This document shows, in pieces, positions 1-64,000 of a stretch of 64,000 nucleotides of DNA (position 1 is the first letter of the stretch; every line of letters starts with the position of its first letter). The stretch covers positions 5,387 to 69,386 of the forward strand of contig JABGVJ010000099.1 of assembly GCA_018646105.1 (NCBI GenBank), read 5' to 3'. Origin of the DNA: a bacterium (lineage in GTDB: Bacteria > Margulisbacteria > Marinamargulisbacteria > JABGVJ01). Under the pieces are notes generated by a model that worked only from the letters and a program-made list of their open reading frames with translations, had not been told where the DNA came from and did not search any database. The translations under genes were made by a program, and so were the position numbers.

Positions 1-23
1 AGATATATGAGTTTGGTGTTGCT

Positions 24-716
24 GTGACTAATTTTCAGGAAATTATGAGTCAAAGGTTGAGCGGGCAGGGGACAGATTTAGAGTTGCGGCAATTAGGGTT
101 AGGTGATTTTTGTCATTTATGGCTTCCAGAGGAAACTGAATCTGGGCGTTTGCGTGAATTAATACCGGTTGCTGAATTTAATCCAGAAAATTTAGAGGTA
201 GCGCATGCGTTTTTAGTAGCGTTTTTAAGAAAAGGATTTCCGTTGGTTTCTTTGATAACAGAAAATTCTATTATACGTAGTATTTTTGGTAGACCACAAG
301 CTGCTGATTTGGTAACGAGTTTGCTTTGTTTTGATTTGGATAAAAAAGGCGGTGAGCTTTGGGCTTTGGTTTTAAGAAATTGGTTTTTGGCATGCGATGT
401 TAACGAGAATGAAAGCAGCTTATTGAATGATTTGAAAAAGGCTTATCCTGGTAAAACTGATCAGGAAGTGATGATGTGTTTTATCCAAGAGTGTTTAAAA
501 ACGCCGGAGTTAGGTTTTAGGGAAGATATGGTGGGTTTATTTTTAGAAAGAGCAATGAGTTTTGAGCAAGTGGTTGAGGAGGCAGAACCGGAAGCGGATT
601 CACCTGTTTTAGCAAGTTTGCTTTGGTTTTATGAACAGCGTATAGATAGTAGTAAATTAGAAGTTATGTTAAGAAGATTGGGTTTTATATCTGAGGATGA
701 TGGAGTTGCGCAATAG
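24..716 (+). CDS. Hypothetical protein. GTG start at 24, but the frame stays open upstream to the window edge, so it may be 5'-partial.
   Basis: Long ORF with core-like codon usage; no motif recognised. Confidence 0.35.
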   Translation: MTNFQEIMSQRLSGQGTDLELRQLGLGDFCHLWLPEETESGRLRELIPVAEFNPENLEVAHAFLVAFLRKGFPLVSLITENSIIRSIFGRPQAADLVTSLLCFDLDKKGGELWALVLRNWFLACDVNENESSLLNDLKKAYPGKTDQEVMMCFIQECLKTPELGFREDMVGLFLERAMSFEQVVEEAEPEADSPVLASLLWFYEQRIDSSKLEVMLRRLGFISEDDGVAQ

Positions 717-784
717 ATAATTTGGGAATAAACTTATTTTACAATAGTTTTTTATTAGATAAATTTGTAAGGAGTATGTAAAAG

Positions 785-2047
785 ATGAAATACAGTGTGG
801 TAAGAGGTACAAAAGATATTTTGCCAGATGAAGTGGAATTGTGGCAGTATATTGAAGAGACTGCGCGCAAAATTTTTGCTTATTATAATTATCAGGAAAT
901 TAGAACTCCTATTTTTGAAGTTACGGAACTATTTCAAAAAAGTTTGGGAGATACCAGTGATGTAGTTGCCAAAGAAATGTATACGTTTTTGGATAAAGGT
1001 GGACGTAGCATTAGTTTGAGGCCGGAAAGTACGGCTTCGGTAGTACGGTCCTATATTCAGCATTCGATGTATAAAACCCAGAAAGTTTCCAAACTTTATT
1101 ATTGTGGACCGATGTTTAGATATGATCGGCCGCAAGCCGGTAGGTATCGACAGTTTCACCAGATTGGCGTGGAAAATTTGGGTTCGGCAGAACCTTTTGC
1201 GGACGCGGAAATAATTTCTTTGGGGGTACATATTTTTGATGAGTTGGGTTTATCTGATTTGTCTGTAGCTCTTAATTCTTCTGGTTGCTCGGTTTGTAGA
1301 CCAGTGATTGAGGAAAGAATCAAACAGTTTTTGGGTAATAGTTTGCCGCATTTATGTAAGGATTGTCAGCGGCGATTTGAGACTAAGCCTTTACGTATTT
1401 TGGATTGTAAAAACAAGAAATGTAATAATTATTTTAGTGCGTTACCAGATATCAGAAAATCTTTGTGTCAGGAATGTAAGGATCATTTTAATTCTGTACA
1501 GGAATATTTGGATAGTTTGGGGATCGAGTTTAAAATTAATCCGCGGTTGGTAAGAGGGTTGGATTATTATAACCGTACGGTATTTGAGATTGTTTCGGAT
1601 CAGTTGGGTGCTCAGAACGCAATTTGTGGCGGTGGACGATATGATACCTTAGTGGAAAAGTTTGGCGGGCCCAAAGTCCCGGCCGTAGGTTTTGCTTTTG
1701 GGATGGAACGGACAGCTTTGGTTTTGCAGAGTTTACATGATAAAAAAGAGTTTAAAAAAGAAAATTTAAAATTATTTATTGTGGCGTTGGGTGAGATGCA
1801 ACGGACTAAAGGTTTTTACATTTTAGATGAAATGAGACGGGCTGGTATTAAAAGTGAAATGTCTTATTCTGATTCTAATTTAAAGACGCAATTGAAGTTG
1901 GCCAATAAATTAGAGGCAAACTATTGTTTGATTATTGGTGAAGATGAAGTGGAAAAAGGAATTGCGGTTTTGAAAAATATGGGAACCGGAGACCAAGAAG
2001 AATTGAGTTTGGATGATGTGGTAACTCAAGTTCAGGAAAGAATATAA
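785..2047 (+). CDS. hisS: Histidyl-tRNA synthetase
   Basis: 420 aa. Class II aaRS motifs and HisRS-typical N-terminus (RGTKDILP, MYTF.DKGGR.ISLRPE, YYCGPMFRYDRPQAGRYRQFHQ); C-terminal anticodon-binding domain. Confidence 0.9.
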   Translation: MKYSVVRGTKDILPDEVELWQYIEETARKIFAYYNYQEIRTPIFEVTELFQKSLGDTSDVVAKEMYTFLDKGGRSISLRPESTASVVRSYIQHSMYKTQKVSKLYYCGPMFRYDRPQAGRYRQFHQIGVENLGSAEPFADAEIISLGVHIFDELGLSDLSVALNSSGCSVCRPVIEERIKQFLGNSLPHLCKDCQRRFETKPLRILDCKNKKCNNYFSALPDIRKSLCQECKDHFNSVQEYLDSLGIEFKINPRLVRGLDYYNRTVFEIVSDQLGAQNAICGGGRYDTLVEKFGGPKVPAVGFAFGMERTALVLQSLHDKKEFKKENLKLFIVALGEMQRTKGFYILDEMRRAGIKSEMSYSDSNLKTQLKLANKLEANYCLIIGEDEVEKGIAVLKNMGTGDQEELSLDDVVTQVQERI

Positions 2048-2050
2048 GAA

Positions 2051-3256
2051 ATGCATTATTTTTTATTGGTAGGAATTGCGCTTTTTGCAGGATTGATGGG
2101 TGGTTTGTTTTTAAAGAAAATTAAGCTTCCTCAAGTAATTGGCTATATTGTGATTGGGTTTTTATTGGGTGCATCAGGATTGAAGTTTTTGAATGCACCA
2201 CAAATTAATTCGTTGAATTTTATTACAGATCTTACTTTAGGGTTAATTGGTTTTTTGATTGGCGGTGAATTACGTTGGGCTAGAATTAAAAAACTAGGTG
2301 TTTCTATTTTTTCTATTGCTATTTTTGAATCTTTATTCACGGCTTTTTTTGTTTTCACGGCTATATATTTATTTACTAAAAATTTGCCTTTAGCGTTATT
2401 GGTAGGGGCGATTTCTTCATCCTCGGCTCCGGGTGGAACTACGGATGTAATTAAAGAATATAGAGCAAGAGGTCCGGTTACGACTACTATTTATGGGGTT
2501 ATCGGGGTAGATGATGCGATTGGAATTATTATTTATGCTTTAATTTTTAATTTTGCTAAAACTTTTTTACATATAGGTGAAGCAACTTCTTTTTGGCATT
2601 TGACTGGTTTTGCAATTTGGGAGATTTTAGGATCTATTTTATTGGGTTTTGTTTTGAGCTTAATTATGATGTATTTGGTGCATAAGATTAAGGATGATGA
2701 CGTGACCCAGCTTTTGGCGTTAGCTGCAGTTTTTATATGTAGCGGGATTGCTATTGGGATGAATTTTTCTATGATTTTAGCGAATATGGCTTTAGGTGTG
2801 TTTTTGTGTAATTTCAGACCGCATTATACACATCGGGTTTTTGTCTTGATGAATAAGTGGACGCCACCTATTTATATTTTATTTTTTATTTTAGTTGGTG
2901 CTAGATTGGATTTTTCTTTGTTGCAAGGTATTGGTTGGTTAGTGCTGATTTATTTGCTTTTTAGATTTTTGGGTAAATATATTGGTAGCTGGTTTGGCGG
3001 ACATGTTTCTGGCGCTCCTGTTAAAGTGAAAAAATATGTGGGATTATGTTTATTGCCTCAAGCTGGTGTTGCCATAGGTTTGGCTATTGCTAGCTATAAT
3101 GAATTAGCGGCTTTTGCGGTTCCAGAGGCTGTTAAGGTTGGAGGACAGGTTATTGCTATTATTACGGTAACTACTTTTATTTTTCAGGTGATAGGTCCTT
3201 TGTTAACTAAAAAAGCTTTGGATGATGCGGGCGAAATAAAAAGAAGAGATTTTTAA
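2051..3256 (+). CDS. Cation:proton antiporter, CPA2/Na+-H+ exchanger family membrane protein
   Basis: 401 aa polytopic membrane protein. N-terminal LPQVIGYIVIGFLLGASGL matches the KefB/NapA-type signature. No KTN domain. Confidence 0.65.
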   Translation: MHYFLLVGIALFAGLMGGLFLKKIKLPQVIGYIVIGFLLGASGLKFLNAPQINSLNFITDLTLGLIGFLIGGELRWARIKKLGVSIFSIAIFESLFTAFFVFTAIYLFTKNLPLALLVGAISSSSAPGGTTDVIKEYRARGPVTTTIYGVIGVDDAIGIIIYALIFNFAKTFLHIGEATSFWHLTGFAIWEILGSILLGFVLSLIMMYLVHKIKDDDVTQLLALAAVFICSGIAIGMNFSMILANMALGVFLCNFRPHYTHRVFVLMNKWTPPIYILFFILVGARLDFSLLQGIGWLVLIYLLFRFLGKYIGSWFGGHVSGAPVKVKKYVGLCLLPQAGVAIGLAIASYNELAAFAVPEAVKVGGQVIAIITVTTFIFQVIGPLLTKKALDDAGEIKRRDF

Positions 3257-3280
3257 CAAAATAAAAAGGAAGGTAATCAT

Positions 3281-3958
3281 ATGTTTGATAAATATTTTGG
3301 TTTTTTGAATTTTGAAGATGAATATGGAGTTATAGAATCTTTTATAGAACATGGAAAAATAGGGTTTAAAGAAGTTTGTTTTTTGGTAGAGATGGTAGAT
3401 TTTTTGTGTGAAAATGAAGAACAAAAAGTTGTAGATAATTATCGAAAGATTAAAGCTTTAAATAAAGAGTCTACGAAGATTTTTCAGGATATTATGCGAC
3501 AGATTATTGAGTCTGATTTTGATTATCAAAAACAATATGATTTGTTGAGAATTTATCAGCGTACAGAAGGTATTTCTGATTATATGATTGCGAGTGCTAA
3601 ACGTATTTTGATTTTTGAAAAATTAGATGGCAAGTTCCCGGCGGAATTAAGCGATTATTTAAAAGATTTAGTACAAAAAGTTAAAGATATATATATGCTT
3701 TATATGGATTGTTTGAATTGTTATATAGATGATAAAAAATGTGTTTTAAATGTTGTGGATAAAATAGAAAATTTGGAACATGAAATAGATGGGGTTAGGT
3801 CCAGGTGTTTAGAAGTATTGTATAAATTGGCTAATGAGAAAAAAATAGCTTTGGGAGATCTTAGGGTTTTAGAGGAAATTGTAGAACATATAGAGGAAAT
3901 TTCAGATGTAGTGGAGGAAGCTGGTAAAAGCGTGGATTGGTTACTTTTAAAGGGATGA
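3281..3958 (+). CDS. DUF47 (PhoU-like, phosphate-transport-regulator-related) family protein
   Basis: 225 aa soluble helical protein with a DUF47-like repeat architecture. Family call from memory only. Confidence 0.4.
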   Translation: MFDKYFGFLNFEDEYGVIESFIEHGKIGFKEVCFLVEMVDFLCENEEQKVVDNYRKIKALNKESTKIFQDIMRQIIESDFDYQKQYDLLRIYQRTEGISDYMIASAKRILIFEKLDGKFPAELSDYLKDLVQKVKDIYMLYMDCLNCYIDDKKCVLNVVDKIENLEHEIDGVRSRCLEVLYKLANEKKIALGDLRVLEEIVEHIEEISDVVEEAGKSVDWLLLKG

Positions 3959-4710
3959 CGTTTAATCTTTTAAGATTTAAGGTGATAGATTCTACGAATA
4001 CCTATGCTTTAAAGTATTTGCATCAGTATGCAGATAAAACCGTGGTGGTGGCAGATCAGCAGACTAAGGGTAGGGGAAGATTTGATAGGCGATGGGTTTC
4101 GGACAGTGTAAATAATCTGTATATGTCGATTATTTTAAAGCCTCTTGTTTCAGACCATACAGTAGAGTCTCAGAAAAAAATTATGACGATTACGCCAATG
4201 ACAAGTTTGGCGTTGGCTGAGGTTCTGCAAAAATATTTTCAAGATACAAATTTCAAACTAAAAATTAAATGGCCAAATGATGTTTTGGTGGATGAACAAA
4301 AAATAGCTGGTATTTTGGCGGAAACAAAAGTGAAGGGGAATGTTTTTACAGGGATTGTAGTGGGGGTTGGCATTAATCTTGATATGTCAGAAAAAGATTT
4401 GGCTGAAGTAGGGCAACCGGCTACGGCTTTAAATATTTTGTTGCAGAAGAAAATCGATAAAGAGATTTTTTTAAAGGAATTTCTAGAGATTTTTGAGCGT
4501 AATTATGAACTTTTATGGAAAAAAGGGTTTGCTGAGTTTAGATCGGTATATGAACAAAAGCTACATAATCTAGGCCAAAGAATTTTTATTAAAACAAGTA
4601 AAGCCGTTTATACTGGTGTTTTAGAGGGTGTGGATGCGGAAGGCGCTCTGCAATTACGGCAGGATGATGGAAATTTGAAACTTTTATATTCTGGGGAAGA
4701 AATAGGATAG
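3955..4710 (+). CDS. birA: Biotin--[acetyl-CoA-carboxylase] ligase, group I with no HTH domain. Start moved to the ATG at 3955, which gives an ATGA overlap with the upstream stop.
   Basis: KVIDSTNTYA near the N-terminus; QTKGRGRFDRRWVS biotin-binding motif; C-terminal SH3-like domain. Confidence 0.8.
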   Translation: MTFNLLRFKVIDSTNTYALKYLHQYADKTVVVADQQTKGRGRFDRRWVSDSVNNLYMSIILKPLVSDHTVESQKKIMTITPMTSLALAEVLQKYFQDTNFKLKIKWPNDVLVDEQKIAGILAETKVKGNVFTGIVVGVGINLDMSEKDLAEVGQPATALNILLQKKIDKEIFLKEFLEIFERNYELLWKKGFAEFRSVYEQKLHNLGQRIFIKTSKAVYTGVLEGVDAEGALQLRQDDGNLKLLYSGEEIG

Positions 4711-4718
4711 GTTTTAAA

Positions 4719-4761
4719 GGCCTCACCCCCTAGCCCCCTCTCCATATTAATGGAGAGGGGG
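4719..4761. repeat. REP-like GC-rich palindromic element, copy 1 (GGCCTCACCCCCTAGCCCCCTCTCCA tattaa TGGAGAGGGGG)
   Basis: 11-bp perfect stem with a 6-nt loop. Near-identical copies at 5022-5064 and 24582-24625, and degenerate copies at 10963-11012 and 17890-18210. Confidence 0.7.
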
Positions 4762-4785
4762 AATAACTAAGGAATATTATTGGTA

Positions 4786-4814
4786 TTGACGAGCTTTTTT
4801 GTGGGTGTTATAAT
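4786..4814 (+). promoter_or_regulatory. Near-consensus sigma70-type promoter: TTGACG, 17-nt spacer, TATAAT
   Basis: -35 at 4786-4791 and -10 at 4809-4814, on the + strand. The nearest downstream ORF (MATE, 5231) is over 400 nt away. Confidence 0.45.
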
Positions 4815-5021
4815 TCCCCTTACCTAAATTTTGTGAGTGTGTAAAAATGTATAATCAAATGCTACGCTTTTTTTGTCTTTGTGTTTTTGGGCTAATCTAG
4901 CCTGAGGATATCTTTTTAATTTTTCAATTTAATTGTGAGAGAAAGAATATATTTACCGGCTTAGGCTAGGTGTGTTTTTTGGGAGTGATGTGCCCCCCCT
5001 TAGATGAGATGCAAAGGATAA

Positions 5022-5064
5022 GGCCTCACCCCCTAACCCCCTCTCCATATTAATGGAGAGGGGG
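5022..5064. repeat. REP-like palindromic element, copy 2. Its 3' tail AGAAGGGAAAAGCATAATTATGAAA runs to 5096.
   Basis: Same 11-bp stem and loop as copy 1. The tail is shared with copy 3. Confidence 0.7.
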
Positions 5065-5155
5065 AACAATAATAGAAGGGAAAAGCATAATTATGAAAGA
5101 TGGGTACAGGTTTGTGGTCATAAGGATTGAAGATTAAAAAAGGAGGTGGAGAAAA

Positions 5156-5218
5156 GTGAAGAGAAACAACAGAAGGTTTGGAATGGTTATTAAAGGAAGA
5201 TGTAATTTTTGGATGTAA
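5156..5218 (+). CDS. Upstream small ORF, 20 codons (V/M-KRNNRRFGMVIKGRCNFWM). It has the strongest SD in the region and sits just before the MATE gene.
   Basis: AAGGAGGTGG at 5140-5149, 9 nt before the GTG at 5156. Its stop (5216-5218) overlaps the weak SD of the MATE ORF. Confidence 0.3.
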   Translation: MKRNNRRFGMVIKGRCNFWM

Positions 5219-5230
5219 GGAATAAAGAAA

Positions 5231-6661
5231 ATGAGTTATTTAAAAAATTTATATAAAGAGATGGATATTAAATTGAAGTATCCATTGGAACGCATGGTTT
5301 TAAGAAAAATGCGAGGAAGAGGCGGTATTAAAGAGCTGATAAGGATTGCTTTACCTTTTGTTCTGTCAATGTTGTCGTTTACGGTATTGGGGTTTGTAGA
5401 TAGGGTCTTTTTGTCTTGGTACAGTATAGAGGCGGTAGCTGCAGCAATGCCTGCTTTGTCTTTGACGTGGCTGTTTTTTTGTATTTTTACAGGGACCGCA
5501 GGGTATATCAATACTTTTATTGCCCAATATTATGGAGCTAATGATAAGCGGCATGTGGCAAAGATGTTTTGGCAGGGAGTTTATTTTTCTCTAATGGCGA
5601 TTGTGCCGTTTTTGTTGTGTTTGCCATTGGGACGTATGTTAATTAATTATTTTCATGGGTCAGCTGGTTTTGTGGAACAGGAATTGATTTATTTTTCAAT
5701 TTTGATGCAAGGCGGGTTTCTGGCTATTTTATTGCAGGTGCCAGCTAGTTTTTTTTCTGGGTTAGGGAAAACGCATATCAATATGTACGCGACGTTTATA
5801 CAGGTGATCGTGAATCTATTATTTGATTATCTTTTGATTTTTGGGAATTTTGGGTTTCCACAAATGGGGATGGCAGGGGCTGCTTTGGCTACGGTTTTGG
5901 CATGGGCTAGTTCGGTACTATTTTATTTTGGGCTAATTTTTCAGAAGAAGTATCGTTTGAAGTTTAGAATACATAAATTGTATCAGTTTAATAAAGTGCT
6001 TTTTGTTAAATTATTAAAGTATGGATTGCCTAATGGACTGAGTTTTTTTGTTGGAGAAATGAGTTTTGCTTTTTTTAATTTGATTATTGGTTTGCTAGGA
6101 ACGGTTGCGATGGCGGCGAGTAATATTGTAATTTCTATTTATCTTTTTGCTGTTTTACCGGTTTTTGGATTTGGGTTAGCAACTTCGGTTTTGATAGGGC
6201 AGTATATTGGTAGGAAAAAGAGAAAAATTTGTGACAAAATTATTTTTAATGTTTTTATGTTAACTTTTATTTATGTTTTTTTTGTTTTATGGATGATTTT
6301 TGGATTGGAAAATGTCTTGTTGGGTGTTTTTAATAAGACCGGATTAGCGGAGTTTGAAGAGATTACGTTGATTGCTAAAAAACTTATTTTATTGTTTCCA
6401 ATTTTGTTAGTGGGGGAGATTGTATACCAGATTTATGCAAATGCCTTGAATGGTGCCGGAGATACGAAATTTAAAATGTGGGCTATTTTTGTGATCACGT
6501 TTATTTTTATGAGCTTAGAATATGTCGTGATTGTGATGTGGGGCTGGCCGATTATGTATATTTGGCTTTTGGCGGGTTTGCATTATTTTGTGATGGGACT
6601 GGTGTTATATTTTCGTTATAAGATGGGTGTTTGGAAGACTATAAATATTCATGGTGATTGA
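5231..6661 (+). CDS. MATE-family multidrug/oligosaccharidyl-lipid efflux transporter (NorM-like)
   Basis: 476 aa, 12-TM pattern with a two-repeat architecture. The true start may be an internal Met. Confidence 0.7.
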   Translation: MSYLKNLYKEMDIKLKYPLERMVLRKMRGRGGIKELIRIALPFVLSMLSFTVLGFVDRVFLSWYSIEAVAAAMPALSLTWLFFCIFTGTAGYINTFIAQYYGANDKRHVAKMFWQGVYFSLMAIVPFLLCLPLGRMLINYFHGSAGFVEQELIYFSILMQGGFLAILLQVPASFFSGLGKTHINMYATFIQVIVNLLFDYLLIFGNFGFPQMGMAGAALATVLAWASSVLFYFGLIFQKKYRLKFRIHKLYQFNKVLFVKLLKYGLPNGLSFFVGEMSFAFFNLIIGLLGTVAMAASNIVISIYLFAVLPVFGFGLATSVLIGQYIGRKKRKICDKIIFNVFMLTFIYVFFVLWMIFGLENVLLGVFNKTGLAEFEEITLIAKKLILLFPILLVGEIVYQIYANALNGAGDTKFKMWAIFVITFIFMSLEYVVIVMWGWPIMYIWLLAGLHYFVMGLVLYFRYKMGVWKTINIHGD

Positions 6662-6683
6662 TTTGTAGTATCATATTTGCAAT

Positions 6684-7526
6684 ATGATTAAATTTTTTGA
6701 TTTTTTAAGCCAAAACACCTTGTGTGTTACTAAAGAATGTATCTTACGATGTGAGCATTGCCATCTTTGGTCTAACCCGGTTTTTCAGAAAATAAAAGTC
6801 CCTAAAATAAGTGATGATGGTTTTGACTTGTTTAGGAGTTTGTCAGATCAGGAGCGAAATCGTAAATTAACGGCAGTAGGGGATGTCTCTGATTTAATTC
6901 AAGCTGGGCAGTTCTTTAAAACGTTTAAGAAGGCAAAAGTTTTTAATGTCATAGGTGGAGAGCCCTTGGTTTGCAAAGAATTGCCTTATATCCTGGGTTT
7001 TTTGCAAAAGAATAAGATTAAAGTAAGGTTGTGGACGAACGGTGTTTTTAATCTGGATGTTCTGGATCAGGTAAAAGACTTGGTAGATGAATTTTGTTTT
7101 TATTTGCCAAGTTGTGACAAAAAAGGGTATAGGCTGCTTACGGGTTTTGATGGGTTAGGAATATTAGAAGAAAATATACGTTATTTGCAAGCCGAAAAAC
7201 GGCATGTGATATTAAATCATTTTGTGACAAGATCGTCACTTCCTGATTTGCCAGAGGTTTATGAATATGCACGAAAGTTTGATTTAAGGTTATATTTAAA
7301 TTATTCGGTGCATGCCAAATTTCAAAGGGAATCAATCGCTTATATTAAACGGTTTAAAAAGGAACGTAAGGTGATGGTTTTGAGAAAGAAGAATTTCGGA
7401 CAAGATGTTTGTGCAGGGGTACATTTTGATTTATGGCCTAGACATGATTTGGAGACGATTTGGTTTCAGGGACAAAATTGTTTTCAAGAGTTCATGAGAA
7501 ATTTGGCATGGTCTTTGCATGTTTAA
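6684..7526 (+). CDS. Small radical-SAM domain protein
   Basis: CxxxCxxC (C-ILR-C-EH-C) near the N-terminus; GGEPLV motif; 280 aa. Confidence 0.5.
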   Translation: MIKFFDFLSQNTLCVTKECILRCEHCHLWSNPVFQKIKVPKISDDGFDLFRSLSDQERNRKLTAVGDVSDLIQAGQFFKTFKKAKVFNVIGGEPLVCKELPYILGFLQKNKIKVRLWTNGVFNLDVLDQVKDLVDEFCFYLPSCDKKGYRLLTGFDGLGILEENIRYLQAEKRHVILNHFVTRSSLPDLPEVYEYARKFDLRLYLNYSVHAKFQRESIAYIKRFKKERKVMVLRKKNFGQDVCAGVHFDLWPRHDLETIWFQGQNCFQEFMRNLAWSLHV

Positions 7527-7568
7527 TTGGTACCTCATGAAAAATCTCATGTTTATACAGACGTTTTT

Positions 7569-7597
7569 TTGCTTTGGAGATAGTTTTGCTTTATAAT
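7569..7597 (+). promoter_or_regulatory. Candidate sigma70 promoter for proS: TTGCTT, 17-nt spacer, TATAAT
   Basis: -35 at 7569-7574 and -10 at 7592-7597. RBS AAGAGGT at 7620-7626; ATG at 7633. Confidence 0.45.
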
Positions 7598-7632
7598 AAT
7601 AAAAAATTATTCTTAGAAAAGAGGTTTAAGTC

Positions 7633-9138
7633 ATGAAAACAGCGATTACGCCAACCAGAGACGAAGATTATGCTCAATGGTACCAGGAAGTAGTGAAAGC
7701 TTCGGATTTGGCTGAAAATTCACCGGTGAGAGGCTGTATGGTGATCAAACCGTGGGGATATGCGATTTGGGAAAATATTAGAACGATTATGGATCGGATG
7801 TTTAAAGAGTCTGGTGTAAAAAATGCTTATTTTCCTTTATTTATTCCTTTAAGTTTTTTAGAAAAAGAAGCAGAGCATGTGGAAGGGTTTGCGAAAGAAT
7901 GTGCGGTAGTAACCCATCATAGATTAGAGAAAGGGCCAAACGGAGGGTTAGTACCAGCAGGACCTTTGGCAGAGCCTTTGGTGGTACGGCCTACTTCAGA
8001 GACAATTATTGGTGATTTGTTTGCTAAATGGACTAAGAGTTATCGGGATTTACCTATTTTGATTAATCAATGGGCTAATGTTGTGAGATGGGAAATGCGG
8101 ACGCGTTTGTTTTTGAGAACAACAGAGTTTTTGTGGCAGGAAGGCCATACGGTACATAGTAGTAAAGAGGAAGCGGAAGAACGTACGTTGATGATGTTGG
8201 ATGTATACGAAAAATTTGCTCGTGATTATTTGGCGATACCGGTGATTACAGGTAGAAAAACTGCAGGGGAGAGATTTCCTGGTGCGGTAGATACGTTTTG
8301 TATGGAAGCAATGATGCAGGATCGTAAGGCCTTACAATTTGGAACGTCGCATTTTTTGGGGCAAAATTTTTCTAAAGCAGCGGAAATTAAGTTTCAAACA
8401 GTTCAGGGTACAGAAGAATATGCATGGACTACGTCTTGGGGTGTGTCTACAAGGATGATCGGTGGAATGATTATGGCACATTCTGATGATGATGGTTTGG
8501 TATTACCTCCACGGGTAGCGTCTAGTCATGTGGTTTTAATGCCGATTATTAAAAGAGAAGAAGATCGGTCTAGAGTAATGGATTATACAAAAGGTTTGGC
8601 TCAGGATTTAAAGAACAAATTTTATGTTTATCGTAATTTAGAAGTGGAAATTGATACCAGGGACGTTGGTGGTAGAGCATGGGATTGGATAAAAAAAGGG
8701 ATTCCGGTAAGAGTAGAGATTGGGCCTAAAGAAGTAGATCAAAAAACAGTTTTTGTGGGTAGGCGAGATAAAAGTCCTAAAGATAAAGCGGCCTTGGATA
8801 AAGAGGTTTTTAAAGAGCAGATACTGGATATATTAGAAGAGATACAACAAAATATTTTGGTACGAGCAAAAACATTTAAAAAGAAAAACACAGTTGTGAT
8901 AGATGAAAAACAAAAATTTTATGATTTTTTCACACCTCAAAATAAACAAAAACCAGAAATTCATGGCGGTTTTGTTCTAGCACATTGGTGTACAAATGAG
9001 GCTTGTGAAAACAAAATTAATGAAGATTTGAGTGTTACTATTAGATCAGTACCTTTAACACCAAAAACTGAAAAAGGTAAATGTATTTATTGCGGAAAAG
9101 ATAGTACGCAACGTGTGGTATTTGCTAAGGCCTATTGA
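7633..9138 (+). CDS. proS: Prolyl-tRNA synthetase, archaeal/eukaryotic type with a C-terminal zinc-binding domain
   Basis: 501 aa. Class II core; no bacterial INS editing domain. C-terminal HWCTNEACE...CIYCGK Cys cluster is typical of archaeal-type ProRS. Confidence 0.9.
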   Translation: MKTAITPTRDEDYAQWYQEVVKASDLAENSPVRGCMVIKPWGYAIWENIRTIMDRMFKESGVKNAYFPLFIPLSFLEKEAEHVEGFAKECAVVTHHRLEKGPNGGLVPAGPLAEPLVVRPTSETIIGDLFAKWTKSYRDLPILINQWANVVRWEMRTRLFLRTTEFLWQEGHTVHSSKEEAEERTLMMLDVYEKFARDYLAIPVITGRKTAGERFPGAVDTFCMEAMMQDRKALQFGTSHFLGQNFSKAAEIKFQTVQGTEEYAWTTSWGVSTRMIGGMIMAHSDDDGLVLPPRVASSHVVLMPIIKREEDRSRVMDYTKGLAQDLKNKFYVYRNLEVEIDTRDVGGRAWDWIKKGIPVRVEIGPKEVDQKTVFVGRRDKSPKDKAALDKEVFKEQILDILEEIQQNILVRAKTFKKKNTVVIDEKQKFYDFFTPQNKQKPEIHGGFVLAHWCTNEACENKINEDLSVTIRSVPLTPKTEKGKCIYCGKDSTQRVVFAKAY

Positions 9139-9149
9139 AGGTATTTTGA

Positions 9150-10922
9150 TTACAACGAAATGTCTGTTTCAATGCCTAAATCAAATTGAGTATTGGAGTA
9201 GCCTTGATTGAGGGCTACGGTAAACGGTAATTGATTAGCGGTGGGTCCGAAATATTGTCGTGGTCCCGGACTGCTAAAACAGTCGGTTTCGGCCCAATGA
9301 GATCGTCTTTCGCTAAAAAATTCGAAAGCTGGAGACTTTAAATCTACGAGCGCTTTTTGAATCACCATTTCATTTTTCCCGCTTCTTTTTTCTAGAGTGA
9401 TGAGCCCGGATAAAGGAATAGCTATAATTTGACTATTTTGATCAAGATTAGTGATAGAGGCTAGATACCCGGTATGGTGCTCTAAGGCCAAGGAACCTGC
9501 GGTTAAACCTAAATTAACAGTATAGGCAGCATCGAAGGTAGAGGGAGCGCCGCAACGTCCTTCATAGCCAAAAAAATGATGGTTTGTGGCAAATTTGAAT
9601 TTATGGATTTTTTCAATATCATCTTGATTCGCATTGATATTTAAAGCATAAAGTAATTTCTGAGGATCATTTTTGAGACTTTGAATTTTACGTTTAAGCA
9701 TTTCTATTAATAGTTGTTCAGTATCTATTTGGGAAACTTGTAGGTTACCATGCGAGTCTCTATTTAAGAGTAATTTTTCTTGAATGTTTTGTGGTAAACT
9801 GCTGAAAAGTTTAGCTGATTTCTCATTGATTTTACTAATAATTAATTCTTTTTTTTCAGAAAATAAATTTATTTGAGCAAGTTCTTTTTCTTGTTGTGCC
9901 AAGGTATTATTGAGTTCTTGGATCAGGATTTGAAATTCAGGAATAAATTCAATGAGTCCTTCGGGGACTAGGACAAGGCCGTGGTGGAGACCTTTGAAAT
10001 ATCTTTTAAGAATAATTTTTAAAATATAAGTAATAATATCGTTTAAAGACATTTTTTTCTGCGCGATTTCTTCAGAGATAAGGGTGATAGGCGGTTTGGT
10101 TTGGAGCGCAACTTCTAAGGCTACGTGACTGGCACTACGACCCATGACTTTGATGAAATGCCAATATTTGTGGGATGAAGGGGTGTCTTGCAAAATATTG
10201 CCGGTGAGTTCGGCATAGATTTTGGTAGCAGTATCAAAACCAAAAGTAATGGGTAAAAGATGATTAACTTGTAGATCGCCGTCAATAGTTTTAGGTACGC
10301 CAATAACAGCACATTTGAGGTCAAATAAGTATTCGGCTAAAATGGCCGCGTTGGTATTGGAATCATCGCCGCCAATAATAATTAGACCATCTAACTGATA
10401 TTGAAGGACTATTTTTTTTACTTTGTTAAATTGTTCAGGTGTTTTTATTTTTGTGCGGTCTGACCCTAAAAAATCAAATCCGCCTAGATTAAGGATGTGC
10501 GTAAGTTTTTGAGAAGTGATCTCAAATAACTCGCCGTTTAAAAATCCTTTAGGTCCGTTTTTGATACCGTATAAAGTATTGTTTTCACCTAAAGCGAGTT
10601 TGATGCCTACTAAGACATTGTGCCCACCGGCTGCAGGGCCGCCGGAAAAAAGTACGGCGATTTTTTTTCCTTTGATGAGTGTGGATTTAGTATTTCCTTG
10701 TAAAACCTGATTTTTATTTTGTTGTATAGTATTTTTAAAATATTGGTTTACAGCTGTGGAATTGCTGTTTAATTTTTGTGGAGTTTGAGTAAATGAGCAA
10801 GCTTGTACAGTATTGTTTTGGATAAAGGTGGGGTGAATAAATAGTTTTAGTTTTTTAAAGGTTTGTTCTAAAAAAGAATTGTTTTTTTCAGTTTGAATAA
10901 TTATTTTTTTCAGTTTATCCAT
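9150..10922 (-). CDS. pfp: Pyrophosphate--fructose-6-phosphate 1-phosphotransferase (PPi-PFK), long form
   Basis: 590 aa. LFSGGPAAGGHNV and GGDDSNTNA motifs (GGDDS rather than GGDGS indicates the PPi-dependent type); MGR motif. Confidence 0.85.
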   Translation of the reverse strand: MDKLKKIIIQTEKNNSFLEQTFKKLKLFIHPTFIQNNTVQACSFTQTPQKLNSNSTAVNQYFKNTIQQNKNQVLQGNTKSTLIKGKKIAVLFSGGPAAGGHNVLVGIKLALGENNTLYGIKNGPKGFLNGELFEITSQKLTHILNLGGFDFLGSDRTKIKTPEQFNKVKKIVLQYQLDGLIIIGGDDSNTNAAILAEYLFDLKCAVIGVPKTIDGDLQVNHLLPITFGFDTATKIYAELTGNILQDTPSSHKYWHFIKVMGRSASHVALEVALQTKPPITLISEEIAQKKMSLNDIITYILKIILKRYFKGLHHGLVLVPEGLIEFIPEFQILIQELNNTLAQQEKELAQINLFSEKKELIISKINEKSAKLFSSLPQNIQEKLLLNRDSHGNLQVSQIDTEQLLIEMLKRKIQSLKNDPQKLLYALNINANQDDIEKIHKFKFATNHHFFGYEGRCGAPSTFDAAYTVNLGLTAGSLALEHHTGYLASITNLDQNSQIIAIPLSGLITLEKRSGKNEMVIQKALVDLKSPAFEFFSERRSHWAETDCFSSPGPRQYFGPTANQLPFTVALNQGYSNTQFDLGIETDISL

Positions 10923-10962
10923 TTATTTTATTCCTTTGTTTAATAGTCGTTTAGGTTTGAAA

Positions 10963-11012
10963 AGCCTCTTAAGCCTCACCCCAAGCCCCTCTCCATAAAT
11001 GTAGAGGGGCTT
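10963..11012. repeat. Degenerate REP-like element, copy 4 (AAGCCTCACCCCAAGCCCCTCTCCA taaatg TAGAGGGGC)
   Basis: 8-bp stem. Lies in the divergent pfp/dxs promoter region. Confidence 0.55.
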
Positions 11013-11112
11013 AATTTAGTTTTTATTGAAGGCCTAAAAAACTTTTCCTAAACCTGTATTGATACGTTTGATACCCTTTATTTTACAAGGGTTTGATATT
11101 ATAATCCATATT

Positions 11113-13026
11113 ATGGAAAAACGATTGTTAGAAAATTTGAGTTTGCCCCAAGATTTAAAAAAATTATCTAAAGCTAAATTAGAACAGTTAGCCATAGAAT
11201 TAAGAGAAAAGATTATTGAAATTGGGGATGTTTGTGGCGGGCATGTAGCTTCCAATTTGGGGGTTGTGGAACTGACGTTAGCTTTACATACGGTTTTTGA
11301 TAGTCCTAAAGATCAGATTGTTTGGGATGTAGCACATCAGTGTTATTCACATAAAATGTTGACTGGTAGACAGGATAAGATTTTAACGATCAGACAGTTT
11401 AAAGGATTGTCTGGTTTTACCAAGATTAGTGAAAGTGAACATGATGTTTTTGGAGCGGGGCATTCTTCGACTTCTATTTCTGCGGCTTTAGGATTAGCGC
11501 ATGCGAGAGATTTGCAGCATAAAAAAAATGCGGTGATTGCGGTTATTGGAGATTCTTCTTTTGCTAATGGAATGGCCTTTGAAGCTTTGAATAATGTGGA
11601 AAAATTGAAAACCAATTTTATTTGTATTTTAAATGATAATGATATGTCTATTTCTAAACCCATAGGTAGTATGTCTAAATATATAACTTCTGTACGTACT
11701 TCACAGGTTTATAATAAAGCTAAAAGAAAATTTGAAAAGCTTTTTAAAAGAATTCCTAAAATAGGCGTGCCTTTAACCAGAAGAATAGAAAAAATGGTGG
11801 AAAGATTAAGACACGTAGTTCTGGATATGAAATTTGATGTTTTGTTTGAAGAATTTGGTTTTAAATATTTGGGTCCTTTGGATGGACATGATGTATTGGT
11901 TATGATGGCGGCCTTAAAGTATGCTAAGTCATATAAGGGCCCTATTATGTTGCATGTGATTACGCAAAAAGGAAAAGGGTATACTCCGGCTGAAGATAAT
12001 CCAACAAAATATCATGGGATACAACCTAAAAAAAATAAAAGGATAACAAGTAATTTAATTACATATCAAGAAGTTTTTGGTGAGGAAATGTTGAAAATAG
12101 CTAAAAAGCGAAAAGAAGTGGTAGCGATTACGCCGGCTATGACAGAAGGAAGTGGGTTAGTAGAGTTTGCTAAAAAATATGCGAAACGGTTTTATGATGT
12201 GGGCATTGCTGAAGGGCATGCTGTAACTTTTGCGGCAGGGTTGGCTAGAGGAGGATTAAAACCGGTTTTGACTATTTATTCTACTTTTTTGCAAAGAGGT
12301 TTTGATCAGGTGGTGCATGATGTATGTTTGCAAAATTTAGGGGTGGTTTTGGCTATTGATAGAGCCGGGTTTGTGGGAGCTGATGGTCCTACGCATCATG
12401 GAATTTTTGATTATAGTTATTTGTTACCAATACCTAATTTGACTATTTTAGCGCCTAAAGACGGAACAGAGTTAAGACAGATGTTGAATTGGGCTATGGA
12501 ATATAAAGGGCCTGTTTCGATTAGATATCCGCGTAGTAGAGTTCCTTTAGAAGATGGGACAGTTAATACTAAATTAAGTAAAGGTAAAGCAGAAGTGATT
12601 TTTGAAAATAGGGGAGATAAAACGAAAAAGCCGTATCAGGTTTTATTGCTGGCAGCAGGTTCTATGGTTTGGCCGGCAGTACGGGTGACGGAACGTTTGG
12701 ATGAGAAAAAGGTTTCGGTAGCAGTGATTAATTTGAGATTTATTAAACCTTTGGATATTAAGTTATTAAAAGAATATGTAGAACAGGCTAAATTGATTTA
12801 TGTTTTAGAAGAAGGTAGTGTGATCGGCGGCGTTTATGCTTATATTTTAGAACAATTAGATATAGAAGATTCAAAAGCACGGAATATGTTTAAGCAGATA
12901 GCTTTGCCTGATAAATTTTTAGAACATGGTAGTGTAGATCAATTAAAAGATAAATACGGGTTATCGGAAGAAAAAATACTTGCCCGTATTTTAGGTGATT
13001 TAAGTATTTTGCCAAAGTCCGTGTAA
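11113..13026 (+). CDS. dxs: 1-deoxy-D-xylulose-5-phosphate synthase. The start is more likely the [12 protein letters not shown] Met at 11113 than the ORF-track start at 11059.
   Basis: Thiamine-diphosphate binding GDS...NDN region ([16 protein letters not shown]...[10 protein letters not shown]); transketolase-like Pyr and C-terminal domains. Confidence 0.9.
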
Positions 13027-13377
13027 ATTACAATATGCTCTAGCGTTAAAGCTGGTAGCGGTAATGCAAAATTCTGCTTCCGGGCTATTTCCGGGTTTGA
13101 GTTGTTTCCTATAAACTTGGTTGTTTGCTAATAATTCGATCCATTCAATGAAATGTTTTTCTTCCATAGGATGAGTTGTACTTCCTACTTTGATTTTTAA
13201 ACCTTGAGCTGTTTTTTCAATTACAGGGACGTGTTTTTCCTGTGCCGCGTCTGTGGTGTTTTCTTGCATTAAGTTCATTTTTTGACCACAGCAAACTAGT
13301 TCGCCCATGGAAGCATGGACCATTTCTACGATATTGCCACAAATAGTGCATTTATAAATTTGATTTAATTTAGTCAT
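13000..13377 (-). CDS. dfx: Desulfoferrodoxin (2Fe superoxide reductase)
   Basis: 125 aa. N-terminal desulforedoxin Cys4 (CTICGN...CCGQ); C-terminal SOR domain (HVPV, His ligands, C-NLHGLW). Convergent 27-nt overlap with the dxs 3' end. Confidence 0.8.
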
Positions 13378-13450
13378 TTTGAATTACTCCTTTTGAATGT
13401 TTTTTTCGAATCGTTTCTATGAAAATATTAACATAGTTTTTGTTGGAACG

Positions 13451-13496
13451 AAAAAAAAACCACCCCGTTTTTATTACAAAAACGGGGTGTTTTAGA
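13451..13496 (-). terminator. Bidirectional intrinsic terminator (A9-CACCCCGTTTTT-attac-AAAAACGGGGTG-TTTT), downstream of hppA on the minus strand
   Basis: 12-bp GC-containing stem flanked by an A-run and a T-run. Lies between the hppA 3' end and the dfx 5' end. Confidence 0.7.
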
Positions 13497-13512
13497 TTTT
13501 AAAGAAGAAGGT

Positions 13513-15741
13513 TTAGCCTAGCAGACTATATCTAATAACAAGTCCGGCTACTACAATACTAACCATACTCATAAGTTTGATTAAGATATCAAGACTTGGT
13601 CCCGCTGTATCTTTGAATGGATCACCTACGGTATCTCCAACAATAGCTGCTTTATGAGCGTCGGAACCTTTGCCTCCATGCATACCTTGTTCAATGTGTT
13701 TTTTCGCATTATCCCAGCTACCACCGGAATTTGCTAAAAAGACGGCCATAGAAAAGCTGGTTACTAAGCCGCCTACTAAAAGACCGATAACCCCGGCTAC
13801 GCCAAGAACAAGTCCTACAATAATAGGAACCAAGAGTGCAACGACAGCTGGTAAAACCATTTGTTTTTGAGCTCCTTTGGTAGCTATTGCAATACATCTT
13901 TCATAATCTGGTTTACCTTCTCCTGTTAAAATACCTTTAATTTCTTTGAATTGACGTCTTACTTCTACGACCATCGCAAAAGCAGCTTCGCCAACGGCAT
14001 TGATAGTTAAGGCTGTAAAAACAAAAGCTAGCATCGCACCTAAAAAAGTACCGACAAGTACCGCTGGATTCATAAGTGTGACATTAAAATATTCCATAAA
14101 GTTTTCTAAAGTAGCTTGAGAGGTAAGAATAACTTGATTACCAACTTCAATGGTAGTATGACCTAGACGGATAAGTGAGTTTCTAACTTCTTCAATATAA
14201 GCTGCGATAAGTGCTAGTGCGGTTAGCGCTGCTGATCCTACGCAAAATCCTTTTCCTGTAGCAGCAGTAGTGTTGCCAAGTGAATCAAGGGCATCTGTTT
14301 TTTTTCTGACTTCAGGACCAAGCCCACTCATTTCAGCGTTACCACCAGCATTGTCCGCAATAGGACCATAAGCATCAGTGGATAGCGTAAATCCTAGAGT
14401 AGAAAGCATTCCTACAGCTGCAAAGCCGATACCATATAAACCAAGGTAAGTATGTTCGTAGCCGCCGGAAAGCCAATAAGCTAGTAAGATACTAGTACAA
14501 ATAGTAAGTACCGGAATACCAGTGGATAACATTCCGGAACCAATGCCGCCGATAATAACGGTAGCAGCGCCGGTAGTAGCATTTTTAGAGATAGCTTTGG
14601 TTGGTTCATAGTGATCAGAGGTGTAGTATTCAGTTGCTTTCCCAATAATGATACCTGCTGCTAAACCAACGATGATCGTAAGCCAAATACCTATCCAGCC
14701 GCCTATAATTTGAGTTCCTAGGATAGTATTTAGTAATAAGTAACATACGATGGCTGATAAAATAATAATAAGAATTGAAGTTACATTTACGCCGCGTTCC
14801 AAAGATTTTAAAAGTTCTTTTTGACTAGCGCCTTCTTTGGTTTTAACACTAAAAACACCGAATATAGAAAGAAAAGTACCAATACCAGCAATAATCATAG
14901 GCGCAATAACCATTAGAAAAGCAGTGGTTTCTGATCCTTGTGCAATGCTGGCTGCAGCTGCAGAACCTAGAGCCGCAGTTGCTAGAATACTACCGCAATA
15001 GCTTTCGTAAAGGTCAGCACCCATACCAGCAACATCGCCGACATTATCACCTACATTGTCCGCGATAGTAGCGGGATTTCTAGGATCGTCTTCAGGAATA
15101 TTAGCTTCTATTTTACCGACTAGGTCAGCGCCAACGTCAGCAGCTTTAGTAAAAATACCACCACCGACACGAGCAAATAAAGCCATAGATGAAGCACCAA
15201 TACCAAAACTAAGCATGGTAATAGTAACTTCAGATAAAGGTAAGTTTAAAATCATTTTTAATAAGATGAACCATAAAGAAATATCTAAAAGGCCAAGACC
15301 TACTACAGATAAACCTAAAACAGCGCCTGCTCGTAAAGCGATTTTTAGAGCATTGTTAAGACTGGTTCTAGCTGCGTGGGTAGTACGTGCACTGGCATTA
15401 GTGGCGGTTTTCATACCAATGAAACCAGCAATACCGGAAAATAAACCACCAGTTAAAAAAGCAAAAGGAACCCAGGGAGATTGTACTTTAAGAATAAAAG
15501 CTAAAAAAGAAAAGAAAAGAAAAGCAAAAACAAAATAGATAGCGACTATTTTGTATTGTTGTTTAAGGTAAGTCATAGATCCTTTACGAACATATTCAGC
15601 AATTTCTTTCATGCGAGGTGTTCCCTCGTCATTTTTCATAACATCTTTAAAAAAGTAATAAGCGAAAGCAAGAGCTAAAGAAGCTCCGACGGGCGCTATC
15701 CAAAAAAGATGTTTGAGTGTTTCCAGATTTGTTTGGTCCAT
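13513..15741 (-). CDS. hppA: Membrane-bound proton/sodium-translocating pyrophosphatase (V-PPase)
   Basis: 742 aa, about 16 TM helices. Canonical [17 protein letters not shown] motif and a second acidic motif [11 protein letters not shown]. Confidence 0.9.
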
Positions 15742-15838
15742 ATTTTTTTTCTCCTTTGTTTGATTTTTTGACCATTAAGAAGTATAGCTAATTTTCATAA
15801 GAAATGCCACTATTTTTCGGATATCCGTTTAGATTTGA

Positions 15839-15847
15839 GGGGGGGGG
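15839..15847. repeat. Poly-G tract (G9) in the divergent hppA/purE intergenic region
   Basis: Counted directly. Embedded in the inverted repeat TTGAGGG...CCCTCAA. Confidence 0.8.
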
Positions 15848-15932
15848 ATTAGCCCTCAATTTGTTGTATTATTGGAAATATAGAGGAGTTTGAAATATAA
15901 TGATATAGAAGTAAACGAAGAAGGAGAAGCTT

Positions 15933-16454
15933 ATGAAACCAGAGATGCGAAAAGCGATTGTGGAAAATAAAGGATGTGCTGTTATTTTAGCGGGTTCAGA
16001 TAGTGATGAAGAACATATTAAAAAAATCATTAAATCTTTAGAAGAATATGAAATATCTTATGAAGTAATGATTTGTTCTGCGCATAAGCAAACTGCGGAA
16101 CTTTTGCAAATCACCCAAGAATTAAATTCTATTAATGGGGCCGTAGTTTATATCGCGGTGGCTGGTGGTACGGACGCGCTTTCTGGGACATTATCTTTTT
16201 ATACGTTGGCGCCGGTGATTAGTTGTCCGCCGGATATGGCTAATACAAGTGCGTTAACTAATCCTCCTGGGAGTTCCAATGCCGTAATTGCGAATCCTAA
16301 AAATATTGGTAAATTTGTAGCGCAGATGTTTGCTTTTATAAATTCTAAGTATGTAAGATTGATTAAAGAAAGAAATGCTCAAAAGCTTACTAAATTACAG
16401 GCTAATGGTACGCGTATAAATAATAATTATGTAAAGGTATATGAAAATGACTAA
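15933..16454 (+). CDS. purE: PurE-family protein (N5-CAIR mutase/AIR carboxylase) with a C-terminal extension of about 40 aa
   Basis: ILAGSDSDEE and CSAHKQT (SAHR-like) motifs; AGGTDALSG; PVISCP. Confidence 0.65.
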   Translation: MKPEMRKAIVENKGCAVILAGSDSDEEHIKKIIKSLEEYEISYEVMICSAHKQTAELLQITQELNSINGAVVYIAVAGGTDALSGTLSFYTLAPVISCPPDMANTSALTNPPGSSNAVIANPKNIGKFVAQMFAFINSKYVRLIKERNAQKLTKLQANGTRINNNYVKVYEND

Positions 16455-17880
16455 TGCTAATATTCTGTCGGCAAGATATGCTACTTCTGAAATAAATAAT
16501 ATTTTTAGTGAAAAACAAAAAATCATTTATGAACGTGAATTGTGGCTTGCAGTGTTAAAAGCACAAAAAGAGTTAGGCCTAGATATTTCAGATAAAGAAA
16601 TAGTGAAATTTGAAAAAGCCTTGTCTAAAATAGATTTGGACTTAATTAAGAAAATAGAAGTAAAAACTAAGCATGATGTGAAAGCTAGAATTGAAGCGTA
16701 TGTGCAAACAGCGCGAGCAGGAGAATATATTCATAGAGGTATGACTTCACGTGACCTGACCGATAATGTAGAACAAATGCAGATTAAAAAAGCTCTGGAA
16801 ATTATTTTTGGTAAATTAGTGGCTATTTTAAAACAGTTTTGTGATAAGGCAGAAGAGTATCAAGGTATAGTTTTGACAGCGCGTACACATCATCAGCCAG
16901 CTCAACCCACGCTTTTAGGGCGTAGAATAGCGATGTGGGCAGAAGAGTTGATTTGGCATTTACGGGATTTGGAAAGTTTTTTAGAAAATTATCCGTTAAG
17001 AGGGATTAAAGGCCCTGTTGGTACGCAGTTTGATATGTTGAATTTATTGGGAAATAAAGAAAAGTTACGTTTGTTAGAGCAAAAACTAGCTCAAAAATTA
17101 GGGTTTAAACAGGTTTTACAGGCTACTGGTCAGGTGTATCCTAGGTCTTTGGATTATAAGTTGGGTACATGTTTGGTGGGGATAAGTGCTGCTTTGGAGA
17201 ATTTTGCTAAAGGGATGCGGTTGATGGCTGGGTATGAGCTGGTTACAGAAGGATTTAGTGCGGGGCAGGTGGGGTCTTCGGCAATGCCTCATAAGATGAA
17301 TACACGTAGTTCGGAACGAATTTGTGGTTTTTGTGAGTTATTGAAAATGTATGCGGACGGAGCTTCTAGACTGAGCGGTGATCAATGGGAAGAAGGGGAC
17401 GTGTCTTGTTCGGTAGTTAGGCGAGTTATCATACCGGATGTTTTTTATGTAATGGATGGGTTGTGTGAGACTGTTTTGACAGTGTTGAAAAATATGGGAA
17501 CATATCCGGCGATGATAGAAAAAGAATTGGAAAGATATTTACCCTTTTTAGCTAGTACAGAAATATTAATAACTGCGGTTAAAGCAGGGATAGGCCGAGA
17601 AGAAGCGCATGAACTTATTAAAAAGTATGCGGTTAAAGAAGCTTTAAAAATTAGGGATCAAGGAGCAGAAAATAATAATTTAATAAAATTATTAGCCCAA
17701 GATCCGGTTTTTAAAAATAAAGGTATTACTAAAGAAGTTTTAGATAAAATTTTAAAACATAAAAAGCATTTTATGGGTAATGCTGATCACCAGATTCAGG
17801 AAGTTGTGAAACAAGCGGAAAAGTTGTTTTTTAAAAAATATAAAAAATTTAGTTCTTATAAACCTAAAGATATTTTTTAA
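16441..17880 (+). CDS. purB: Adenylosuccinate lyase
   Basis: 479 aa. MTSRDLTDN, fumarate-lyase signature SSAMPHKMN, and the C-terminal ADSL domain. Confidence 0.85.
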   Translation: MKMTNANILSARYATSEINNIFSEKQKIIYERELWLAVLKAQKELGLDISDKEIVKFEKALSKIDLDLIKKIEVKTKHDVKARIEAYVQTARAGEYIHRGMTSRDLTDNVEQMQIKKALEIIFGKLVAILKQFCDKAEEYQGIVLTARTHHQPAQPTLLGRRIAMWAEELIWHLRDLESFLENYPLRGIKGPVGTQFDMLNLLGNKEKLRLLEQKLAQKLGFKQVLQATGQVYPRSLDYKLGTCLVGISAALENFAKGMRLMAGYELVTEGFSAGQVGSSAMPHKMNTRSSERICGFCELLKMYADGASRLSGDQWEEGDVSCSVVRRVIIPDVFYVMDGLCETVLTVLKNMGTYPAMIEKELERYLPFLASTEILITAVKAGIGREEAHELIKKYAVKEALKIRDQGAENNNLIKLLAQDPVFKNKGITKEVLDKILKHKKHFMGNADHQIQEVVKQAEKLFFKKYKKFSSYKPKDIF

Positions 17881-17889
17881 TTAAGTTTA

Positions 17890-18210
17890 ATACTCACCCC
17901 CTGTCACCTGCAGTGACATCCCTTTCTCTTAAGAATACACTAGCATCCGGAGAAATCCGCAAAAAAACAAGTGCCCTCACCCCGGCGCTTCGCGCCACCC
18001 CTCTCCCGTGGAAACAGAATAAATTACTCAGTTAGTTTATATTCGGGAGAGGGGAATTGGTTATGGATAATTTTATCAATAAATCCACAATATATTCCCC
18101 CTCTCCCGAATATATCCTTACTGAAAGATATGATAGCTTCTCCACGGGAGAGGGGGCTAGGGGGTGAGGGCATTGGTTTTTTAAATAGGAGAAGGGTGAG
18201 GCCTAAGGAA
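17890..18210. repeat. Composite head-to-head REP-like structure between convergent purB and serS. It has nested inverted repeats, arms A/A' and B/B'.
   Basis: A = CCACCCCTCTCCCGTGGAA (17997-18015) pairs with A' = TTCTCCACGGGAGAGGGGG (18138-18156). B = TATTCGGGAGAGGGGAA (18039-18055) pairs with B' = TTCCCCCTCTCCCGAATA (18095-18112). A forward core is at 17975-18010 and a reverse-complement core (GGAGAGGGGGCTAGGGGGTGAGGGC) at 18147-18172, followed by a T6 run. Confidence 0.6.
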
Positions 18211-18215
18211 ATTTT

Positions 18216-19502
18216 TTATTTAGTAGGATTTATTCTATCAAAACCAGTAAATTTATGTAGTACTTTAGGAATGAGGACTGACCCGTCAGGTTGTTGGAAT
18301 TGTTCGACAATCGCAGGTAGCAGGCGGCTGGTAGCTAAACCGGAACCGTTTAAACTATGGATAAACTCGTTTTTACCAGTTGTTTGATTTTTGAAACGAA
18401 TGTTGCCACGACGGGATTGATAGTCACAGGAATTGGAAACAGAGCTCGCTTCTTTATAATCATTCATACTGGGGATCCAAATTTCAATATCATAAGTGGT
18501 GGTCATAGCTTCGGAAACATCTGCGGCAGCGAGTTTGGAGAGTTGATAGTGTAGTCCTAATCCCTCGACAAGCCCGCAAGCTTTTTTGATGAGTTCTTGA
18601 TGCGCTTGGTTGGAATGTTCTGGTTTGGTGAATTGAAACATTTCTATTTTATTGAATTGGTGGCCGCGAATCATGCCGCGTTCTGCTGCACGGTAACTGC
18701 CTGCTTCTTTGCGATAGCATGGGGTATAGGCAAAATATTTTTTAGGTAGTTCAGTTTCTGGGATGATTTCATCACGATGATAGTTTATAAGTGCCGTTTC
18801 GGCGGTGGGTAACATAAAAGCATGATGGCCTTGCCCATCTTCTTGTTGCATCAGATAAACATCATCTTCAAATTTAGGAAATTGGCCAGCTGTATAACCG
18901 CATTGATAATTTAAAATATGCGGAGGTAAGATAAATTCATAACCGTCTTTCAAGTGGGTTTCGATAAAATAATTGAGTAACGCCCATTCTAGTTGTGCGC
19001 CAAGGCCTTTATAGAGCCAGAAACCGTTACCACCCATTTTAACGCCACGTTCATAGTCAATGAGGCCTAGATCAGTGACTAGCTGAAGATGATCTTTGGG
19101 CGTGAAATTAAATTTTGGTTTTTGACCAAAAGTAGAGAGGACCTGATTATTTTCTTTGTTGCCGGCTACTACATCATCTGCGGGGATATTGGGTAGCATG
19201 GCTAGGAAATGTTGAATTTTTGGTTCAAGTTCACATAGTTTTTCGTCTAAGGTTTTGGTTTTTTCAGAAACAATTTTCATTTTAGCTAAAAGATGTGTAA
19301 CATCTTGATTTTGTTTTTTGAGCGCAGGGATTTGACTAGATACCTGGTTTTTTTGCGCTTTTAAGGTTTCTACTTCTTGTAAAAGTTGCCGGCGTTCTTT
19401 ATCCCAAGCCAGTAACTCGGTAAAATCTATTTTATCGCCTCTTTTAAGTAGAGCTTTTTGAATTTTTTCCGGATTTTCTCTGATTTTGTTGATGTCTAGC
19501 AT
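18216..19502 (-). CDS. serS: Seryl-tRNA synthetase
   Basis: 428 aa. N-terminal coiled-coil arm and class II core (FEDDVYLM.., GHHAFMLPTAE, RGNIRF). Confidence 0.9.
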   Translation of the reverse strand: MLDINKIRENPEKIQKALLKRGDKIDFTELLAWDKERRQLLQEVETLKAQKNQVSSQIPALKKQNQDVTHLLAKMKIVSEKTKTLDEKLCELEPKIQHFLAMLPNIPADDVVAGNKENNQVLSTFGQKPKFNFTPKDHLQLVTDLGLIDYERGVKMGGNGFWLYKGLGAQLEWALLNYFIETHLKDGYEFILPPHILNYQCGYTAGQFPKFEDDVYLMQQEDGQGHHAFMLPTAETALINYHRDEIIPETELPKKYFAYTPCYRKEAGSYRAAERGMIRGHQFNKIEMFQFTKPEHSNQAHQELIKKACGLVEGLGLHYQLSKLAAADVSEAMTTTYDIEIWIPSMNDYKEASSVSNSCDYQSRRGNIRFKNQTTGKNEFIHSLNGSGLATSRLLPAIVEQFQQPDGSVLIPKVLHKFTGFDRINPTK

Positions 19503-19634
19503 AATGTATGATTGTAGTTGGTTTTTTGATGCTCGTCAAAGGGGAAAGTGGTTGCCTATTTGGGTGGATTGAAATATACTTTTGGAAGAATTAAAGGTGT
19601 ATTTTGATTTTAGAAAGTGAGTGGGATTTTAGAT

Positions 19635-20570
19635 ATGAAAAAGATTATTTTTGTTTTGTTATTAATTTTAGGTTTTTCAGGGATATTATGGGCAAATCAG
19701 GTTATTGAAGTAGGAGATACGCTTTCGTTTTATGCTGTGGATGATAAGCAAACAGATTTGATTTTGGGGTCTGTAGTTCAGGATGCGAGTTCTGTGGTTG
19801 ATAAGTTGCATGATAGGGTAGTTTCTAGTAGTGGTGAAGTATATTTGATAAATATTGGTATTTTTAAAGTAGTAGGAAGAACTATTCCAGAAGTTGAAGA
19901 CCTGGTTTTAAGAAAATTAAAAAGACATTATAAGTATGTAGAAGTTAAGGTGCTTTTAAAAAATATTAGATTGAATCGAATTTATGTTTTAGGGGAAGTA
20001 GTAAAACCAGGTCTTTATGAAATACCAGGGTATGACAAAATTAGAAATAAATTGATGAATGTTATTAATTTAGCGGGAGGGTTCAAAACCCAGGCTGATT
20101 TGAAAAATGTTTTAATGATGCGAAAAGGGGGGATTACGCATATCGCTGATTTATATAAGTTAATAAATAAAAATGATTTGAGCCAAAATTTGTCTTTAGA
20201 AGATGGGGATACGATTTTGGTTAAACGTACGTTTGTTAGTATATATATTTTGGGTCAGGTTAATAAGCCAGGAAGTTATCCCTACATACCAGATGCGAAT
20301 TTTATGGATTATCTTTCAGAAGCTGGTGGTTATACTGAAAAAGCTGATACAGGTAATGTTGGAATTGTTAGAAGAAAAAAGGAAAGAGTGGAAGTTTACA
20401 GAATAAGAGCAGATTTATTTAATTTTAATAATGATACTTTGAAATTCGCATTGCAAGAAGGTGATATTGTTTTTGTGCCGAAACATTTTTTTGCAGATTG
20501 GAAAGATATTGGCGCATTCTTAGGACTTGCAAGAAATACGATTTATTTTTATGACATGATTACGAATTAG
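19635..20570 (+). CDS. Polysaccharide export protein, Wza/KpsD-like with SLBB domains. Start set at MKKIIFVLL.
   Basis: Signal peptide; polysaccharide-export and SLBB-like segments. It is the first gene of the EPS locus. Confidence 0.65.
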   Translation: MKKIIFVLLLILGFSGILWANQVIEVGDTLSFYAVDDKQTDLILGSVVQDASSVVDKLHDRVVSSSGEVYLINIGIFKVVGRTIPEVEDLVLRKLKRHYKYVEVKVLLKNIRLNRIYVLGEVVKPGLYEIPGYDKIRNKLMNVINLAGGFKTQADLKNVLMMRKGGITHIADLYKLINKNDLSQNLSLEDGDTILVKRTFVSIYILGQVNKPGSYPYIPDANFMDYLSEAGGYTEKADTGNVGIVRRKKERVEVYRIRADLFNFNNDTLKFALQEGDIVFVPKHFFADWKDIGAFLGLARNTIYFYDMITN

Positions 20571-21248
20571 ATGATTGATATTCATAGTCATATTTTGTAC
20601 GGAATTGATGATGGAGCAGAGGCCATAGGGGATTCCGTGAAAATGGCTGTAATATATGAAGTATTAGGTTTTAAAAAAGTATATTGTTCACCGCATGTGA
20701 TGAATTTTTATTATGAAAATGATTTAAACAAAGTGGTGCAAAGATGTGCGGAATTACAAGAAGTTTTAAACAAAGAAAAAATAGAGCTAGAGTTGATACC
20801 TTTTGCAGAAGTTTATTTGGATGAGTCAGTACCCGCAAAGGTAGCGCAAAAAAAATTGCCTGTAATTAATGGTAAATTATTAGTGGAAGGACCTTTAAAT
20901 GAGTGGCCACCTTATTTGGAGGAGATTTTATTTGCGATTAAAATTTACAATGTGTGTCCTATTATCGCACATATAGAAAGAAATCGAGATTTACAAAAAA
21001 ATTTGGCTAAGATTAGGCAATTAAAAGAAGGTGGATGTTTGATCCAAGGAAATATTTTGAGTATAACAGGGTATTATGGGGCATCTGCCAAGCGTTGTTT
21101 TGAGGAATTATTAAAAGCAGATTTATATGATTTTTTAGCCACAGATATGCATAATGCAGAAAATAATGTGGCGATGTATCGAGAGGCAATGGATAAAGCG
21201 AAAAAGTTGGTGGGTGAGCAAGTTAAAGCGTTATTCAAGGAGGTTTAA
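20571..21248 (+). CDS. CpsB/YwqE-type PHP-domain protein-tyrosine phosphatase
   Basis: MIDIHSHILYGIDDGA N-terminus with a PHP His/Asp metal motif; 225 aa. Confidence 0.75.
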   Translation: MIDIHSHILYGIDDGAEAIGDSVKMAVIYEVLGFKKVYCSPHVMNFYYENDLNKVVQRCAELQEVLNKEKIELELIPFAEVYLDESVPAKVAQKKLPVINGKLLVEGPLNEWPPYLEEILFAIKIYNVCPIIAHIERNRDLQKNLAKIRQLKEGGCLIQGNILSITGYYGASAKRCFEELLKADLYDFLATDMHNAENNVAMYREAMDKAKKLVGEQVKALFKEV

Positions 21249-21252
21249 GTAA

Positions 21253-23124
21253 ATGGAAATTTTAGATTATTATTACATGTTTTTAAGAAGAAAATGGGTA
21301 TTTGGACTGGCTTTTGTCTCCTGTATATTGATTATGCTTATTTGGTTAGTTAATGCGACTCCTATTTTTAAGGCTGAGGCGAAGTTGTTGTTTCACGGGT
21401 CGGCGATTGCTAGTATTATGAATATTAGCTCTACAGATGCTACAGCTGACATATCTACTCAAATGGAGCTTATAAAGACAAGACCGATAGCTAAAGCAGT
21501 TGTTCATAAGCTTAAATTAGTGGATGAAGCAGGGAATTTTTGGGATGAAGGTGGTTTGGCAGGAGGGGTTATAGTAGAGGCGGTTAGAGGTACTTCTATT
21601 TTTATGCTTGCATATAGACATAAAAATAGAAAGTTAGTGACTGATATAGTAAATGCGTTTGCGCAAGTAGTGGTTGAGCAAAATAGAGAAGTTAATCGAG
21701 AAGAATATCAATTAGCGATACGTTTTATTGAAACGCAAATTGAGAAACGTAGAGATGGTTTTGAGCGGAGCCAACAAAAATTACTTGATTTTCTAAAACG
21801 GGAAGATTCAGTAGCAGTATCAAAAGAAACAGAAATTCTAGTTGCTCGGTTAGTTTCTTTTACAACGACTGAAGTTGATTTGGCATCAGAAATAGAAGTA
21901 GCTAATGCGAAAATGGTTGCATTAAATAAAAAGATAATACAAATGAGTAACATTAATGCTCCTTTTATTTCACAATGGAAAAACGAAGTTAATCAATTGA
22001 ATATTGGTTTAACAGGATTGAATGCACGTAAAACTTTTTTACAAAATGAGATTCTGGAAATAAAGAATGAAATTAGTAAATTGCCTCCTAAAGAATTGCT
22101 TTATGCGCAATTAGTAAGTGAATCTAATTTTGAGAATAAACTTTTAAATAATCTGTTAATTAAATTAGAAGAGACCAAAATTTTTGAAGCTGCGAAAATA
22201 GCATCTATTAGGATTGTTGAGCCGGCGATTATGCCGAAATCCCCTGTTTTTCCGAATAAAAAGAAAGTTTTACTTTTGGGTATTACTATGGGTTTAATGG
22301 CGGGCGGAGCTTTGGTATTACTTTTGGAATATTTTGATCAAGGTTTAAGAAGTCTGGATGAGGTTAAAGAAATTACAAATTGGGCTAGGCTAGGGGTAAT
22401 ACCTAAAGATAAAGACGATCAAGATTTTGAATATTTGATTACTAAGGCGCATCCCAAATCACCTATTTCGGAAAGTTATCGAGGTTTGCGTACAAATATT
22501 CATTATACGGCTGTGGATAAAGAGATCAAAAGTTTGGTGGTGACTAGTAGCGCGCCGGGAGAAGGAAAAACTACGGTAATGACGAATCTGGCGTTTACCC
22601 AAAGTATTTTAGGTAAAAAAGTTTTATTGATGGATGTGGATCTTCGAAAGCCCAAAACACATAAAAAATTTGGTTTGAAAAATACTGTGGGTTTGACCAG
22701 TGTTTTGGTGGGATCAATAGATTTAGAGAAAGTTATTCAGGAAACGGGTATTCCTAATCTTTTTGTTTTAACTGCAGGGCCGATTCCGCCAAATCCTGCA
22801 GAATTGATTGAGAGTAAGAAGTTTAGTGAAATGTTGGAACAATTAAAAAAAGAGTTTGATTTGGTGTTATTGGATTCACCACCATTTCAGGCAGTAACAG
22901 ACGCAGCGATTCTTTTTAAGAAAGTTGATGGTTATATTTTTGTGGTGGATATAGAAAAAACTACACGAGATTTATTAAAACAAACCTCAGATCATATCAA
23001 GCAAATGAATTTACCGCCATTGGGGTATGTGATTAATAATTTGGCTTTGGATAAGAATAAGTATTATGGGAAGACTTACTATTATCATTATGATTATAAT
23101 AGTAAATCTAAACCAAAGCGGTAA
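21253..23124 (+). CDS. Wzc-like polysaccharide co-polymerase fused to a BY tyrosine kinase
   Basis: Wzz-like periplasmic coiled-coil N-terminal part with two TM helices; Walker A SSAPGEGKTT; C-terminal Tyr-rich tail YYGKTYYYHYDY. Confidence 0.75.
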   Translation: MEILDYYYMFLRRKWVFGLAFVSCILIMLIWLVNATPIFKAEAKLLFHGSAIASIMNISSTDATADISTQMELIKTRPIAKAVVHKLKLVDEAGNFWDEGGLAGGVIVEAVRGTSIFMLAYRHKNRKLVTDIVNAFAQVVVEQNREVNREEYQLAIRFIETQIEKRRDGFERSQQKLLDFLKREDSVAVSKETEILVARLVSFTTTEVDLASEIEVANAKMVALNKKIIQMSNINAPFISQWKNEVNQLNIGLTGLNARKTFLQNEILEIKNEISKLPPKELLYAQLVSESNFENKLLNNLLIKLEETKIFEAAKIASIRIVEPAIMPKSPVFPNKKKVLLLGITMGLMAGGALVLLLEYFDQGLRSLDEVKEITNWARLGVIPKDKDDQDFEYLITKAHPKSPISESYRGLRTNIHYTAVDKEIKSLVVTSSAPGEGKTTVMTNLAFTQSILGKKVLLMDVDLRKPKTHKKFGLKNTVGLTSVLVGSIDLEKVIQETGIPNLFVLTAGPIPPNPAELIESKKFSEMLEQLKKEFDLVLLDSPPFQAVTDAAILFKKVDGYIFVVDIEKTTRDLLKQTSDHIKQMNLPPLGYVINNLALDKNKYYGKTYYYHYDYNSKSKPKR

Positions 23125-23157
23125 ATTTTGATTTATGCCTGGTCTAAAATCAAAATT
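23124..23157 (+). terminator. Weak AT-rich hairpin (AATTTTGATTT-loop-AAATCAAAATT) with T-rich trailer between the wzc-like gene and the sugar-transferase gene
   Basis: 10/11-bp inverted repeat immediately after the stop codon. Low stem stability. Confidence 0.25.
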
Positions 23158-23205
23158 TATTTTGTTTTGATTTGGATTAAAATTATTTTAATACGGAGTT
23201 AAGCA

Positions 23206-24582
23206 ATGCTGAGAAGATATTCGACGACGATTAGACGAAGTGAATATGTACTTGATTTTTTAATCAATGTTTTGATTTTAGGTGTTTTGATTAAATCATC
23301 GAAATATTTTGAACTTAATTTACATACTATTTTTAGTTTTGCAGTTTTATTTGTAGTAGGTCAGATTTTGATTTTTCGGGTTTTGGGTTTGTATGGGTCC
23401 AGGCGGTTTAGGTCTTTATTGCAACAATTGGTTTTAATTACTACCAGTATTTTAATTCATGCAGTATTGGTAAGTGTTTTTTATGCAGGTGCGCGTTTTT
23501 TCTTGGATTTTTCTTTAATTTCTTATATAAAATTGTTGATGACCTATTATTTAGTAGCGATGCTTTTATATTTAGTCAAAGGTTTGTTAGTGAAAAGTGT
23601 GACTTTTTATTGGCGTACTAGAGGTTATAATTCCAGGTATGTGTTATTGGTAGGGGAAGATGCGTTAGAAGAGGTGGTTTTAGATTTTGAAGAAAATAGT
23701 AAATTAGGCATAGCGATTATTGGATATATAAGTAGTAAGCCATTAACTAATTTTAAATTAACCAATTTTAAATTAAATTATTTGGGAGATTATACTGACT
23801 TTGAGCAGGTTTTGAATAACAAAGTGGTGGATCAGGTGGTTTTAGTGCCGGGTAAAGAGTATCAAGAGCAATATCAAAAAATGATGACTTTGATGAAGTT
23901 GCATGGAAAAGAATTTTATATTTATAAGGTAGAAGATAGTGAGCCATTTAAGCAAAATAGTTGTTTGTTTTGTGACAAAGTTTTTAGAATGAATAAAAGA
24001 ATTTTTGATTTAGTGGTTTCGTTGATTTTATTGTTTTTTTTAGCGCCTTTGTTGTTAGTTGTGGCCTTAGCGATTAAATTAACTTCGTCTGGACCAGTAT
24101 TTTTTAAACAAAAACGGATGGGGAAAAACCGACGTTTGTTTGTTTTATATAAATTCAGGTCAATGTGTGTGGATGCAGATAAAAAGAAAAAAGTCTTGAT
24201 GCAGTTTAATGAAATGCAGGGCCCCGCATTTAAGATGAAAAATGATCCGCGTGTCACTAAAATTGGTAGCTTTTTAAGAAAAACTAGTTTAGATGAATTA
24301 CCTCAATTAATTAATGTTTTGCGAGGTGAGATGTCTTTGGTAGGACCAAGACCGCCGTTGCCGGCAGAAGTAAAGGAATATGATGATTGGCATAATAAAA
24401 GATTGTCTATAAAACCAGGTATTACTTGTATTTGGCAGGTGTCTGGTAGAAATGAAATTCAAGATTTTGATGATTGGGTGAATTTGGATTTGGAATATAT
24501 TAAGACACGGTCGTTTAAACATGATATTAAGTTGTTGTTGAAAACTATTCCGGCGGTGTTTAAGTCTAGGGGGGCTTCTTAG
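23206..24582 (+). CDS. Undecaprenyl-phosphate sugar phosphotransferase (WbaP/CpsE-type initiating transferase)
   Basis: 458 aa. N-terminal TM helices plus a C-terminal bacterial sugar transferase domain (KFRSM, PGITCIWQVSGRNE). Confidence 0.8.
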   Translation: MLRRYSTTIRRSEYVLDFLINVLILGVLIKSSKYFELNLHTIFSFAVLFVVGQILIFRVLGLYGSRRFRSLLQQLVLITTSILIHAVLVSVFYAGARFFLDFSLISYIKLLMTYYLVAMLLYLVKGLLVKSVTFYWRTRGYNSRYVLLVGEDALEEVVLDFEENSKLGIAIIGYISSKPLTNFKLTNFKLNYLGDYTDFEQVLNNKVVDQVVLVPGKEYQEQYQKMMTLMKLHGKEFYIYKVEDSEPFKQNSCLFCDKVFRMNKRIFDLVVSLILLFFLAPLLLVVALAIKLTSSGPVFFKQKRMGKNRRLFVLYKFRSMCVDADKKKKVLMQFNEMQGPAFKMKNDPRVTKIGSFLRKTSLDELPQLINVLRGEMSLVGPRPPLPAEVKEYDDWHNKRLSIKPGITCIWQVSGRNEIQDFDDWVNLDLEYIKTRSFKHDIKLLLKTIPAVFKSRGAS

Positions 24583-24625
24583 GCCTCACCCCCTAACCCC
24601 CTCTCCATATTAATGGAGAGGGGGG
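24582..24625. repeat. REP-like palindromic element, copy 3. It starts at the stop codon of the sugar transferase gene, and its tail supplies the RBS and ATG of wecB.
   Basis: Identical core to copy 2. The tail AGAAGGAAAAAGCATAGCTATGAAA ends in the wecB start codon at 24653. Confidence 0.7.
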
Positions 24626-24652
24626 ATAAAAAAAGAAGGAAAAAGCATAGCT

Positions 24653-25768
24653 ATGAAAAAGGTATTATTTATTTTTGGGACGCGGCCAGAGGCCATAAAG
24701 ATGGCGCCGTTGGTAAAGGCTTTTCAGAAAGATACGCAAAATTTCGAAACCAAGGTTTGTGTTACGGCACAGCATAGATCAATGCTTGATCAGGTTTTGG
24801 ATTTTTTTGAGATTAAGCCTGATTATGATCTGGATTTGATGTTGCCGGGCCAAACACTTTTTGATATTACAGCGCGAGTTTTGAAGGGCTTGGAAAAAGT
24901 TTTGGATGATTGTGAGCCAGAGGTGATTTTTGTACAGGGTGATACGACCACGGTTTTTGTGGGGGCCTTGGCTGGTTTTTATAAAAAAATAAAAATAGCA
25001 CATATTGAAGCGGGTCTTAGAAGTAATAATAAGTATTCACCGTTTCCCGAGGAAATAAACCGTAAGTTAACCGGACATATGACAGATTATCATTTTGCGC
25101 CAACTGAAAAAGCAGTGAAAAGTTTGCGAAAAGAAGGTATTACAGAGAATGTGTGGCAGGTAGGAAATACAGTGATAGACGCTTTGTTTTTGGGGTTAAA
25201 AATTATTAAAGAACAAGGTGAAGATAAGTATTATGATTTTTTTAAAGACATTGATTTTAATAAAAAAATAATTTTAGTAACTAGTCATCGTAGAGAAAGT
25301 TTTGGTAAACCTTTTGAAGAAATATGCGAAGCTATTAAGGAGATTGCTGAAGCATATCCAGCTGTAGAGATCGTGTATCCGGTACATTTAAATCCTAATG
25401 TCCAAAAAACAGTAAAAAGTATTTTAAAAAATATTAAAAATGTACATTTGATAGATCCTTTAAATTACCCTTATTTAATATGGTTAATGCAAAAGGCTTA
25501 TTTGGTTTTAACTGACTCAGGAGGTATACAAGAAGAAGCTCCTTCATTAGGTAAACCGGTTTTAGTTATGCGGGATGTGACGGAACGTATGGAAGGGGTA
25601 GAAGCGGGAACCGCGAAGTTGGTGGGAACAGATAGGCAGTGTATAATAAAAAATGTCACGCAATTATTGGATGATCAAAAAGTATATGCTCAAATGGCGC
25701 AGGCGGTAAATCCTTATGGTGAGGGTACAACATCGCAACAGGTGTTAGAAATTATGAGGGAAATTTGA
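24653..25768 (+). CDS. wecB: UDP-N-acetylglucosamine 2-epimerase, non-hydrolysing (WecB/WbpI-like)
   Basis: 371 aa. KVLFIFGTRPEAIKMAP N-terminus and the characteristic DSGGIQEEAPSLGKPVLV motif. Confidence 0.85.
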   Translation: MKKVLFIFGTRPEAIKMAPLVKAFQKDTQNFETKVCVTAQHRSMLDQVLDFFEIKPDYDLDLMLPGQTLFDITARVLKGLEKVLDDCEPEVIFVQGDTTTVFVGALAGFYKKIKIAHIEAGLRSNNKYSPFPEEINRKLTGHMTDYHFAPTEKAVKSLRKEGITENVWQVGNTVIDALFLGLKIIKEQGEDKYYDFFKDIDFNKKIILVTSHRRESFGKPFEEICEAIKEIAEAYPAVEIVYPVHLNPNVQKTVKSILKNIKNVHLIDPLNYPYLIWLMQKAYLVLTDSGGIQEEAPSLGKPVLVMRDVTERMEGVEAGTAKLVGTDRQCIIKNVTQLLDDQKVYAQMAQAVNPYGEGTTSQQVLEIMREI

Positions 25769-25769
25769 A

Positions 25770-26978
25770 ATGGAAAAAAAAGTTTGTGTATTAGGCCTTG
25801 GATATATAGGGTTACCCACTGCTTCGATTTTGGCTAATAAAGGATATGACGTATTAGGTGTCGATGTGTCCAAAAAGATCGTAGATACGATTAATCGTGG
25901 CGAGATACATATTGTGGAGCCGGATCTTGATGTTTTGGTTAAGTCAGCGGTAAATTCAGGGCAATTAACAGCTTCTCTGAATCCAGCATCTGCAGATATT
26001 TTTTATATTTGTGTGCCAACGCCTTTTAAAGAAGATCATAAGCCAGATATTTCTTATGTTATATCAGCTACGGAAAGTATTTTGCCTTATGTTAAAAAAG
26101 GAAATTTAGTGATTTTAGAATCTACATCTCCACCAAAAACAACTTTAAAAGTTGCAGAAATATTAAAAAAGACCGGCTTTGCCATAGGTGAAGAGGTTTT
26201 TGTTGCGCATGCGCCGGAACGAGTATTGCCGGGGAAAATATTACATGAAGCTATTTATAATGATCGTATTATTGGTGGGATAAATGATAAATCAGCACAA
26301 ATTTGTCAGCAGTTTTATAAAACTTTTGTACAAGGAAATATTTATGTGACAGATTCGGTAACAGCGGAAATGGCAAAGCTTTGTGAAAATTCTTTTCGGG
26401 ATGTGAATATAGCATTTGCGAATGAGCTTTCGATGATTGCTGATAAGCTGGAAATTGATGTGTGGGAATTGATTGATCTGGCAAATAAACATCCTAGGGT
26501 AAATATTTTAAAGCCTGGGCCAGGAGTAGGCGGTCATTGTTTGGCTGTGGATCCCTGGTTTATTGTGGATGCAGTTCCAAAGGAGACTAAATTGATTAGG
26601 ACTGCGCGGGAAATAAATGATTTTAAACCGGATTTTATTCTGGGAAAGATTAAGCAAGCAGCTGCTAAATTTAAAAAGCCAGTGATTGGTTGTTTGGGAT
26701 TAGCTTATAAACCGGATATTGATGATTTGAGAGAGTCTCCGGCGAAAGTGATTGTGCAGAAGTTATTAAAAGAGAAAGTAGGAGAGATTTTGGTTTGTGA
26801 ACCAAATGTAAAAGAAGACGAGGTGGAGAGTATGAAGCTAAGTAGCTTGGTAGAATTGATGGAAAAAGCAGATATTGTGGTAGGGTTGGTAGGGCATAAG
26901 GAGTTTAGGGAGATGGAGAGAAGTGTTCTGGCAGAAAAGATTGTGATAGATGCATGTGGAATGTGGGAGATGATTTGA
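25770..26978 (+). CDS. wecC: UDP-N-acetyl-D-mannosamine (or UDP-GlcNAc) 6-dehydrogenase (WecC/WbpA-like)
   Basis: UDP-glucose/GDP-mannose dehydrogenase family: N-terminal GLGYIGLP Rossmann fold, catalytic Cys region GGHCL, C-terminal UDP-binding domain. Confidence 0.8.
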   Translation: MEKKVCVLGLGYIGLPTASILANKGYDVLGVDVSKKIVDTINRGEIHIVEPDLDVLVKSAVNSGQLTASLNPASADIFYICVPTPFKEDHKPDISYVISATESILPYVKKGNLVILESTSPPKTTLKVAEILKKTGFAIGEEVFVAHAPERVLPGKILHEAIYNDRIIGGINDKSAQICQQFYKTFVQGNIYVTDSVTAEMAKLCENSFRDVNIAFANELSMIADKLEIDVWELIDLANKHPRVNILKPGPGVGGHCLAVDPWFIVDAVPKETKLIRTAREINDFKPDFILGKIKQAAAKFKKPVIGCLGLAYKPDIDDLRESPAKVIVQKLLKEKVGEILVCEPNVKEDEVESMKLSSLVELMEKADIVVGLVGHKEFREMERSVLAEKIVIDACGMWEMI

Positions 26979-27029
26979 TGGATTATTTTTTGGACGAAAT
27001 GCGTATTGGGTGGGGGTATTACATTTCTA

Positions 27030-27536
27030 TTATATTAATTCCCTTAAATTTTTAATAATTTTAACCTTTTTGTTTTTAAAATAATTTTGCCAATCTAAAA
27101 ACTCAGTGTATTCTGACATAAATACAAAATCAGCTCCAATAGACTTTGCGCTTTCATAATCATATTTACTGTCTCCTATAAAAATAATAGGCGGCTTTAT
27201 TAAACCTGTTTTCAATTCTCTCTTCAAAATTTTAATTTTATTATCAGGACATCCAAATATACCATCAAGGTTAGACGTTAATCCTTTATCTTTAAATATT
27301 TTTCTAAGTTTTGTTTGCAAGCCACCTGAAACAATTATTTTTTTACTATCTGGCGATAATGCTTGTATTAATTCTTTAAACCCTTCTGTTTCCAGGCAAG
27401 CCAGTAATTTTTTTTCTAGAATTAAACTAAAAGTTTGTAAAAGTTTTTTTAAATCATCTTCATATTCTTTTTGTCCTATAATCGTGCTGAAAAAATATTC
27501 TAATTTTTCAAAGCGGGAAATGCCGCCTTCCTTCAT
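27030..27536 (-). CDS. HAD-like/KdsC-sized hydrolase homolog lacking the N-terminal DxDG nucleophile motif; possibly inactive or truncated
   Basis: 168 aa. Has HAD motifs II-IV (IIVSGG, K, FIGDSKYD) but no motif I. Confidence 0.35.
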   Translation of the reverse strand: MKEGGISRFEKLEYFFSTIIGQKEYEDDLKKLLQTFSLILEKKLLACLETEGFKELIQALSPDSKKIIVSGGLQTKLRKIFKDKGLTSNLDGIFGCPDNKIKILKRELKTGLIKPPIIFIGDSKYDYESAKSIGADFVFMSEYTEFLDWQNYFKNKKVKIIKNLRELI

Positions 27537-27625
27537 ATGATACTTTATAAAAAGTTGTGGATATTATTAATATAGGAAATACCCATATGCTTACGTGAAA
27601 TGGACTGAAAACCGTAATATGTATG

Positions 27626-28381
27626 CTATTTAATTGAATATTTGTTTTTATATAAACTATCTTTTTCCATTTCTTTTCTTACAAAAATCAAATCTTCCTT
27701 GGTATCTACACTAACAGCTTCACTTTCAACTTTAACCGCTTTAATCTTATATCCTTTTTCTAGTATTCTCAAATATTCATTGTATTCTATTTTTTCTAAT
27801 TTTGTTTTGGGCCATGCTGCATATTGCAATAAAAAAGATTTTCGAAAAGGAACAATGTGATAAGCTTTTAACATTGGCGGGTTAGGAGTTCTGGCACAAG
27901 AGGGGATATCGGCTCTAGATAAATACATAACTTCCATATTTTCATTAACCACCGCCTTTATATCTGATGGCGAATTAACTTTATTATAAGGATTGACTAA
28001 AATTGCGATATTTAGGTTAGAATTTTTCTTTAATTCGACTGTAACAGCATTAATATGATCTGGGTTTACTAAGGCTTCATCTCCTTGAATATTAACAACA
28101 ATTTCGCATTCAATTTCTTTTGCTGCCTCAGCTATCCGATCTGTCCCTGTTTGATGCTCTTTGTTTGTCATAATAGCTTTCCCGCCGTGCGACACAATAA
28201 CGTCATGAATTTCTGAGCTATCTGTTGCAACATAAACCTCATCTAATTCATTTGATAATAGACTTCTCTTGTAAACATGGACTATCATAGGCAATCCACA
28301 TATATCTACAAGAGCTTTTCTAGGAAGACGAGAAGATTCTAATCTCGCCGGAATAATACCAACTGTTTTTTGCTTTTTCAT
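27626..28381 (-). CDS. CMP-sugar synthetase of the acylneuraminate/Kdo cytidylyltransferase family
   Basis: 251 aa. N-terminal GIIPARLESSRLPRKAL nucleotide-binding signature. Confidence 0.75.
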   Translation of the reverse strand: MKKQKTVGIIPARLESSRLPRKALVDICGLPMIVHVYKRSLLSNELDEVYVATDSSEIHDVIVSHGGKAIMTNKEHQTGTDRIAEAAKEIECEIVVNIQGDEALVNPDHINAVTVELKKNSNLNIAILVNPYNKVNSPSDIKAVVNENMEVMYLSRADIPSCARTPNPPMLKAYHIVPFRKSFLLQYAAWPKTKLEKIEYNEYLRILEKGYKIKAVKVESEAVSVDTKEDLIFVRKEMEKDSLYKNKYSIK

Positions 28382-29160
28382 TATTTAGTCTCCTCTTTAA
28401 ACCATTGCTGTAATTTATTGATTGGCTTAAACAACACGGAACTATCAACATCGTATGTAATAAAATTCATCCCCATATCTAAAAGCCACTTAACATCTTT
28501 TTCTGATTGAGCGACGAAGCCACCAGCATACTTACCTGCTGATACAACTTTTCTCACACCTTCTTTCATAGTTTTTATGACACTAGCATGTTTAACATTT
28601 CCTGGCACGCCTAATGCTTGAGATAAATCGTAAGCACCAAAATAAACCACATCAATTTCTTTTATTTTTAAGATTTCATCAAGATTATTAAGACCCTCTT
28701 GTGACTCAATGATAATAGAAATAATGGTGAAATCGTTGGCTTGAGCCGCATAATTTTCTTTTCCTAAATTTGTAAATCCACCTGCTTTACTAAATGGTGT
28801 ATAACCTCTTTTACCTTGAGGAAAATATTTTACATAATTCACTATTTTTTTTGCAGATGCATAATCATCAACATGTGGGATCATGATGCCATGCACGCCT
28901 TGGTCTAACGCCTGTAAAGCCATCCAATCAGCGTTTGCCGGGATACGCACTATAGGGGTGCAGTTATGCAATTCACAACGGCTCACATAGTCCTGAACAA
29001 GGTCTAATTGAAAAGGCCCATGCTCAAAATCAATAATTAAAAAATCTAATCCTGTGTGCGCAAGCACCTCCGCGGCCATAGGAGACCCCAACGTATTCCA
29101 CATCCCTAAAACAGGCTGGCCTTTGCTCATTTTGTTTTTTAAATAGTTATTTTTAATCAT
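28381..29160 (-). CDS. HpcH/HpaI-family class II (pyruvate/2-keto-acid) aldolase
   Basis: 259 aa. LIIDFEHGP, VRIP and EIDVVYFGAYDLS motifs of the HpcH/citrate-lyase-beta fold. Confidence 0.7.
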   Translation of the reverse strand: MIKNNYLKNKMSKGQPVLGMWNTLGSPMAAEVLAHTGLDFLIIDFEHGPFQLDLVQDYVSRCELHNCTPIVRIPANADWMALQALDQGVHGIMIPHVDDYASAKKIVNYVKYFPQGKRGYTPFSKAGGFTNLGKENYAAQANDFTIISIIIESQEGLNNLDEILKIKEIDVVYFGAYDLSQALGVPGNVKHASVIKTMKEGVRKVVSAGKYAGGFVAQSEKDVKWLLDMGMNFITYDVDSSVLFKPINKLQQWFKEETK

Positions 29161-29930
29161 GCTTCTATTTTTAACTCCTCAAAAGATTTAATACATTCAC
29201 AATCTAATCCAGTAAAATCATCCAATTCTCCCAAACCAGTTAATACGCCAATATTATGTTTAACCCCACTATTTATCCCCATTTTAATATCTACTACGTG
29301 ATCCCCAAAAACAGCCGCCTTTGATATATCTACTTTGCTTTGTGCCAAAATTTTATGTGCTAAATCTGGATATGGTTTGGTGTTTTCCACTTGATCCGCA
29401 CCAATAATATATTGAAAATATCTCGATATATTTAAAGTGTCTAAGGCAACCTTAGCTCTTGAAGTTATATCCGTGGTAACAATTGCCATTTTGATATTAT
29501 GTTTAGAGCACTGCTTTATAAAATTTAAAACACTAGGTAAAAGCTTAAGATATGGGGCTAAGTTTTTAGCTGTTAAGTGATCAACTTCTTTAAATATATT
29601 TTCAACTTCTCCTTCTTTTTTACTCATGTCATACTTATTAATAACTTCAGTAACCACTTTTACTATGTAGGTACGGGGTTTTATGCCAACTGGCCCCTCT
29701 GGTTTCATACGGCCTGTTTTTAAGTCTATTCCCATTCCATCTACTAATTCATCTCTTATTTTTTGACATTGTGAGAAATTTGAAAACCATTTGTCAACAA
29801 TAATCGCTGCTCTTTTTTTAATCATAGATCCCCAATAATGGTGAATATCAATAATTGTGCCATCTTTATCAAACATAATAAGTTCTATATTGGAAGAAAT
29901 AATCTTATCTCTAATAAAAAGTTTAGCCAT
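29157..29930 (-). CDS. HAD-superfamily phosphatase
   Basis: 257 aa. Motif I MFDKDGTIID; motif IV FGDHVVDIKMG. Confidence 0.65.
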   Translation of the reverse strand: MAKLFIRDKIISSNIELIMFDKDGTIIDIHHYWGSMIKKRAAIIVDKWFSNFSQCQKIRDELVDGMGIDLKTGRMKPEGPVGIKPRTYIVKVVTEVINKYDMSKKEGEVENIFKEVDHLTAKNLAPYLKLLPSVLNFIKQCSKHNIKMAIVTTDITSRAKVALDTLNISRYFQYIIGADQVENTKPYPDLAHKILAQSKVDISKAAVFGDHVVDIKMGINSGVKHNIGVLTGLGELDDFTGLDCECIKSFEELKIEA

Positions 29931-29934
29931 TTTT

Positions 29935-30954
29935 TTATTCCTCTATGCTTTCGACAACAAGCTTTTTTGCAATACTAATGGCTGCAGATAAATTTTTAAA
30001 ATCCTTATAAAAATTATCGTTGCTAAGATATTCTCTGACAATTTTCCTGGCGTGTGTACCAATGGCGACTCCATTAAAATAAATATTACAAAGCTTTGCC
30101 ATTTTTGATGTATAACTGTTTGTGCCACCTGATAATAATATATTTAAATTCTGGAATTTAGAATCTTTCTCAATTAAGTTCTTCTGAATAACATCAGCAA
30201 TCGCAATTGCTTGCAAAGTAGTGTTATAATCATCGCTTCCCCCGCTCATAGGAACCCCATCTGCTTGAATAATAAGACGATCTCCGGCCATATTAGCTGC
30301 TTTCCTTATGCGATCAATAAGATGCGTATTTGATAGATGTTTCCGATCCAAACACATAGAAACAAAATGATTGGGCTGGATTTTATTAACTAAAGCCCAC
30401 TCTTTCATAATAGACTCATCCCCAAGCACGGCCGCATGAAGCTCAATATTTTCTGCGCCTGCTTTTAAGCATTCAGGTAAAATTTGTGCTAGTCCTTTTT
30501 CATTATGTTCATATGCTATGGCATTTACTGGGCATACTGATTCACAATGGCCACACCCAATACATAATTCCCTATTAATTACTAAGTTTGACGGTATTGC
30601 TTTTGTCGGACAAACCTCTATACATTGTTTACATTTAATGCATTTTGCAGAAATAATTTTAGCTTTCCTTACATGATGATCTCCTGGCATCCCCACACTA
30701 ACTGTAATGAAAGGACGAATTGCTATATTAATATTTAGTTCTTTAGCTAATTGATAAGCTATATCAATCCCTTTTACACACCCTTTTACTACTGCGGGGG
30801 TAGCAGACACATCAAGGCCATTAGCGCCCGCTAAAGTATAAATCACGGCTAGCTTACGAACCTCATCTACATTTTCATTCCCAGCCCCACATACTAACTT
30901 AAAATACTTCCCTTTTTGAAGTAATTCTTTCATTTCTTTGTATCGTTCATTCAT
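29935..30954 (-). CDS. Protein with two [4Fe-4S] ferredoxin-type clusters and flanking domains of unknown function
   Basis: Two CxxCxxCxxxCP motifs (CIKCKQCIEVCP, CIGCGHCESVCP); 339 aa. Confidence 0.5.
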   Translation of the reverse strand: MNERYKEMKELLQKGKYFKLVCGAGNENVDEVRKLAVIYTLAGANGLDVSATPAVVKGCVKGIDIAYQLAKELNINIAIRPFITVSVGMPGDHHVRKAKIISAKCIKCKQCIEVCPTKAIPSNLVINRELCIGCGHCESVCPVNAIAYEHNEKGLAQILPECLKAGAENIELHAAVLGDESIMKEWALVNKIQPNHFVSMCLDRKHLSNTHLIDRIRKAANMAGDRLIIQADGVPMSGGSDDYNTTLQAIAIADVIQKNLIEKDSKFQNLNILLSGGTNSYTSKMAKLCNIYFNGVAIGTHARKIVREYLSNDNFYKDFKNLSAAISIAKKLVVESIEE

Positions 30955-30984
30955 ATACTTACCTCCAAAAAATTTAAATTATAT

Positions 30985-32619
30985 TTATAATAAACTGTAA
31001 ACAGAACAAACTGGTATATTGTAATTTGTTGGTAAAATTGAAGCTATTTTTTTATCTTCTGTATATTTACTATTTAACAAAATATCCCAAAAATCCTGCA
31101 TTTCTTTGCCTTCTTCTCTATTATCTCCATCTTGAAAACCATCAAAACCAGCCACATAAATATTCTTAGGCTTAGATAAAAGAGCTATACCAACAGCAAA
31201 AATCCCAACCAAATATGAAGTTAAGATTACTTTTTCATTATTAATCTCAAAATTATTTGCCTCTAAGCTATAATTTAAGCTCTTTAAATTTTCTTTCTGA
31301 AAAAATTCAGGTGCTTTTTTTAATCCGGTTACAATTTCTTTGACCTTTACTAAAATATTTTTATCTTTTAATTCTGATAAACGAACTTTGTTTAAAACCG
31401 CAATTGTTCTTGGAATATCCTTTAAAACCTCTACATTATTACATTCTATAACTAAAGGCTGCTGTTTATTAATAAATGCTTTTAGGGCATTTTCATGCTC
31501 TTTAATCGAAGGCCCTTTGGCAACTATTAATACTGACTCAGCCCCCTGCGCTTTGTATTTGGGAATTACAAACGTATCGTTTTGTTCAACGGTTTCTTTT
31601 CTTAAAACTTTATTACTAACTTCAACAAGTTTTGAAGCGTTATACTTTTCTCTGTTTTCTTTAGGAATACCTCTTAAAATTTCATTAACCTGGGCCATTG
31701 TATATTGATGTGCTGATCTTAATTTTTGACAATATGTTGGATGAAGATTTTCCAGCCCACTTAACATATAACTTAAATTCCAACCCCATCTGTATTTATT
31801 ATTAAGGGGAATAAAGTGTTTTTCTATAACGTCTAATAAAGAAAAGGCATTAAAATTTTTCCTGTCATTATTAAAATACATTGCCAATATAATTTGCTCT
31901 AATTTAAGATTACCAGCCCCCCTCCCCATGCCAGTTACGGTAGCATCAATAAAACTGATGCCTTCTTCAATAGCGCTCAACGTATTAGCATATGCTAAAC
32001 CTTGACTATCATGTGCATGGAATCCAATTTCACCTTTAAAATAAGTGCTAAATAATTTTTTGTAATAAGCGATATTTTTTACTGAAAAATTACCAAATGA
32101 ATCAGCAAAGTACAAAACTTTAAAAGGCGCATCTTTGATTTTTTTTAAGCCATCAATAATTTGACTTTCATTTAATAACGACACTCCCATAAAATTAAAA
32201 ACAACCTGATATCCTAATTCGGAAAGTAAACATGCTAACTTATTGGCTCCCTCAATTGTTTCATAATACGAAGCAACACGGCACCAATGAAAAACAGAAT
32301 CTTTTTGTGATTTTACAATACTATATAGTGCTTCTTTATTGATTTGACCATCAGCCAGTAAAAACTCTTTAGCATCTAGCATAAAAGCATATTCCATATT
32401 AGGGTATCTTTTAAGAAATTGAAGTTGGCTTTCACTACAATATTTACATAATCCGTAAAACTGATTTGTATTAAGAGACTTATACCCCATTTCAACGATA
32501 TCAACGCCACTTTTACTGAGCGCGTCAATAAGTTTTTCTATCAAATTTAGATCAAAATTCCAATTATTATAATAACCACCGTCTCTTAAAGTGCAATCTA
32601 AAATAGTTGTTTTTTTCAT
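30985..32619 (-). CDS. DRE-TIM metallolyase (HMGL-like/4-hydroxy-2-oxovalerate-aldolase-like) fused to a C-terminal domain of about 280 aa, possibly MptE/DUF115-like
   Basis: N-terminal ILDCTLRDGGY and HAHD metal motif; C-terminal domain with GPS and VAGFDGF motifs; 544 aa. Confidence 0.55.
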   Translation of the reverse strand: MKKTTILDCTLRDGGYYNNWNFDLNLIEKLIDALSKSGVDIVEMGYKSLNTNQFYGLCKYCSESQLQFLKRYPNMEYAFMLDAKEFLLADGQINKEALYSIVKSQKDSVFHWCRVASYYETIEGANKLACLLSELGYQVVFNFMGVSLLNESQIIDGLKKIKDAPFKVLYFADSFGNFSVKNIAYYKKLFSTYFKGEIGFHAHDSQGLAYANTLSAIEEGISFIDATVTGMGRGAGNLKLEQIILAMYFNNDRKNFNAFSLLDVIEKHFIPLNNKYRWGWNLSYMLSGLENLHPTYCQKLRSAHQYTMAQVNEILRGIPKENREKYNASKLVEVSNKVLRKETVEQNDTFVIPKYKAQGAESVLIVAKGPSIKEHENALKAFINKQQPLVIECNNVEVLKDIPRTIAVLNKVRLSELKDKNILVKVKEIVTGLKKAPEFFQKENLKSLNYSLEANNFEINNEKVILTSYLVGIFAVGIALLSKPKNIYVAGFDGFQDGDNREEGKEMQDFWDILLNSKYTEDKKIASILPTNYNIPVCSVYSLL

Positions 32620-32717
32620 TTTTGTTCCTTTACTGTAAAGTATTATATCATTTTTTCAAATTTGAACGAACGTCTGTTATCATATTTTTTTTTAGTTTAG
32701 CTGTTTTCTGTATAGGA

Positions 32718-32745
32718 TTGACAGCTCTGCTATACGAATTATAAA
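32718..32745 (+). promoter_or_regulatory. Candidate sigma70 promoter (TTGACA, 16-nt spacer, TATAAA) driving the plus-strand island genes
   Basis: Sits in the divergent region between the minus-strand aldolase operon and the 32814 ORF. Confidence 0.35.
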
Positions 32746-32813
32746 ATGTCTTATGTTAAAATACTTAACAAAAAATAGATAATTTAGGTTTTTAGTAGGA
32801 GATATTTATTTTC

Positions 32814-34142
32814 GTGTTTTTATTAAATTTAAATTATTTATTAAGGAAATATAAGATGAAAAAATATAAAACACTTATATTTTTAATGAATTTTATTTTA
32901 GGAAGACCTCCTAAAATAGGGGAAATAAAATCAGTTTGTAATAGAATAAAAAAACAATATTTTTTACAACTTAATACAAAAGATATTTTTTTGGATAGAG
33001 TAAAATTATTTCTTCATATATTAATTTTTCCATTTAAGTTTTCTTTTAATTTAAATAAGTCTAAAGCAAAAATATTTATATATGATATAGAAAAAAAAGA
33101 TATAAGAAAAAGGTTTGTGCAATATTATCGACAAAAAGAAGGCCAAAATTTAGATTTAAAAGATATTGAAATTTTTCGAAGTAATGAATTTTATTATAAC
33201 GATATAAGCGTAAAAACAATATTTTTTTTAATTAAAATATGGGTAATATTTTTAGGATGTAGTTTTTTTTCTTTTTTCGATCGTACTAGCTGTTCATATT
33301 TATGGCTTTTATGTGTATTAAATAATATTGCTAATGCGATTTTTACCAATAAGGGCGTTTCTGAATTATATTTTTCTTATCTATATAATATACAATCATA
33401 TTTTTCTGTTTTACTAATTAGTAATATATTAGAAAATCAAATTTATTTAATTTCTGGGAATAGTATGCTTTATACAATTAATAGATATACTAGTGCAGAA
33501 AAATGCAATTTTATTTTATGTTCTAAATATCAGGAAGAAGAAGCTAATAATTTTATAAATTTGCATTGGATAAAAGTGAAGAGTATTAAATTGTGGGGGT
33601 TAGATGGGGCTTCATTTTATGAAGATTTAAAACCACAAAATTTTTTATATGATGTAGGTATTTATAGCAGTGTTTCTTGGGCCAGGGTAGATGGCGTTTG
33701 GCGAGCAAATGATATAAAGGCAATAAAAAATTATAAGTATATAAAAAATGAACGATATGCTAATTTTTTAAAAATTTTGGACGAAATTATAGAACTGAAA
33801 AAAAAAACAGGGATAAAAGTTAAGTTTTATTTGCATCCTTTTGAAAGATATTTATATAAAGTTCATAAAATAAAGCCTCCTTATTTTTCTATTTTAGTTA
33901 AAGAAGGTATAGCTGTTGATTTTAAAGATGATAATTCAATTAAAAAAATGTATGAGGCTAAAGTAGGAGTTACTTTATGTTCGACAATTATTTTTGATAG
34001 ATTACATTATGGTTTAGAGGGCTTTATTTATGCTGAATGGCCTCAACACAAAATGTTTAATCCTAAATTTATGGGGAAATATCAAGCTAATATTTTTTAT
34101 AATTTTGATGAGCTTCAAGCAAAAATAAAAAAAGCTTTATAA
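32814..34142 (+). CDS. Hypothetical protein; very AT-rich and Asn/Lys/Ile-rich. The probable start is the MKKYKT Met at 32856.
   Basis: ORF only. Contains an A10 tract at 33798-33807. Confidence 0.3.
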   Translation: MFLLNLNYLLRKYKMKKYKTLIFLMNFILGRPPKIGEIKSVCNRIKKQYFLQLNTKDIFLDRVKLFLHILIFPFKFSFNLNKSKAKIFIYDIEKKDIRKRFVQYYRQKEGQNLDLKDIEIFRSNEFYYNDISVKTIFFLIKIWVIFLGCSFFSFFDRTSCSYLWLLCVLNNIANAIFTNKGVSELYFSYLYNIQSYFSVLLISNILENQIYLISGNSMLYTINRYTSAEKCNFILCSKYQEEEANNFINLHWIKVKSIKLWGLDGASFYEDLKPQNFLYDVGIYSSVSWARVDGVWRANDIKAIKNYKYIKNERYANFLKILDEIIELKKKTGIKVKFYLHPFERYLYKVHKIKPPYFSILVKEGIAVDFKDDNSIKKMYEAKVGVTLCSTIIFDRLHYGLEGFIYAEWPQHKMFNPKFMGKYQANIFYNFDELQAKIKKAL

Positions 34143-34161
34143 AAAGAAATTATAAATAATT

Positions 34162-35649
34162 ATGACTAAATATATTCATTCAGGTAGCCATATAAAAACA
34201 CTTTTAAAAAATTCTTCTTGGTATTTTATATCCTCCATTTTATCAAAAGGCTTAGGCATAATTCTTATGCCAATTATGACGCGTTTGTTAACTACGACAG
34301 ATTATGGGCTTTTATCAAATTTAAATGCGATAATTGGTTTTGTTACTGTGTTCATTTCATTATATATTGACAGTGCTTTTAATCGATTTTATTTTGAGCA
34401 CAATGAAAGTCAAAAATCGCTTAAGGAATATATCAGTACATTTTTTTGGTTTGTAACTTTTTGGGGGGCATTTGTAACTTTTATTTTAATAATAGTTAGT
34501 AAATTTTACTTAGCTTCATTATATTCAATAAAATTTTTCCCTCTTCTTTTTGGAGCTTCAATCATTCCATTATTTATTCAGCTAGCCGCGTTTGGCTCAC
34601 ATTATTTAAGAAATAATCTTAAAATAAAATTAATTGTTATTCCTAATTTAGTTATATCTATACTAACAATTATCGTAAGTATCTTTTTGATTATTAAATT
34701 TGATTTAGGAGTTGTAGGTAGATTTTATGGTATTTTATTAGGTGTTTTCTTGTCGTTTATATATTTTACTTTTATTTTAATTCAAAAAAAGTTAATCATA
34801 TTTTATTTAGATAAAAAGTTAATCATAGCTGGGTTGAAATACTCTCTTCCTCTTGTTCCTTTAGCTCTTTCTTCTTGGATAACGCAATTAAGTGATCGTA
34901 TTATTCTTACTTATTATACAGATTTTTCAGAAACAGGTTTGTATGATGTTGCATATAAAGCCTCTTTAACTTTAAGAATATTTACAGAATCAATATTTCA
35001 GGTTTATTCTCCAATGATGATATCAATGTATACTCATGATAAAGAAGCGTTTAGAAGTAAGTTAAAGAAGTTTATTCCTCAGTTTAATTGGATAATGCTT
35101 TTTGCTGCTTTTTATTTGGCTATTTTATCAAAAGAAATAATTATAATATTGACAGGTAGTAAATTTCATAGCGCCTATACTTTGGTTCCTATTATTGTTT
35201 TTGCCTATTATATTAGTTCGCATCAAAAATATTTTGGGTCAATTTTTGGATTAAAGAAAAAGACATATTTAAGCACAGTTGGATATTTTTTGCAGGCGTT
35301 GATTAATTTAACATTAAATATTATTTTTATTCCAATTTTAGGAAAAGTTGCTGCCGCATGGTCTACTTTTTTTTCATTATTCTTTTTAACGATATGGAGT
35401 GGTTTTTGGTTTTTTAAATGGGAGAGTGTTAAAATAGAATGGAATAAGATTATCAAGACTTTTTTGATTTTGATCATAGTTTATATAGTATATTTAGGCA
35501 TTAATACTGTTTTTAAGTATACAGCAGTGCCAATGTTCTTTATTAAATTATTAATAACAGCTCCGGTTATTCTTTTCTTTACTTATAAATTTGAGATTAT
35601 TAACATCAAAGGAATCATGGGCATATTTAACAAAAAAGGATTTAAATAA
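34162..35649 (+). CDS. Wzx-type oligosaccharide flippase (MOP superfamily)
   Basis: 495 aa, 12-14 TM helices, polysaccharide-biosynthesis-protein pattern. Confidence 0.7.
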   Translation: MTKYIHSGSHIKTLLKNSSWYFISSILSKGLGIILMPIMTRLLTTTDYGLLSNLNAIIGFVTVFISLYIDSAFNRFYFEHNESQKSLKEYISTFFWFVTFWGAFVTFILIIVSKFYLASLYSIKFFPLLFGASIIPLFIQLAAFGSHYLRNNLKIKLIVIPNLVISILTIIVSIFLIIKFDLGVVGRFYGILLGVFLSFIYFTFILIQKKLIIFYLDKKLIIAGLKYSLPLVPLALSSWITQLSDRIILTYYTDFSETGLYDVAYKASLTLRIFTESIFQVYSPMMISMYTHDKEAFRSKLKKFIPQFNWIMLFAAFYLAILSKEIIIILTGSKFHSAYTLVPIIVFAYYISSHQKYFGSIFGLKKKTYLSTVGYFLQALINLTLNIIFIPILGKVAAAWSTFFSLFFLTIWSGFWFFKWESVKIEWNKIIKTFLILIIVYIVYLGINTVFKYTAVPMFFIKLLITAPVILFFTYKFEIINIKGIMGIFNKKGFK

Positions 35650-35658
35650 AAATTTCAT

Positions 35659-36804
35659 ATGAAAATTATTTTTACAGGAGATTTATCAGCAAGCGGGATT
35701 TTTTATTCAAAAATAAAAAATAGTGAAAATGTTTTTTCTCAAGAAATAACTTCTTTTTTTAATCAAGCTAATTTTGTTCATGTTAATTTAGAAAATCCGA
35801 TTACGAATCAGCCATTTAGAAAAGATAAAAGAGGAGCAGCTTTAAGAGCTCCTTTGGAAGTTGTTAATTTATTGCAAAAAAATAATATAAATATTTGTTT
35901 ATTAGCCAACAATCATATTGTTGATTGTGGAAAGGCAGGTTTATTAGACACAATTTCAATTTTAAATAAAAATAATATTTTATACTATGGAATTTCAAAT
36001 AAACCTAAATATATTATTCTTAAAAAAGAAAATATGAGAATAGCTTTAATATCTTCTGCTCATATAGAAGGTCCGATGGGAAATGAAAATAGATTAGGGC
36101 CCTATTTTTTAAATAATAGAAGAATTAAAAAAATAATAGAGGAAATTAAAAAAAATGAAAATGTAGATAGCATAATATATAATTATCATGGAGGAACAGA
36201 ATATAATATTATTCCAGAACCTCAGAGAAGAAGGTTTTTTAAAGAACTTATTAATTATGGAGTAGATATAGTTTTTGGGCATCACGCACATGTTCCTCAA
36301 GGAGTTGAAAGACATAAAAATGGTATTATATTTTATGGTTTAGGAAATTTGGTGTTTGATTTGAAATCACAAAAAGATAAAGCATATACGAATTTATCTT
36401 ATTTTATAGAATTGAATTTTAAAAAAAATAAGCCTGTAGAGTTTATGGAGCATTTTTATTATATTGATTATAAAATGGGTAGAATTATTTTGCTTCAAGA
36501 TGATTCTATTAAAAAACGTATAAAAAACAAAATACAGGTTTTTAAAGATGAGGAAGAATATAAACAAGCCTGGTTAGAAGAATCTTATAGAGTTTATTTA
36601 TTTAATAGAAAAATAGATTTTTTTTCATCTAATTTACCTAATAATGAAATAAACAAAAATAATAATAAACAAAAAAAAAGAAATATATTAAATAGAATTT
36701 TAAGTTTAATAAAAAGATTAAGCTTAGATAGTATAAAATCAAATAAAAGGCCTTTTGTTATTGGCGCTATAAAAAGGGGTTTAAAATATGGAGTTAGGAG
36801 GTGA
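35659..36804 (+). CDS. CapA/PGA_cap-family metallophosphatase-like protein
   Basis: N-terminal GDLS...HVNLENPIT and LANNHIVDCG motifs of the CapA family. Confidence 0.55.
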   Translation: MKIIFTGDLSASGIFYSKIKNSENVFSQEITSFFNQANFVHVNLENPITNQPFRKDKRGAALRAPLEVVNLLQKNNINICLLANNHIVDCGKAGLLDTISILNKNNILYYGISNKPKYIILKKENMRIALISSAHIEGPMGNENRLGPYFLNNRRIKKIIEEIKKNENVDSIIYNYHGGTEYNIIPEPQRRRFFKELINYGVDIVFGHHAHVPQGVERHKNGIIFYGLGNLVFDLKSQKDKAYTNLSYFIELNFKKNKPVEFMEHFYYIDYKMGRIILLQDDSIKKRIKNKIQVFKDEEEYKQAWLEESYRVYLFNRKIDFFSSNLPNNEINKNNNKQKKRNILNRILSLIKRLSLDSIKSNKRPFVIGAIKRGLKYGVRR

Positions 36805-36862
36805 ATAATAATTTGATTGTTTTTAGATTATTATGATTGAAATATTTAATTAAGGAGAGATT

Positions 36863-37579
36863 ATGAAAAGGTTTTTTTATAAAATTTTAGAGAAAATCGG
36901 CTTGTATTGTAACAATAAATGTTTGAAATATATTTATTTTAATAAGAAAAAATCAAATTATTTATATGAAAGAGTAATTGAATTTGCTTTTACATTGGAG
37001 AAATTAAGTGAAAATAAAATTCTTAATGTATTAGATGTAGGAACTGGCACCAATTCTTTTTCTTCCACGTTAGAACATTGTGGATTTAATGTTACTGCTA
37101 GTGATTTGATGGGTAGTTATTGGTCTTTTTTTCAAAATAGACATATATTTGTTTATAAAGATGATATTACGAAATCGAAGTTTGAATCAGAAAAATTTGA
37201 TGCAGTAACTTGTATTTCAACTTTAGAACATATTGAAGATTATAATGCGGCAATTAAACAGATGGTAAGAATTATTAAAAGTAAAGGGTTGTTAATTTTG
37301 ACTTTTCCGTACTCTTGTGATGAATTTTGTGAAAATGTTTATAAACTTAAAACAGCAGATAAAATGGCGCAAGGTTTTAGATATATTGCAAGGTCATTTT
37401 GTGATGATCAAATTGAAGAATGGTGTTCTAGATTTAATATAGAGATAGCTGATAAAAAATATATAAGAGGTTGGGACGGAAAGTTTTGGAGAAGTGGGAA
37501 AAGGATCGATTTTCCATATGAAGTTAAAGAAAAAGAAAAAGCCAATGCTATATGCCTAGTTTTTAAAAAAAGAATGTGA
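36863..37579 (+). CDS. Class I SAM-dependent methyltransferase
   Basis: LDVGTGTNSFS motif I; 238 aa. Confidence 0.6.
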   Translation: MKRFFYKILEKIGLYCNNKCLKYIYFNKKKSNYLYERVIEFAFTLEKLSENKILNVLDVGTGTNSFSSTLEHCGFNVTASDLMGSYWSFFQNRHIFVYKDDITKSKFESEKFDAVTCISTLEHIEDYNAAIKQMVRIIKSKGLLILTFPYSCDEFCENVYKLKTADKMAQGFRYIARSFCDDQIEEWCSRFNIEIADKKYIRGWDGKFWRSGKRIDFPYEVKEKEKANAICLVFKKRM

Positions 37580-37595
37580 AAATTGGAGTTAATAG

Positions 37596-39305
37596 GTGAA
37601 TAATAATTTGATCATTTCTGAACTAAAATCAGGATGGAAATCTTTTAAGAAAAAAAATATCTGTTTGCGATGGACCGGAAAGATAATTATAAATAATAAA
37701 TTTATGGATTCTCCAATAGAATTATATGATTTATTTGAAAAAATTAATTTTGACGATGATATAGCTATAAAAAAAATATTGGAAAGGCTTGATGGCTTTT
37801 TTACAATAATATATGAAACAGAAAATAATATAATAGCAATTAATGATCGTCTTCGTTCTTATCCAATTTATTTTTATCATAAAGCAAATCAATTATTTAT
37901 ATCAGATAACGCATATTTAATTAAAGAAAAATTCAATTTAAATATTCAAAATAATAATGGAAGTGTAGAATTTTTATTAAGCGGATACGTCACAGGAAAT
38001 GAAACTTTATATAAAGATTTATTACAATTATTACCAGGTCAATATTTGTCTTATGATAAAAAATTGCATAGATTTAAGATAAAGGAGTATTTTAAATATT
38101 ATCCAAATACTAATAATAATTTAGAACTAAGCTTAGAGAATAAAGTAAAAGAATATAAAGAATTAATATATAGTTCATTTGAAAGATTGAAAGATTATAT
38201 TATTAAAAATAAGTATCAGCCAATTATTCCGCTTAGTGGAGGAAGAGATTCTAGATTGATGGCTGTAATGTTAAAAGAAGTGGGGATAGAAAATTCTATA
38301 GCTTTTACTTATGGGACTAAAGAGCATAAAGAGGTTATTAAAAGTAAAGAAATAGCAGGGGAATTAGGGGTAGATTGGTTTTTTTGCTCTTATACAAAAG
38401 AAAAATGGCATAAAGAATATAATAATTCTATAGTAAAAAAATATTTTAATTATGCAGACGGGCTTTCTGTAAGACCACATGTCCTAGATTATATTGCAGT
38501 TAAAGAATTATTTTCAAAGAAAAAAGAAAAATTATTATTTTTGTCTGGACATAGTTTAGATTTTATAGCAGGTAGCCATATTCCTGCATCATTATTTATG
38601 TTAAACAAACCTTCAAAAAATAATTTATATGAAGCGATTTTAGCAAAACATTTTTCATTTCATTATATTTATAAAAAAGAACGAGCTATGCTTATCGAAA
38701 GAATAAGTTCTTCTCTAGATTTTTTGCCGCAAGCTACATTTGATGAAATTATTTCGGCTTTTGAATATTGGGATTGGCGCGAAAGGCAAGGAAAATTTAT
38801 TTTAAATGCACTTAATGTATATGATTTTTTTAATTTTGATTGGTATTTGCCTTTTTGGGAAAGGCAATGGATGAATTTTTTTATGCAATTACCTTGTGAA
38901 TGGCGTTATAAACAAAATTTTCAAAGATATGCTCTTCATAAATTATTTCCAAATTATTTTGAAAAAGAAGAATGGTTTTGTGAGAAAGAAACTAAAAAAG
39001 AAGAAATAAAGAGAAAATTTAAACGTAATCTCAAAAAAATTATTTTAAAAATACCATTGAGCTCATATTATTTCAGGAGAAATAATTATGCTGGTGTTGC
39101 TAGTAATTATGGGGTAGAAAGATATGGGGCATTTGATGTTAATGTTAACTCATTAGAAGAGTTTGCTAAAAAATATACTGCCGAAACAGATATAAGTAGA
39201 ATATTTTATTTTTTTACTTTGCACTATTTATTAAAAAACAATTTCAATTTAAATTTTTTAGATAGTAAATATAAGAAAATAATGGAATTAATAAATTATG
39301 AATAA
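37596..39305 (+). CDS. Asparagine-synthase-family (PP-loop ATP pyrophosphatase) amidotransferase lacking the N-terminal Cys nucleophile (WbpS/WbpG-like)
   Basis: PLSGGRDSRLMAV (SGGxDS PP-loop). The N-terminus is MNNN with no MCG. Confidence 0.6.
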   Translation: MNNNLIISELKSGWKSFKKKNICLRWTGKIIINNKFMDSPIELYDLFEKINFDDDIAIKKILERLDGFFTIIYETENNIIAINDRLRSYPIYFYHKANQLFISDNAYLIKEKFNLNIQNNNGSVEFLLSGYVTGNETLYKDLLQLLPGQYLSYDKKLHRFKIKEYFKYYPNTNNNLELSLENKVKEYKELIYSSFERLKDYIIKNKYQPIIPLSGGRDSRLMAVMLKEVGIENSIAFTYGTKEHKEVIKSKEIAGELGVDWFFCSYTKEKWHKEYNNSIVKKYFNYADGLSVRPHVLDYIAVKELFSKKKEKLLFLSGHSLDFIAGSHIPASLFMLNKPSKNNLYEAILAKHFSFHYIYKKERAMLIERISSSLDFLPQATFDEIISAFEYWDWRERQGKFILNALNVYDFFNFDWYLPFWERQWMNFFMQLPCEWRYKQNFQRYALHKLFPNYFEKEEWFCEKETKKEEIKRKFKRNLKKIILKIPLSSYYFRRNNYAGVASNYGVERYGAFDVNVNSLEEFAKKYTAETDISRIFYFFTLHYLLKNNFNLNFLDSKYKKIMELINYE

Positions 39306-40557
39306 CCAAAAAGAAATAATAGTTATAGCCTTTAAATTTCCGCCAATGGGCGGAATTGGGAGCAGAAGATGGGCTAAATTTGTTAAATATTTGGCTAATA
39401 AAGGTTATATAGTTCATGTGATTACTATTAAATATTCCTATAAAGATAAGATTAATTGGACAAGAGATGTTGAAGATAATGAAAATATAATAATCCATCG
39501 GTTGCCATCTTGCTTTCCTGTTTTTTTCTTAAAAGAAAATAAAAGTAATTTATTATTGTTATTGGAAAAAATATTTAATAAGACTATAAAAAAGCTCTTT
39601 TTTTATTTAGATATAGCGCAGGGTTGGGAGAAAAAGTTAATTCCTTATGCAAGAAATTTGATTAGGGAGAAAAACATTAAAAATGTGATAGTCACAGGGC
39701 CGCCTAGTTCTTTACATTATATTGCTACCTATCTAAAAATTGAAAATCCGTTAATTAATTTAATTCAAGATTATAGAGACCTTTGGAATTGCGATATAGA
39801 TTATGAATATAAAACCACCTTAACTAACTTTAGACAAAAGGAGAAAGCTGCGTATATGGAGTTTTTTACGATTGCACATGCAGATAAAGTTGTTTTTATT
39901 ACAGAAGATGCAAAGAACATGATGGGTAATTTGTATAAAGAATTTTGTCATAAATTTTGTTGTATCTATAATGGTTTTGATCAAGACGATAAAAAAATAT
40001 TAGAAAATACTAAAGATATTTCGAGAAAATTCAATATGATATATACAGGTAATTTGGGTCTAGGCCGAGAAAAAACTTTGGTATTGTTAGCAAGAGCAAT
40101 CGCGGAATTAAATGATAGTTTTATTAATGATAATTTAATGATTGATGTTTATTCTACTTTAAACCTAAAGTATTATGTGAAAAATAAATATTATGATATT
40201 TTGCAAAAGAATTTTAGATTTCATACTAAAGTGGAGCAAAAGGAAGTGTTAAATATCACTAATGAATATTATGTTTGTTTATCAATTAATGCTCCTATTT
40301 ATCCTTATACTATTGGAGCTAAGATATTTGATTATATGTTGTTAAATAAAAGGATTTTTCATATTTCCGAATTAGGAGAATTTAGTAGGTTATTAAAATC
40401 CAAGAAACAGTTTGTCGCGGATTATAATTTGGATACAATAAAAGAACAATTGATAAAAATAAAAGCAGATTTTTTAGCAAATAAGCGAGATAAATTTGAT
40501 TATTCAGAATTCGATCTTGAAAGATTAGTTGGAAAATTTGAGGGCTTGTTGATATAA
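39298..40557 (+). CDS. Glycosyltransferase, GT-B fold (GT4-like)
   Basis: FKFPPMGGIGSRRW N-terminal GT4-like pattern; 419 aa. Confidence 0.45.
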   Translation: MNNQKEIIVIAFKFPPMGGIGSRRWAKFVKYLANKGYIVHVITIKYSYKDKINWTRDVEDNENIIIHRLPSCFPVFFLKENKSNLLLLLEKIFNKTIKKLFFYLDIAQGWEKKLIPYARNLIREKNIKNVIVTGPPSSLHYIATYLKIENPLINLIQDYRDLWNCDIDYEYKTTLTNFRQKEKAAYMEFFTIAHADKVVFITEDAKNMMGNLYKEFCHKFCCIYNGFDQDDKKILENTKDISRKFNMIYTGNLGLGREKTLVLLARAIAELNDSFINDNLMIDVYSTLNLKYYVKNKYYDILQKNFRFHTKVEQKEVLNITNEYYVCLSINAPIYPYTIGAKIFDYMLLNKRIFHISELGEFSRLLKSKKQFVADYNLDTIKEQLIKIKADFLANKRDKFDYSEFDLERLVGKFEGLLI

Positions 40558-40571
40558 CTTGAAGGGAATAA

Positions 40572-41663
40572 TTGAATAAACAGTTTTTAATTGATATTTT
40601 TTTACCACCTTTTTTTGAAAAAAAAGAGTTCGATATTAAGAGGCTTAATAAATTAACTAATAAAAATTTTATTTATGCTTCTAAAGGTAGATATGCTTTT
40701 TACCATGCTTTGAAAGCATTAGCCCTTAAAGATAAAATTTTAGTACCTGTATACATTTGTAGATCTGTTTTAGAATCTTTGGAAATTTTAAAAATAACTC
40801 CGATATTTTATGATTTAGATAAAGAAGATTTAAATGCGAGCATAGATTCCATTAGATTTTTGGCGGAGAAATATAGTGTAAAAGCACTTTTAGTTGCAAG
40901 TATGTATGGCAATCCAGCAAATTTAGTTGAAATTGAAAGATATTGTAAGCAAAATAATATATTACTTATTGATGACGCAGCGCAGAGTTTTGGGGCTAAA
41001 TTAGATGAGCGGATGTTAGGAACTTTTGGTGACGCCGGCTTTTTTTCTTTTTCACCAGGTAAGCCTACCGCTGGGCATATGGGGGCTTTTTTTTGGACAA
41101 ATAATCCACAATATAGGTTTAAAAAAACAACACACAATTTTTTACATTTTTTGACTTATTTAGATTTCTATTTTAATCGTTTTAAAATTTATCAATATAG
41201 AAAGTATAAAATTTTTAATTTTTTTTCTTTATTAAAAAGAATATATGAAAAATATATTGATATTACTTTTGATAAAATGGAAAATTTTGAAGAAGAAATA
41301 CTAGGTGGGGTTTTAGAAGCAGCTATAGGTTCTAAGTTTGATTTTAGACAAAAATATGTCCAGGAATTTAAAGATAGATTTAGGGGAAATAGTTATTTTA
41401 GAGTTATTAGAAGTATTCGAGGGGAAGCTCGTCCTCATAAATTTGTGATAATGGCAAAAGGTGAAAATTTGGCAAAAGATTTAATGGTTTATTTAAAAGA
41501 TAATAAAATATATTGTTCTAATGGGTATCAATTATTGACCAATGATTTGCGTTACTTGCCAAATGCTGAGAAAATAAATAAGAGAATTATTGAAATTCCT
41601 ATTGAAAATAATCGGGGTAAAATGGATTATTTGTTTGAAATTTTGCAGAAATTTAGAGCCTAA
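40572..41663 (+). CDS. DegT/DnrJ/EryC1/StrS-family PLP-dependent sugar aminotransferase/dehydratase
   Basis: DDAAQSFGAK and the FSFSPGKP Lys motif; 363 aa. Confidence 0.65.
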   Translation: MNKQFLIDIFLPPFFEKKEFDIKRLNKLTNKNFIYASKGRYAFYHALKALALKDKILVPVYICRSVLESLEILKITPIFYDLDKEDLNASIDSIRFLAEKYSVKALLVASMYGNPANLVEIERYCKQNNILLIDDAAQSFGAKLDERMLGTFGDAGFFSFSPGKPTAGHMGAFFWTNNPQYRFKKTTHNFLHFLTYLDFYFNRFKIYQYRKYKIFNFFSLLKRIYEKYIDITFDKMENFEEEILGGVLEAAIGSKFDFRQKYVQEFKDRFRGNSYFRVIRSIRGEARPHKFVIMAKGENLAKDLMVYLKDNKIYCSNGYQLLTNDLRYLPNAEKINKRIIEIPIENNRGKMDYLFEILQKFRA

Positions 41664-41676
41664 AAAGGGATAAAAG

Positions 41677-43812
41677 ATGTTACAAGCAATAGTAAAAAAA
41701 GGTAAAGTTTTTGCTGAGAAAGTTTCTGCACCAGTTGTATCTAAAAATATGGTTTTAATAAAAGTAGTGAATAGTTGTATTTCAGCTGGAACTGAAATTA
41801 GCGGAGTTAAAGATAGTGGGACATCCCTAATTAAAAAGGTTTTAGACAAGCCGGAGCAATTAGCAAAGGTCGTGGATATGGTTAGACAGCAAGGATTTTG
41901 GGATACATATGAAAAGATTAAAGGGAAATTAGAGATAGGTGTGCCTACAGGATATTCGATTTCTGGGGTTGTTATGGGAGTGGGCGAAGGTGTGTCTGGA
42001 TTTAAAACCGGAGATGAAGTAGCGGCCGCAGGTGCGGGATTAGCTAATCATGCTGAATATGTAAATATTCCAGAAAATTTGGTGATGAAAATGCCTAAAG
42101 GAATGAACTTTAAAGAAGCATCTACAGTGACTTTGGGTGGGATAGCAATGCAGGGAGTGAGAAGAGTAGATTTGAGATTGGGGGAATATGCGGTTGTGGT
42201 TGGGGCTGGTATTTTAGGGCTTTTAAGCATCCAGATGTTAAAGTTAGCGGGAGTTAGGGTAGCAGTAATTGATTTAGATGAAAAAAGGCTAGAGATTGCT
42301 AAGGAATTAGGAGCTGAAATAATTTTAGATCCGGTTAAGACAGATACGGTGAAAGAAATTGAAAATTGGGCTAATGGATATGGGGCGGATGCCGTTTTGT
42401 TTACAGCGGCGACTTCTAGTAATGAACCATTATCCCAAGCTTTTCAAATGTGTAGAAAAAAAGGGAAAGTGGTTCTAGTAGGTGTGTCTGGAATGGAAAT
42501 TAAAAGAGAAGATATTTATGCTAAGGAACTTGATTTCCAAGTTTCTACCTCATATGGTCCTGGAAGGTATGATAAAAATTATGAAGAAAAAGGTCTTGAT
42601 TATCCATATGCTTATGTGAGGTGGACGGAAAATCGTAATATGAGAGAATATTTAAGGCTAGTACGAGATGGACATATTAAATTAGATAAAATGATTAATG
42701 CGGTTTATCCAATAGAGAAAGTAACTGAAGCATTTGAATCTTTGCAGGATAAGGCGAATAAACCGTTAATGGTTATTTTGGATTATGGACAGGTAGATAA
42801 AGAAAAAATTAATAGTTATTTAAAACAGGATAGAAAAATTTTTGTAAATAATATACCACTTAAAAAAGACATTATAAATGTGGCGCTTGTGGGAGCAGGT
42901 GGGTTTGCTACCGGAATGCATTTACCTAATATACGAAAGTTGAAAGATAAATATAGATTATATTGTGTAATGAACAGAACAGGGCATAAAGCAAAAGCTG
43001 TAGCTGAACAATATAAAGCGAATTATGCAACCACGAATTATGAAGATGTATTGAAAGATAAAAATGTAGATTTAGTGTTAATAGCTACCAGGCATGACAG
43101 TCACGCAGATTTAACAATAAAGGCGCTGAAAGCAGGTAAACATGTTTTTGTAGAAAAACCTTTAGCAACCACGCAAGAGGAATTGGAAAGAATAATTGCT
43201 TTTTATGACAGTAACGAATTTAAGTGCAAGCCAGTTTTGTTAACGGGCTTTAACAGAAGGTTTAGTAAATATGCACAAGAAATAAAGAAATATACAGATA
43301 AAAGGATAAACCCTTTATTTATTAGTTATAGAATGAATGCTGGTTTTATACCTTTGGATCATTGGGTACATGAAGATGGCGGTAGAATTGTAGGTGAAGG
43401 ATGTCATATTATTGATTTGATGAGTTTCTTTACAGGATCTAAGATAGTTTCTATTAGTTGCGAAGAAATAACTCCAGTAAATGAGGCAATCAGTTTTAGT
43501 GATAATAAAGCGATTATATTGAAATATGAAGATGGTTCTGTAGCTAATATTAATTATTTTGCTATTGGTAGTAAAGAATATCCTAAAGAGTATATGGAAG
43601 TGCATTTTGATCAAAAAACAATTGTGCTTGATGATTATAAAGCATTGAAAGGATATGGTGTTAAAATTAAAGAAATAACAACAGCCCAAAGTGAAAAAGG
43701 TCAGTTTGAAGAGTTGGAAAGATTATACGAAATATTAAGAGGAGATAAGCAAGATTGGCCTATAGAGTTGTGGGATATGGAGCAGACAACGAGGGTGGGG
43801 ACTTTTAAATGA
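41677..43812 (+). CDS. Two-domain oxidoreductase: N-terminal Zn-dependent MDR alcohol/polyol dehydrogenase fused to a C-terminal Gfo/Idh/MocA NAD(P)-oxidoreductase
   Basis: GVVMGVGEGV and GAGILGLLSIQMLKLAG (MDR family), then VALVGAGGFATGMHLPNI (Gfo/Idh/MocA Rossmann fold); 711 aa. GC is visibly higher than in its neighbours. Confidence 0.65.
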   Translation: MLQAIVKKGKVFAEKVSAPVVSKNMVLIKVVNSCISAGTEISGVKDSGTSLIKKVLDKPEQLAKVVDMVRQQGFWDTYEKIKGKLEIGVPTGYSISGVVMGVGEGVSGFKTGDEVAAAGAGLANHAEYVNIPENLVMKMPKGMNFKEASTVTLGGIAMQGVRRVDLRLGEYAVVVGAGILGLLSIQMLKLAGVRVAVIDLDEKRLEIAKELGAEIILDPVKTDTVKEIENWANGYGADAVLFTAATSSNEPLSQAFQMCRKKGKVVLVGVSGMEIKREDIYAKELDFQVSTSYGPGRYDKNYEEKGLDYPYAYVRWTENRNMREYLRLVRDGHIKLDKMINAVYPIEKVTEAFESLQDKANKPLMVILDYGQVDKEKINSYLKQDRKIFVNNIPLKKDIINVALVGAGGFATGMHLPNIRKLKDKYRLYCVMNRTGHKAKAVAEQYKANYATTNYEDVLKDKNVDLVLIATRHDSHADLTIKALKAGKHVFVEKPLATTQEELERIIAFYDSNEFKCKPVLLTGFNRRFSKYAQEIKKYTDKRINPLFISYRMNAGFIPLDHWVHEDGGRIVGEGCHIIDLMSFFTGSKIVSISCEEITPVNEAISFSDNKAIILKYEDGSVANINYFAIGSKEYPKEYMEVHFDQKTIVLDDYKALKGYGVKIKEITTAQSEKGQFEELERLYEILRGDKQDWPIELWDMEQTTRVGTFK

Positions 43813-44234
43813 ATATAGGCGTTAATTTGAAAGTTTTTTTAATAAAGATGGGAAAGCAGTTTGTTAAATTTTCTATTAATGGGGGGTTTTGTGCAGGTGT
43901 TGAATTTTTAGGGTTTTGGTTTTTTATATATTTTGGAAAAAATTATATGGTTTCTCAAATTTTTTCGTATAGTATTAGTATGTCGCTAAATTTCATTTTA
44001 AATCGATTTTGGACCTTTTCGTTACGAGCGGAGATTAAACAATTAGAAGCTTTTAAATTTTTAGTAGTGAATATAATAACTATGGTATCAATGCTTTTTT
44101 TAATATATATTTTTAAGGATAGAATGAATTTAAATTTATTTGCTAGTAAGATTTTAGCTACAAGTATTTTGATGTTTTTTAATTTTTTTTGCTATAAATT
44201 TTGGGTTTTTAAAAGAAATTTTGTAGAAGGGTAA
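43809..44234 (+). CDS. GtrA-family small membrane protein
   Basis: 141 aa, 4 TM helices, GtrA-like. Confidence 0.55.
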   Translation: MNIGVNLKVFLIKMGKQFVKFSINGGFCAGVEFLGFWFFIYFGKNYMVSQIFSYSISMSLNFILNRFWTFSLRAEIKQLEAFKFLVVNIITMVSMLFLIYIFKDRMNLNLFASKILATSILMFFNFFCYKFWVFKRNFVEG

Positions 44235-45440
44235 ATGTTTATGTTTTCTTTACAAACTAAAAAGTCTATGGCAAAGGCTTTATTAACAAAAAATTCTCCT
44301 TTTTATATTCAATTTTATATTTCTAAATATTGTCATTTAAAATGTAAAATGTGTAATATTGTGGAAGCTAATGCAGATGTTACGCCTTTTAAAAAAGAAC
44401 ATATAGAAAAAATAGCAGATAATTTAGTTAAAATAGGGGCAGGTGTGATCCTTTTGACAGGAGGAGAACCTTTTTTACGGCCAGATATTGATGAAATTGT
44501 GAGGGTTTTTAAAAGCAAAAATTTAGATGTGAGAATGCAAACAGCTGGATTAATTGAACAAAAAGCAAAAATTGAAAAATGTGTGGAAAATGGAGCGAGA
44601 GATATAAATATTAGTTTAGATTCTTTAGATGAAAATTTATCTGATTATATTAATGGAGTGAAAGGTTCTTGGAAAAAGGCTATACAATCTATTTCTTTAG
44701 TGTCTAAAACGTTTCCCAAAAAAGATTCTGTGTGTGCGCTTGGTTGTGTTTTGTCTAATTATAATATAGATGAAATTGAAGCAGTTTTGGAATTTGCTAC
44801 TAAGATTGGTTGGTGGCTATCATTAGTACCAGTACATATTAATGAAGAAGACTACCCCTTGAATTTTAGAGGTTATGATAAATATTTTAAAATTCCGGAA
44901 AGCAAATTTTTTCAATTAAAAGCTTTAATTGAAAGATTGAAAAAGAAAAAAAGAGCAGGATTTAATTTGTTTGATTCAGATGATTATTTGGATTCTATTT
45001 ATCATTTTATAACAACTGGACATCCTAATTGGCGGCACAAAGGCGTTTGCGATACTCCTAATTTGTATTTTGTTATATTACCCGATGGTAGGTTTGCTCC
45101 TTGTTGTGATTATAGGTTTGACGAGGATATTTATGTGTATGATGAAGATTTTCCTGAAATTTATAAAAGTAAAGGATTTAGAAAAAAAATAAAAGCAATT
45201 GCGAAAAAATGTCCAGGGTGTAATTTTGGCAGTTTTCCGGAAATGACTTTGTCAGCAAGGTCTTTTTCAACAATTAAGGAACGTATTTTGTTACAAAGCA
45301 AAGCAAAAAAAGCTGGTTTAAGACCATTGCAAGAGAAAGCAGTTTTAGAGATTATTGCGAATATTAAAGGAAAATATGAGATTTATCATAAAAAAAATTA
45401 TTCTAAATTTAGAGATAAAAAAGTATGTATCAAAAATTAA
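44235..45440 (+). CDS. Radical-SAM enzyme with a Cys-rich C-terminal (SPASM/twitch-like) domain
   Basis: CHLKCKMC (CxxxCxxC), LTGGEPFLRPD, and a C-terminal Cys cluster (C..PCC...CPGC). Confidence 0.65.
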   Translation: MFMFSLQTKKSMAKALLTKNSPFYIQFYISKYCHLKCKMCNIVEANADVTPFKKEHIEKIADNLVKIGAGVILLTGGEPFLRPDIDEIVRVFKSKNLDVRMQTAGLIEQKAKIEKCVENGARDINISLDSLDENLSDYINGVKGSWKKAIQSISLVSKTFPKKDSVCALGCVLSNYNIDEIEAVLEFATKIGWWLSLVPVHINEEDYPLNFRGYDKYFKIPESKFFQLKALIERLKKKKRAGFNLFDSDDYLDSIYHFITTGHPNWRHKGVCDTPNLYFVILPDGRFAPCCDYRFDEDIYVYDEDFPEIYKSKGFRKKIKAIAKKCPGCNFGSFPEMTLSARSFSTIKERILLQSKAKKAGLRPLQEKAVLEIIANIKGKYEIYHKKNYSKFRDKKVCIKN

Positions 45441-47866
45441 CCTCTATCATTAAATATATTAAAAATAAAGAAGTGTCTTTTGCACAGGCTGTAATAAAGC
45501 ATTATATAGTGCCTCAAGATGTTTTGGTTAAGAATATACCATCGGATGCGGTGGTATTAGATATAGGATGTGGAGAGGGAATTTTACTAAATGTTGTTGG
45601 GTATATGTTGTCTAAAAGTAAATGTATAGGTATTGATATTGATCGAAAAAAAATAGATATAGCTAAAAGAAATGCTAATCAAAATGTGGAGTTTAGGTGC
45701 CAGAATTTTTTTGACTTGGATTCTGATTTTAAAGTTGATGTAGTAATCATGAATGATTTTGTGCATCATTTTTCTTATTCTAAACAATTAGAGCTAATGG
45801 ATAACGTTGTAAGAAGAATTAAGCCAGGTGGTAAATTATTTTTAAAGGAAGTAGATCAATTAGATAAGCTAGATAGGGGTGTAACTACGTTTTTTGATAA
45901 AAAGCTTTATCCTAATGATGATTTATCTTATAGAACGAAAGATGAATGGTTAGTTTTTTTAAAGAGGTTAGGGATAACAAATGTTAAGGTAGAAAAAATA
46001 AAAAAAATGTGGCCGGCATCTAATACTTTATTGATAGCTAAATTACCGTTAGATAGAGATGTCGGATATGTTGATAATACAAAAAAAATTCAAGAAAGAA
46101 CGTTAGCTGCTAGAAAAAATAAACTAAAAACGGTTTTTGTAACAGGGGCAACAGGGTTTATTGGTAAATATGTTATAGACTATCTTTTAGAAAAAGGAAT
46201 GGCTGGAAATTCTGTAAGCTTAGTTTTGTTAACTAGAAATATGGATAACATTCCCAAAAAATATTTACATAATGAAAATATTGAGTGGCTAGTAGGGGAT
46301 TTGCATGATATGGAGCCACTTAAAGAATGTTTAGTGGAAATCGATTATGTTTTTCATTTAGCTGCAGAGGTTAAATTTTTTAAAGGTGCGGATGTTTGGA
46401 AAAATAATTATTACGGTACACTTTGTTTACTAGAAGCTTTAAAGGAAGTGAAGATAGAGCGATTTGTATTTGCAAGTACGATAGGCGCTTTTGATCGATT
46501 ACCGTCAGACTCTTGTACTCAACCATTAGATGAAAAGGCCGAGCCTAATCCGTTATCGGAATACGGTAAGTCAAAACTTGAAGCAGAAAGAGCGGTTAGA
46601 AATTCTGGTTTGAATTATACTATCGTGAGGATTCCTTGGGCGTATGGGAAAGGAATGACGCCGGATACCCATGTTAGAAATTTGATGCAGGCAGTGTATC
46701 AAAAGAAAATAGCTACCTGGTTTAATTTCCCAGGTAAAGTAAGTATAGTTGCAGCTCGAGATTTAGCAAGAGCTTTCATTTTTTTAGCAGAAAATAAGAA
46801 AGCTTTAAATGAGATATATTTTGTAACTGATGGGCAACCTGTTTCTTTAGGTGATTTATTTAAATTAATGGGAGATATTATTGGGACAAAAGCTGGATTT
46901 ATAAATATACCTAAAATTATTACTAAAATAGCACAGAGATTAAGGCGTTTTTTTCCCTTAGTTATTCAAAATTTAAATAGTGATGTTTTAACTGCTACAA
47001 ATGAAAAGGTTTTTAATGTTGGGTTTCAGATTGAAACTAGTAAAAGAGAAGGTTTACAGATTTTAGCGGAAGATGTCGGTATATTATCATCGGTTTTAAG
47101 AGAAAATGAAAAGCTGATAACTATTGTAACCGGAGCAGCCTCTGGTATCGGCAAGGCTTTGGCATCTAAGTTATCAGAATTAGGGCATCGCTTATTATTG
47201 ATAGATGTTCAAAAAATTAATGTTGAAAATTTTTCTAATCAGGTAAGGGTGGATTTTTTAAATTTAGATCTAACTAAAGTAGAATCATTAAATTTTATAG
47301 CAGATTATTTACAGAAAAATAAATATGTGGTGGACTGGGTTTTTAACAATGCAGGTATTGGCATACGAGGAGAGTTTGCAGAATTGAAATTTGAAGCACA
47401 GAAAAAAGTAATAGATTTGAATTGCGTGGTGCCTACTTTTTTATCTCATTTAGCTTTAAATCATTTTAAAAAATTTAATAGAGGTAGAATTATTAATATA
47501 GCCTCTTCTTCTGCTGTACAACCTCTTCCTTTGATGAGTGTTTATGCGGCCTCTAAATCTTATATTAAATCTTTTACGGAAAGTATAACCGGAGAAATGT
47601 TGGCTAAAAAAAATATTAGAATAACGACTGTTATTCCTTCTGGTACAGATACGGGGTTTCAAAAGGCTTCTGGTGTTAAAAAGAATGAAAATGAAAAATT
47701 GATGTCGGCAGAAGAAGTTTCTCGAAAAATTATAGATGCTGTTTTTAAAAATAAAAATATTGTTTACGTTGGTTTTCTAGGTAAAATAATGGCGATTTTA
47801 GCGAATATTTTACCGATTAATTGGCAAATTAAACTATGGTATACATTAATGAAAAAAATGAGGTGA
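45425..47866 (+). CDS. Tri-domain fusion: class I SAM methyltransferase, then NAD-dependent epimerase/dehydratase (extended SDR), then classical SDR
   Basis: LDIGCGEG motif; VFVTGATGFIGKYV with YGKSK (YxxxK); VTGAASGIGKAL with YAASK (YxxxK); 813 aa. Confidence 0.65.
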   Translation: MYQKLTSIIKYIKNKEVSFAQAVIKHYIVPQDVLVKNIPSDAVVLDIGCGEGILLNVVGYMLSKSKCIGIDIDRKKIDIAKRNANQNVEFRCQNFFDLDSDFKVDVVIMNDFVHHFSYSKQLELMDNVVRRIKPGGKLFLKEVDQLDKLDRGVTTFFDKKLYPNDDLSYRTKDEWLVFLKRLGITNVKVEKIKKMWPASNTLLIAKLPLDRDVGYVDNTKKIQERTLAARKNKLKTVFVTGATGFIGKYVIDYLLEKGMAGNSVSLVLLTRNMDNIPKKYLHNENIEWLVGDLHDMEPLKECLVEIDYVFHLAAEVKFFKGADVWKNNYYGTLCLLEALKEVKIERFVFASTIGAFDRLPSDSCTQPLDEKAEPNPLSEYGKSKLEAERAVRNSGLNYTIVRIPWAYGKGMTPDTHVRNLMQAVYQKKIATWFNFPGKVSIVAARDLARAFIFLAENKKALNEIYFVTDGQPVSLGDLFKLMGDIIGTKAGFINIPKIITKIAQRLRRFFPLVIQNLNSDVLTATNEKVFNVGFQIETSKREGLQILAEDVGILSSVLRENEKLITIVTGAASGIGKALASKLSELGHRLLLIDVQKINVENFSNQVRVDFLNLDLTKVESLNFIADYLQKNKYVVDWVFNNAGIGIRGEFAELKFEAQKKVIDLNCVVPTFLSHLALNHFKKFNRGRIINIASSSAVQPLPLMSVYAASKSYIKSFTESITGEMLAKKNIRITTVIPSGTDTGFQKASGVKKNENEKLMSAEEVSRKIIDAVFKNKNIVYVGFLGKIMAILANILPINWQIKLWYTLMKKMR

Positions 47867-47875
47867 TCAAGTTCT

Positions 47876-48823
47876 ATGAATAAAGAAAAATTAGATATAG
47901 TTGTTCCTGTTTATAATGAGGAAGAAAGTATAGAAGAGTTATTAAAGCGTTTGTTTGTTTTAAAAGAGAAAATGAATTTTCTCGATATAAATTTTATTTT
48001 TATTAATGATGGGTCTAAAGATCGCACTTTGGAAATTTTAAATAAATATGCGCAACAAAATAATTTTGTAAAAATTATTAATTTTAGTAGGAATTTTGGG
48101 CATCAGTTTGCGTTAACAGCAGGAGTGGATCATTCAGAAGCTGATTTTGTAGCGATCATTGATGCTGATTTGCAAGATCCTCCAGAATTGATTGAAGATA
48201 TGTATAATGAGGCTAAAAAAGGTTGTGACATAGTTTATGGGAAAAGGTTAGAAAGAAAAGGGGAAACTATTTTTAAAAAAATTACAGCCAAGTGTTTCTA
48301 TAAATTTATGAGAATGATGGTAGATGTGGATATTCCGGCTGATACCGGAGATTTTAGATTAATAAACAATAAGGTGCTTAATTATTTAAAGCAGATGCAG
48401 GAAAAGCATAGATTTATTAGAGGAATGGTTCCATGGATAGGTTTTAACAGTACGCCTTTATACTATAATCGAGATATTAGGTATGCTGGAGAAACAAAGT
48501 ATCCTTTAAACAAAATGTTGAAATTTGCTTTGGATGCAATATTTTCTTTTTCTAATAAGCCATTAAAACTAGCTAATCATATAGGTTTTTTTGCTATATT
48601 TATAGGTGTTTTTGGTAGTTTTTTGATGTTGTATTTTTTCTTTTTTACTGATTTTAAAGTACCTGGTATTACAACTACTATTTTAACCATACTTATTATG
48701 GGTGGTATTCAGATTTTAATGTTGGGTATTATAGGTGAATATATTGGTCGGATTTTTGAGGAAGTAAAAGCGCGACCTTTATATGTAATAGAAAGTACTA
48801 AAAATTTTATAAAAAGAGGATAA
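47876..48823 (+). CDS. GT2-family polyprenyl-phosphate glycosyltransferase (GtrB/ArnC/DPM1-like)
   Basis: LDIVVPVYNEE, DGSKD and DADLQDPP motifs; C-terminal TM helices. Confidence 0.75.
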   Translation: MNKEKLDIVVPVYNEEESIEELLKRLFVLKEKMNFLDINFIFINDGSKDRTLEILNKYAQQNNFVKIINFSRNFGHQFALTAGVDHSEADFVAIIDADLQDPPELIEDMYNEAKKGCDIVYGKRLERKGETIFKKITAKCFYKFMRMMVDVDIPADTGDFRLINNKVLNYLKQMQEKHRFIRGMVPWIGFNSTPLYYNRDIRYAGETKYPLNKMLKFALDAIFSFSNKPLKLANHIGFFAIFIGVFGSFLMLYFFFFTDFKVPGITTTILTILIMGGIQILMLGIIGEYIGRIFEEVKARPLYVIESTKNFIKRG

Positions 48824-48826
48824 TCA

Positions 48827-49642
48827 ATGAAAAAAGTTAACTCTGGAGAAAAAATATTACATAAGGAAGAATCTTTTCATGATGATTGGGCGGCTAGTGT
48901 GGATATTGATAGAGTTGCAGTTGATGAGTTTTTTGAGGCTTGTACGGCTCCTGAAAATAGATACATCATGCAAAAATTGGGAGACTTGAATGGAAAAAGA
49001 ATATTGGAAGTTGGTTGCGGTTTAGGCGAGGCTTCTGTATATTTCGCTAAAAAAGGTGCGGATGTAGTTGCTACAGATATTTCTTCTGGAATGCTTGAGG
49101 TAGTAAAAAAATTAGCGGCTTTACATAACGTATCCTTGACCACTAAACAGGCTTATTCGCATGAATTAGATTTTGTTGATAATTCATTTGATGTTGTGTA
49201 TGCAGCAAATCTTTTACATCATATAGACTTAGAACCGACTTTAAAGGAAGTGAAAAGAGTTTTAAAAAAAGGGGGCGTATTTATATCTTGGGATCCATTA
49301 GCGCATAATCCGATGATTAATGTATATAGAAAAATGGCTATGAAAGTAAGAACTGATGATGAACATCCGATACAAATGAAACAATTAAAAATTTTCAAAC
49401 AATTTTTTTCTAAAATAGATATTAAAACGACTTGGTTTTTTACTTTATGGATTTTTTTAAAGTTTTATTTTATTGATAGAGTTGATCCAAATAAAGAGCG
49501 ATATTGGAAGAAAATAATAACAGATCATAAAAAACTAGAAAAAATGTATTATAGGCTGGAGAAGATAGATAATTTATTTTTGAAACTTTTTCCTTTTATG
49601 AGAAGGTTTTGTTGGAATATTGTGGTAATAGGAGAGAAATAG
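48827..49642 (+). CDS. Class I SAM-dependent methyltransferase
   Basis: ILEVGCGLGEASVYFAKKGADVVATDIS motifs; 271 aa. Confidence 0.65.
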   Translation: MKKVNSGEKILHKEESFHDDWAASVDIDRVAVDEFFEACTAPENRYIMQKLGDLNGKRILEVGCGLGEASVYFAKKGADVVATDISSGMLEVVKKLAALHNVSLTTKQAYSHELDFVDNSFDVVYAANLLHHIDLEPTLKEVKRVLKKGGVFISWDPLAHNPMINVYRKMAMKVRTDDEHPIQMKQLKIFKQFFSKIDIKTTWFFTLWIFLKFYFIDRVDPNKERYWKKIITDHKKLEKMYYRLEKIDNLFLKLFPFMRRFCWNIVVIGEK

Positions 49643-49644
49643 AT

Positions 49645-50949
49645 ATGAATTTTTTAAAAAGTAATAATTTTTTTACTCTTTGTGCTATTTTGTTTTTTGG
49701 TGTATTTTTTTTCTTTTTTGTTAATATTTTTTTTACGCATAAATATAATCCGGAAAAATATTTGAACTCAAATTTAATAGAAATTGCAAAACAAAAATTT
49801 ATTGATAAAGGCTATGAAAATATTCATTTTGGATTGATGCCGGCAAGATATAGAACCTTAATTAAGGCTGTTAATGGATATGCGTCTTCAAAAATTTATT
49901 TGGTAGTTAAAGATAAAAAAAGTTTTAAGGCTTTAAATTTAGCAGATGATAAGGGCTTTTATTTTTTTGTTATAGTTTTGATGAATATTTTTAATCTGTC
50001 TTTAAATAAAGCTATAGATGTATTTTTTATTTTTTTATTTGCAGGGGCTTCAATTTCGGGAATGATAGGTGGAATGTTTCTGTACAAAAAATGGTTGTTA
50101 AGAATGATTTATTTAAGTAGTTTGATGTTTATTAATTTTATTGCAATTAGGGTAGGGGGGTTATATGTCATAAATGCTTTATTGGTAGTTGCTTTTTTTC
50201 CTTGGGTATTATGGCTTTTTGAAAGAAATAAAATAGATAAAATAACTTTTATAGTATTGTCTGCTATTGTTTTTTTTATTTCGATAGCTCATTTTGTGCG
50301 AGTTTATTCAGGTGTTGGGCTATTATTATTTATGCTAATTTTATTATTTTATTTTGTTAAGAGCTCTTTGAAAAAAAAATGTTTGTTAATTTTTATTCTT
50401 CTTATGTTCGGTTTGCTTCCTGTGTTATTTTTTAATTCGTTGTTTAGTGAAAGAGATCTTTTTTTGAGAAAAAATGTAGCTAATTATACAAAACAAACAA
50501 ATATTGAAGGACATTATTTTTGGCATAATGCATATATAGGATTGGGATATCTTGAGAATCCTTATGTGTCAGCATATAAGGATGAAGTTGGTATAGCTAA
50601 AATCAAATCAGTAGATCCAAACGTTATTTTTGCATCTATGCAGCATCAAAAAATTTTAAAAGAAGCTTTTTTTGAATTAATTTTTAAACATCCACTATTT
50701 TTTATGCGTAATGTTTTTGCAAAATTTGGAGTTATTTTATTTTATTTTTTGGCTTCCGCAAATATTGGTTTATTTTTTGCTTATTTTTATAGGAAATCTA
50801 AAATACTTGAAGTTAGTTTTTTGGTAGCTTTGGGATTTAATGCTTTATTCGGAATATTGATAGTTCCATATTCAACTTATTTGCTTGGATTCATAGCTTT
50901 TGCCACTATGTATGGAATGGTAAGTATAAATTATTATTTAGAACAATGA
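49645..50949 (+). CDS. Polytopic membrane protein; possibly a GtrC-like/polymerase-like glycosyl-modifying membrane protein. Start set at MNFLKS.
   Basis: About 11 hydrophobic helices; no motif recognised. Confidence 0.3.
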   Translation: MNFLKSNNFFTLCAILFFGVFFFFFVNIFFTHKYNPEKYLNSNLIEIAKQKFIDKGYENIHFGLMPARYRTLIKAVNGYASSKIYLVVKDKKSFKALNLADDKGFYFFVIVLMNIFNLSLNKAIDVFFIFLFAGASISGMIGGMFLYKKWLLRMIYLSSLMFINFIAIRVGGLYVINALLVVAFFPWVLWLFERNKIDKITFIVLSAIVFFISIAHFVRVYSGVGLLLFMLILLFYFVKSSLKKKCLLIFILLMFGLLPVLFFNSLFSERDLFLRKNVANYTKQTNIEGHYFWHNAYIGLGYLENPYVSAYKDEVGIAKIKSVDPNVIFASMQHQKILKEAFFELIFKHPLFFMRNVFAKFGVILFYFLASANIGLFFAYFYRKSKILEVSFLVALGFNALFGILIVPYSTYLLGFIAFATMYGMVSINYYLEQ

Positions 50950-51953
50950 AAATAAAAGAGATAGAGCTAAAAAAGGATAACAAGTCACCTGTTTTTGCCT
51001 TCCCAAAGTATCTTGATTTTTGTTCCTCTGCTTATGGTTGGGTAGGGGGGGGGGTAAACAATGAGTTGAAATTTATTTTGCCATATACTTTAAAATCTAA
51101 ACTATGTTTTCGTTGGGTTATGTTTTATACGGCTACAATTTGTTTGGATGAAAATTTAACTATAGATCAGGAAAAAGATTTTTTAAATAGTGTAGTTGAG
51201 TTTTTTAAAGCTGAAAAAAAAATTGATTTTATATGTTCTCCGCCTGTTAATGCTGTTTTTAATGTTTATCCTAGTGAAGCAGTATCTGCTGCTTTTGGAA
51301 CATATCTTATTGATTTGAGTTTATCTGAAGAGATTTTATGGGATAAATTGCATTCTAAGCATCGGAATGTAATTAGAAAGGCTATGAAGGATCAAGTAAA
51401 TATAAAGAGAGGGAAAGAATATCTAGATTTAGCTTATAAACTTATCAAAGAAACACAGTTACGATCAGATAAAGGATTTTCTAGTATAGAAAAATTTAAA
51501 GAATTAATAAATTCTTTAGAAAATAACGTTGAAATATTTGTTTCATTTTATAAAGATAAACCACAAGGCTGCGCTGTTTTTTTGTATAGTGATTATGCTG
51601 TTTACTATCGTCATGGAGGAAGCATAGAGAGGCCTTTTACAGGTTCGTTAAATTTGCTTCATTGGGAAGCAATTAAGTATTTTAAGGCAAAAGGTGTGTT
51701 GAGATATGATTTTCTTGGCGCGAGAATAAAACCAGACAAAGGTTCTAAGTTAGAAGGCATACAACGATTTAAAAGTCGGTTTGGCGGAGAATTAAGGCAA
51801 GGGTATTTATGGAAATTGGTTGTAAGAAAATGGAAATATAGGTTATTTCAATTTATTTTTGCTATTAAAAATGGGACGTTTGAAGAAGATATTATTGATC
51901 AAGAAATAAAAAAGGCTAAGAAAGACAATGAAAAAAATATTGCTGACTTGTGA
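50946..51953 (+). CDS. FemAB-family (GNAT-fold) transferase-like protein, PEP-CTERM-locus-type. It contains an internal G10 tract.
   Basis: Size (335 aa) and pattern resemble FemAB-related polysaccharide-locus proteins. G10 at 51045-51054 is read as GGG GGG GGG. Confidence 0.4.
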   Translation: MKIKEIELKKDNKSPVFAFPKYLDFCSSAYGWVGGGVNNELKFILPYTLKSKLCFRWVMFYTATICLDENLTIDQEKDFLNSVVEFFKAEKKIDFICSPPVNAVFNVYPSEAVSAAFGTYLIDLSLSEEILWDKLHSKHRNVIRKAMKDQVNIKRGKEYLDLAYKLIKETQLRSDKGFSSIEKFKELINSLENNVEIFVSFYKDKPQGCAVFLYSDYAVYYRHGGSIERPFTGSLNLLHWEAIKYFKAKGVLRYDFLGARIKPDKGSKLEGIQRFKSRFGGELRQGYLWKLVVRKWKYRLFQFIFAIKNGTFEEDIIDQEIKKAKKDNEKNIADL

Positions 51954-52896
51954 TACGGAAGTAGGATTGCTTGAAGTTCCTATTAGGAAGGATGCTTTTG
52001 AAGTTTTTATTGAAGGAAAAATAAATTCTGAAGAAGTAGGCTATAAATTTATAAATAAAATTGCTTCAAAATATAAAGCTAAGGTTGAGCATTTTGTAGA
52101 TATTTATGCTTATGAAAAAGTTGGAGAAAAAAAGTTTGCAAATCTTTGTAATAATATTTTAGAAATGGGGCATAATATTTCCTTACATACGCATCCTTCT
52201 CATAAATATGACAGCAAAAGAAAATTTATGCATCAATATAGCTTGGCTGAACAAAAAGAGATTATTGAACATGGCAAAGAAAAAATTCATGAGTGGACTA
52301 AAAAAGAAGTAAGAGTGCATAGAGCTGGTGGTTATGGTATGAATTTAAATACGTTAAGAGCATTAAAATGCCATGATTTTAAAATAGATTGTTCTTATTT
52401 TAAAGGTCATCAAAATTGTTTGTATCAAAAAAAAGTATTTAATAGGCTGTTTTTACAAGAAGGTATTTTAGAAATACCAGTAAGCGTTTTTCAGAATAAT
52501 ATTAATTATTGGCCAGGAGCGATAAAGAGAAAAGTGATGACTAAGTTAGATTTTCGTTATGGGGCTGATACAAATCAAATTTTGAGAGTGATAGAGCAGG
52601 CGCCTGATAATGTTTTGATAGTGTTGTTTTTACATAGTTTTAATTTTTTGAATAGATTTTATGATTTTAAGTTAAAAAGGTTTAAGAGAATTACCATAAA
52701 TAGAAAACTTATTATAGAATATGAGAAACTTTTGGCTGGCATTAAAGATAGGCTTGATTGTGAATTTATAAGTTTAGATCAAATAGATAATTCTGATTAT
52801 GCAGATGACTATTTAGTTGATATTAATACAGCTAGATTTATGGGGAATGCTTTATTAGGTAAAGTAAATAATTTATTTCGGAATAGATATGTTTGA
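51928..52896 (+). CDS. Putative polysaccharide deacetylase-like (divergent CE4/DUF3473-like) protein
   Basis: N-terminal LLTCDTEVG and His-rich HNISLHTHPSH motif. Weak evidence. Confidence 0.3.
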   Translation: MKKILLTCDTEVGLLEVPIRKDAFEVFIEGKINSEEVGYKFINKIASKYKAKVEHFVDIYAYEKVGEKKFANLCNNILEMGHNISLHTHPSHKYDSKRKFMHQYSLAEQKEIIEHGKEKIHEWTKKEVRVHRAGGYGMNLNTLRALKCHDFKIDCSYFKGHQNCLYQKKVFNRLFLQEGILEIPVSVFQNNINYWPGAIKRKVMTKLDFRYGADTNQILRVIEQAPDNVLIVLFLHSFNFLNRFYDFKLKRFKRITINRKLIIEYEKLLAGIKDRLDCEFISLDQIDNSDYADDYLVDINTARFMGNALLGKVNNLFRNRYV

Positions 52897-54130
52897 AAAT
52901 TCGAGAATTTTATATTTACGAACTGTTTATTGGTTTGATTTAAAATGCGGAGGATCTGTAGGCCATACAGCGGGAGTTATCAATGCTTTGGATAAAAAGA
53001 TTGAATTAGATGTTGTTTCCAATGATGTATTATCAGAAGTAAAAAGAGAAATTGAAATTATTAAACCCATTAAATTGAAATTGGGTATTGATAAATTATT
53101 TAATTTGAGTGAAATTTTGTATTCAATAAAAATAATTAAATTTTTTAAAAAACCGGCGCTAAAAAAATATAAAGCTATTTATCAAAGATATTCGGGATAT
53201 TCCTTTGCAGGAGCTTATTTAGCTAAGAAATATCATATTCCTTTAATTTTGGAATTCAATTCTTCAGATGTTTGGAAAATAAAAAATTGGACAACCAAAA
53301 CTAATATTTGGCGATCGTTACTAAGAAATTTAATCCGGAAATTTATTAGGTTACCTATAGTTAAATGTATTGAAAGTTACAATATTAGAAATGCGAATTT
53401 AATTGTGGTTGTTTCCCAGGTTTTAAAGGGTTTTTTAGTGGATTATGGAGTTAAGCCAACTAAAATATTAGTCAATCCAAATGGTATTAACCCGGAAATT
53501 TATACGCCAGAGATAAATGGAGGCAAAATAAGAAAAAAATATTTTTTGGAAGATAAAATAATAATAGGATTTATAGGTACTTTTGGACAATGGCATGGTG
53601 TTTGCGAAATGGCTAGGGCGATTATTAGGTTTTATGAGAAAAATCTTGAAAAAGCAGATAATACCAAGTTTTTATTAATTGGGGATGGTATTTTGTTTAA
53701 TGAAGTGCAGAATCTAATAAATAACTCTCCATATAAAGATAGTGTTATTTTTACAAGGGGCGTGCCACAAGAAGAAGCACCAAAATATTTGGCAGCTTGT
53801 GATATTTTTTTATCGCCGCATATAAAAAATCCAGATGGTTCTAAATTTTTTGGTAGCCCTACAAAGTTATTTGAATATATGGGTATGGGTAAAGCAATTA
53901 TTGCCAGTGATTTGGATCAAATTGGCGAAATTTTAGAACATAAGAAAACGGCTTATTTGGTTGAGCCAGGAAATATTGAGCAGTTAGCAGATGCTATTAA
54001 TATTTTATGTGAAGATGTAAAACTAAGAGATAGTTTAGGAGAAAATGCAAGAGAAGAAGTTGTGGCTAAACATACTTGGGATAAACACGCAGAGAATATT
54101 TTAGAGAAAATAAAAGGGTTAGAAAAATAG
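52889..54130 (+). CDS. GT4-family glycosyltransferase
   Basis: C-terminal GT-B donor-binding motif EYMGMGKAIIASD...GEIL...G; 413 aa. Confidence 0.7.
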   Translation: MFENSRILYLRTVYWFDLKCGGSVGHTAGVINALDKKIELDVVSNDVLSEVKREIEIIKPIKLKLGIDKLFNLSEILYSIKIIKFFKKPALKKYKAIYQRYSGYSFAGAYLAKKYHIPLILEFNSSDVWKIKNWTTKTNIWRSLLRNLIRKFIRLPIVKCIESYNIRNANLIVVVSQVLKGFLVDYGVKPTKILVNPNGINPEIYTPEINGGKIRKKYFLEDKIIIGFIGTFGQWHGVCEMARAIIRFYEKNLEKADNTKFLLIGDGILFNEVQNLINNSPYKDSVIFTRGVPQEEAPKYLAACDIFLSPHIKNPDGSKFFGSPTKLFEYMGMGKAIIASDLDQIGEILEHKKTAYLVEPGNIEQLADAINILCEDVKLRDSLGENAREEVVAKHTWDKHAENILEKIKGLEK

Positions 54131-56251
54131 ATGAATGTTTTAGAAAAAATTGTTAGAACGCCAATGCCAATATTAATAAATAAATTGTCACATAAATTAT
54201 TTTTTAAATTTTTTGAATATAGAGATTTATATTTTGATACAAGGATTAGTTTTGATGTAGAAAAAATTCAAAAAAACTATATTGATATTTCAAAGTTGGA
54301 TTTTTCTAAAATAGATAAAAAAGTAGTTAAATATTTAATAGATATGTATTTAAATCATAGATTTGATTTTTTGGGTAGTGGTTGGGTGACAAATAGTTAT
54401 GATTCAAAAGTTTTGGGTCTTGAGCAGTATAGATATGAAATGAATGTGGAAATAGAAAGGTTTGATAAGGAAGGAAAGTGGCTTAATAAAATTATTTTGT
54501 CAAAACATTTGAAAAGGAGTAAAAAAATTTGGCAACAAGTTTCTGAAAATTATATTCCAATTGATTGGCAGAAAGATTATAAGAGTGGCTTTCGGTGGGA
54601 TGCTAGAAAATGGTATAAAAATCAGCAGATAGGAGATAAATTAGGATCTGATATTAAAGTTCCTTGGGAATTAGCGAGATTACAACATTTACCGCAAATG
54701 GCCATATTTTCATTGGTTTTACCTAATAAGAAAGATCAATTGATATTGGAATTTAAAAATCAAATTTTGGATTTTATAGCTACAAATCCCCCAAGAATGG
54801 GTTGTAATTGGACTTGCGCAATGGATGTTGGTATTCGAGTAGCTAATATGCTTGTGGCTTATGATATGTTTTTACAAATAGATAACAATGGAATTTTAGA
54901 TAATAAATTTAAACAGATTTTTGCTAATTCAGTATATGAGCATGGGGTTCATATAATGAGTAATTTGGAGAATGGACTAATCACCTATAATCATTATTTA
55001 GCAAACATAGTTGGCTTATTATTCGTTGTTGCTTACTTAGAGAAAACTAAAATAGTTGATCGGTGGTTAGGTTTTGCAGTTAAGGAACTAATAAGAGAGT
55101 TTGATAAACAGTTTTATGAAGATGGTAGTAATTTTGAAGCGTCAACTAATTATCATAGATTAAGTGGTGAATTGATGATATATGGGGCAGCTTTTGTTTT
55201 AGGATTAGAGAAAGATAAAGCGGAAAATGTTTTTCCAGAATGGTTTTGGGAAAGATTATGGCGGGTAGGGAAGTTTACAGTAGACCTCACAAAAAAAACA
55301 GGTGAAATTTCTCAAATTGGAGATAATGATAGTGGTCGTTTTTTTAGGTTTTCACCAAGTGGGCTGTTTTTAACAAATAAACAGGCTGAAGAACAATATC
55401 TAAATTTAGAAGGTTATAATAAACTGATTAATAAACCAGCAGAACTTTTTTGGGATAAAAATATTTTAAATCATGCTACATTTGTGTCAGCTATAGATGG
55501 TTTATTTAATGATGAAAACTTTCAGAATTATAGTCATAATTTCCCTTTGGAAAAAAGTATCATAGAGGCTTTGGCAAAAGGTAAAAAGGTAAAGATTAAA
55601 GATGTAAAAGAAAGAGAAGTTAAGATTGAAAGCCAGGGGCTAGATTTAGAGAAATATGAATATCATAAAGAAACAGTTATTAAGCCATCCAGCAAGAAAA
55701 AGACTTCTTTAGATCAGAATTTAGTTTTAATTTCATATTCTGATACAGGTATTTATATTTTTAAATCAGATAGAATTCATATGACAATTTCAGCAGGACC
55801 AAATGGGCAAAATGGTAATGGTGGGCATGCGCATAATGACAAATTATCTTTTGAGCTTAATATAGATGGCGAAGATTTATTTGTGGATCCTGGTACGTAT
55901 CTTTATACGCCTTTACCAGAAAGAAGAAATGAGTTTAGAAGCGTGAAAGTTCATAATACTTTGGTGGTGGCTGATGAAGAACAGAATGATTTTAGAGATC
56001 TTTTTGGCTTAGTGAAAGAAGCTGAATGTATCATAAGGAAAATAAGCAATAAGGAAATAATAATAGAATTAAATTATAAAGATGTTATTTGTTTGAGAAA
56101 AATATGTATTATGGAAGATAAAATTTTAGTAAATGATTTTGCTAATAAAGAATTTAAAGTTAATTTTGTTGATGATTATTTATATTCTAATGGATATGGT
56201 AAGTTTTTTAAAAAAAGGAATGAGTTTGAAAAAAATATTATTTGTAACTAA
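54131..56251 (+). CDS. Heparinase II/III-like (alginate-lyase-superfamily) protein
   Basis: NWTCAMDVGIRVANM and the C-terminal GHAHNDKLSFEL heparinase II/III motif; 706 aa. Confidence 0.55.
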   Translation: MNVLEKIVRTPMPILINKLSHKLFFKFFEYRDLYFDTRISFDVEKIQKNYIDISKLDFSKIDKKVVKYLIDMYLNHRFDFLGSGWVTNSYDSKVLGLEQYRYEMNVEIERFDKEGKWLNKIILSKHLKRSKKIWQQVSENYIPIDWQKDYKSGFRWDARKWYKNQQIGDKLGSDIKVPWELARLQHLPQMAIFSLVLPNKKDQLILEFKNQILDFIATNPPRMGCNWTCAMDVGIRVANMLVAYDMFLQIDNNGILDNKFKQIFANSVYEHGVHIMSNLENGLITYNHYLANIVGLLFVVAYLEKTKIVDRWLGFAVKELIREFDKQFYEDGSNFEASTNYHRLSGELMIYGAAFVLGLEKDKAENVFPEWFWERLWRVGKFTVDLTKKTGEISQIGDNDSGRFFRFSPSGLFLTNKQAEEQYLNLEGYNKLINKPAELFWDKNILNHATFVSAIDGLFNDENFQNYSHNFPLEKSIIEALAKGKKVKIKDVKEREVKIESQGLDLEKYEYHKETVIKPSSKKKTSLDQNLVLISYSDTGIYIFKSDRIHMTISAGPNGQNGNGGHAHNDKLSFELNIDGEDLFVDPGTYLYTPLPERRNEFRSVKVHNTLVVADEEQNDFRDLFGLVKEAECIIRKISNKEIIIELNYKDVICLRKICIMEDKILVNDFANKEFKVNFVDDYLYSNGYGKFFKKRNEFEKNIICN

Positions 56252-57362
56252 AGATTTTTTACCAGCGATAGGTGGTGGGATTAGAAGAATAGAAGCTCTT
56301 TATAAGGCTTTTTTGGTGAATAAAGGGCTTACTTTAGAAGTAGTGACGGCTGAAAGTAGAGCGCAAGGGCGATACAAGGATGTGCAGTATATCTCACAAT
56401 TATTATTTAAGGATAAGATATCATCTGGAGGTGGATTATCGAGGTTAAATAATAAAGTTAAGATTAAGTTTTTTGATAAAGCTTTAATTGGTTGGTTACC
56501 AAATGTTATTTTTAGAATTTTTTATAAAAAATATGATTTGGTTTATTGTACGGTTCCTACTTTTACTAATTTATTAATAGGTTTTTTATATAAATTGGTA
56601 AGAATGAATAAGCCTAAGTTGATAGTTGAGTATCGAGATATGTATAGTTTTAATCCTGAATATAAAGATGGTTTTAGTAAGAAGTTTTTGCAAATTATAG
56701 AAAAATTAATTTTAAGAAATTGTGACTATATTGTAGTTACTACTCAGGGGATGAAAAATGTTTTTTCTGCTTTTATAGAAGATAATAAGATATGGATGAT
56801 GAGAAATTATGTAAGCAAAGATGATTTAAATATTATTAAAAAATTAGATAGAGATGAGTATGATAAGCGTTATTTTCATATTGGTTATGTAGGTACTTTG
56901 AATACAGGTCGCCATCCAGAAGTTTTTTTAGGTATGTTGAGGCTGAAAGTAAAGAACAAAGAAAGTGTTTTGCATTTTGTAGGAATAACAGAAGCTCAAA
57001 AGAAGGGCGTTTTAGAAATAATGGAAAACCGTGGCTTAGATAATACGAAAGTGATTTTTCATGGTAAAGTAAGTCGCTTAATTGCTTTGAAATATATGAA
57101 GTCCTTGGACGCTCTTTTTTTGATAATTAATAAGAAGGCTTTAATTAAAGATGGCTATGGTATTCCAGGGAAATTGTATGATTATATTCAAGCAAATAAT
57201 AATTTGTTTGCGGATTCAGTTACTTTTGACAATTTAAGTAGTGAGTTTAATTTAGAAATTATTGAACAGTATGATGATTATATTAATTTTTCTTTAAACG
57301 ATAGTACCTTATTGAATGATAAGTTGGAAATGTTTATAGATAAATTGGTTAAGGAGCTTTAG
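56220..57362 (+). CDS. GT4-like glycosyltransferase. Start set at MSLKKILFV (ATG at 56220, RBS AAGGAA); it overlaps the previous gene by 32 nt.
   Basis: FLPAIGGGIRR N-terminal GT4 pattern. Confidence 0.55.
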   Translation: MSLKKILFVTKDFLPAIGGGIRRIEALYKAFLVNKGLTLEVVTAESRAQGRYKDVQYISQLLFKDKISSGGGLSRLNNKVKIKFFDKALIGWLPNVIFRIFYKKYDLVYCTVPTFTNLLIGFLYKLVRMNKPKLIVEYRDMYSFNPEYKDGFSKKFLQIIEKLILRNCDYIVVTTQGMKNVFSAFIEDNKIWMMRNYVSKDDLNIIKKLDRDEYDKRYFHIGYVGTLNTGRHPEVFLGMLRLKVKNKESVLHFVGITEAQKKGVLEIMENRGLDNTKVIFHGKVSRLIALKYMKSLDALFLIINKKALIKDGYGIPGKLYDYIQANNNLFADSVTFDNLSSEFNLEIIEQYDDYINFSLNDSTLLNDKLEMFIDKLVKEL

Positions 57363-57365
57363 TGT

Positions 57366-58556
57366 ATGTTAGATAGAAATATAGTTAGATATCATTTTTT
57401 ATATCTTTTTATTTTTTTAAGTCCTTTTGTGAATAATATTAATGGATTTATGATGAAATTTTATAGTTTTAGTTTCGTAGGTCCGCTGTTTTATGCGATT
57501 TCTTTTTTATTTTTTGGTTTTAATATTTTACTTTATAGAAAAAAAGAAGTGTTATTAATAATTTTAGGGTTATTTTTCTATTTTTTGATTTTAGTTTTAA
57601 CGAATAGGTCTCCTTTTTCTAGCTTTGTTGTTTATATTAAATTAATTAACCCGATTATTATTTATTTTTATGTAAGGCATATGGTATTTGATAAGGATAA
57701 AATGAAGAAGATTATTCAAGTGATGATACTGTCAGCAGTATTGTATAGTAGTTTTATTGTTTTATCTGTTTTAACGGGTTTTACTTATTATGAAGGGAAG
57801 GGCTATATTGGGGCTATTCATGCAATTAATGCTCTTACTATGTATTATTTAGTGGTATTTTTCTTCTTGAGTATACTTAAGAGATCAGTTTCTAACAGTG
57901 AATTGTTTATATTTGTGGCTTATGTACTAATTAAAAGTAAGACGATCTTAATTTTTATGCCTATTTATATATATAGATTATTTAAATATGTATTAAAGAA
58001 TTGGAGTTTAGGTTTTAGATTATTAGGTTTTTTTGGGGGTATTATATTTAGCTATAAATATTTTTACGAATGGTTTATTTTGAAATTTCAGCAAAGTTTT
58101 ATAGATTTGTATTCTATGAGAGATTTATTTTTTTATTATACTTTAGACCAAGTATTAAATTTTTTGACTTTTGGCCGCTGGACTATATGGTTGTTGGTTT
58201 TGCAAAATTACAATAAAACTTTTTTAGATGTGATAATAGGTAGTGGATATTATGGAGCTAAATATTTGACAGGGGGGAAGATTGGGATAGAGATGGATGT
58301 ATTAAATGCTTTTAATGTATATGGAATGGTCGGCGTTTTTTTAATTTTTCTTTTTTACTATGTTCCTATTTTTAAGTTTAAAATTTCTAATTATAGTAAA
58401 TTATTATTTTTTGTTGTACTGGTATCTGCTTTTTTTGGAGGGCATTTGGCAGTAGGTCCAATAGCGAATACTATGTATGGTGTTGTTTTGGGGCTTTTGT
58501 ATAATAACGATAAAAAATTAGTGGGAGAATTTTTTGAAATACGTAATGGTGACTAA
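57366..58556 (+). CDS. Wzy-type polymerase/O-antigen-ligase-like membrane protein
   Basis: About 10-11 TM helices with one larger periplasmic loop; 396 aa. Confidence 0.45.
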   Translation: MLDRNIVRYHFLYLFIFLSPFVNNINGFMMKFYSFSFVGPLFYAISFLFFGFNILLYRKKEVLLIILGLFFYFLILVLTNRSPFSSFVVYIKLINPIIIYFYVRHMVFDKDKMKKIIQVMILSAVLYSSFIVLSVLTGFTYYEGKGYIGAIHAINALTMYYLVVFFFLSILKRSVSNSELFIFVAYVLIKSKTILIFMPIYIYRLFKYVLKNWSLGFRLLGFFGGIIFSYKYFYEWFILKFQQSFIDLYSMRDLFFYYTLDQVLNFLTFGRWTIWLLVLQNYNKTFLDVIIGSGYYGAKYLTGGKIGIEMDVLNAFNVYGMVGVFLIFLFYYVPIFKFKISNYSKLLFFVVLVSAFFGGHLAVGPIANTMYGVVLGLLYNNDKKLVGEFFEIRNGD

Positions 58557-59652
58557 TATTCCGGCACCTTATCGGGAAAAGGTCCATGAAAATGTGTCAA
58601 AATATTTTTGGGATGAATATTTGGTGGTTTATGCAGATAAGAAAGAATCAAATAGAGAATGGCAGTTTGATGATGGTAATTATAAAAAAATATTTTTAAA
58701 AAAGTTTTTATTTGAATATAAAGAGAAATTTATTCATATAAATTTTGATGTTTGGACTATATTAAATAAATATAATCCTCAAGTAGTCATAACCTGTGGT
58801 TTTAATCCTACTTTTTTAATGGCTTTTTTATGGGCTAAATTGAAACATAAAAAACATATCTGTATGACTGATGGCGGGGTTGGCTCAGAGAAGAGATTAA
58901 GTTTTTTGCATAGATTAGTAAGAAAAGTAGTTTATAAGTATTCAGATGCCTTTATAGGGGCGAGTGATAAAAGTTTAGATTTGTATAGATGTTATAGGTG
59001 TGATGAAAACAAATTATTTAAAAGTTGTTTGTGTATTGATAATGATTACTACGCTAAATTTATAAAGAAAATGGAAGATAGAAAATATGATATTATGTTT
59101 TCCGGTCGTTTTGTTGATGGTAAAATGCCCATGTTTTTTGCGGAAATTTGTGATGAATTAAATAAGAAAATAATAGATTTGAAAGTGTTAATTATTGGAG
59201 ATGGAGAATTAAAGTCTGTTTTTCTAGATAAATTACAAGAATATAAAATAAATTTTGATTATCCTGGATTTATAGATCAAAAAAAATTACCGTTATATTA
59301 TGCTGACAGCAAAATTTTGTTGTTTCCTACGAAGACGGATACTTGGGGTATAGTGGCTAATGAAGCTTGCGCTGTAGGGACCCCGGTAATTACGATGGAA
59401 TCCGCGGGAGTATCTGGAGAATTAGTAAAACATGATTATAATGGATATATTCTTGATTTGAATATTGAAACTTGGGCTAAATATAGTGAGTCACTCTTAA
59501 AAGACAATAAACTTCATAGTATTTTTTCTAAGAATAGTTTGGAAGAAGTAAAAAATTATAGTTATAGAAGGGCGGCTAAAGGAATTATAGATGCGATTAA
59601 TTATGTTAAAATTAAAAATAAAAAGAGGAGTAAAAAACGATGGATAAATTAG
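58534..59652 (+). CDS. GT4-family glycosyltransferase
   Basis: EACAVGTPVITMESAGVSGELV GT-B motif; 372 aa. Confidence 0.7.
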   Translation: MKYVMVTNIPAPYREKVHENVSKYFWDEYLVVYADKKESNREWQFDDGNYKKIFLKKFLFEYKEKFIHINFDVWTILNKYNPQVVITCGFNPTFLMAFLWAKLKHKKHICMTDGGVGSEKRLSFLHRLVRKVVYKYSDAFIGASDKSLDLYRCYRCDENKLFKSCLCIDNDYYAKFIKKMEDRKYDIMFSGRFVDGKMPMFFAEICDELNKKIIDLKVLIIGDGELKSVFLDKLQEYKINFDYPGFIDQKKLPLYYADSKILLFPTKTDTWGIVANEACAVGTPVITMESAGVSGELVKHDYNGYILDLNIETWAKYSESLLKDNKLHSIFSKNSLEEVKNYSYRRAAKGIIDAINYVKIKNKKRSKKRWIN

Positions 59653-60332
59653 GTATGACTTTTGAGCAATTTTTAGCAAATACGAGTCCAAATATAGCTT
59701 TAGGGAGTTTTGTATTTGATCTGTTATTAACGTTTTTATTAACTTTGCTATTAGGATATGTATATATAAAGTTTGGGCATGCGTTATCTAATCGTAAATC
59801 GTTTGCTAGAAATTTTGTTTTGATTACTATGACCACGATGTTGATTATTACAGTGGTTAAATCATCTTTGGCCTTATCTTTAGGTTTAGTGGGAGCTTTG
59901 TCTATTGTGAGGTTTAGGACAGCTTTAAAAGAGCCAGAAGAGTTAGCGTATACCTTTTTTGCGATAGCCCTAGGTTTGGGATTTGGTGCGAATCAAAGAG
60001 TGCTTACCATTGTTGCTTTTATAATCATTGTGGGTTTGGTTATAGCTAGAAGTTATTTTTCAAAACAAGGTGGAGCTCATCATAATTTGCATTTAACTAT
60101 TTCTAGTCATAAGCCGGAAAAGGTTAAGTTGACAGAAATAGTAGAGGTTTTGAAAGAGCATAGTGAAGCCGTAGATATGAAACGTTTAACAGAAGGTGAA
60201 GGTACATTAGATGTTTCTTTGTATGTAGAGTTTAATACTTTTGAACAATTAAATAAGGCTAAAGAAGCATTGCAAAGAATAGATAAATCTATAAACTTGA
60301 ATTTTTTTGATAACGCAGGGATTATGGCGTGA
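59640..60332 (+). CDS. DUF4956-family membrane protein
   Basis: SLGLVGALSIVRFRTALKEPEEL matches the DUF4956 conserved core (VGALSIVRFRT) as recalled; 230 aa. Confidence 0.5.
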   Translation: MDKLGMTFEQFLANTSPNIALGSFVFDLLLTFLLTLLLGYVYIKFGHALSNRKSFARNFVLITMTTMLIITVVKSSLALSLGLVGALSIVRFRTALKEPEELAYTFFAIALGLGFGANQRVLTIVAFIIIVGLVIARSYFSKQGGAHHNLHLTISSHKPEKVKLTEIVEVLKEHSEAVDMKRLTEGEGTLDVSLYVEFNTFEQLNKAKEALQRIDKSINLNFFDNAGIMA

Positions 60333-62908
60333 AGCTTAAAAGGCATCAGGTAAGATTAAAGATACCTCAAATAATAAATAAATTTTGGCAATCTTTGTTA
60401 AAAAGAAAAGTTTTATTAGGAGTAATAGTTGGTTTAGTAAGCTTGTTGGTTTTTTTGTTTTATAGTTTGTATATGGTTTATGTTGGGATTAATTTACATA
60501 AAACACAAAAAGCTCAGTCCCTAAAGGAAATAGTACATAATGTAGTTGCTAGAAAAATAGAATTTATTCCAAATTATTTTAAAGGGGTAGCAACTTCTAA
60601 ACCAACTCAAATAAGACTGGATATTAAGTTTAAAGATTATCAAAAAATGACATATTACAGAAAAGTTGCGCTTAGCAACTACACAATCCCTCCTTTTATT
60701 AAAGAAGAAGAGTTTTCTGCTGAGTTGATCTCTGATGGGCAGGTTATTCCAGTTAAATTAAAATTAATGGGCTTTAATTTGGATCATATCGGGGATTATG
60801 ATAAATGGTCGTTTAGAGTAAAGGCTAAAAAAAATAATACATTTTTTGGTATGAAGAAATTTTCGTTATTAGTGCCGCAATCACGTGGGTATCTTTCTGA
60901 ATGGATATATCATATGTTGAAAAAAAGAGAGGGTTTAATTTCTTTAAGATATGATTTTGTTGATGTGACAATTAATGGTAAACATAGAGGGTTATATGTA
61001 ATTGAAGAGCATTTTGATAAACGGTTGATAGAAAATAATAATTTAAGAGAAGGTGTATTATTTAAACCAGGGTTAGATAAGGTAGATGTTTATAATAAAA
61101 ATAAGATAAAGCAAAATCCAGTATTAAAAAAACAGTTGAATTTACTTAATAAATTATGGCAAGCTTTTTTAGTTGGTCAGATTCCGGCTAATAAATTGTT
61201 TGATATTGATAAATTAGCAAAATTTTATGCTATTACAGATTCAATTAATGGGCATCATTCTTTGTTAATATCAGATGGATATTGGAATTTAAATACCAAT
61301 TTAAATTTTTATTTTAACCCGATAACAAATTTGATAGAACCTATAGGCAGGGAAGGCAATTTGTTGCGTTATAGCGATAGAAGAGCTTCTTCAGTTTTTA
61401 TTAGTGCAGCTAGTAATTTTAGATTTCATAGGAAAGTATTTAATGATAGTGGTTTTGTTAATAAGTATATTCAAGCATTAGATAAGATTTCTAAAACGGA
61501 ATATTTAGATAATTTTTTTGAAAATATTGATAAAGAAATGCAAAAAAAGCTTAATATAATTTATAAATACAATCCCTTTTATGCGTACCCTAAAGAATTT
61601 TTGTATGAAAATCAAAAATATATAAGATCTGAATTATATTCTAAAAAAGTAGAGTTAGCGGTGTATTATCAGCAAAAGAATAAAAAAAGATTGCAGTTAA
61701 GGGTGGAAAATTTGCAAGTTTTACCTATAAAAATTATATCTGCTAAATTTGGAGATTTAATTTTAGAATCAGCGACAGAAATTGTTTTATCAGCAAAAGA
61801 AGCTAAGAAAGTGGGTTTTATAATTCCGTCAGATTTTGTTTGGCCTAAGACTGATGAGAATTTGGAGATAGGATATAAAGTATTAGGGCTAGATGATGTT
61901 AGAACCGCTATAGTTTTTCCTTGGTCGCACAAAAAAATAGAGCCGTTTAACTATAATCCAACTAAACAAGAACCTAATTATAAAAAGTTTAATTTAAAAG
62001 TAAATGAGAAATTAAAAACTATAGAGGTTAAAAAGAAGTTAATTTTAAGTAAAGATTTGGTTATACCGGCTGGCTATACGTTGATAGCTGGGCCAGGCAG
62101 TCGGATAAATTTGATAAATCAAGCTAAGCTTATTTTATATTCGCCACTTAAATTTATAGGATCTAAAAAAGCTCCCATTAAAATTTATTCTTCTGATTCC
62201 AAAGGGCAGGGGATTGTGGTGATGAATGCTAAAGAAGAATCGGTGTTGGAATATGTACAATTTAATAATTTATCTAATCCAGCACAAGCAGGCTGGTCGT
62301 TAACTGGCGCGGTAAATTTTTATGAGTCACCAGTAGTAATTAGTAATTGTTTGTTTAATAAAAATAGGTCTGAAGATGCGTTAAATATTATTCGTTCTAA
62401 ATTTGAAATCAAGGATACCTTGTTTGAGAAAATAAAGTCAGATGCTTTTGATTCGGATTTTTCTAATGGAATAATCAAAAACACATCATTTATTAATTGT
62501 GGGAATGATGCCATAGATGTATCTGGAAGTTTTGTGGAAGTGGAAGATGTGTTGATTGATGGGGTAGGAGATAAAGGAATAAGTGCGGGTGAAGGCAGTC
62601 AAATGATTGTAAAAAATATTGAAATAAAAAATGCGGAAATAGCAGTGGCCAGTAAGGATAGTTCTAGGATAGATTTGCAGGATAGTAAAATAAGTAAGAG
62701 TAAAGTAGGGTTTGCAGTTTTTCAAAAAAAATCTGAATTTGGACCTGGAATTATAGAGGCTTTAAATATAAAATTGAAAAAAGTCAAAGTGCCATATTTA
62801 GTAGAGAAAAAATCAACTTTATTGATTGATGGTAAAAAGAAGAAGTCAAAACAGAAAAAAGTTAAAGAAATTTTATATGGGAATGAATATGGTAAAAGCA
62901 GCAAATAA
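60329..62908 (+). CDS. CotH-kinase-family-like protein with a C-terminal parallel beta-helix repeat region
   Basis: Central region has a CotH-like pattern (LSLRYDFVDVTINGKHRGLYVIEEHF). C-terminal repeats (NAIDVSGSFVEV..DGVGDKGISAGEGS..) look like a right-handed beta-helix. The adjacent DUF4956 supports the call. Confidence 0.4.
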   Translation: MKLKRHQVRLKIPQIINKFWQSLLKRKVLLGVIVGLVSLLVFLFYSLYMVYVGINLHKTQKAQSLKEIVHNVVARKIEFIPNYFKGVATSKPTQIRLDIKFKDYQKMTYYRKVALSNYTIPPFIKEEEFSAELISDGQVIPVKLKLMGFNLDHIGDYDKWSFRVKAKKNNTFFGMKKFSLLVPQSRGYLSEWIYHMLKKREGLISLRYDFVDVTINGKHRGLYVIEEHFDKRLIENNNLREGVLFKPGLDKVDVYNKNKIKQNPVLKKQLNLLNKLWQAFLVGQIPANKLFDIDKLAKFYAITDSINGHHSLLISDGYWNLNTNLNFYFNPITNLIEPIGREGNLLRYSDRRASSVFISAASNFRFHRKVFNDSGFVNKYIQALDKISKTEYLDNFFENIDKEMQKKLNIIYKYNPFYAYPKEFLYENQKYIRSELYSKKVELAVYYQQKNKKRLQLRVENLQVLPIKIISAKFGDLILESATEIVLSAKEAKKVGFIIPSDFVWPKTDENLEIGYKVLGLDDVRTAIVFPWSHKKIEPFNYNPTKQEPNYKKFNLKVNEKLKTIEVKKKLILSKDLVIPAGYTLIAGPGSRINLINQAKLILYSPLKFIGSKKAPIKIYSSDSKGQGIVVMNAKEESVLEYVQFNNLSNPAQAGWSLTGAVNFYESPVVISNCLFNKNRSEDALNIIRSKFEIKDTLFEKIKSDAFDSDFSNGIIKNTSFINCGNDAIDVSGSFVEVEDVLIDGVGDKGISAGEGSQMIVKNIEIKNAEIAVASKDSSRIDLQDSKISKSKVGFAVFQKKSEFGPGIIEALNIKLKKVKVPYLVEKKSTLLIDGKKKKSKQKKVKEILYGNEYGKSSK

Positions 62909-63110
62909 GGACGTGACGCAAAATAGAATTTGGCGTTATGAACGGAAATTTTTTATTTCTGAACATAGTCGGTATGAAATAGAAAGTAATATTAAGTTGC
63001 ATCCAGCGTTTTTTTCTGAAATATATCATCAAAGATATGTGAATAATATTTATTTTGATTCTGTGAATATGGAAGATTATGTTTCTGGTGTTCAGGTTGT
63101 TTATGGCTAA
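62886..63110 (+). pseudogene. Truncated VTC/triphosphate-tunnel (TTM)-like ORF fragment. About 75 aa remain of an expected ~230 aa.
   Basis: RYERKFFI resembles the N-terminal ExExK(Y/F) strand of the TTM/VTC family. The ORF stops at 63110, and the next gene begins in a different frame. Confidence 0.3.
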
Positions 63111-64000
63111 TATTTTACTAATACATAATTATTATAAAATCAGAGGTGGGGAAGATGTTGTATTTGAGCAGGAAGCTGAAGCGTTGGAAAAGCGCGGACA
63201 TAAGGTAATCAAATATACCAGGCATAATGAAGAAATTGATCAATATGGGTTTTGGGAAAAGATAAGTTTTTTTTGGCGGGCGATTAGTAATCAGCGTACA
63301 AAAAGAGAATTGGAAGCACTTTTAGAAAAACATAAAATTGAGATTGCGCATGTTCACAATGTTTTTCCTTTGATTTCACCAATAATTTATAAAATATTGC
63401 ATAAACATAAAATAAAAGTTGTGCAGACGTTGCATAATTATCGTTTTTTGTGTCCTAACGGGCTTTTTTATAGAAATAAACAAATTTGTCAGAGATGTAG
63501 TAAGGGTGATTTTTGGTCTTGTGTTATTCATAAATGCTATAAGGACTCATTTATTTTTTCATTATTATATGCATTTATAATTAAACTTAATCAGAAGAAT
63601 TTTAAAAAGAATATAGATGGCTATATTGCTTTAACTCAATTTGCGAAAAATATATTTATTGATAATGGTTTTAAAGAAAAAAAGGTTTATGTAAAAGATA
63701 ATGGTTTTTTTGATCCGAAAAAGAGTCAAGAAGCATCAGAAGGGTATTTTTTGTATCTGGGTAGAATATCTGAGGAAAAAGGGCTTGATTTTTTATTAGC
63801 TAGTTTTGCTAAAATGCCGGAATACAAGCTAAAAGTGGCTGGCGCAGGATTTGATTTGGCTTGTTATAAAGAGAAATATCAGAATTTTGTAAATATTAAG
63901 TTTATGGGTAGAGTCGAAGGTGAAAAAAAAGATGTGCTGATACAGAAAACAGAAGCGTTGTTGATGCCTTCGGTTTGTTTTGAAAATTATCCTTTAGCGA
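63103..64000 (+). CDS. GT4-family glycosyltransferase, 3'-partial (runs off the window)
   Basis: MANILLIHNYYKIRGGEDVVFEQEAEALEKRGHKV N-terminal GT4 pattern. The frame is open to base 64000. Not in the supplied ORF track because no stop falls inside the window. Confidence 0.6.
   Translation, partial: MANILLIHNYYKIRGGEDVVFEQEAEALEKRGHKVIKYTRHNEEIDQYGFWEKISFFWRAISNQRTKRELEALLEKHKIEIAHVHNVFPLISPIIYKILHKHKIKVVQTLHNYRFLCPNGLFYRNKQICQRCSKGDFWSCVIHKCYKDSFIFSLLYAFIIKLNQKNFKKNIDGYIALTQFAKNIFIDNGFKEKKVYVKDNGFFDPKKSQEASEGYFLYLGRISEEKGLDFLLASFAKMPEYKLKVAGAGFDLACYKEKYQNFVNIKFMGRVEGEKKDVLIQKTEALLMPSVCFENYPLA

Follow-up and report, generated by a model that had tools for sequence, protein, structure and literature searches.

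Which reactions a protein that joins a SAM-dependent methyltransferase to two SDR domains may perform, and on what substrate, is the question raised by a gene within a 64,000-nucleotide stretch of bacterial DNA (GCA_018646105.1, JABGVJ010000099.1:5387-69386), hereafter the window. An earlier reading, made from the sequence alone, had suggested a recent domain fusion that could act on a nucleotide sugar. Here, the domains, the neighbouring genes and the related loci were analysed computationally.

Architecture of the tri-domain protein

The ORF call and Pfam searches bore out the 813-aa reading frame and its three domains as described by the sequence-only reading:

45425-47866, + strand: gene for the tri-domain enzyme (methyltransferase, extended SDR, classical SDR), a single uninterrupted ORF with ATG start, 813 aa
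45425-46039, + strand: domain 1, class I SAM-dependent methyltransferase, aa 1-205 (Methyltransf_25 at aa 44-136)
46040-46123, + strand: linker 1, aa 206-233, poorly conserved and variable in length in the homologue alignment
46124-47089, + strand: domain 2, extended SDR of predicted NADP(H) type, aa 234-555 (Epimerase, PF01370)
47090-47863, + strand: domain 3, classical SDR of predicted NAD(H) type with amphipathic C-terminal helices, aa 556-813 (adh_short, PF00106)

All three Pfam matches exceeded the gathering scores (Methyltransf_25, E 7e-18; Epimerase, aa 237-464, E 9e-39; adh_short, aa 566-749, E 5e-40). The signature motifs GCGEG (48-52), GATGFIG (241-247), YGKSK (380-384), TGAASGIGKA (569-578) and YAASK (707-711) are invariant or nearly so in 29 homologues of 32-54% identity, and this retention of cofactor and catalytic motifs supports the earlier view that one polypeptide combines three catalytic modules, all intact. 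That a sequencing or assembly error merged two or three neighbouring genes is scarcely conceivable: the identical 813-aa protein, with neither internal stop nor frameshift, was found on 15 contigs from the ENA, NCBI and JGI collections, which argues against a frameshift or an assembly chimera; full-length homologues number dozens; and the AF2 model (mean pLDDT 91, pTM 0.87) is compact with ordered linkers, linker 1 being non-regular at aa 207-218 and helical at aa 219-231. A hydrophobic-segment scan of the protein revealed no TM helix or clear membrane anchor.

Domain 1 has the hallmarks of a class I SAM methyltransferase, with 65.5 bits against PF13649 (threshold 27), 58.9 bits against PF08241 (threshold 21.2), a GxGxG-type motif I and an acidic residue at the end of beta2, which in this class binds the ribose of SAM. 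The SAM-binding residues are present: D46, motif I (G48-C-G-E-G52) and D71 at the end of beta2 are invariant in the 29 sequences, as are N110-D111, H114, K141, V143, D147, D150 and T154, and the AF2 model places strands at aa 43-47 and 66-71. The closest curated families are UbiG (51 bits) and BioC, and the closest solved structure is 8rdl (E 2e-9), the methyltransferase from the xenorhabdin paper.

Domain 2 combines the TGxxGxxG motif, a Ser/Thr-Tyr-Lys set and about 320 residues including a C-terminal substrate subdomain, as expected for an extended SDR. T240-G-x-x-G244-F-x-G247, S351 and Y380-x-x-x-K384 are invariant in the 29 sequences, and the domain scored 133.7 bits against Epimerase (cut-off 20.9) and 52 bits against NAD_binding_4. 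Foldseek retrieved EvdS6, RmlB and GlcNAc 4-epimerase (TM about 0.7-0.8 over about 335-350 columns). In 4,6-dehydratases, Asp/Glu acid-base residues directly follow the catalytic Thr (TDE or TSE). At this place 26-29 of the 29 sequences read S351-T-[M/I]-G, the Asp/Glu pair after S351 being absent, and the scores fell far below the cut-offs for dTDP-glucose 4,6-dehydratase (RmlB, TIGR01181; 47.3 vs 365 bits), GMD (TIGR01472; 29.8 vs 415) and CDP-glucose 4,6-dehydratase (38.5 vs 278), all of which were rejected as assignments. The dehydration previously ascribed to this domain thus finds no support. GalE-like epimerases hold NAD+ tightly and carry an NAD-binding Asp at the end of beta2. In the family studied here, R271 follows immediately after strand beta2 (264-270) and is kept in 29 of 29 sequences, according to the alignment and the AF2 model; assignment as GalE (TIGR01179) was rejected on this ground and on a score of 67.9 bits against 262.3, with the N-terminal half alone aligned. 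Even the best curated match, HpnA (TIGR03466), reached 88.5 bits against a cut-off of 367.65 and was rejected; no hopanoid genes were found in the locus. The score was also under the LegB cut-off, and SdmB and OleD were among the curated matches.

Domain 3 scored 137.4 bits against PF00106 (threshold 26.6) and displays the TGxxxGxG and NNAG motifs, the Asn-Ser-Tyr-Lys tetrad and the length of about 250 residues typical of classical SDRs. Invariant in the 29 sequences are G570-x-x-x-G574-x-G576, N641 (of NNAG), N666, S694 and Y707, while K711 is kept in at least 90% of them. By alignment and AF2 model, beta2 (590-594) ends in D594, which is found in 29 of 29. The closest structures found by Foldseek are those of the lipid-substrate enzyme 17beta-HSD13 (HSD17B13; TM about 0.8), and a single weakly hydrophobic segment spans aa 779-797. 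Going by general SDR rules applied to individual residues, domain 2 is predicted to be NADP-type (Arg271) and domain 3 NAD-type (Asp594). The roles proposed before, with the extended SDR as epimerase/dehydratase and the classical SDR as keto-reductase, are in light of these invariant residues probably reversed.

Age of the fusion

The fusion of the methyltransferase with the SDR domains is old, not recent. The opposite had been suggested from a composition break at the first domain boundary, and the methyltransferase segment indeed has a GC content of 0.289 compared with 0.334 in the extended SDR and 0.306 in the classical SDR. Nevertheless, GC3 is equal across the three domains (0.220, 0.224 and 0.221, in the same order), leaving no foreign segment, and since the whole difference lies in codon positions 1+2 (0.324, 0.390 and 0.349), it is driven by amino acid content. 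Across this gene cluster, 11% (one-sided) to 19% (two-sided) of positions show an equally large GC shift, which places the difference within local variation and leaves the composition break unsupported; the sole visible GC feature is a bump of 0.37-0.40 at about 46300-46800, within the extended SDR and off the boundary near 46040-46123.

Moreover, full-length tri-domain homologues form about 65 clusters at 32-54% identity. The complete architecture occurs in 73 of the 242 relatives collected, and in the NJ tree all 73 methyltransferase-bearing sequences fall within a single clade of 85 leaves, in which core identity has a median of 41% and a minimum of 23%. The homologue in locus L005, 44% identical overall, is matched by the methyltransferase domain alone at 297 bits. 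These results refute the view that an AT-rich, horizontally acquired methyltransferase gene was recently fused to a GC-richer SDR gene.

Gene neighbourhood and the conserved module

The tri-domain gene lies in a Wzx/Wzy-type polysaccharide locus, in agreement with the glycan-biosynthesis role first proposed, and is surrounded by the following genes:

43809-44234, + strand: gtrA-like gene, small membrane protein of 141 aa, putative polyprenyl-phosphate-sugar flippase (GtrA_DPMS_TM, PF04138)
44235-45440, + strand: SPASM-like radical SAM enzyme, 401 aa (Radical_SAM, E 8e-24, 85 bits)
47876-48823, + strand: gtrB orthologue, polyprenyl-phosphate GT2, 315 aa (similar to Synechocystis GtrB, 5EKP)
48827-49642, + strand: second, free-standing SAM methyltransferase, UbiE/PMT-like, 271 aa (Methyltransf_11, E 9e-24)
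49609-50949, + strand: polytopic membrane protein at the gtrC position, 446 aa, candidate GtrC/GT-C-type enzyme

The operon is tightly packed: the 3' end of the radical SAM gene overlaps the tri-domain gene by 16 nt, and a Shine-Dalgarno-like GAGGTGA lies upstream of gtrB at the stop of the tri-domain gene.

The radical SAM enzyme combines a conserved CX3CX2C motif (C33/C37/C40) with a Cys-rich C-terminal auxiliary-cluster domain, as radical SAM/SPASM proteins do; its SPASM match (22.1 bits, E 1.9e-4) is barely above the 21.5-bit cut-off, and C116, C167, C171, C272, C290, C291, C326 and C329 are kept in 117-121 of 121 sequences. The best solved relative is the cytosylglucuronate decarboxylase BlsE (7vob; aa 24-158, core only, E 2e-8), and weak matches to the lipid enzymes Tes and HpnH were also obtained. 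The gtrA-like product has hydrophobic segments and matched PF04138 with 69.8 bits (E 2.9e-19). The GT2 aligns over its full length with Synechocystis GtrB (5EKP; aa 5-306, 295.7 bits, E 4e-87; 130-151 bits against ArnC), contains the DxD motif and two C-terminal TM segments (239-257 and 269-287), and is identical to GtrB at all the key residues D94, D96, R122, D157 and R200 (PMC4728340). The second methyltransferase is closest among solved structures to phosphoethanolamine N-methyltransferase (5wp4, E 7e-18) and also matches D-glucose O-methyltransferase (6uv6, E 7.5e-10). The 446-aa protein, with about 10 hydrophobic segments (twelve windows, partly overlapping), gave no match in Pfam and NCBIfam searches. 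Of a Gtr-type three-component set, which would comprise a GtrA-family flippase, a polyprenyl-phosphate GT and a GT-C transferase encoded together, the window thus has the first two and a candidate for the third.

The radical SAM, tri-domain, GtrB-orthologous and UbiE-like methyltransferase genes form a conserved four-gene module, found in the window and in loci L005, L006, L072 and L073, with identities of 45-72%, 35-44%, 53-62% and 41-65%, respectively. Radical SAM orthologues adjoin the SDR fusion in every locus examined; while the domains and the glycan role were correctly perceived in the first reading, this conserved partner was overlooked. In five further loci (L074, L075, L076, P0047 and P0090) the module recurs with its architecture split or permuted. 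In the window it is flanked by gtrA and the polytopic protein; a GtrA gene is also beside it in L005, and elsewhere the partners are recognised GT-C transferases (PMT_2 in L073, MptA_B in L075, two PMT at the P0047 locus, GT87 at the P0090 locus). No GT2 adjoins the module in the near-identical archaeal loci L074 and L076, in the second of which the radical SAM protein carries the name Ca. Methanoperedens. The related loci are, without exception, glycan loci, in which GT-C, Wzx and GT1/GT2/GT4 genes occur. No 4,6-dehydratase is conserved with the module. Nor is a nucleotidyltransferase, and since the flanking sugar-nucleotide genes also differ between loci, a housekeeping UDP-sugar is suggested as input. 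The family is known from metagenomes only, in bacteria and Ca. Methanoperedens, and our literature searches returned nothing on this module.

Comparison with known systems

With the GtrA/GtrB/GtrC O-antigen glucosylation systems of Shigella and Salmonella phages (5EKP, PMC4728340), the window shares a GtrA-family gene, a GtrB orthologue and a polytopic protein encoded after gtrB, inside a surface-polysaccharide locus. Classical gtr operons contain no tailoring enzymes, whereas in the window three such genes (radical SAM, tri-domain and second methyltransferase) are interposed between gtrA and gtrB or follow them, and the protein at the GtrC position has no recognisable family. These insertions imply a transferred sugar other than plain glucose.

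Redox epimerisation on polyprenyl phosphate is a concept shared with mycobacterial DprE1/DprE2 and with ORF13 of Citrobacter youngae O2, where, as a precedent, a cytoplasmic GalE-like SDR of a pentofuranose three-component system epimerises an undecaprenyl-phosphate-linked sugar (PMC11127046). In both, cytoplasmic SDR-type enzymes act before flipping and GT-C transfer, and their oxidise-then-reduce logic resembles the pairing of predicted NAD-type and NADP-type SDRs described here. However, these systems proceed from PRPP via a UbiA-type transferase, their enzymes are single-domain proteins, and they contain neither methyltransferase nor radical SAM enzyme; the likeness drawn here is one of concept.

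ArnA of the undecaprenyl-phosphate-L-Ara4N pathway combines a formyltransferase with an oxidative decarboxylase acting on UDP-GlcA. It is likewise a multidomain protein with an extended SDR that feeds a GT2 of the ArnC/GtrB class and then a GT-C enzyme, ArnC being the member whose similarity was compared here. Unlike ArnA, the tri-domain protein lacks decarboxylase-type residues in its extended SDR, which it joins to a methyltransferase and a classical SDR. PRK07201-type two-SDR proteins, among them the fatty acyl-CoA reductases FcrA of M. tuberculosis and Maqu_2507 of Marinobacter, show the same order of an extended-SDR-like and a classical SDR domain, and the NCBIfam model matches in two stretches. 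Assignment to this family (NF005539) was rejected at 108.2 bits against a cut-off of 549; the first SDR is of Epimerase type (134 bits) rather than NAD_binding_4 (52 bits), and the context is glycan, not lipid.

The AprD4/AprD3 deoxygenation pair, BlsE, DesII and BtrN, of which BlsE was compared here, also place radical SAM enzymes with auxiliary cysteines in carbohydrate pathways, and AprD4/AprD3 resembles the module in that the radical SAM enzyme is encoded beside NAD(P)-dependent SDR domains; the likeness to BlsE, confined to the radical SAM core, does not indicate orthology. The Pgf protein-glycosylation system of Streptococcus mutans, with its single-domain epimerase PgfE and PgfM1/M2, likewise brings together an epimerase-like function of extended-SDR type and GT-C-like membrane partners. 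The GT2 in the window is PgfS-like (282 bits), under the NCBIfam PgfS cut-off of 500. We know of no radical SAM enzyme or methyltransferase in Pgf.

Proposed pathway and alternative substrates

The module most likely makes a modified sugar that decorates a cell-surface polysaccharide. We favour, with somewhat more than even confidence, the view that the tri-domain protein is a trifunctional tailoring enzyme that oxidises, reduces and methylates within an enlarged side-chain glycosylation module of Gtr type (GtrA/GtrB/GT-C). GtrB would take a hexose from a common UDP-sugar and attach it to undecaprenyl phosphate; the hexose may be glucose, a guess by analogy with the closest characterised GtrB relative. 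The hexose would be remodelled on the lipid carrier, or as UDP-sugar just ahead of transfer, by the radical SAM enzyme, the tri-domain protein and the second methyltransferase. The NAD-type classical SDR would most likely oxidise a sugar hydroxyl to a ketone and the NADP-type extended SDR reduce the keto group, with net epimerisation or, should the radical SAM enzyme contribute a dehydration as in AprD4/AprD3, with deoxygenation; the N-terminal domain would transfer a methyl group from SAM. GtrA may then flip the finished polyprenyl-phosphate-sugar, and the GT-C-type enzyme may move the sugar onto the polysaccharide of the surrounding Wzx/Wzy-type locus. The analysis establishes the domains and their motifs, the cofactor-type residues, the conserved four-gene module, the GtrB orthology and the age of the fusion; how the redox steps run and in which order, the methylated atom, the radical SAM reaction, the carrier (UDP or undecaprenyl phosphate) and the sugar itself are inferred. 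Counting against the scheme are the lack of a clear membrane anchor in the tri-domain protein, the missing family match of the candidate GT-C enzyme in the window and the archaeal loci L074 and L076 with no GT2 beside the module.

It is possible, though with a probability well below even, that all three domains act on a soluble UDP-, GDP- or dTDP-hexose and that the resulting methylated and epimerised or reduced NDP-sugar is then used by a specific GtrB-like GT2. By sequence and by fold, the nearest neighbours of the extended SDR are NDP-sugar epimerases, dehydratases and decarboxylases, so that tailoring at the nucleotide-sugar level fits equally well; the tri-domain protein is soluble, without TM helix; genes such as rmlABCD and NTP_transferase are often found in the flanks; and the Arn pathway offers a parallel, as soluble ArnA and ArnB complete the UDP-sugar before ArnC transfers it. 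Against this speak the missing conserved nucleotidyltransferase and 4,6-dehydratase, an extended SDR without dehydratase residues and with an NADP-type Arg where GalE-like epimerases have Asp, a GT2 close to the glucose-specific GtrB (296 bits) and the resemblance of the classical SDR to lipid-substrate SDRs. The nucleotide sugar of the sequence-only reading keeps its place as a candidate, yet with GtrB, GtrA and GT-C enzymes as conserved partners, a polyprenyl-phosphate-linked sugar is no less likely. It is improbable that the module acts on a lipid or isoprenoid, such as the polyprenyl carrier or some other membrane lipid, instead of a sugar, with GtrB adding no more than a glycosyl head group: the similarity of the classical SDR to HSD17B13, the matches of the extended SDR to hopanoid-associated HpnA, SdmB and OleD, the UbiG- and UbiE-type relatives of the two methyltransferases and the weak matches of the radical SAM protein to Tes and HpnH would fit such a role, but all are generic and far under family cut-offs, and the locus in the window, like every related one, is a glycan locus.

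Within the favoured Gtr-type scheme, the module may, with a probability well below even, be a new pathway in which glucose is remodelled while attached to undecaprenyl or dolichyl phosphate, through a radical-mediated dehydration or rearrangement, a redox inversion and one or two methylations, to yield a new sugar. If this is true, uncultured bacteria and Ca. Methanoperedens would carry a new methylated deoxy or branched sugar in their surface glycans, and the tri-domain protein would be the first multifunctional tailoring enzyme acting at the lipid-carrier level.

Domain architecture and nearest relatives

The gene at 45425-47866 (+) begins with ATG and encodes 813 amino acids without interruption in the ORF listing; in public annotation it is merely an 'SDR family NAD(P)-dependent oxidoreductase'. 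Pfam analysis revealed three domains, a methyltransferase (MT), an extended SDR (SDRe) and a classical SDR (SDRc), each scoring well over its gathering score. Together with the positions of the catalytic motifs they bear out the sequence-only reading, which had described three catalytic modules in a single frame:

aa 44-136, Methyltransf_25 (E 7e-18), with GCGEG at aa 48-52
aa 237-464, Epimerase PF01370 (E 9e-39), with GATGFIG at aa 241-247 and YGKSK at aa 380-384
aa 566-749, adh_short PF00106 (E 5e-40), with TGAASGIGKA at aa 569-578 and YAASK at aa 707-711

The very same 813-aa protein is read from 15 contigs in the ENA, NCBI (GCA_018693095.1) and JGI collections, which rules out an assembly or frameshift artefact. 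In our alignment of 29 tri-domain homologues, D46, G48-C-G-E-G52 (the SAM-binding motif), D71, N110-D111, H114, K141, V143, D147, D150 and T154 of the MT domain are invariant. The same is true of T240, G241, G244, F245, G247, S351, Y380 and K384 in SDRe and of G570, G574, G576, D594, N641, N666, S694 and Y707 in SDRc, where K711 is kept in at least 90% of the sequences. The AlphaFold2 model built from this alignment shows no disordered segments, and its mean pLDDT of 91 and pTM of 0.87 over the 813-residue, three-domain chain argue for a defined and compact domain arrangement.

Each domain belongs to a well-known superfamily, and none reaches the curated threshold of a characterised enzyme family. 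The MT domain is nearest to UbiG (51 bits) and BioC among curated families, and its best solved match (8rdl, E 2e-9) is the methyltransferase of the xenorhabdin paper. SDRe scores far under the cut-offs of HpnA (88.5 bits), LegB (69.5 bits) and GalE (67.9 bits); its best solved sequence match is UDP-glucose 4-epimerase 4zrm (E 1e-17), followed by GDP-sugar 4-epimerase 8rdg, and in Foldseek its fold resembles EvdS6, RmlB and a GlcNAc 4-epimerase (TM 0.7-0.8). The curated matches of SDRc are generic classical SDR families, and its closest structures in Foldseek are those of 17beta-HSD13, an enzyme with a lipid substrate (TM about 0.8). The Foldseek search returned no solved structure matching more than one of the domains in a consistent arrangement. 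The adjacent PDB codes 8rdg/h/i (SDR) and 8rdl (MT) might have come from one system, but they are unrelated: the former are a GDP-sugar 4-epimerase, the latter is the N-methyltransferase for xenorhabdin. Weak NCBIfam matches to the mycofactocin (MftF/MftM), arsenosugar (TIGR04283/ArsM) and hopanoid (HpnA/HpnH) pathways were rejected, as every score lies far under its cut-off and the partner genes that define these pathways are missing.

Predicted roles of the two SDR domains

The motif at the catalytic serine/threonine is TDE or TSE in NDP-hexose 4,6-dehydratases as well as in UDP-GlcA decarboxylases. In SDRe the catalytic S351 is followed by T-[M/I]-G, with no Asp or Glu at this position, and the scores against the curated dehydratase models of RmlB (47 bits, cut-off 365), GMD (30 bits, cut-off 415) and CDP-glucose dehydratase (39 bits, cut-off 278) are far too low. 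The dehydration attributed to this domain is therefore unsupported. Arg271 comes right after beta2 of SDRe (264-270), and Asp594 closes beta2 of SDRc (590-594); both are invariant in all 29 sequences. Under the general rules for SDR coenzymes, the arginine reads as NADP(H)-type and the aspartate as NAD(H)-type. SDRe is thus probably an NADP(H)-dependent reductase and SDRc probably an NAD(H)-dependent dehydrogenase, a division of labour that, under these rules, reverses the one first proposed from the sequence, with keto-reduction assigned to SDRc.

Composition and age of the fusion

The sequence-only reading had also placed a composition break at the first domain boundary and suggested a recent fusion of an AT-rich MT segment; the break was not confirmed, and the recent fusion is refuted. 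Total GC does differ between MT (0.289), SDRe (0.334) and SDRc (0.306), but third-position GC is the same (0.220, 0.224 and 0.221), and the whole difference sits in codon positions 1+2 (0.324, 0.390 and 0.349), and so comes from the amino-acid composition. Left/right GC shifts as large as this one are found at 11% (one-sided) to 19% (two-sided) of the positions of the same gene cluster. In the sliding-window profile the GC bump (0.37-0.40) lies at about 46300-46800, within SDRe and away from the MT/SDRe boundary near 46040-46123.

A search of 5.8 billion proteins recovered about 65 full-query clusters of 780-827 aa with 32-54% identity, along with shorter proteins of the SDRe-SDRc (553-605 aa) and MT-SDRe (523-544 aa) types, and the best 150 matches of a profile search in 1.84 billion representatives comprised about 20 full-length tri-domain and about 100 SDRe-SDRc proteins. 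The only names recovered for tri-domain homologues were 'bacterium' and Thermodesulfobacteriota. Domain profiles sorted 242 collected relatives as follows:

Architectures among 242 relatives
SDRe-SDRc, 126
MT-SDRe-SDRc, 73
SDRc only, 20
SDRe only, 11
MT only, 6
MT-SDRe, 4
SDRe-MT, 2

In a neighbour-joining tree (numpy NJ) of the shared SDRe-SDRc core, a single clade of 85 leaves contains all 73 MT-bearing proteins and 12 two-domain sequences, some of which are clearly truncated gene calls, while the remaining 114 two-domain proteins fall outside it. Tri-domain proteins share a median core identity of 41%, the lowest value being 23%. Rather than a recent event, this pattern fits a single ancient one, in which an SDRe-SDRc ancestor gained the MT domain and its descendants then diverged over a long time.

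At locus L075, which carries a variant of the gene set, the same MT domain (MT profile, 246 bits) is joined to the SDRe C-terminus and SDRc resides in a separate protein beside the radical SAM gene; as an independent combination of the two domains, it speaks for the MT and SDRe activities being functionally linked. The permuted SDRe-MT protein (7001-8572) has 523 aa, with the MT profile matching at aa 321-522, and the locus also encodes a 526-aa protein with a degenerate N-terminal SDRe part and an intact SDRc.

Genomic neighbourhood

Of all the evidence, the gene neighbourhood tells us most. Besides housekeeping genes (HisRS, ProRS, SerRS, DXS and H+-PPase), the window contains a Wzx/Wzy-type polysaccharide locus. 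It includes Wza-like, CpsB, Wzc-like and WbaP-like export and initiation genes and Wzx; UDP-GlcNAc 2-epimerase, UDP-ManNAc dehydrogenase and several GT1/GT2/GT4 genes; and a DegT aminotransferase, FemAB, a deacetylase and a heparinase-like gene. The tri-domain gene stands in the following series:

43809-44234, GtrA family protein
44235-45440 (+), radical SAM enzyme, overlapping the tri-domain gene by 16 nt
45425-47866 (+), tri-domain gene
47876-48823, GT2, preceded by a Shine-Dalgarno-like GAGGTGA
48827-49642, methyltransferase of 271 aa
49609-50949, polytopic membrane protein of 446 aa, without family match

The GT2 matches the glucose-specific GtrB of Synechocystis (5EKP) over its full length with 296 bits (E 4e-87), as against 130 bits for ArnC, and has two C-terminal TM helices. 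It is identical in the alignment at all five residues highlighted for GtrB, D94, D96, R122, D157 and R200 (PMC4728340). On this sequence evidence we assign it as a GtrB orthologue.

Pfam, run up to E 1, matched none of seven unannotated neighbours, which are mainly large proteins, and BLASTP detected no similarity among them; the only PMT_2 match in the same Pfam run was the L073 protein already so annotated.

Several other features of the region were observed. Directly upstream of gtrA, 41677-43812 (+) encodes 711 aa in which a zinc-type alcohol dehydrogenase (ADH_zinc_N/ADH_N domains) is joined to a GFO_IDH_MocA oxidoreductase. It is the second unusual two-oxidoreductase fusion in this locus and has the highest GC of the cluster (0.347). 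The export/initiation genes and the Wzx flippase gene (19617-26978 and 32814-35649) form one polysaccharide locus, split by a minus-strand block (27030-32619) for Fer4/LdpA-like and HMGL-like proteins. The heparinase II/III-like ORF 54131-56251 (+) and the GT4-like ORF 56133-57362 (+) overlap by 119 nt as listed, and the true start of the latter is probably further downstream. The glycan locus ends with 60329-62908 (+), encoding 859 aa with a CotH kinase domain and a right-handed beta-helix/pectate-lyase-like region, and preceded by a DUF4956 membrane protein gene.

A conserved module with a radical SAM partner

The four genes for the radical SAM enzyme, the tri-domain protein, the GtrB-like GT2 and the UbiE-like MT occur together in four further loci, even though the tri-domain homologues there are only 35-44% identical to that of the window:

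Identity to the window proteins in four further loci
Radical SAM enzyme, 45-72%
Tri-domain protein, 35-44%
GtrB-like GT2, 53-62%
UbiE-like MT, 41-65%

The partners are also retained in loci with split architecture (L074, L076, L075, P0047 and P0090):

L074 and L076 (near-identical): radical SAM, SDRe-SDRc, Zn-ribbon/Methyltransf_23 protein, UbiE-like MT, flippase-like LPG_synthase_TM
L075: radical SAM, degenerate-SDRe/SDRc protein, GT2, MT, SDRe-MT protein, MptA_B-family GT-C
P0047: UbiA, HAD, MT, GT2, radical SAM, MT, di-SDR protein, B12-radical SAM, two PMT-type GT-C
P0090: radical SAM, MT, di-SDR protein, Methyltransf_23, GT2, GT87 GT-C

In L073 a PMT_2 GT-C gene lies directly upstream of the radical SAM gene. 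GtrA or other flippase-like proteins and GT-C enzymes, which use polyprenyl-phosphate-sugar donors, thus recur around the module. Flanking nucleotide-sugar genes vary between loci, and the conserved set is without a nucleotidyltransferase. The UbiA and HAD phosphatase of P0047 resemble the polyprenyl-phosphoribose synthase/phosphatase pair of pentofuranose systems.

Where the fused MT is missing, a Methyltransf_23 protein of 302-315 aa is encoded near the di-SDR gene (L076 10458-11405, L074 8658-9566, P0090 and P0047), directly after it in three of these four loci; that of L076 has a weak Zn-ribbon match. The one beside the archaeal SDRe-SDRc gene was considered as a split-off MT domain; it has no match to the MT-domain profile and is therefore a different methyltransferase in the same position, which may represent a non-orthologous replacement.

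The radical SAM protein of the window has 940 homologues at E <= 1e-20. It carries a CX3CX2C motif and eight more conserved cysteines, and its best solved match, in the radical SAM core, is the sugar decarboxylase BlsE (E 2e-8). Among the 120 matches listed, homologues are 61-75% identical, and those named belong to Omnitrophota, Bacteroidota, Spirochaetaceae and Ca. Methanoperedens, the name also borne by the L076 protein. Such identity across phyla and an archaeon points to transfer of the module between the domains of life and to a substrate under tight constraint.

Proposed function and the level of tailoring

We favour, with somewhat better than even confidence, a reading in which the tri-domain protein is a trifunctional enzyme that tailors a sugar for an expanded Gtr-type pathway of side-chain glycosylation. 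The identity and conservation of the domains, the cofactor-type residues, the conserved module, the GtrB orthology and the age of the fusion are established, whereas we infer the following order and direction of steps, together with the sugar, the atoms modified and the radical SAM reaction. GtrB would move a hexose from a common UDP-sugar to undecaprenyl phosphate, and the radical SAM enzyme, the tri-domain protein and the second MT would then remodel it. SDRc would oxidise a sugar hydroxyl with NAD+, and reduction of a keto group by SDRe with NADPH would result in inversion or, combined with AprD4/AprD3-type radical dehydration, in deoxygenation; the MT domain and the free MT would supply methyl groups. 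Finally, GtrA would flip the product and a GT-C enzyme would transfer it to the polysaccharide.

Within this general proposal, the chances that tailoring proceeds on the lipid carrier or on the UDP-sugar before transfer, the nucleotide-sugar level of the sequence-only reading, are roughly even. The fold of SDRe and the lack of a membrane anchor in the tri-domain protein favour the UDP-sugar, and the Arn pathway provides a precedent for tailoring at the nucleotide-sugar level. The undecaprenyl-phosphate sugar is favoured by how closely the GT2 resembles glucose-specific GtrB, by the lack of nucleotide-sugar genes specific to the module and by the HSD17B13-like SDRc. Here, too, there is a precedent: a cytoplasmic GalE-like SDR converts undecaprenyl-phosphate-ribofuranose to undecaprenyl-phosphate-xylofuranose (PMC11127046).

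Biological significance

We found no description of the fused architecture or the four-gene module in the searchable literature. The module is made of familiar domain types and does not contradict current understanding, so no paradigm is changed. Fused tailoring enzymes are common, and ArnA is, like the protein described here, a fused sugar-tailoring enzyme. In the textbook account, bacteria alter their surface antigens through Gtr-type systems once the polymer has been assembled, and the sugar added is usually taken to be a plain one. The module would work like these three-component systems, but with added tailoring steps. Its GtrB orthologue is tied to a radical SAM enzyme, a predicted three-in-one methyltransferase/reductase/dehydrogenase and a second MT. 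Its named homologues span several bacterial phyla and methane-oxidising archaea. As a compact, testable set of four to six genes it is suited to the discovery of new carbohydrate chemistry and to glycoengineering, and a module common to bacteria and an ANME archaeon is worth testing for glycobiologists. It points to a class of modified side-chain sugars that has yet to be explored, possibly tailored on the lipid carrier.

Follow-up and report, generated by a model that had tools for sequence, protein, structure and literature searches.

A gene for a FemX-type tandem-GNAT transferase, located in a surface-polysaccharide locus of an uncultured marine OMZ bacterium, was found to contain ten consecutive G residues close to its 5' end. 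Assignment of the product as a FemX-type transferase is supported by sequence profiles and a structural model, and phase variation of the gene through the G10 tract is plausible. Taking the explanation as a whole, a G10-switched FemX-type N-acyltransferase that decorates the surface polysaccharide, we are evenly divided. The mechanism is a well-known one; the organism and the enzyme are unusual for it. The closest named relatives by SerRS were no more than 70% identical and were spread across unclassified MAGs, Lentisphaerota, and Clostridiaceae. All coordinates refer to the window, the whole 64,000-nucleotide stretch of DNA that was analysed.

The G10 tract and its reading frame

The gene and the elements that determine its reading frame around the tract are the following:

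50946..51953, + strand: FemX-like tandem-GNAT transferase gene, 335 aa (PF02388, PF13480, AF2/Foldseek)
51045..51054, + strand: G10 homopolymer, codons G34-G36 and the first base of V37, candidate slippage site
51055..51057, + strand: TAA in the -1 (G9) frame, immediately 3' of the tract, reached likewise with G12
51062..51064, + strand: TGA in the +1 (G11) frame, three codons past the tract, reached likewise with G8
51120..51122, + strand: internal ATG (M59), the start picked by gene callers on frameshifted contigs, giving a 277-aa product

An earlier note on this DNA had described ten consecutive G at 51045-51054, read as V-GGG-V, and this was confirmed from the sequence, in which the codons GTA GGG GGG GGG GTA encode V33-G34-G35-G36-V37 of the 335-aa ORF. 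Its claim that slippage by one base in either direction frameshifts the gene after about 35 codons also held: G7, G10, and G13 keep the frame, and G8, G9, G11, and G12 lead to a stop after 36-39 residues. The internal start at M59 lacks a Shine-Dalgarno-like sequence, and the 277-aa product would lose most of the first GNAT sheet, as judged from the secondary structure of the model. The G10 tract inside the ORF is longer than the cut-off of at least 7-8 nt for G/C homopolymers in SSR contingency genes (PMC6321876), and the frame analysis showed that a length change of one base abolishes the product.

The window has a G+C content of 31.7% (20% G), and the number of runs of ten or more G expected per 64 kb is 0.005 under an independent model and 0.03 under a first-order Markov model. 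The distribution of G-run lengths is bimodal, with 16 runs of length 5, seven of length 6, a gap at lengths 7 and 8, and a single run each of 9 and 10; the two runs of nine or more compare with expectations of 0.03 (G10) and about 0.12 (G9) for the 64 kb of genome covered. In a genome about 40 times the size of the window, about one G10 run would be expected by chance alone.

These figures bear on the reading in which the tract is incidental, which we consider a sizeable possibility, though short of an even one. Here the G10 merely encodes a conserved Gly-Gly plus an extra Gly, the gene is stably ON, the shortened forms described below are Illumina or assembler errors, and any slippage is a mutational burden with no switch. 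GGG is a common glycine codon in the window (22.7% of Gly codons) and GGG-GGG pairs are as frequent as expected, in line with this reading, but three consecutive GGG codons have p ~0.012 given the peptide, and three GGG followed by a codon beginning with G remain improbable (p ~0.01 for the peptide, ~0.03 per window). The tract lies within a conserved motif, YGW[ILV]GG[FY], and its third Gly takes the place of the usual Phe or Tyr. When this motif was located by pattern in 34 of 80 related loci, the longest G run at the site was G6, and a run of ten was found in none of the orthologues examined; the G10 tract is lineage-specific. Against an incidental tract also stands the established knowledge that G10 runs are physically prone to slippage in every bacterium studied (PMC6321876).

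Other roles for the run were considered. Programmed ribosomal frameshifting was rejected as unnecessary, because the G10 allele is already in frame, and a G-quadruplex was rejected since one G run alone is incapable of forming it. Scanning 47000-56500 for promoters and terminators yielded 50 sites where 53 would be expected and was uninformative, an Rfam search of the window gave no match, and a hairpin around the G9 tract was no better than in shuffled sequences.

Tract length across assemblies

Besides the window, G10 with identical flanks was read in 13 other contigs, and more than 15 assemblies recovered the tract overall. About 20 contigs from many samples carry G10 in frame, of which 17 encode exactly the 335-aa protein and three are NCBI MAG contigs. 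Some of these assemblies may share raw data, so that their independence is incomplete, and all contigs are clonal. Seventeen contigs (about 90-92 kb aligned in total) are 100% identical to the window apart from differences in the tract or within 50 nt of it. The 90% protein cluster comprises only four sequence forms.

A length of ten is common for gaps as well, and two-colour sequencing is known to generate poly-G artefacts, so that the tract could in principle be absent from the genome. We regard this as very improbable. The same G10 and flanks were obtained from many samples by SPAdes, MEGAHIT-style, Logan, and NCBI MAG assemblies, the Saanich library of one sample with the organism was run on the four-colour HiSeq 2000, and the conserved motif and reading frame continue straight through the tract; on these three grounds a filled gap or a two-colour artefact was rejected.

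Forms with a net loss of one base were observed in three samples and two assembly pipelines (contigs L001/L017, L002, L024, and L122). In L001 (ERZ4201001), G10 is followed by AAAC, which would fit either deletion of the T or a miscall (T>G) in a G9 allele. L024, from the Saanich Inlet sample SAMN05224481, begins with G9-TAAAC and is the sole clean G9, lying 9 nt from the contig end; L122, from the same sample, ends with G10-AAA, so that both contigs meeting at the tract in SAMN05224481 show the -1 length. L002 has a single-base deletion upstream of the tract together with four substitutions. Contigs ended less than 170 nt from the tract in L014, L024, L121 (and one similar contig), and L122. 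Neither G11 nor G8 was seen among the contigs read, in a comparison of consensus assemblies, which are blind to mixtures of lengths within a sample. A scan of JGI metagenome contigs for a tract of variable length, and then for the right flank, gave no match.

Two classes of shorter protein were evaluated as possible alleles. The 269-aa NCBI form was rejected as a frameshift allele, its DNA being identical and only the choice of start different. The 277-aa forms do come from contigs with a genuine net loss of one base, but neither form is a simple change in the number of Gs.

The -1 forms are consistent with genuine heterogeneity and also with Illumina error at a homopolymer in assemblies of 4-6x coverage. 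Error stays a credible source because about 20 contigs have G10, none has G11, and the variant contigs are all of low coverage (4-6x) or at contig termini. An incidental tract would further be in keeping with the error-like cluster in L002, whose substitutions resemble the sequencing errors that follow a homopolymer, and with the recurring G10-AAAC form, which is not a pure length change. Set against these points are the recurrence of net -1 forms in three samples and two pipelines, including both SAMN05224481 contigs, and the behaviour of a control: the G9 tract at 15839 was free of such defects in those contigs of the same strain that were read, one of which came from ERZ4201001.

The transferase, its locus, and the proposed switch

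The locus and the genes that flank the transferase gene are located as follows:

19617..62908, + strand: surface-polysaccharide locus, with the genes at 27030-32619 on the minus strand
49645..50949, + strand: 434-aa multi-pass membrane protein, no family match, its stop overlapping the start of the Fem-like gene (ATGA)
51771..51773, + strand: codon of K276 (in RFKSRFG), aligned with catalytic Lys305 of Weissella FemX
51928..52896, + strand: CE4/NodB-fold deacetylase-like gene, its first 26 nt shared with the 3' end of the Fem-like gene
52889..54130, + strand: GT4 glycosyltransferase, in a block syntenic with Campylobacter
54131..56251, + strand: heparinase II/III-like protein, in the same Campylobacter-syntenic block

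The gene had been called FemAB-like, and the profile and model searches agree with this description. The product scored 49.7 bits against PF02388 (cutoff 24) and 25.3 bits against PF13480 (cutoff 22), was modelled with a FemX fold, and keeps the catalytic Lys. The second profile that the earlier note suggested searching, TIGR03019, did not apply, the score of 29.8 bits lying far under the cutoff of 260.35. A profile of the gene's family matched FmhB (6snr, 3e-13), Sbb17 (5e-10), and FemX_Wv (1e-6), with FemA also among the PDB matches. The AF2 model (pLDDT 95.9) featured two GNAT-like domains in tandem, and its top Foldseek matches were the aminoacyl-tRNA-dependent enzymes Sbb17/Sba18, FmhB, FemX_Wv, and FemA (E 5e-17 to 7e-13; TM 0.64-0.67 to FemX, FmhB, and FemA), followed by MprF domains and, near 1e-7, by CoA-using tandem GNATs. 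Lys305 is catalytic in FemX_Wv, where the Phe-Lys pair contacts the aminoacyl-adenosine (PMC12945691); F275-K276 of the product align with F304-K305 of FemX, K276 is invariant in 35 family members, and the orthologues align from residue 1.

The ranking of these structural neighbours suggests aminoacyl-tRNA as the probable donor. A different chemistry under the same switch, namely an N-acyltransferase of the HfsK/CelD-like Acetyltransf_6 type using acyl-CoA or another donor, appears somewhat unlikely. PF13480 is also above its cutoff, CoA-using tandem GNATs are among the Foldseek matches, and HfsK, the one studied FemX-like protein linked to an exopolysaccharide, is without an established donor (PMC5362036). 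However, the best sequence and structure matches (FmhB, FemX, FemA, Sbb17/Sba18, then MprF) are all aminoacyl-tRNA-dependent, the E-values of the CoA enzymes are poorer by about 8-10 orders of magnitude, and the Phe-Lys pair that touches aminoacyl-adenosine in FemX is invariant in the family.

Profile matches of the surrounding ORFs established that the polysaccharide locus in which the earlier note placed the gene is genuine. They include Wza-like, CpsB-type phosphatase, Wzc-like, Bac_transf, WecB/WecC, Wzx-like, PGA_cap, AsnS-like, and DegT genes, as well as GtrA, radical SAM, an ArnC/PgfS-like GT2, methyltransferases, GT4s, DUF4956, and CotH/beta-helix proteins. Since the context is that of a Wza/Wzc/Wzx polysaccharide, with no murein genes nearby, the product should work in a Fem-like manner but not as a peptidoglycan bridge enzyme, and a peptidoglycan precursor is not indicated as its acceptor.

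The product of the overlapping downstream gene scored 21.2 bits against PF01522, under the cutoff of 23.1; several relatives 40-54% identical to it do carry PF01522. Weak matches to ArnD and TIGR03006 and a profile match to 3rxz (1.5e-4) were also obtained. Its AF2 model (pLDDT 91.5) has a NodB-type fold, and Foldseek retrieved 3rxz, HP0310, and ArnD (8t0j) at E 4e-9, then many CE4 enzymes. D9, H87, and H89 are invariant, the two His in H-x-H spacing, and are candidates by sequence for the Asp-His-His metal triad.

We considered that the ORF product would be a cytoplasmic FemX-type tandem-GNAT enzyme that acts on a nucleotide- or lipid-linked precursor of the polysaccharide and N-acylates an amino sugar in it, the acyl group being most likely an amino acid from aminoacyl-tRNA and the acceptor amine probably exposed by the CE4 deacetylase-like product. 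The G10 in codons 34-37 would slip at replication, and loss or gain of one G would bring a stop 0-3 codons on, turning the enzyme off; translational coupling may also dampen the downstream deacetylase, GT4, and heparinase-like genes. A compensating slip would restore the frame and turn the enzyme on again. A clonal population with decorated and undecorated cells could in this way hedge its bets against recognition of the polysaccharide by phages or grazers. In this scheme we infer the donor, the acceptor, the selective agent, and how fast and how reversibly the gene would switch. The fully specified version, in which a marine OMZ bacterium has a poly-G switch of tRNA-dependent polysaccharide aminoacylation and the amine is freed by a dedicated CE4 deacetylase, is put forward tentatively, as an unlikely reading when all its parts are taken together.

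At least 749 homologues of the Fem-like gene occur in many phyla. In the glycan-type loci examined, a subset of the 80, its neighbours are GT4, DegT, or deacetylase-like genes, and the block of Fem-like, deacetylase-like, GT4, and heparinase-like genes is syntenic in Campylobacter MAGs. G9 or G10 tracts were found in other genes of related Fem-containing glycan loci; in an O-acyltransferase of one such locus, a G9 (in frame) in one genome corresponds to a G10 (out of frame) at the same site in a relative. Poly-G tracts were observed in DegT and O-acyltransferase genes of related loci in Spirochaetia, Lachnospiraceae, and other taxa.

Significance and comparison with known systems

Should the tract switch, this would be a documented example of a free-living, uncultured marine bacterium that varies a surface glycan by SSR phase variation, with phages or grazers rather than host immunity as the source of selection. 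The tRNA-dependent reading, if true, would bring environmental glycan diversification within the reach of SSR phase variation and of Fem-type aminoacyl transfer, and aminoacylation of a polysaccharide precursor, if shown, would add a new class of acceptor to the Fem enzymes; the gene's family is large and uncharacterised. In that case, the poly-G tracts of related loci would suggest that a "glycan phasome" is widespread beyond pathogens and has gone unappreciated. If the tract is incidental, the finding shrinks to the routine annotation of a FemX-like gene beside a deacetylase. Metagenomes, metatranscriptomes, and metaproteomes of the Saanich Inlet time series already exist (PMC5663217), and ON:OFF ratios could therefore be tracked in situ.

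The poly-G loci of Campylobacter jejuni capsule, LOS, and flagellar glycans resemble the present gene in having G9-G10 on the coding strand, inside a non-essential ORF for surface-glycan modification, with immediate truncation upon a change of one base; among the Campylobacter tracts proven to be phase-variable, runs of 9 and 10 G in the coding strand are the commonest (PMC6321876). In contrast to C. jejuni, the host here is uncultured and free-living at 200 m in Saanich Inlet and is no host-associated pathogen, the 64 kb contain only two long G tracts, and the switch is a putative one. In Haemophilus influenzae oafA and Neisseria pglI, a simple-sequence repeat within the gene toggles acyl decoration of a surface glycan, and the enzymes are membrane O-acetyltransferases with other folds; the product of the gene studied here is a soluble tandem GNAT of FemX type, with an amine as its probable N-acylation target.

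With FemX of Weissella viridescens and FmhB/FemA of Staphylococcus aureus, the protein shares the Pfam family, the tandem-GNAT fold, and the Phe-Lys catalytic pair, and it is nearer to FemX than to FemA because it has 335 aa and the model lacks a coiled-coil arm. It differs from all three in identity (12-16%), in its Wzx/Wza/Wzc locus without peptidoglycan context, and in an N-terminal acceptor-binding domain with its own conserved motif. Orf11, Sbb17, and Sba18 carry out tRNA-dependent aminoacylation of the amino-sugar amine of streptothrisamine (PMC12945691), the same chemistry as proposed here, and Sbb17/Sba18 gave the best structural matches (E 5e-17) and a profile match of 5e-10. However, they belong to Streptomyces secondary metabolism, act on a small molecule and not on a glycan precursor, and share 14% identity with the protein.

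The pairing of the two gene types in an EPS locus is also seen in TIGR03019 (pepcterm_femAB) and TIGR03006 (the XrtA-system deacetylase), and an AsnS-like gene is present in the locus as well, but the scores here are 29.8 against 260 and 16.2 against 276, and among about 40 ORFs scanned in the window no match to exosortase or PEP-CTERM was obtained. In Caulobacter, HfsK is a FemX-like tandem GNAT tied to exopolysaccharide synthesis and proposed to acylate amines exposed by the deacetylase HfsH (PMC5362036). Going by that description, the HfsH/HfsK pair is like the deacetylase and FemX-like pair of the present locus, whose genes overlap; a difference is that control of HfsK is exerted by c-di-GMP, via a C-terminal extension, and not by a repeat tract.

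A ten-G tract in the coding region of a Fem-like gene

Ten consecutive G residues occupy positions 51045-51054 of the window and are read as GTA GGG GGG GGG GTA (V33-G34-G35-G36-V37) in a 335-residue plus-strand ORF (50946-51953), confirming the V-GGG-V reading of the earlier note. At the composition of the window (31.7% G+C; G 20.1%, C 11.7%), an iid model predicts 0.005 runs of at least ten G per window, and a first-order Markov model predicts 0.03. G-run lengths are bimodally distributed, with 16 runs of length 5, seven of length 6, none of 7 or 8, and one each of 9 and 10. GGG makes up 22.7% of glycine codons, GGG-GGG pairs are not avoided, and three successive GGG codons have a p of about 0.012 given this peptide. 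The run is therefore unlikely within 64 kb, yet one per whole genome would be no great surprise. It is genuinely present in the genome, and G10 with identical flanks was found in the 13 other contigs read (ENA, Logan and NCBI assemblies, from different assemblers). A two-colour poly-G artefact was ruled out, since the organism-bearing sample SAMN05224481 (Saanich Inlet station SI02, 200 m, September 2009) was sequenced on a HiSeq 2000.

At least 749 homologues of the Fem-like protein were found, the closest 54% identical, and they align from end to end, which shows that the initial 58 residues, tract included, are coding. The tract lies in a conserved motif, YGW[ILV]GG[FY], of which G31, W32 and G35 are each at least 90% conserved, and its third glycine takes the place of the usual aromatic residue. 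Among 80 related loci (GTDB genomes), the pattern located this motif in 34, and the longest G run at the motif in these is 6, so the tract arose within this lineage. A G9 or G12 allele brings TAA directly after the tract, and G8 or G11 brings TGA three codons past it; the early frameshift predicted for slippage by one nucleotide thus holds. The sole downstream start, M59, is without a Shine-Dalgarno-like sequence, and its product would, according to the model, miss most of the first GNAT sheet.

The plus strand shows a very strong asymmetry (GC skew about 0.27); nearly all window genes lie on this G-rich strand, and every long G/C homopolymer is G on the coding strand. The deposited proteins (MBT3261241.1, MBT3581961.1 and MBT4551686.1) begin at TTG L67 and have 269 residues, leaving out the N-terminal 66 conserved residues (window 50946-51146) though the DNA is identical, so that the tract is invisible in them.

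A FemX-type transferase within a polysaccharide locus

The Fem-like protein matched Pfam FemAB (49.7 bits, cutoff 24) and Acetyltransf_6 (25.3 bits, cutoff 22), bearing out its earlier description as FemAB-like; equivalence to TIGR03019, which had been proposed as a check, failed (29.8 bits versus a cutoff of 260). The family profile matched S. aureus FmhB (3e-13), Sbb17/Sba18 (5e-10), Weissella FemX (1e-6) and also FemA. F304-K305 of FemX, whose catalytic residue is Lys305 (PMC12945691), align with F275-K276 in the RFKSRFG segment, and K276 is invariant across the family alignment. The AlphaFold model (pLDDT 95.9) is a tandem GNAT without a coiled-coil arm. Foldseek ranked Sbb17/Sba18, FmhB, FemX and FemA first (E 5e-17 to 7e-13), followed by MprF aminoacyl-phosphatidylglycerol synthase domains (about 1e-10), with CoA-using tandem GNATs appearing only near 1e-7. 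Aminoacyl-tRNA is the donor for all of the best relatives, among which Sbb17/Sba18 are aminoacyl-tRNA-dependent peptide synthases and one group aminoacylates an amino sugar (PMC12945691). The transferase assignment is made with high confidence; for aminoacyl-tRNA as the donor, the case is evenly balanced.

The polysaccharide locus claimed in the earlier note is substantiated by Wza-, Wzc- and Wzx-like, WecB/WecC and GT4 genes in the window.

Genes of the polysaccharide locus
19617-26978: Wza-like, CpsB-type phosphatase, Wzc-like, Bac_transf, WecB, WecC
32814-62908: co-oriented, tightly packed array, in the following order
First part: Wzx-like flippase, PGA_cap, methyltransferase, AsnS-like, GT4-like, DegT, dehydrogenase fusion, GtrA, radical SAM
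Middle: methyltransferase-epimerase-SDR fusion, ArnC/PgfS-like GT2, methyltransferase, 434-residue membrane protein, Fem-like gene (50946-51953, +)
End: deacetylase-like (51928-52896, +), GT4 (52889-54130, +), heparinase II/III-like (54131-56251, +), two unknowns, GT4, DUF4956, CotH/beta-helix protein

The upstream stop overlaps the Fem-like start (ATGA), and the 3' end of the Fem-like gene overlaps the deacetylase-like gene by 26 nt. The deacetylase-like protein scored 21.2 bits against PF01522, below the 23.1 cutoff, and was modeled as a CE4/NodB fold (pLDDT 91.5) with 3rxz, H. pylori HP0310 and Salmonella ArnD as best Foldseek matches; D9, H87 and H89 are invariant in its family. Seven uncultured Campylobacter genomes (L106-L112, e.g., L110 3626-8585) share the block of Fem-like, deacetylase-like, GT4 and heparinase-like genes in synteny, with identities of about 50% for the deacetylase, 52% for GT4 and 49% for the heparinase-like protein. 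The Fem-like gene of the Campylobacter block has no poly-G, and the N-terminal domain of its product is strongly diverged.

Two fusion ORFs of the array are unusual: a 711-residue zinc-ADH plus GFO/IDH/MocA oxidoreductase (41677-43812) and an 813-residue SAM-methyltransferase plus NAD-epimerase/dehydratase plus short-chain dehydrogenase (45425-47866). A DUF4956 protein (59640-60332) precedes the 859-residue protein that closes the locus (60329-62908), which joins a CotH kinase-like domain to a right-handed beta-helix. The Fem-like and deacetylase-like proteins (50946-52896) lack any relative in the range from about 55% to 100% identity, whereas in the housekeeping comparison regions (785-2047, 13513-15741 and 18216-19502) each of the 90% clusters, those of SerRS, HisRS and PPase, contains a further close variant encoded on other contigs (98% identical for SerRS); judged by these clusters, this part of the locus appears strain-specific.

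Tract variation among assemblies

The contigs of this organism are all clonal, and 17 of them, which together align over about 92 kb, match the window at 100% identity everywhere except at the tract or up to 50 nt from it. The exact 335-residue protein is encoded by 17 contigs, the NCBI MAG contig is identical, and the 90% protein cluster holds only four sequence forms.

Contigs departing from the window at the tract
L001 (ERZ4201001, 4.2x): G10 followed by AAAC in place of TAAAC, net -1
L002 (ERZ4200997, 5.7x): G10-T, with one C lost 45 nt upstream and four bases substituted in the 50 nt ahead of the tract, net -1
L024 (scaffold_13060, SAMN05224481): begins 9 nt ahead of the tract and reads G9-TAAAC
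L122 (scaffold_5048, SAMN05224481): terminates in G10-AAA

G10-AAAC and G9-TAAAC are of equal length and differ solely by G or T at the tenth position. A T>G miscall after poly-G is a familiar sequencing error, and both forms fit a G9 allele plus such a miscall, which would also explain the assembly break at the tract in SAMN05224481. L014, L024, L121 (plus one similar contig) and L122 each have an end no more than 170 nt from the tract. The substitutions in L002 look like plain error. No G11 or G8 was found in the contig collection, which consists of consensus assemblies blind to within-sample mixtures. The variant contigs are all low-coverage or terminal, the assemblies may share raw data, and 17 exact contigs keep the G10 frame; true tract-length heterogeneity is therefore graded as suggested.

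As an internal comparison, the G9 tract at 15839-15847 was free of such defects in the contigs read from the same strain, one from ERZ4201001 among them. This tract lies between the divergent H+/Na+-pyrophosphatase gene (13513-15741, -) and purE (15933-16454, +). Six same-strain contigs and a strain of 99.7% identity (L028) carry it unchanged; in another contig (L029, JGI 3300022916), about 40 nt of sequence that include the tract are replaced. The flanking hairpin, TTGAGGG...CCCTCAA, has no folding advantage over shuffled sequences (z = -1.1).

Proposed switch and comparison with known systems

The sequence features, family, fold, catalytic lysine, synteny and the clustering of all variation around the tract were established by the analysis. 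We propose that a cytoplasmic FemX-like enzyme would acylate the amine of a nucleotide- or undecaprenyl-linked sugar intermediate, most likely with an aminoacyl residue taken from aminoacyl-tRNA, and that this amine would be unmasked by the putative CE4 deacetylase encoded next to it. Slippage at G10 would toggle the enzyme on and off and perhaps also dampen translationally coupled downstream genes. Donor and acceptor, as well as the reversibility, rate and selective agent of switching, are putative. A working switch at G10 is slightly favored, and the composite of transferase, unmasked amine and toggle has about an even chance of being correct. Two points are notable: the host, an uncultured bacterium sampled from anoxic water in Saanich Inlet, and the class of enzyme, a biochemically uncharacterised FemX-type family that is found widely in glycan loci. 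In Campylobacter, Haemophilus and Neisseria, the switching of glycan-modifying genes by repeats is textbook knowledge.

G9 and G10 tracts also occur in DegT-like aminotransferase and Acyl_transf_3 genes of related Fem-containing glycan loci from other phyla. An Acyl_transf_3 O-acyltransferase gene of a Dorea MAG (L090 8074-8083) carries G10 out of frame, its longest ORF needing G9, and the homologous gene of a Lachnospiraceae MAG (L096 8170-8178) carries G9 in frame at the same site, just past the start; to judge from sequence, this pair bears the signature of phase variation in glycan loci of gut Firmicutes. G10 lies inside DegT-family genes of Spirochaetia, Lachnospiraceae and a Pseudomonadota MAG, taxa unrelated to one another (L074 1377-1386, L096 6560-6569 and L070 3358-3367), at differing positions; these genes adjoin Fem-like genes in L074 and L070 and lie about 1.6 kb downstream in L096. 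The L074 copy is full-length only with G9 or G12 and looks switched off. Fem-containing glycan loci thus often carry slippage-prone tracts, which is no proof of switching at the G10 of the window.

The GtrA-like (43809-44234), ArnC/PgfS-like GT2 (47876-48823), unannotated large membrane protein (49645-50949) and ArnD-like deacetylase (51928-52896) genes are grouped, resembling a Gtr/Arn-type route, where a sugar bound to polyprenyl phosphate undergoes modification before it is attached outside the membrane; such a lipid-linked sugar might be the acceptor. A deacetylase with a FemX-like acyltransferase is also the arrangement discussed for Caulobacter HfsH/HfsK (PMC5362036), and here the two genes adjoin. 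Phase-variable poly-G lengths in Campylobacter peak at 9 (53%) and 10 (26%), with 77% inside ORFs and only 5% with C on the coding strand (PMC6321876); the G10 described here has the same form as these contingency tracts in length, location within an ORF and G on the coding strand.

Follow-up and report, generated by a model that had tools for sequence, protein, structure and literature searches.

A DUF4956-CotH-VTC cassette with a shortened VTC gene at the distal end of a polysaccharide locus in a member of the Marinamargulisbacteria

Genes annotated as cotH, 'poly-phosphate polymerase' and DUF4956 adjoin the pel operons of Gram-positive bacteria, with no reported test of their function (Whitfield et al., 2020, PMC7112168). 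In S. intermedius, the genes SIR_1594/1593/1592 represent the same type of cassette, for which a functional test has likewise not been reported (bioRxiv 10.1101/2024.04.20.589940). CotH of Bacillus subtilis is a Ser/Thr kinase of the spore coat, and its activity requires the residues D228 and D251 (PMC7821199). A literature search returned no functional study of prokaryotic VTC proteins, DUF4956 proteins or CotH proteins of the beta-helix type, and polyphosphate synthesis by prokaryotic VTC proteins was not found reported.

Genomic context and distribution of the cassette

The DNA analyzed in this study is a stretch of 64,000 nucleotides (the window), to which all positions refer unless a contig is named. 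It contains three adjacent genes on the same strand in the order DUF4956-CotH-VTC, the third of which is a deletion derivative (Table 1). The GC content of the organism is ~29%. The three ORFs, including the motifs VGALSIVRFRT and RYERKFFI, were found where the original prediction had placed them, and its location of the genes at the distal end of a polysaccharide island agrees with the surroundings, which form an island of the Wza/Wzc/Wzx type. The host is presumably diderm, since the exporter is Wza-like. Taken together, the cassette of the window is likely to be the first of two copies (copy 1), located distally in a polysaccharide locus of the Wzx/Wzy type, with a deletion in its VTC gene, a second cassette nearby and a VTC protein shared by both. 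Scanning positions 58400-64000 for promoters and terminators gave nothing above the shuffled expectation.

Table 1. Features of the cassette region (positions in the window; res, residues).
Feature	Position	Strand	Basis or description
Left boundary of the sequence common to both cassettes	59617-59639	+	Similarity of L090/L092 starts ~23 nt 5′ of the ATG
DUF4956#1	59640-60332	+	Five predicted TM helices, res 21-143; predicted C-terminal ferredoxin-like (ACT/PII-like) domain, res 148-224
CotH#1	60329-62908	+	859 aa, GTG start
N-terminal membrane anchor of CotH#1, predicted	60410-60490 (~res 28-54)	+	Hydropathy and charge count; one long helix in the model, res 12-58
CotH kinase-like domain	60596-61636 (~res 90-436)	+	Profile against PDB, AF2 model, Foldseek
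SDGYWNLN insertion in CotH#1 (8 residues, lineage-specific)	61271-61294 (res 315-322)	+	Family alignment
Beta-sandwich linker domain of CotH#1, predicted	61655-61918 (~res 443-530)	+	AF2 secondary structure
Right-handed parallel beta-helix of CotH#1, carbohydrate-active type, predicted	61994-62827 (~res 556-833)	+	Pfam PF13229/PF12708 and Foldseek
VTC#1 with internal deletion	62877-63110	+	Custom VTC profile; residue-by-residue comparison with intact VTC#2
Deletion scar, single TATGTTTCT copy	63078-63086	+	Two copies 486 bp apart in the paralogue VTC#2
GT4a glycosyltransferase (full length 389 aa; runs past the window end)	63103-64000	+	Pfam Glyco_transf_4/Glycos_transf_1

The recurrent neighborhood of DUF4956, CotH and VTC, which had been named in the original prediction, was also seen in the context survey. 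All three genes were present in 46 of the 54 informative loci listed (85%), from Bacteria as well as Archaea, and 35 of them showed strict DUF4956-CotH-VTC adjacency. The cassette ranges from Planctomycetota and Bacteroidota to Methanosarcina and DPANN archaea and is often found inside polysaccharide loci. The family of CotH/beta-helix proteins of ~860 aa alone comprises 2,820 representatives (clustering at 50% identity, E ≤ 1e-30). Because of the E-values given below and the conserved gene order elsewhere, chance is excluded as the source of the family assignments and of the gene arrangement.

Like the accessory genes of Gram-positive pel operons (PMC7112168; bioRxiv 10.1101/2024.04.20.589940), the genes of the window belong to the same three Pfam families and lie contiguously at an exopolysaccharide locus. 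In both cases CotH is predicted to be secreted or extracellular, VTC to be cytoplasmic, and DUF4956 to be a multi-TM protein with a C-terminal ACT-like domain. In contrast to the streptococcal CotH, which has ~570 aa and an FN3 domain, CotH of the window is predicted to be a type-II membrane protein of ~860 aa with a beta-sandwich and a beta-helix. Furthermore, unlike the pel loci, the locus is of the Wzx/Wzy/Wza type, the cassette appears to be duplicated, and one VTC gene is internally deleted.

The DUF4956 and CotH-like proteins

The first gene codes for a protein of 230 aa which carries VGALSIVRFRT. It passes the gathering threshold of the predicted family, Pfam PF16316, with an E-value of 2.6e-16 (60.3 bits; cut-off 30.6). 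At E ≤ 1e-5 it has 7,948 homologues, with PF16316 on all of those listed, and an alignment of 41 homologues contains 47 invariant columns. Its ribosome-binding site AGGAG is part of the shared segment upstream of the start codon and lies inside the 3′ end of the preceding GT4 gene (58534-59652). The C-terminal domain is predicted to be on the cytoplasmic side and gave weak Foldseek matches to the PII-like SbtB and to ACT folds. For the membrane domain, a Foldseek search with the AF2 model (pLDDT 72) matched neither the yeast VTC channel nor any other structure, and a VTC-channel-like fold of DUF4956 is therefore unsupported.

The start of CotH#1 overlaps the stop of DUF4956#1 by 4 nt (GTGA), as had been claimed. 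The prediction of a CotH-kinase-like protein with a C-terminal beta-helix was borne out by profile and model searches. Residues 155-416 match PF08757 (CotH) with an E-value of 5.9e-9 (36.3 bits), which passes the gathering threshold (cut-off 23.8), and residues 669-802 match Beta_helix PF13229 (E 2.7e-7); a match to PF12708 (Pect-lyase_RHGA_epim) was found as well. In Foldseek, the top matches of the AF2 model (pLDDT 90) were the B. cereus CotH structures 5jd9 and 5jda, with an E-value of 1e-11 and TM scores of 0.62-0.65 relative to the target. As modelled, CotH#1 has the CotH atypical-kinase fold. Due to nine K/R among the 27 residues preceding the membrane anchor, the N-terminus seems to be inside and the bulk of the protein outside.

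The CotH family profile has a single sequence match in the PDB, the Bacillus CotH 5jd9 (5JD9/5JDA; E 2.8e-11), covering residues 24-354 of 359. Shared features are a conserved Asn (N324) and a conserved Glu (E337). For the active-site comparison, D228 of B. subtilis was mapped to D224 of 5JD9 from its spacing of 23 residues to the second Asp. The column of this catalytic Asp is variable in the family (A/G/S/T in the HMMER alignment, in which a shift of the loop by one residue is possible), and it is preceded by a His that is present in 48 of 49 sequences and corresponds to H310 of CotH#1. The column of the metal Asp (B. subtilis D251) is split between D (26 sequences) and E (21), with N in the remaining 2; in CotH#1 it is E342, which is acidic but not Asp. 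The SDGYWNLN insertion, unique to CotH#1, is located in the loop which bears the catalytic Asp in Bacillus CotH. Unlike Bacillus CotH, the protein of the window has no spore context, carries extra domains and is predicted to be extracytoplasmic.

The beta-helix was matched in Foldseek by GH87 enzymes, polygalacturonases, PL6 alginate lyase, the AlgG epimerase and tailspikes. Residues ~556-833 share their fold with AlgG C5-epimerase (4NK6), PL6 alginate lyase (7O84), GH87 (6K0M), GH28 polygalacturonases and phage tailspikes, but only 8-15% sequence identity, and the likeness is one of fold. The modelled beta-helix of CotH#1 may just bind the polymer.

The shortened VTC gene and the second cassette

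The third gene is a short ORF containing RYERKFFI, which runs from 62826 (TTG, 94 aa) or 62877 (ATG, 77 aa) to 63110 (+) and to which gene callers assign 73, 75 or 77 aa. Although it gave nothing in Pfam at E ≤ 1 and did not reach the gathering threshold of PF09359, 55 aa of it align at 65% identity with the N-terminus of a protein annotated with PF09359. It also matches positions 3-64 of a VTC profile of 232 positions, built from the VTC genes adjoining CotH homologues, with an E-value of 2e-22. This agrees with its prediction as the start of a VTC/TTM domain far below the usual VTC length, as only the first quarter of the domain is matched. Preserved are ~70 residues at the N-terminus, which comprise the RYERKF strand, a helix and a second strand, and the last 7 residues with the stop. 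With profile positions 3-64 of 232, the ORF lacks the complete eight-stranded tunnel of ~230 aa. Judging from its sequence, the product cannot form a triphosphate tunnel or be catalytic, because it retains only the first strand-helix-strand of the eight-stranded tunnel.

An intact paralogue, VTC#2, was found on contig L092 (5108-5824), where it matches Pfam VTC over profile positions 2-235 of 235 (E 4.8e-29, 102 bits; cut-off 23). Compared with VTC#2, VTC#1 lacks 486 bp (162 codons) in frame between two 9-bp direct repeats TATGTTTCT. These are located at 5309 and 5795 of L092, and the sequence of the window corresponds to the left flank up to the repeat and to the right flank thereafter. The two proteins (59 residues aligned, 3 differences) are identical through NMEDYVS, after which VTC#1 jumps to the final seven residues GVQV(V/I)YG and the stop. 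The conserved strands RIRWYG, LEFK, NRYSRKY, RLTID and LELKY of VTC#2 all fall in the deleted block. From this comparison, VTC#1 was very likely shortened by a deletion between the 9-bp direct repeats. The two TATGTTTCT repeats are known from the paralogue VTC#2 and not from an intact VTC#1 allele. Start and stop codon are still the native ones, and the VTC#1 stop still overlaps the start of GT4a (63103, different frame) by 8 nt; since the deletion is in frame, downstream translation should not be disturbed. A junction of a segmental duplication ending inside VTC was considered as the origin of the fragment and dropped, as L092 shows the last 7 codons and the GT4 overlap to be the native 3′ end of VTC.

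The original prediction had suggested that the VTC gene is a pseudogene, perhaps truncated when the adjacent GT4 gene was inserted, with a frameshift or a sequencing error as further possible causes. On this reading, the module would be left without a VTC partner. This could be suspected from an ORF which ends ~160 residues early and is followed by a gene in a different frame. However, the intact VTC#2 ends in SKYVSGVQVIYG, and between its stop and the start of the following GT4 gene there is the same ATGGCTAA overlap as between VTC#1 and GT4a, so that GT4 is the native downstream neighbor of VTC; in L007, VTC is likewise followed by GT4. In addition, the missing part is an exact in-frame block between the repeats, no remnant of it was found in any frame downstream or elsewhere in the window, and the junction is identical in six independent assemblies or contigs (at least five samples, two assemblers), and no read correction would restore a full ORF. 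An origin by GT4 insertion, frameshift or sequencing error is therefore extremely unlikely. The agreement of these contigs also bears on an assembly artefact, in which the assembler would have jumped from the 5′ to the 3′ end of a full-length VTC. Repeats at the locus, and the mosaic or collapsed state of some contigs, would favor such an error. However, the breakpoint shares only 9 bp, whereas the contig names (k141_, NODE_) point to much larger k-mers, and such a jump is hardly credible. The deletion in VTC#1 is ordinary gene decay within an interesting system.

No further copy of VTC, DUF4956 or CotH occurs elsewhere in the window. A second cassette was found ~2.3 kb beyond its end on contigs which either overlap the window or share its genes, in the order GT4a - WecG - orf60 - DUF4956#2 - CotH#2 - intact VTC#2 - GT4b. 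L090 is 100% identical to positions 63611-64000 of the window and runs on into cassette 2, and L092 contains the full VTC#2 followed by GT4b. CotH#2 has 877 aa and is a divergent protein of a different CotH subtype from CotH#1. One molecule, a 74-kb JGI contig, carries Hepar_II_III ... DUF4956 - CotH859 - 73-aa ORF - GT4 - WecG - orf60 - DUF4956 - CotH877. Furthermore, all three NCBI MAGs with DUF4956#1 hold a second DUF4956 that is at least 90% identical. According to these sequences, the second cassette probably belongs to the same genome as the window. It lies outside the window, and its position is deduced from overlapping metagenomic contigs.

A different path is given by L004, which matches the window over 4.2 kb at 100% identity. 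It runs GT4 - WecG - orf60 - nadC without cassette 2; the full-length GT4a followed by the WecG gene is seen both here and in the JGI contig. If the genome had this single cassette (GT4 - WecG - orf60 - nadCAB), VTC#1 would be the sole copy, and DUF4956#1 and CotH#1 would be independent of VTC or in early decay. Such arrangements exist elsewhere, as 3 of the 54 loci listed have DUF4956 and CotH without VTC within 5 kb and a further 3 have CotH alone. In contrast, L004 and L090 share more than 1.3 kb of identical sequence, and all their differences cluster within the 350 bp that precede the branch point. Because of this pattern, the L004 path was read as an assembly across a collapsed repeat (>1.3 kb, identical in both units) and was not accepted as proof of a one-cassette genome. 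The JGI contig, which joins both cassettes, the second DUF4956 in all three MAGs and the presence of GT4b-type bases in contigs following the deleted VTC also argue against a single cassette, which is thus rather unlikely. The verdict of a pseudogene therefore stands for the VTC#1 copy, but probably not for the system, for which an intact VTC#2 is present on the overlapping or like contigs.

The two cassettes were also compared with each other. DUF4956#1 and DUF4956#2 are 96% identical at the DNA level (dN 0.008, dS 0.21), the beta-helix and the 5′ end of VTC share ~86% DNA identity, and GT4 is mosaic. CotH#1 and CotH#2 are 65-100% identical in amino acids in the beta-helix, where dN/dS of the segments is 0.13-0.2, and 23-43% in the N-terminal 600 aa. 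DUF4956#1 and CotH#1 of copy 1 seem to be maintained. All five DUF4956#1 variants in L005 carry DUF4956#2 bases, and the GT4 variants match GT4b bases in 38 of 38 cases in L001 and 33 of 33 in L002; the two cassettes exchange sequence. As there is a second cassette with an intact VTC#2 and the cassettes exchange sequence, the VTC#1 copy is probably redundant. In L091, where the closest CotH relative is located, the order is DUF4956 - CotH - CotH - VTC, with one VTC for two CotH genes. VTC function may well be supplied in trans by VTC#2. A single intact VTC serving both DUF4956/CotH pairs would account for the persistence of intact DUF4956#1 and CotH#1 genes next to a tolerated deletion.

The shortened gene could alternatively encode a functional small protein of 73-94 aa, e.g., an adaptor or regulator binding DUF4956 or CotH. 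Its native start, stop and coupling are kept by the in-frame deletion, and the retained part differs from VTC#2 at 10 of 177 nt with a dN/dS of ~0.2. These substitutions are too few to show selection, however, and gene conversion between the units explains the similarity. Moreover, among the 66 VTC genes adjoining CotH homologues that were compared from 80 other genomes, 61 have their full length, 5 run off contig ends, and none has lost internal sequence; the sole database relative of the short ORF is a fragment of an ordinary VTC gene, and the five conserved strands named above are all lost. A function of the small product is thus very unlikely, and decay of a redundant copy is preferred.

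Possible function of the cassette

We tentatively infer that the cassette could be a membrane-spanning phosphoryl-transfer device which modifies the polysaccharide. In cooperation with the 5-TM protein DUF4956, the VTC/TTM enzyme would use a nucleoside triphosphate or polyphosphate as substrate on the cytoplasmic side of the membrane. The outward-facing, membrane-anchored CotH-like domain, held on the polysaccharide by the beta-helix, would pass phosphate to the polymer or to a surface protein. The variable column of the catalytic Asp, the 8-residue insertion of CotH#1 in the same loop and the missing VTC-channel match of DUF4956 speak against a phosphoryl-transfer function.

The yeast VTC complex (Vtc4 TTM; PDB 3G3Q, 8I6V) is comparable in that VTC#2 belongs to PF09359 and weakly matches the catalytic domains of Vtc2 and Vtc4, and in that a soluble tunnel enzyme is genetically tied to a membrane protein. 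However, the membrane partner DUF4956 is encoded by a separate gene and has five predicted helices and an ACT-like domain, whereas the yeast complex contains a three-helix DUF202 domain. Pfam searches gave no match to an SPX or DUF202 domain in any cassette protein, and the DUF4956 model had no match to 8I6V or other VTC entries.

A more doubtful extension is that DUF4956-VTC might be a prokaryotic counterpart of the vacuolar polyphosphate synthase/translocase, with polyphosphate fuelling the outward-facing CotH to phosphorylate or polyphosphorylate a capsule or EPS polymer. The tunnel enzyme would then make a polyphosphate chain or hand on phosphoanhydride groups, and DUF4956, with its invariant RFRxxIKEPEE face on the cytoplasmic side, would move the product outward. 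ATP is not expected in the extracytoplasmic space; in this ATP-free compartment, polyphosphate would power the CotH-like enzyme while the beta-helix grips the polymer. A chemistry via phospho-histidine would be in keeping with the invariant His at the place of the Bacillus catalytic Asp. In this organism and in L091, where two CotH subtypes would share one beta-helix and one VTC, one polymer would then receive two different modifications.

For the window itself, the result is mostly corrective: one of the two cassette copies has undergone a repeat-mediated in-frame deletion, and the system as a whole probably remains complete. With two natural cassettes, one with and one without VTC, and two CotH subtypes on the same beta-helix, the organism is convenient for genetics and biochemistry; this is not itself a discovery. 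If phosphoryl groups do cross the membrane onto surface polymers, this would be a new route for extracytoplasmic phosphorylation.

Gene content and polysaccharide setting of the cassette

A trio of DUF4956, CotH-like and VTC genes, here called cassette #1, was mapped in the window. Pfam matches above the cut-off were obtained for DUF4956#1 (E 2.6e-16; 60.3 bits, cut-off 30.6) and CotH#1 (E 5.9e-9; 36.3 bits, cut-off 23.8), and CotH#1 additionally carries a right-handed beta-helix at residues ~600-800 (Pfam). The start of CotH#1 overlaps the stop of DUF4956#1 in the shared sequence GTGA. Both the family assignments and the gene overlap of the original prediction hold. The glycosyltransferases on both sides of the cassette bear GT4 domains (Pfam). 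The rest of the window encodes a Wza-like exporter, a CpsB phosphatase, a Wzc-like tyrosine kinase, an initiating sugar transferase, a Wzx flippase, several glycosyltransferases, a heparinase II/III-like protein and a probable Wzy, a content that bears out the supposed polysaccharide island. Taken as a whole, the predicted observation was confirmed.

The island also contains a gene for an 813-aa fusion of SAM methyltransferase, NAD-dependent epimerase/dehydratase and short-chain dehydrogenase domains, which adjoins a radical-SAM gene. Four further island ORFs (322-446 aa) gave no Pfam match at E<=1e-4. Ordinary housekeeping genes are located upstream of the island. Genes for a PPi-dependent phosphofructokinase and for a Na+-translocating membrane pyrophosphatase are near neighbours in this upstream region; the source organism seems to rely on pyrophosphate in its energy metabolism.

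Features of the window discussed in the text
Feature	Position	Strand	Remarks
PPi-dependent phosphofructokinase	9150-10922	-	
Membrane pyrophosphatase	13513-15741	-	
Pfam-less island ORF	32814-34142	+	
Radical-SAM gene	44235-45440		
Fusion gene	45425-47866	+	813 aa
Pfam-less island ORF	49609-50949	+	
Pfam-less island ORF	51928-52896	+	
Pfam-less island ORF	56133-57362	+	
Upstream GT4	58534-59652	+	shared segment from 59617
DUF4956#1	59640-60332	+	230 aa; ORF map
L005 differences in DUF4956#1	59873-59948		
CotH-like #1	60329-62908	+	859 aa, GTG start; ORF map
Key columns of the CotH alignment			CotH residues 310, 324, 337, 342
SDGYWNLN insertion	61271-61294		CotH residues 315-322
Short ORF (VTC#1)	62826 (TTG, 94 aa) or 62877 (ATG, 77 aa) to 63110	+	ORF map
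Single TATGTTTCT copy	63078-63086		
GT4a	from ATG 63103	+	runs off window; ORF map
GT4 mosaic tract	63294-63564		in GT4a; L001 and L002 12966-13236

The shortened VTC gene and the second cassette

The short ORF downstream of CotH#1 gave no Pfam match, even at E<=1. Its only relative in a search of 5.8 billion proteins was a PF09359 (VTC) protein (65% identity over 55 residues). A custom VTC profile of 232 positions, built from genes adjoining CotH homologues, matched the ORF with an E-value of 2e-22, limited to profile positions 3-64. The ORF was thus recognised, as had been proposed, as the N-terminal part of a VTC protein.

A closely related intact gene, VTC#2, was found on the 6.4-kb JGI contig L092 and matches the Pfam VTC profile over positions 2-235 of 235 (E 4.8e-29). 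Both proteins are identical from NRIWRYERKFFISEHSRYEIE... to ...NMEDYVS. Past DYVS, VTC#2 continues with NVSGLASRKKVRIRWYG... for 162 further residues and ends in ...SKYVSGVQVIYG∗; in the window ORF, ...DYVS is directly joined to GVQVVYG∗. The sequence TATGTTTCT occurs twice in the intact gene (L092 5309 and 5795, spacing exactly 486 bp) and once in the window, with the left flank before it and the right flank after it as in L092. This difference in copy number points to a repeat-mediated event, and judged from the compared sequences the short ORF is a VTC gene with an in-frame internal deletion of 486 bp. The retained part corresponds to the first strand-helix-strand of the tunnel and cannot form a tunnel enzyme.

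The truncation had been attributed to insertion of the adjacent GT4 gene or to a frameshift. The ATGGCTAA overlap of VTC stop and GT4 start is common to the window ORF and the intact VTC#2, and VTC is also followed by GT4 in the related locus L007, which makes GT4 the native neighbour of VTC. No GT4 gene was inserted, and the in-frame deletion leaves no frameshift to repair; the attribution is refuted. The designation of the VTC member as a pseudogene applies to VTC#1, but not beyond that copy.

An identical CotH protein is encoded on eleven contigs. Six of these were read; they represent at least five samples and SPAdes-type as well as MEGAHIT assemblies, and show no base difference in the short ORF or across its junction. 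Assemblers run with k up to 141 would not be misled by a repeat of 9 bp. Among 66 VTC genes adjoining CotH homologues in 80 other listed genomes, none is internally shortened (61 full length, five cut by contig ends). The deletion is real and unusual.

A second cassette is located on linked contigs beyond the window end. A 74-kb JGI contig, with upstream genes as in the window and a CotH at least 90% identical, shows the order DUF4956 - CotH(859) - 73-aa ORF - GT4(389) - WecG(258) - orf60 - DUF4956(230) - CotH(877). Contig L090 matches window 63611-64000 at 100% identity and then runs into cassette #2; L092 supplies VTC#2 in intact form and, after it, another GT4 (GT4b). Furthermore, in all three NCBI MAGs with DUF4956#1, a second DUF4956 (at least 90% identical) is present on another contig. 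In contig L004, which agrees with the window at 100% identity, WecG/orf60 is followed by nadC-nadA-nadB and cassette #2 is missing, as in a true one-cassette strain. However, L004 and L090 are identical over ~1.3 kb and all their differences fall within the final 350 bp ahead of the branch, as expected from collapse of the repeated GT4-WecG-orf60 block, and a one-cassette strain is quite improbable. The best model is the two-cassette order D1 - C1 - V1(deleted) - GT4a - WecG - orf60 - D2 - C2 - V2 - GT4b - WecG - orf60 - nadCAB, with D, C and V for DUF4956, CotH and VTC. The ends of L092 repeat each other (1-131 and 6328-6407, the last 80 bp equalling positions 52-131), so that the assembly graph forms a loop containing the GT4-WecG-orf60-DUF4956-CotH-VTC unit.

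The cassettes differ unevenly and exchange sequence. The DUF4956 genes share 96% DNA identity (dN 0.008, dS 0.21). The N-terminal 600 residues of the CotH proteins are just 23-43% identical and belong to different subtypes (EPIGRE in CotH#1, EPIGFD in CotH#2), and their beta-helices are 65-100% identical. In contig L005, all five synonymous differences from DUF4956#1 of the window equal the DUF4956#2 bases found in L092, and they probably mark a short tract of conversion between the paralogues. In L001 and L002, the GT4 following the deleted VTC is a mosaic, in which 38/38 and 33/33 non-window bases, respectively, are those of GT4b. Gene conversion between units or path switching by the assembler could each produce the patterns in both genes, and either requires both units in the same population. 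The last ~12 codons of the GT4 upstream of cassette #1 fall within a segment that is also present ahead of DUF4956#2; the C-terminus of this GT4 is therefore encoded by sequence whose counterpart in cassette #2 is intergenic or RBS.

Predicted anatomy of the proteins

The AF2 model of CotH#1 (pLDDT 90) begins with a long N-terminal helix, followed by the CotH domain (~90-436), a beta-sandwich (443-530) and finally a beta-helix (556-833), the last resembling GH87, GH28, PL6, AlgG and tailspike domains. Nine K/R residues lie ahead of its only hydrophobic segment, so that, by the positive-inside rule, most of the protein is predicted to be extracytoplasmic. In the PDB, the family profile matches only B. 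cereus CotH by sequence (E 2.8e-11), which is also the top structural match of the model (E 1e-11).

In B. subtilis CotH, D228 is essential (PMC7821199). In the ~860-aa CotH/beta-helix family, the column that aligns with the Bacillus catalytic Asp is variable, with an invariant His one residue earlier. The conserved Asn and Glu are retained. The metal-Asp column holds Asp or Glu (E342 in the window) and splits into an EPIGRE and an EPIG(F/Y)D subtype. Between the invariant His310 and Asn324, CotH#1 carries the eight-residue insertion SDGYWNLN, which is unique among 49 aligned homologues, absent from CotH#2 and marked by a dip in model pLDDT.

The DUF4956 model (pLDDT 72) consists of five TM helices followed by a C-terminal domain of beta-alpha-beta-beta-alpha-beta topology, which has only weak ACT/PII-like structural matches; for the membrane part no structural match was found. 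The motif KSSLALSLGLVGALSIVRFRxAIKEPEELAY is near-invariant from bacteria to archaea. VTC#2 matches the catalytic domains of yeast Vtc2/Vtc4 weakly, and no TM segment was found in its sequence.

Distribution and proposed role of the trio

Of 1.84 billion cluster representatives, 2,820 match the ~860-aa CotH/beta-helix architecture at E<=1e-30, and nearly all of the best 150 are 800-940 aa long. DUF4956 and VTC were located by profiles in 80 listed GTDB genomes. The trio is complete in 46 of the 54 loci with both flanks visible, 35 of these 46 with strict DUF4956-CotH-VTC adjacency and order; the other eight hold DUF4956 and CotH (three), CotH and VTC (two) or CotH alone (three). The hosts include Planctomycetota, Bacteroidota, Omnitrophota and Gemmatimonadota as well as the archaeal Methanosarcina, Methanogenium and Woese-/Nanoarchaeota. 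Several CotH-family loci are part of polysaccharide clusters. In Methanogenium marinum (L009), the cassette is located outside any polysaccharide locus and a metallophosphoesterase gene (8695-9771) lies between CotH and VTC.

The genes cotH, "poly-phosphate polymerase" and DUF4956 have been described as accessory genes of Gram-positive pel operons (Whitfield et al., 2020, PMC7112168), and the same trio was reported in S. intermedius (2024 preprint, bioRxiv 10.1101/2024.04.20.589940). The literature search, these two publications included, found no experimental study of its function. The trio is thus recurrent and functionally uncharacterised, as originally predicted.

Beyond the observed domains, conserved order and coupling, deletion, and second cassette on linked contigs, a working scheme can be proposed. 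VTC#2 may well serve both DUF4956/CotH pairs, which would account for DUF4956#1 and CotH#1 being kept intact and constrained. The related locus L091, holding the closest CotH#1 relative (51% identity), has the order DUF4956 - CotH - CotH - VTC (398-6416) with tandem CotH genes of GRE and GYN subtypes, that is, one VTC for two CotH genes. The cassette would span the membrane: the TTM enzyme would be on the inner side together with the ferredoxin-like DUF4956 domain, and CotH with its beta-helix outside, on the polysaccharide. Tentatively, it might phosphorylate the polymer or a surface protein. In the boldest form, which is rather doubtful, polyphosphate would be made and then exported as fuel for a putative outside kinase working without ATP.

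The truncation of VTC#1 is an ordinary case of gene decay in a copy that is probably redundant. Cassette #1 adds a further member to a known but uncharacterised neighbourhood, whose value lies in the breadth of the cassette and its uncharacterised function rather than in this truncation.
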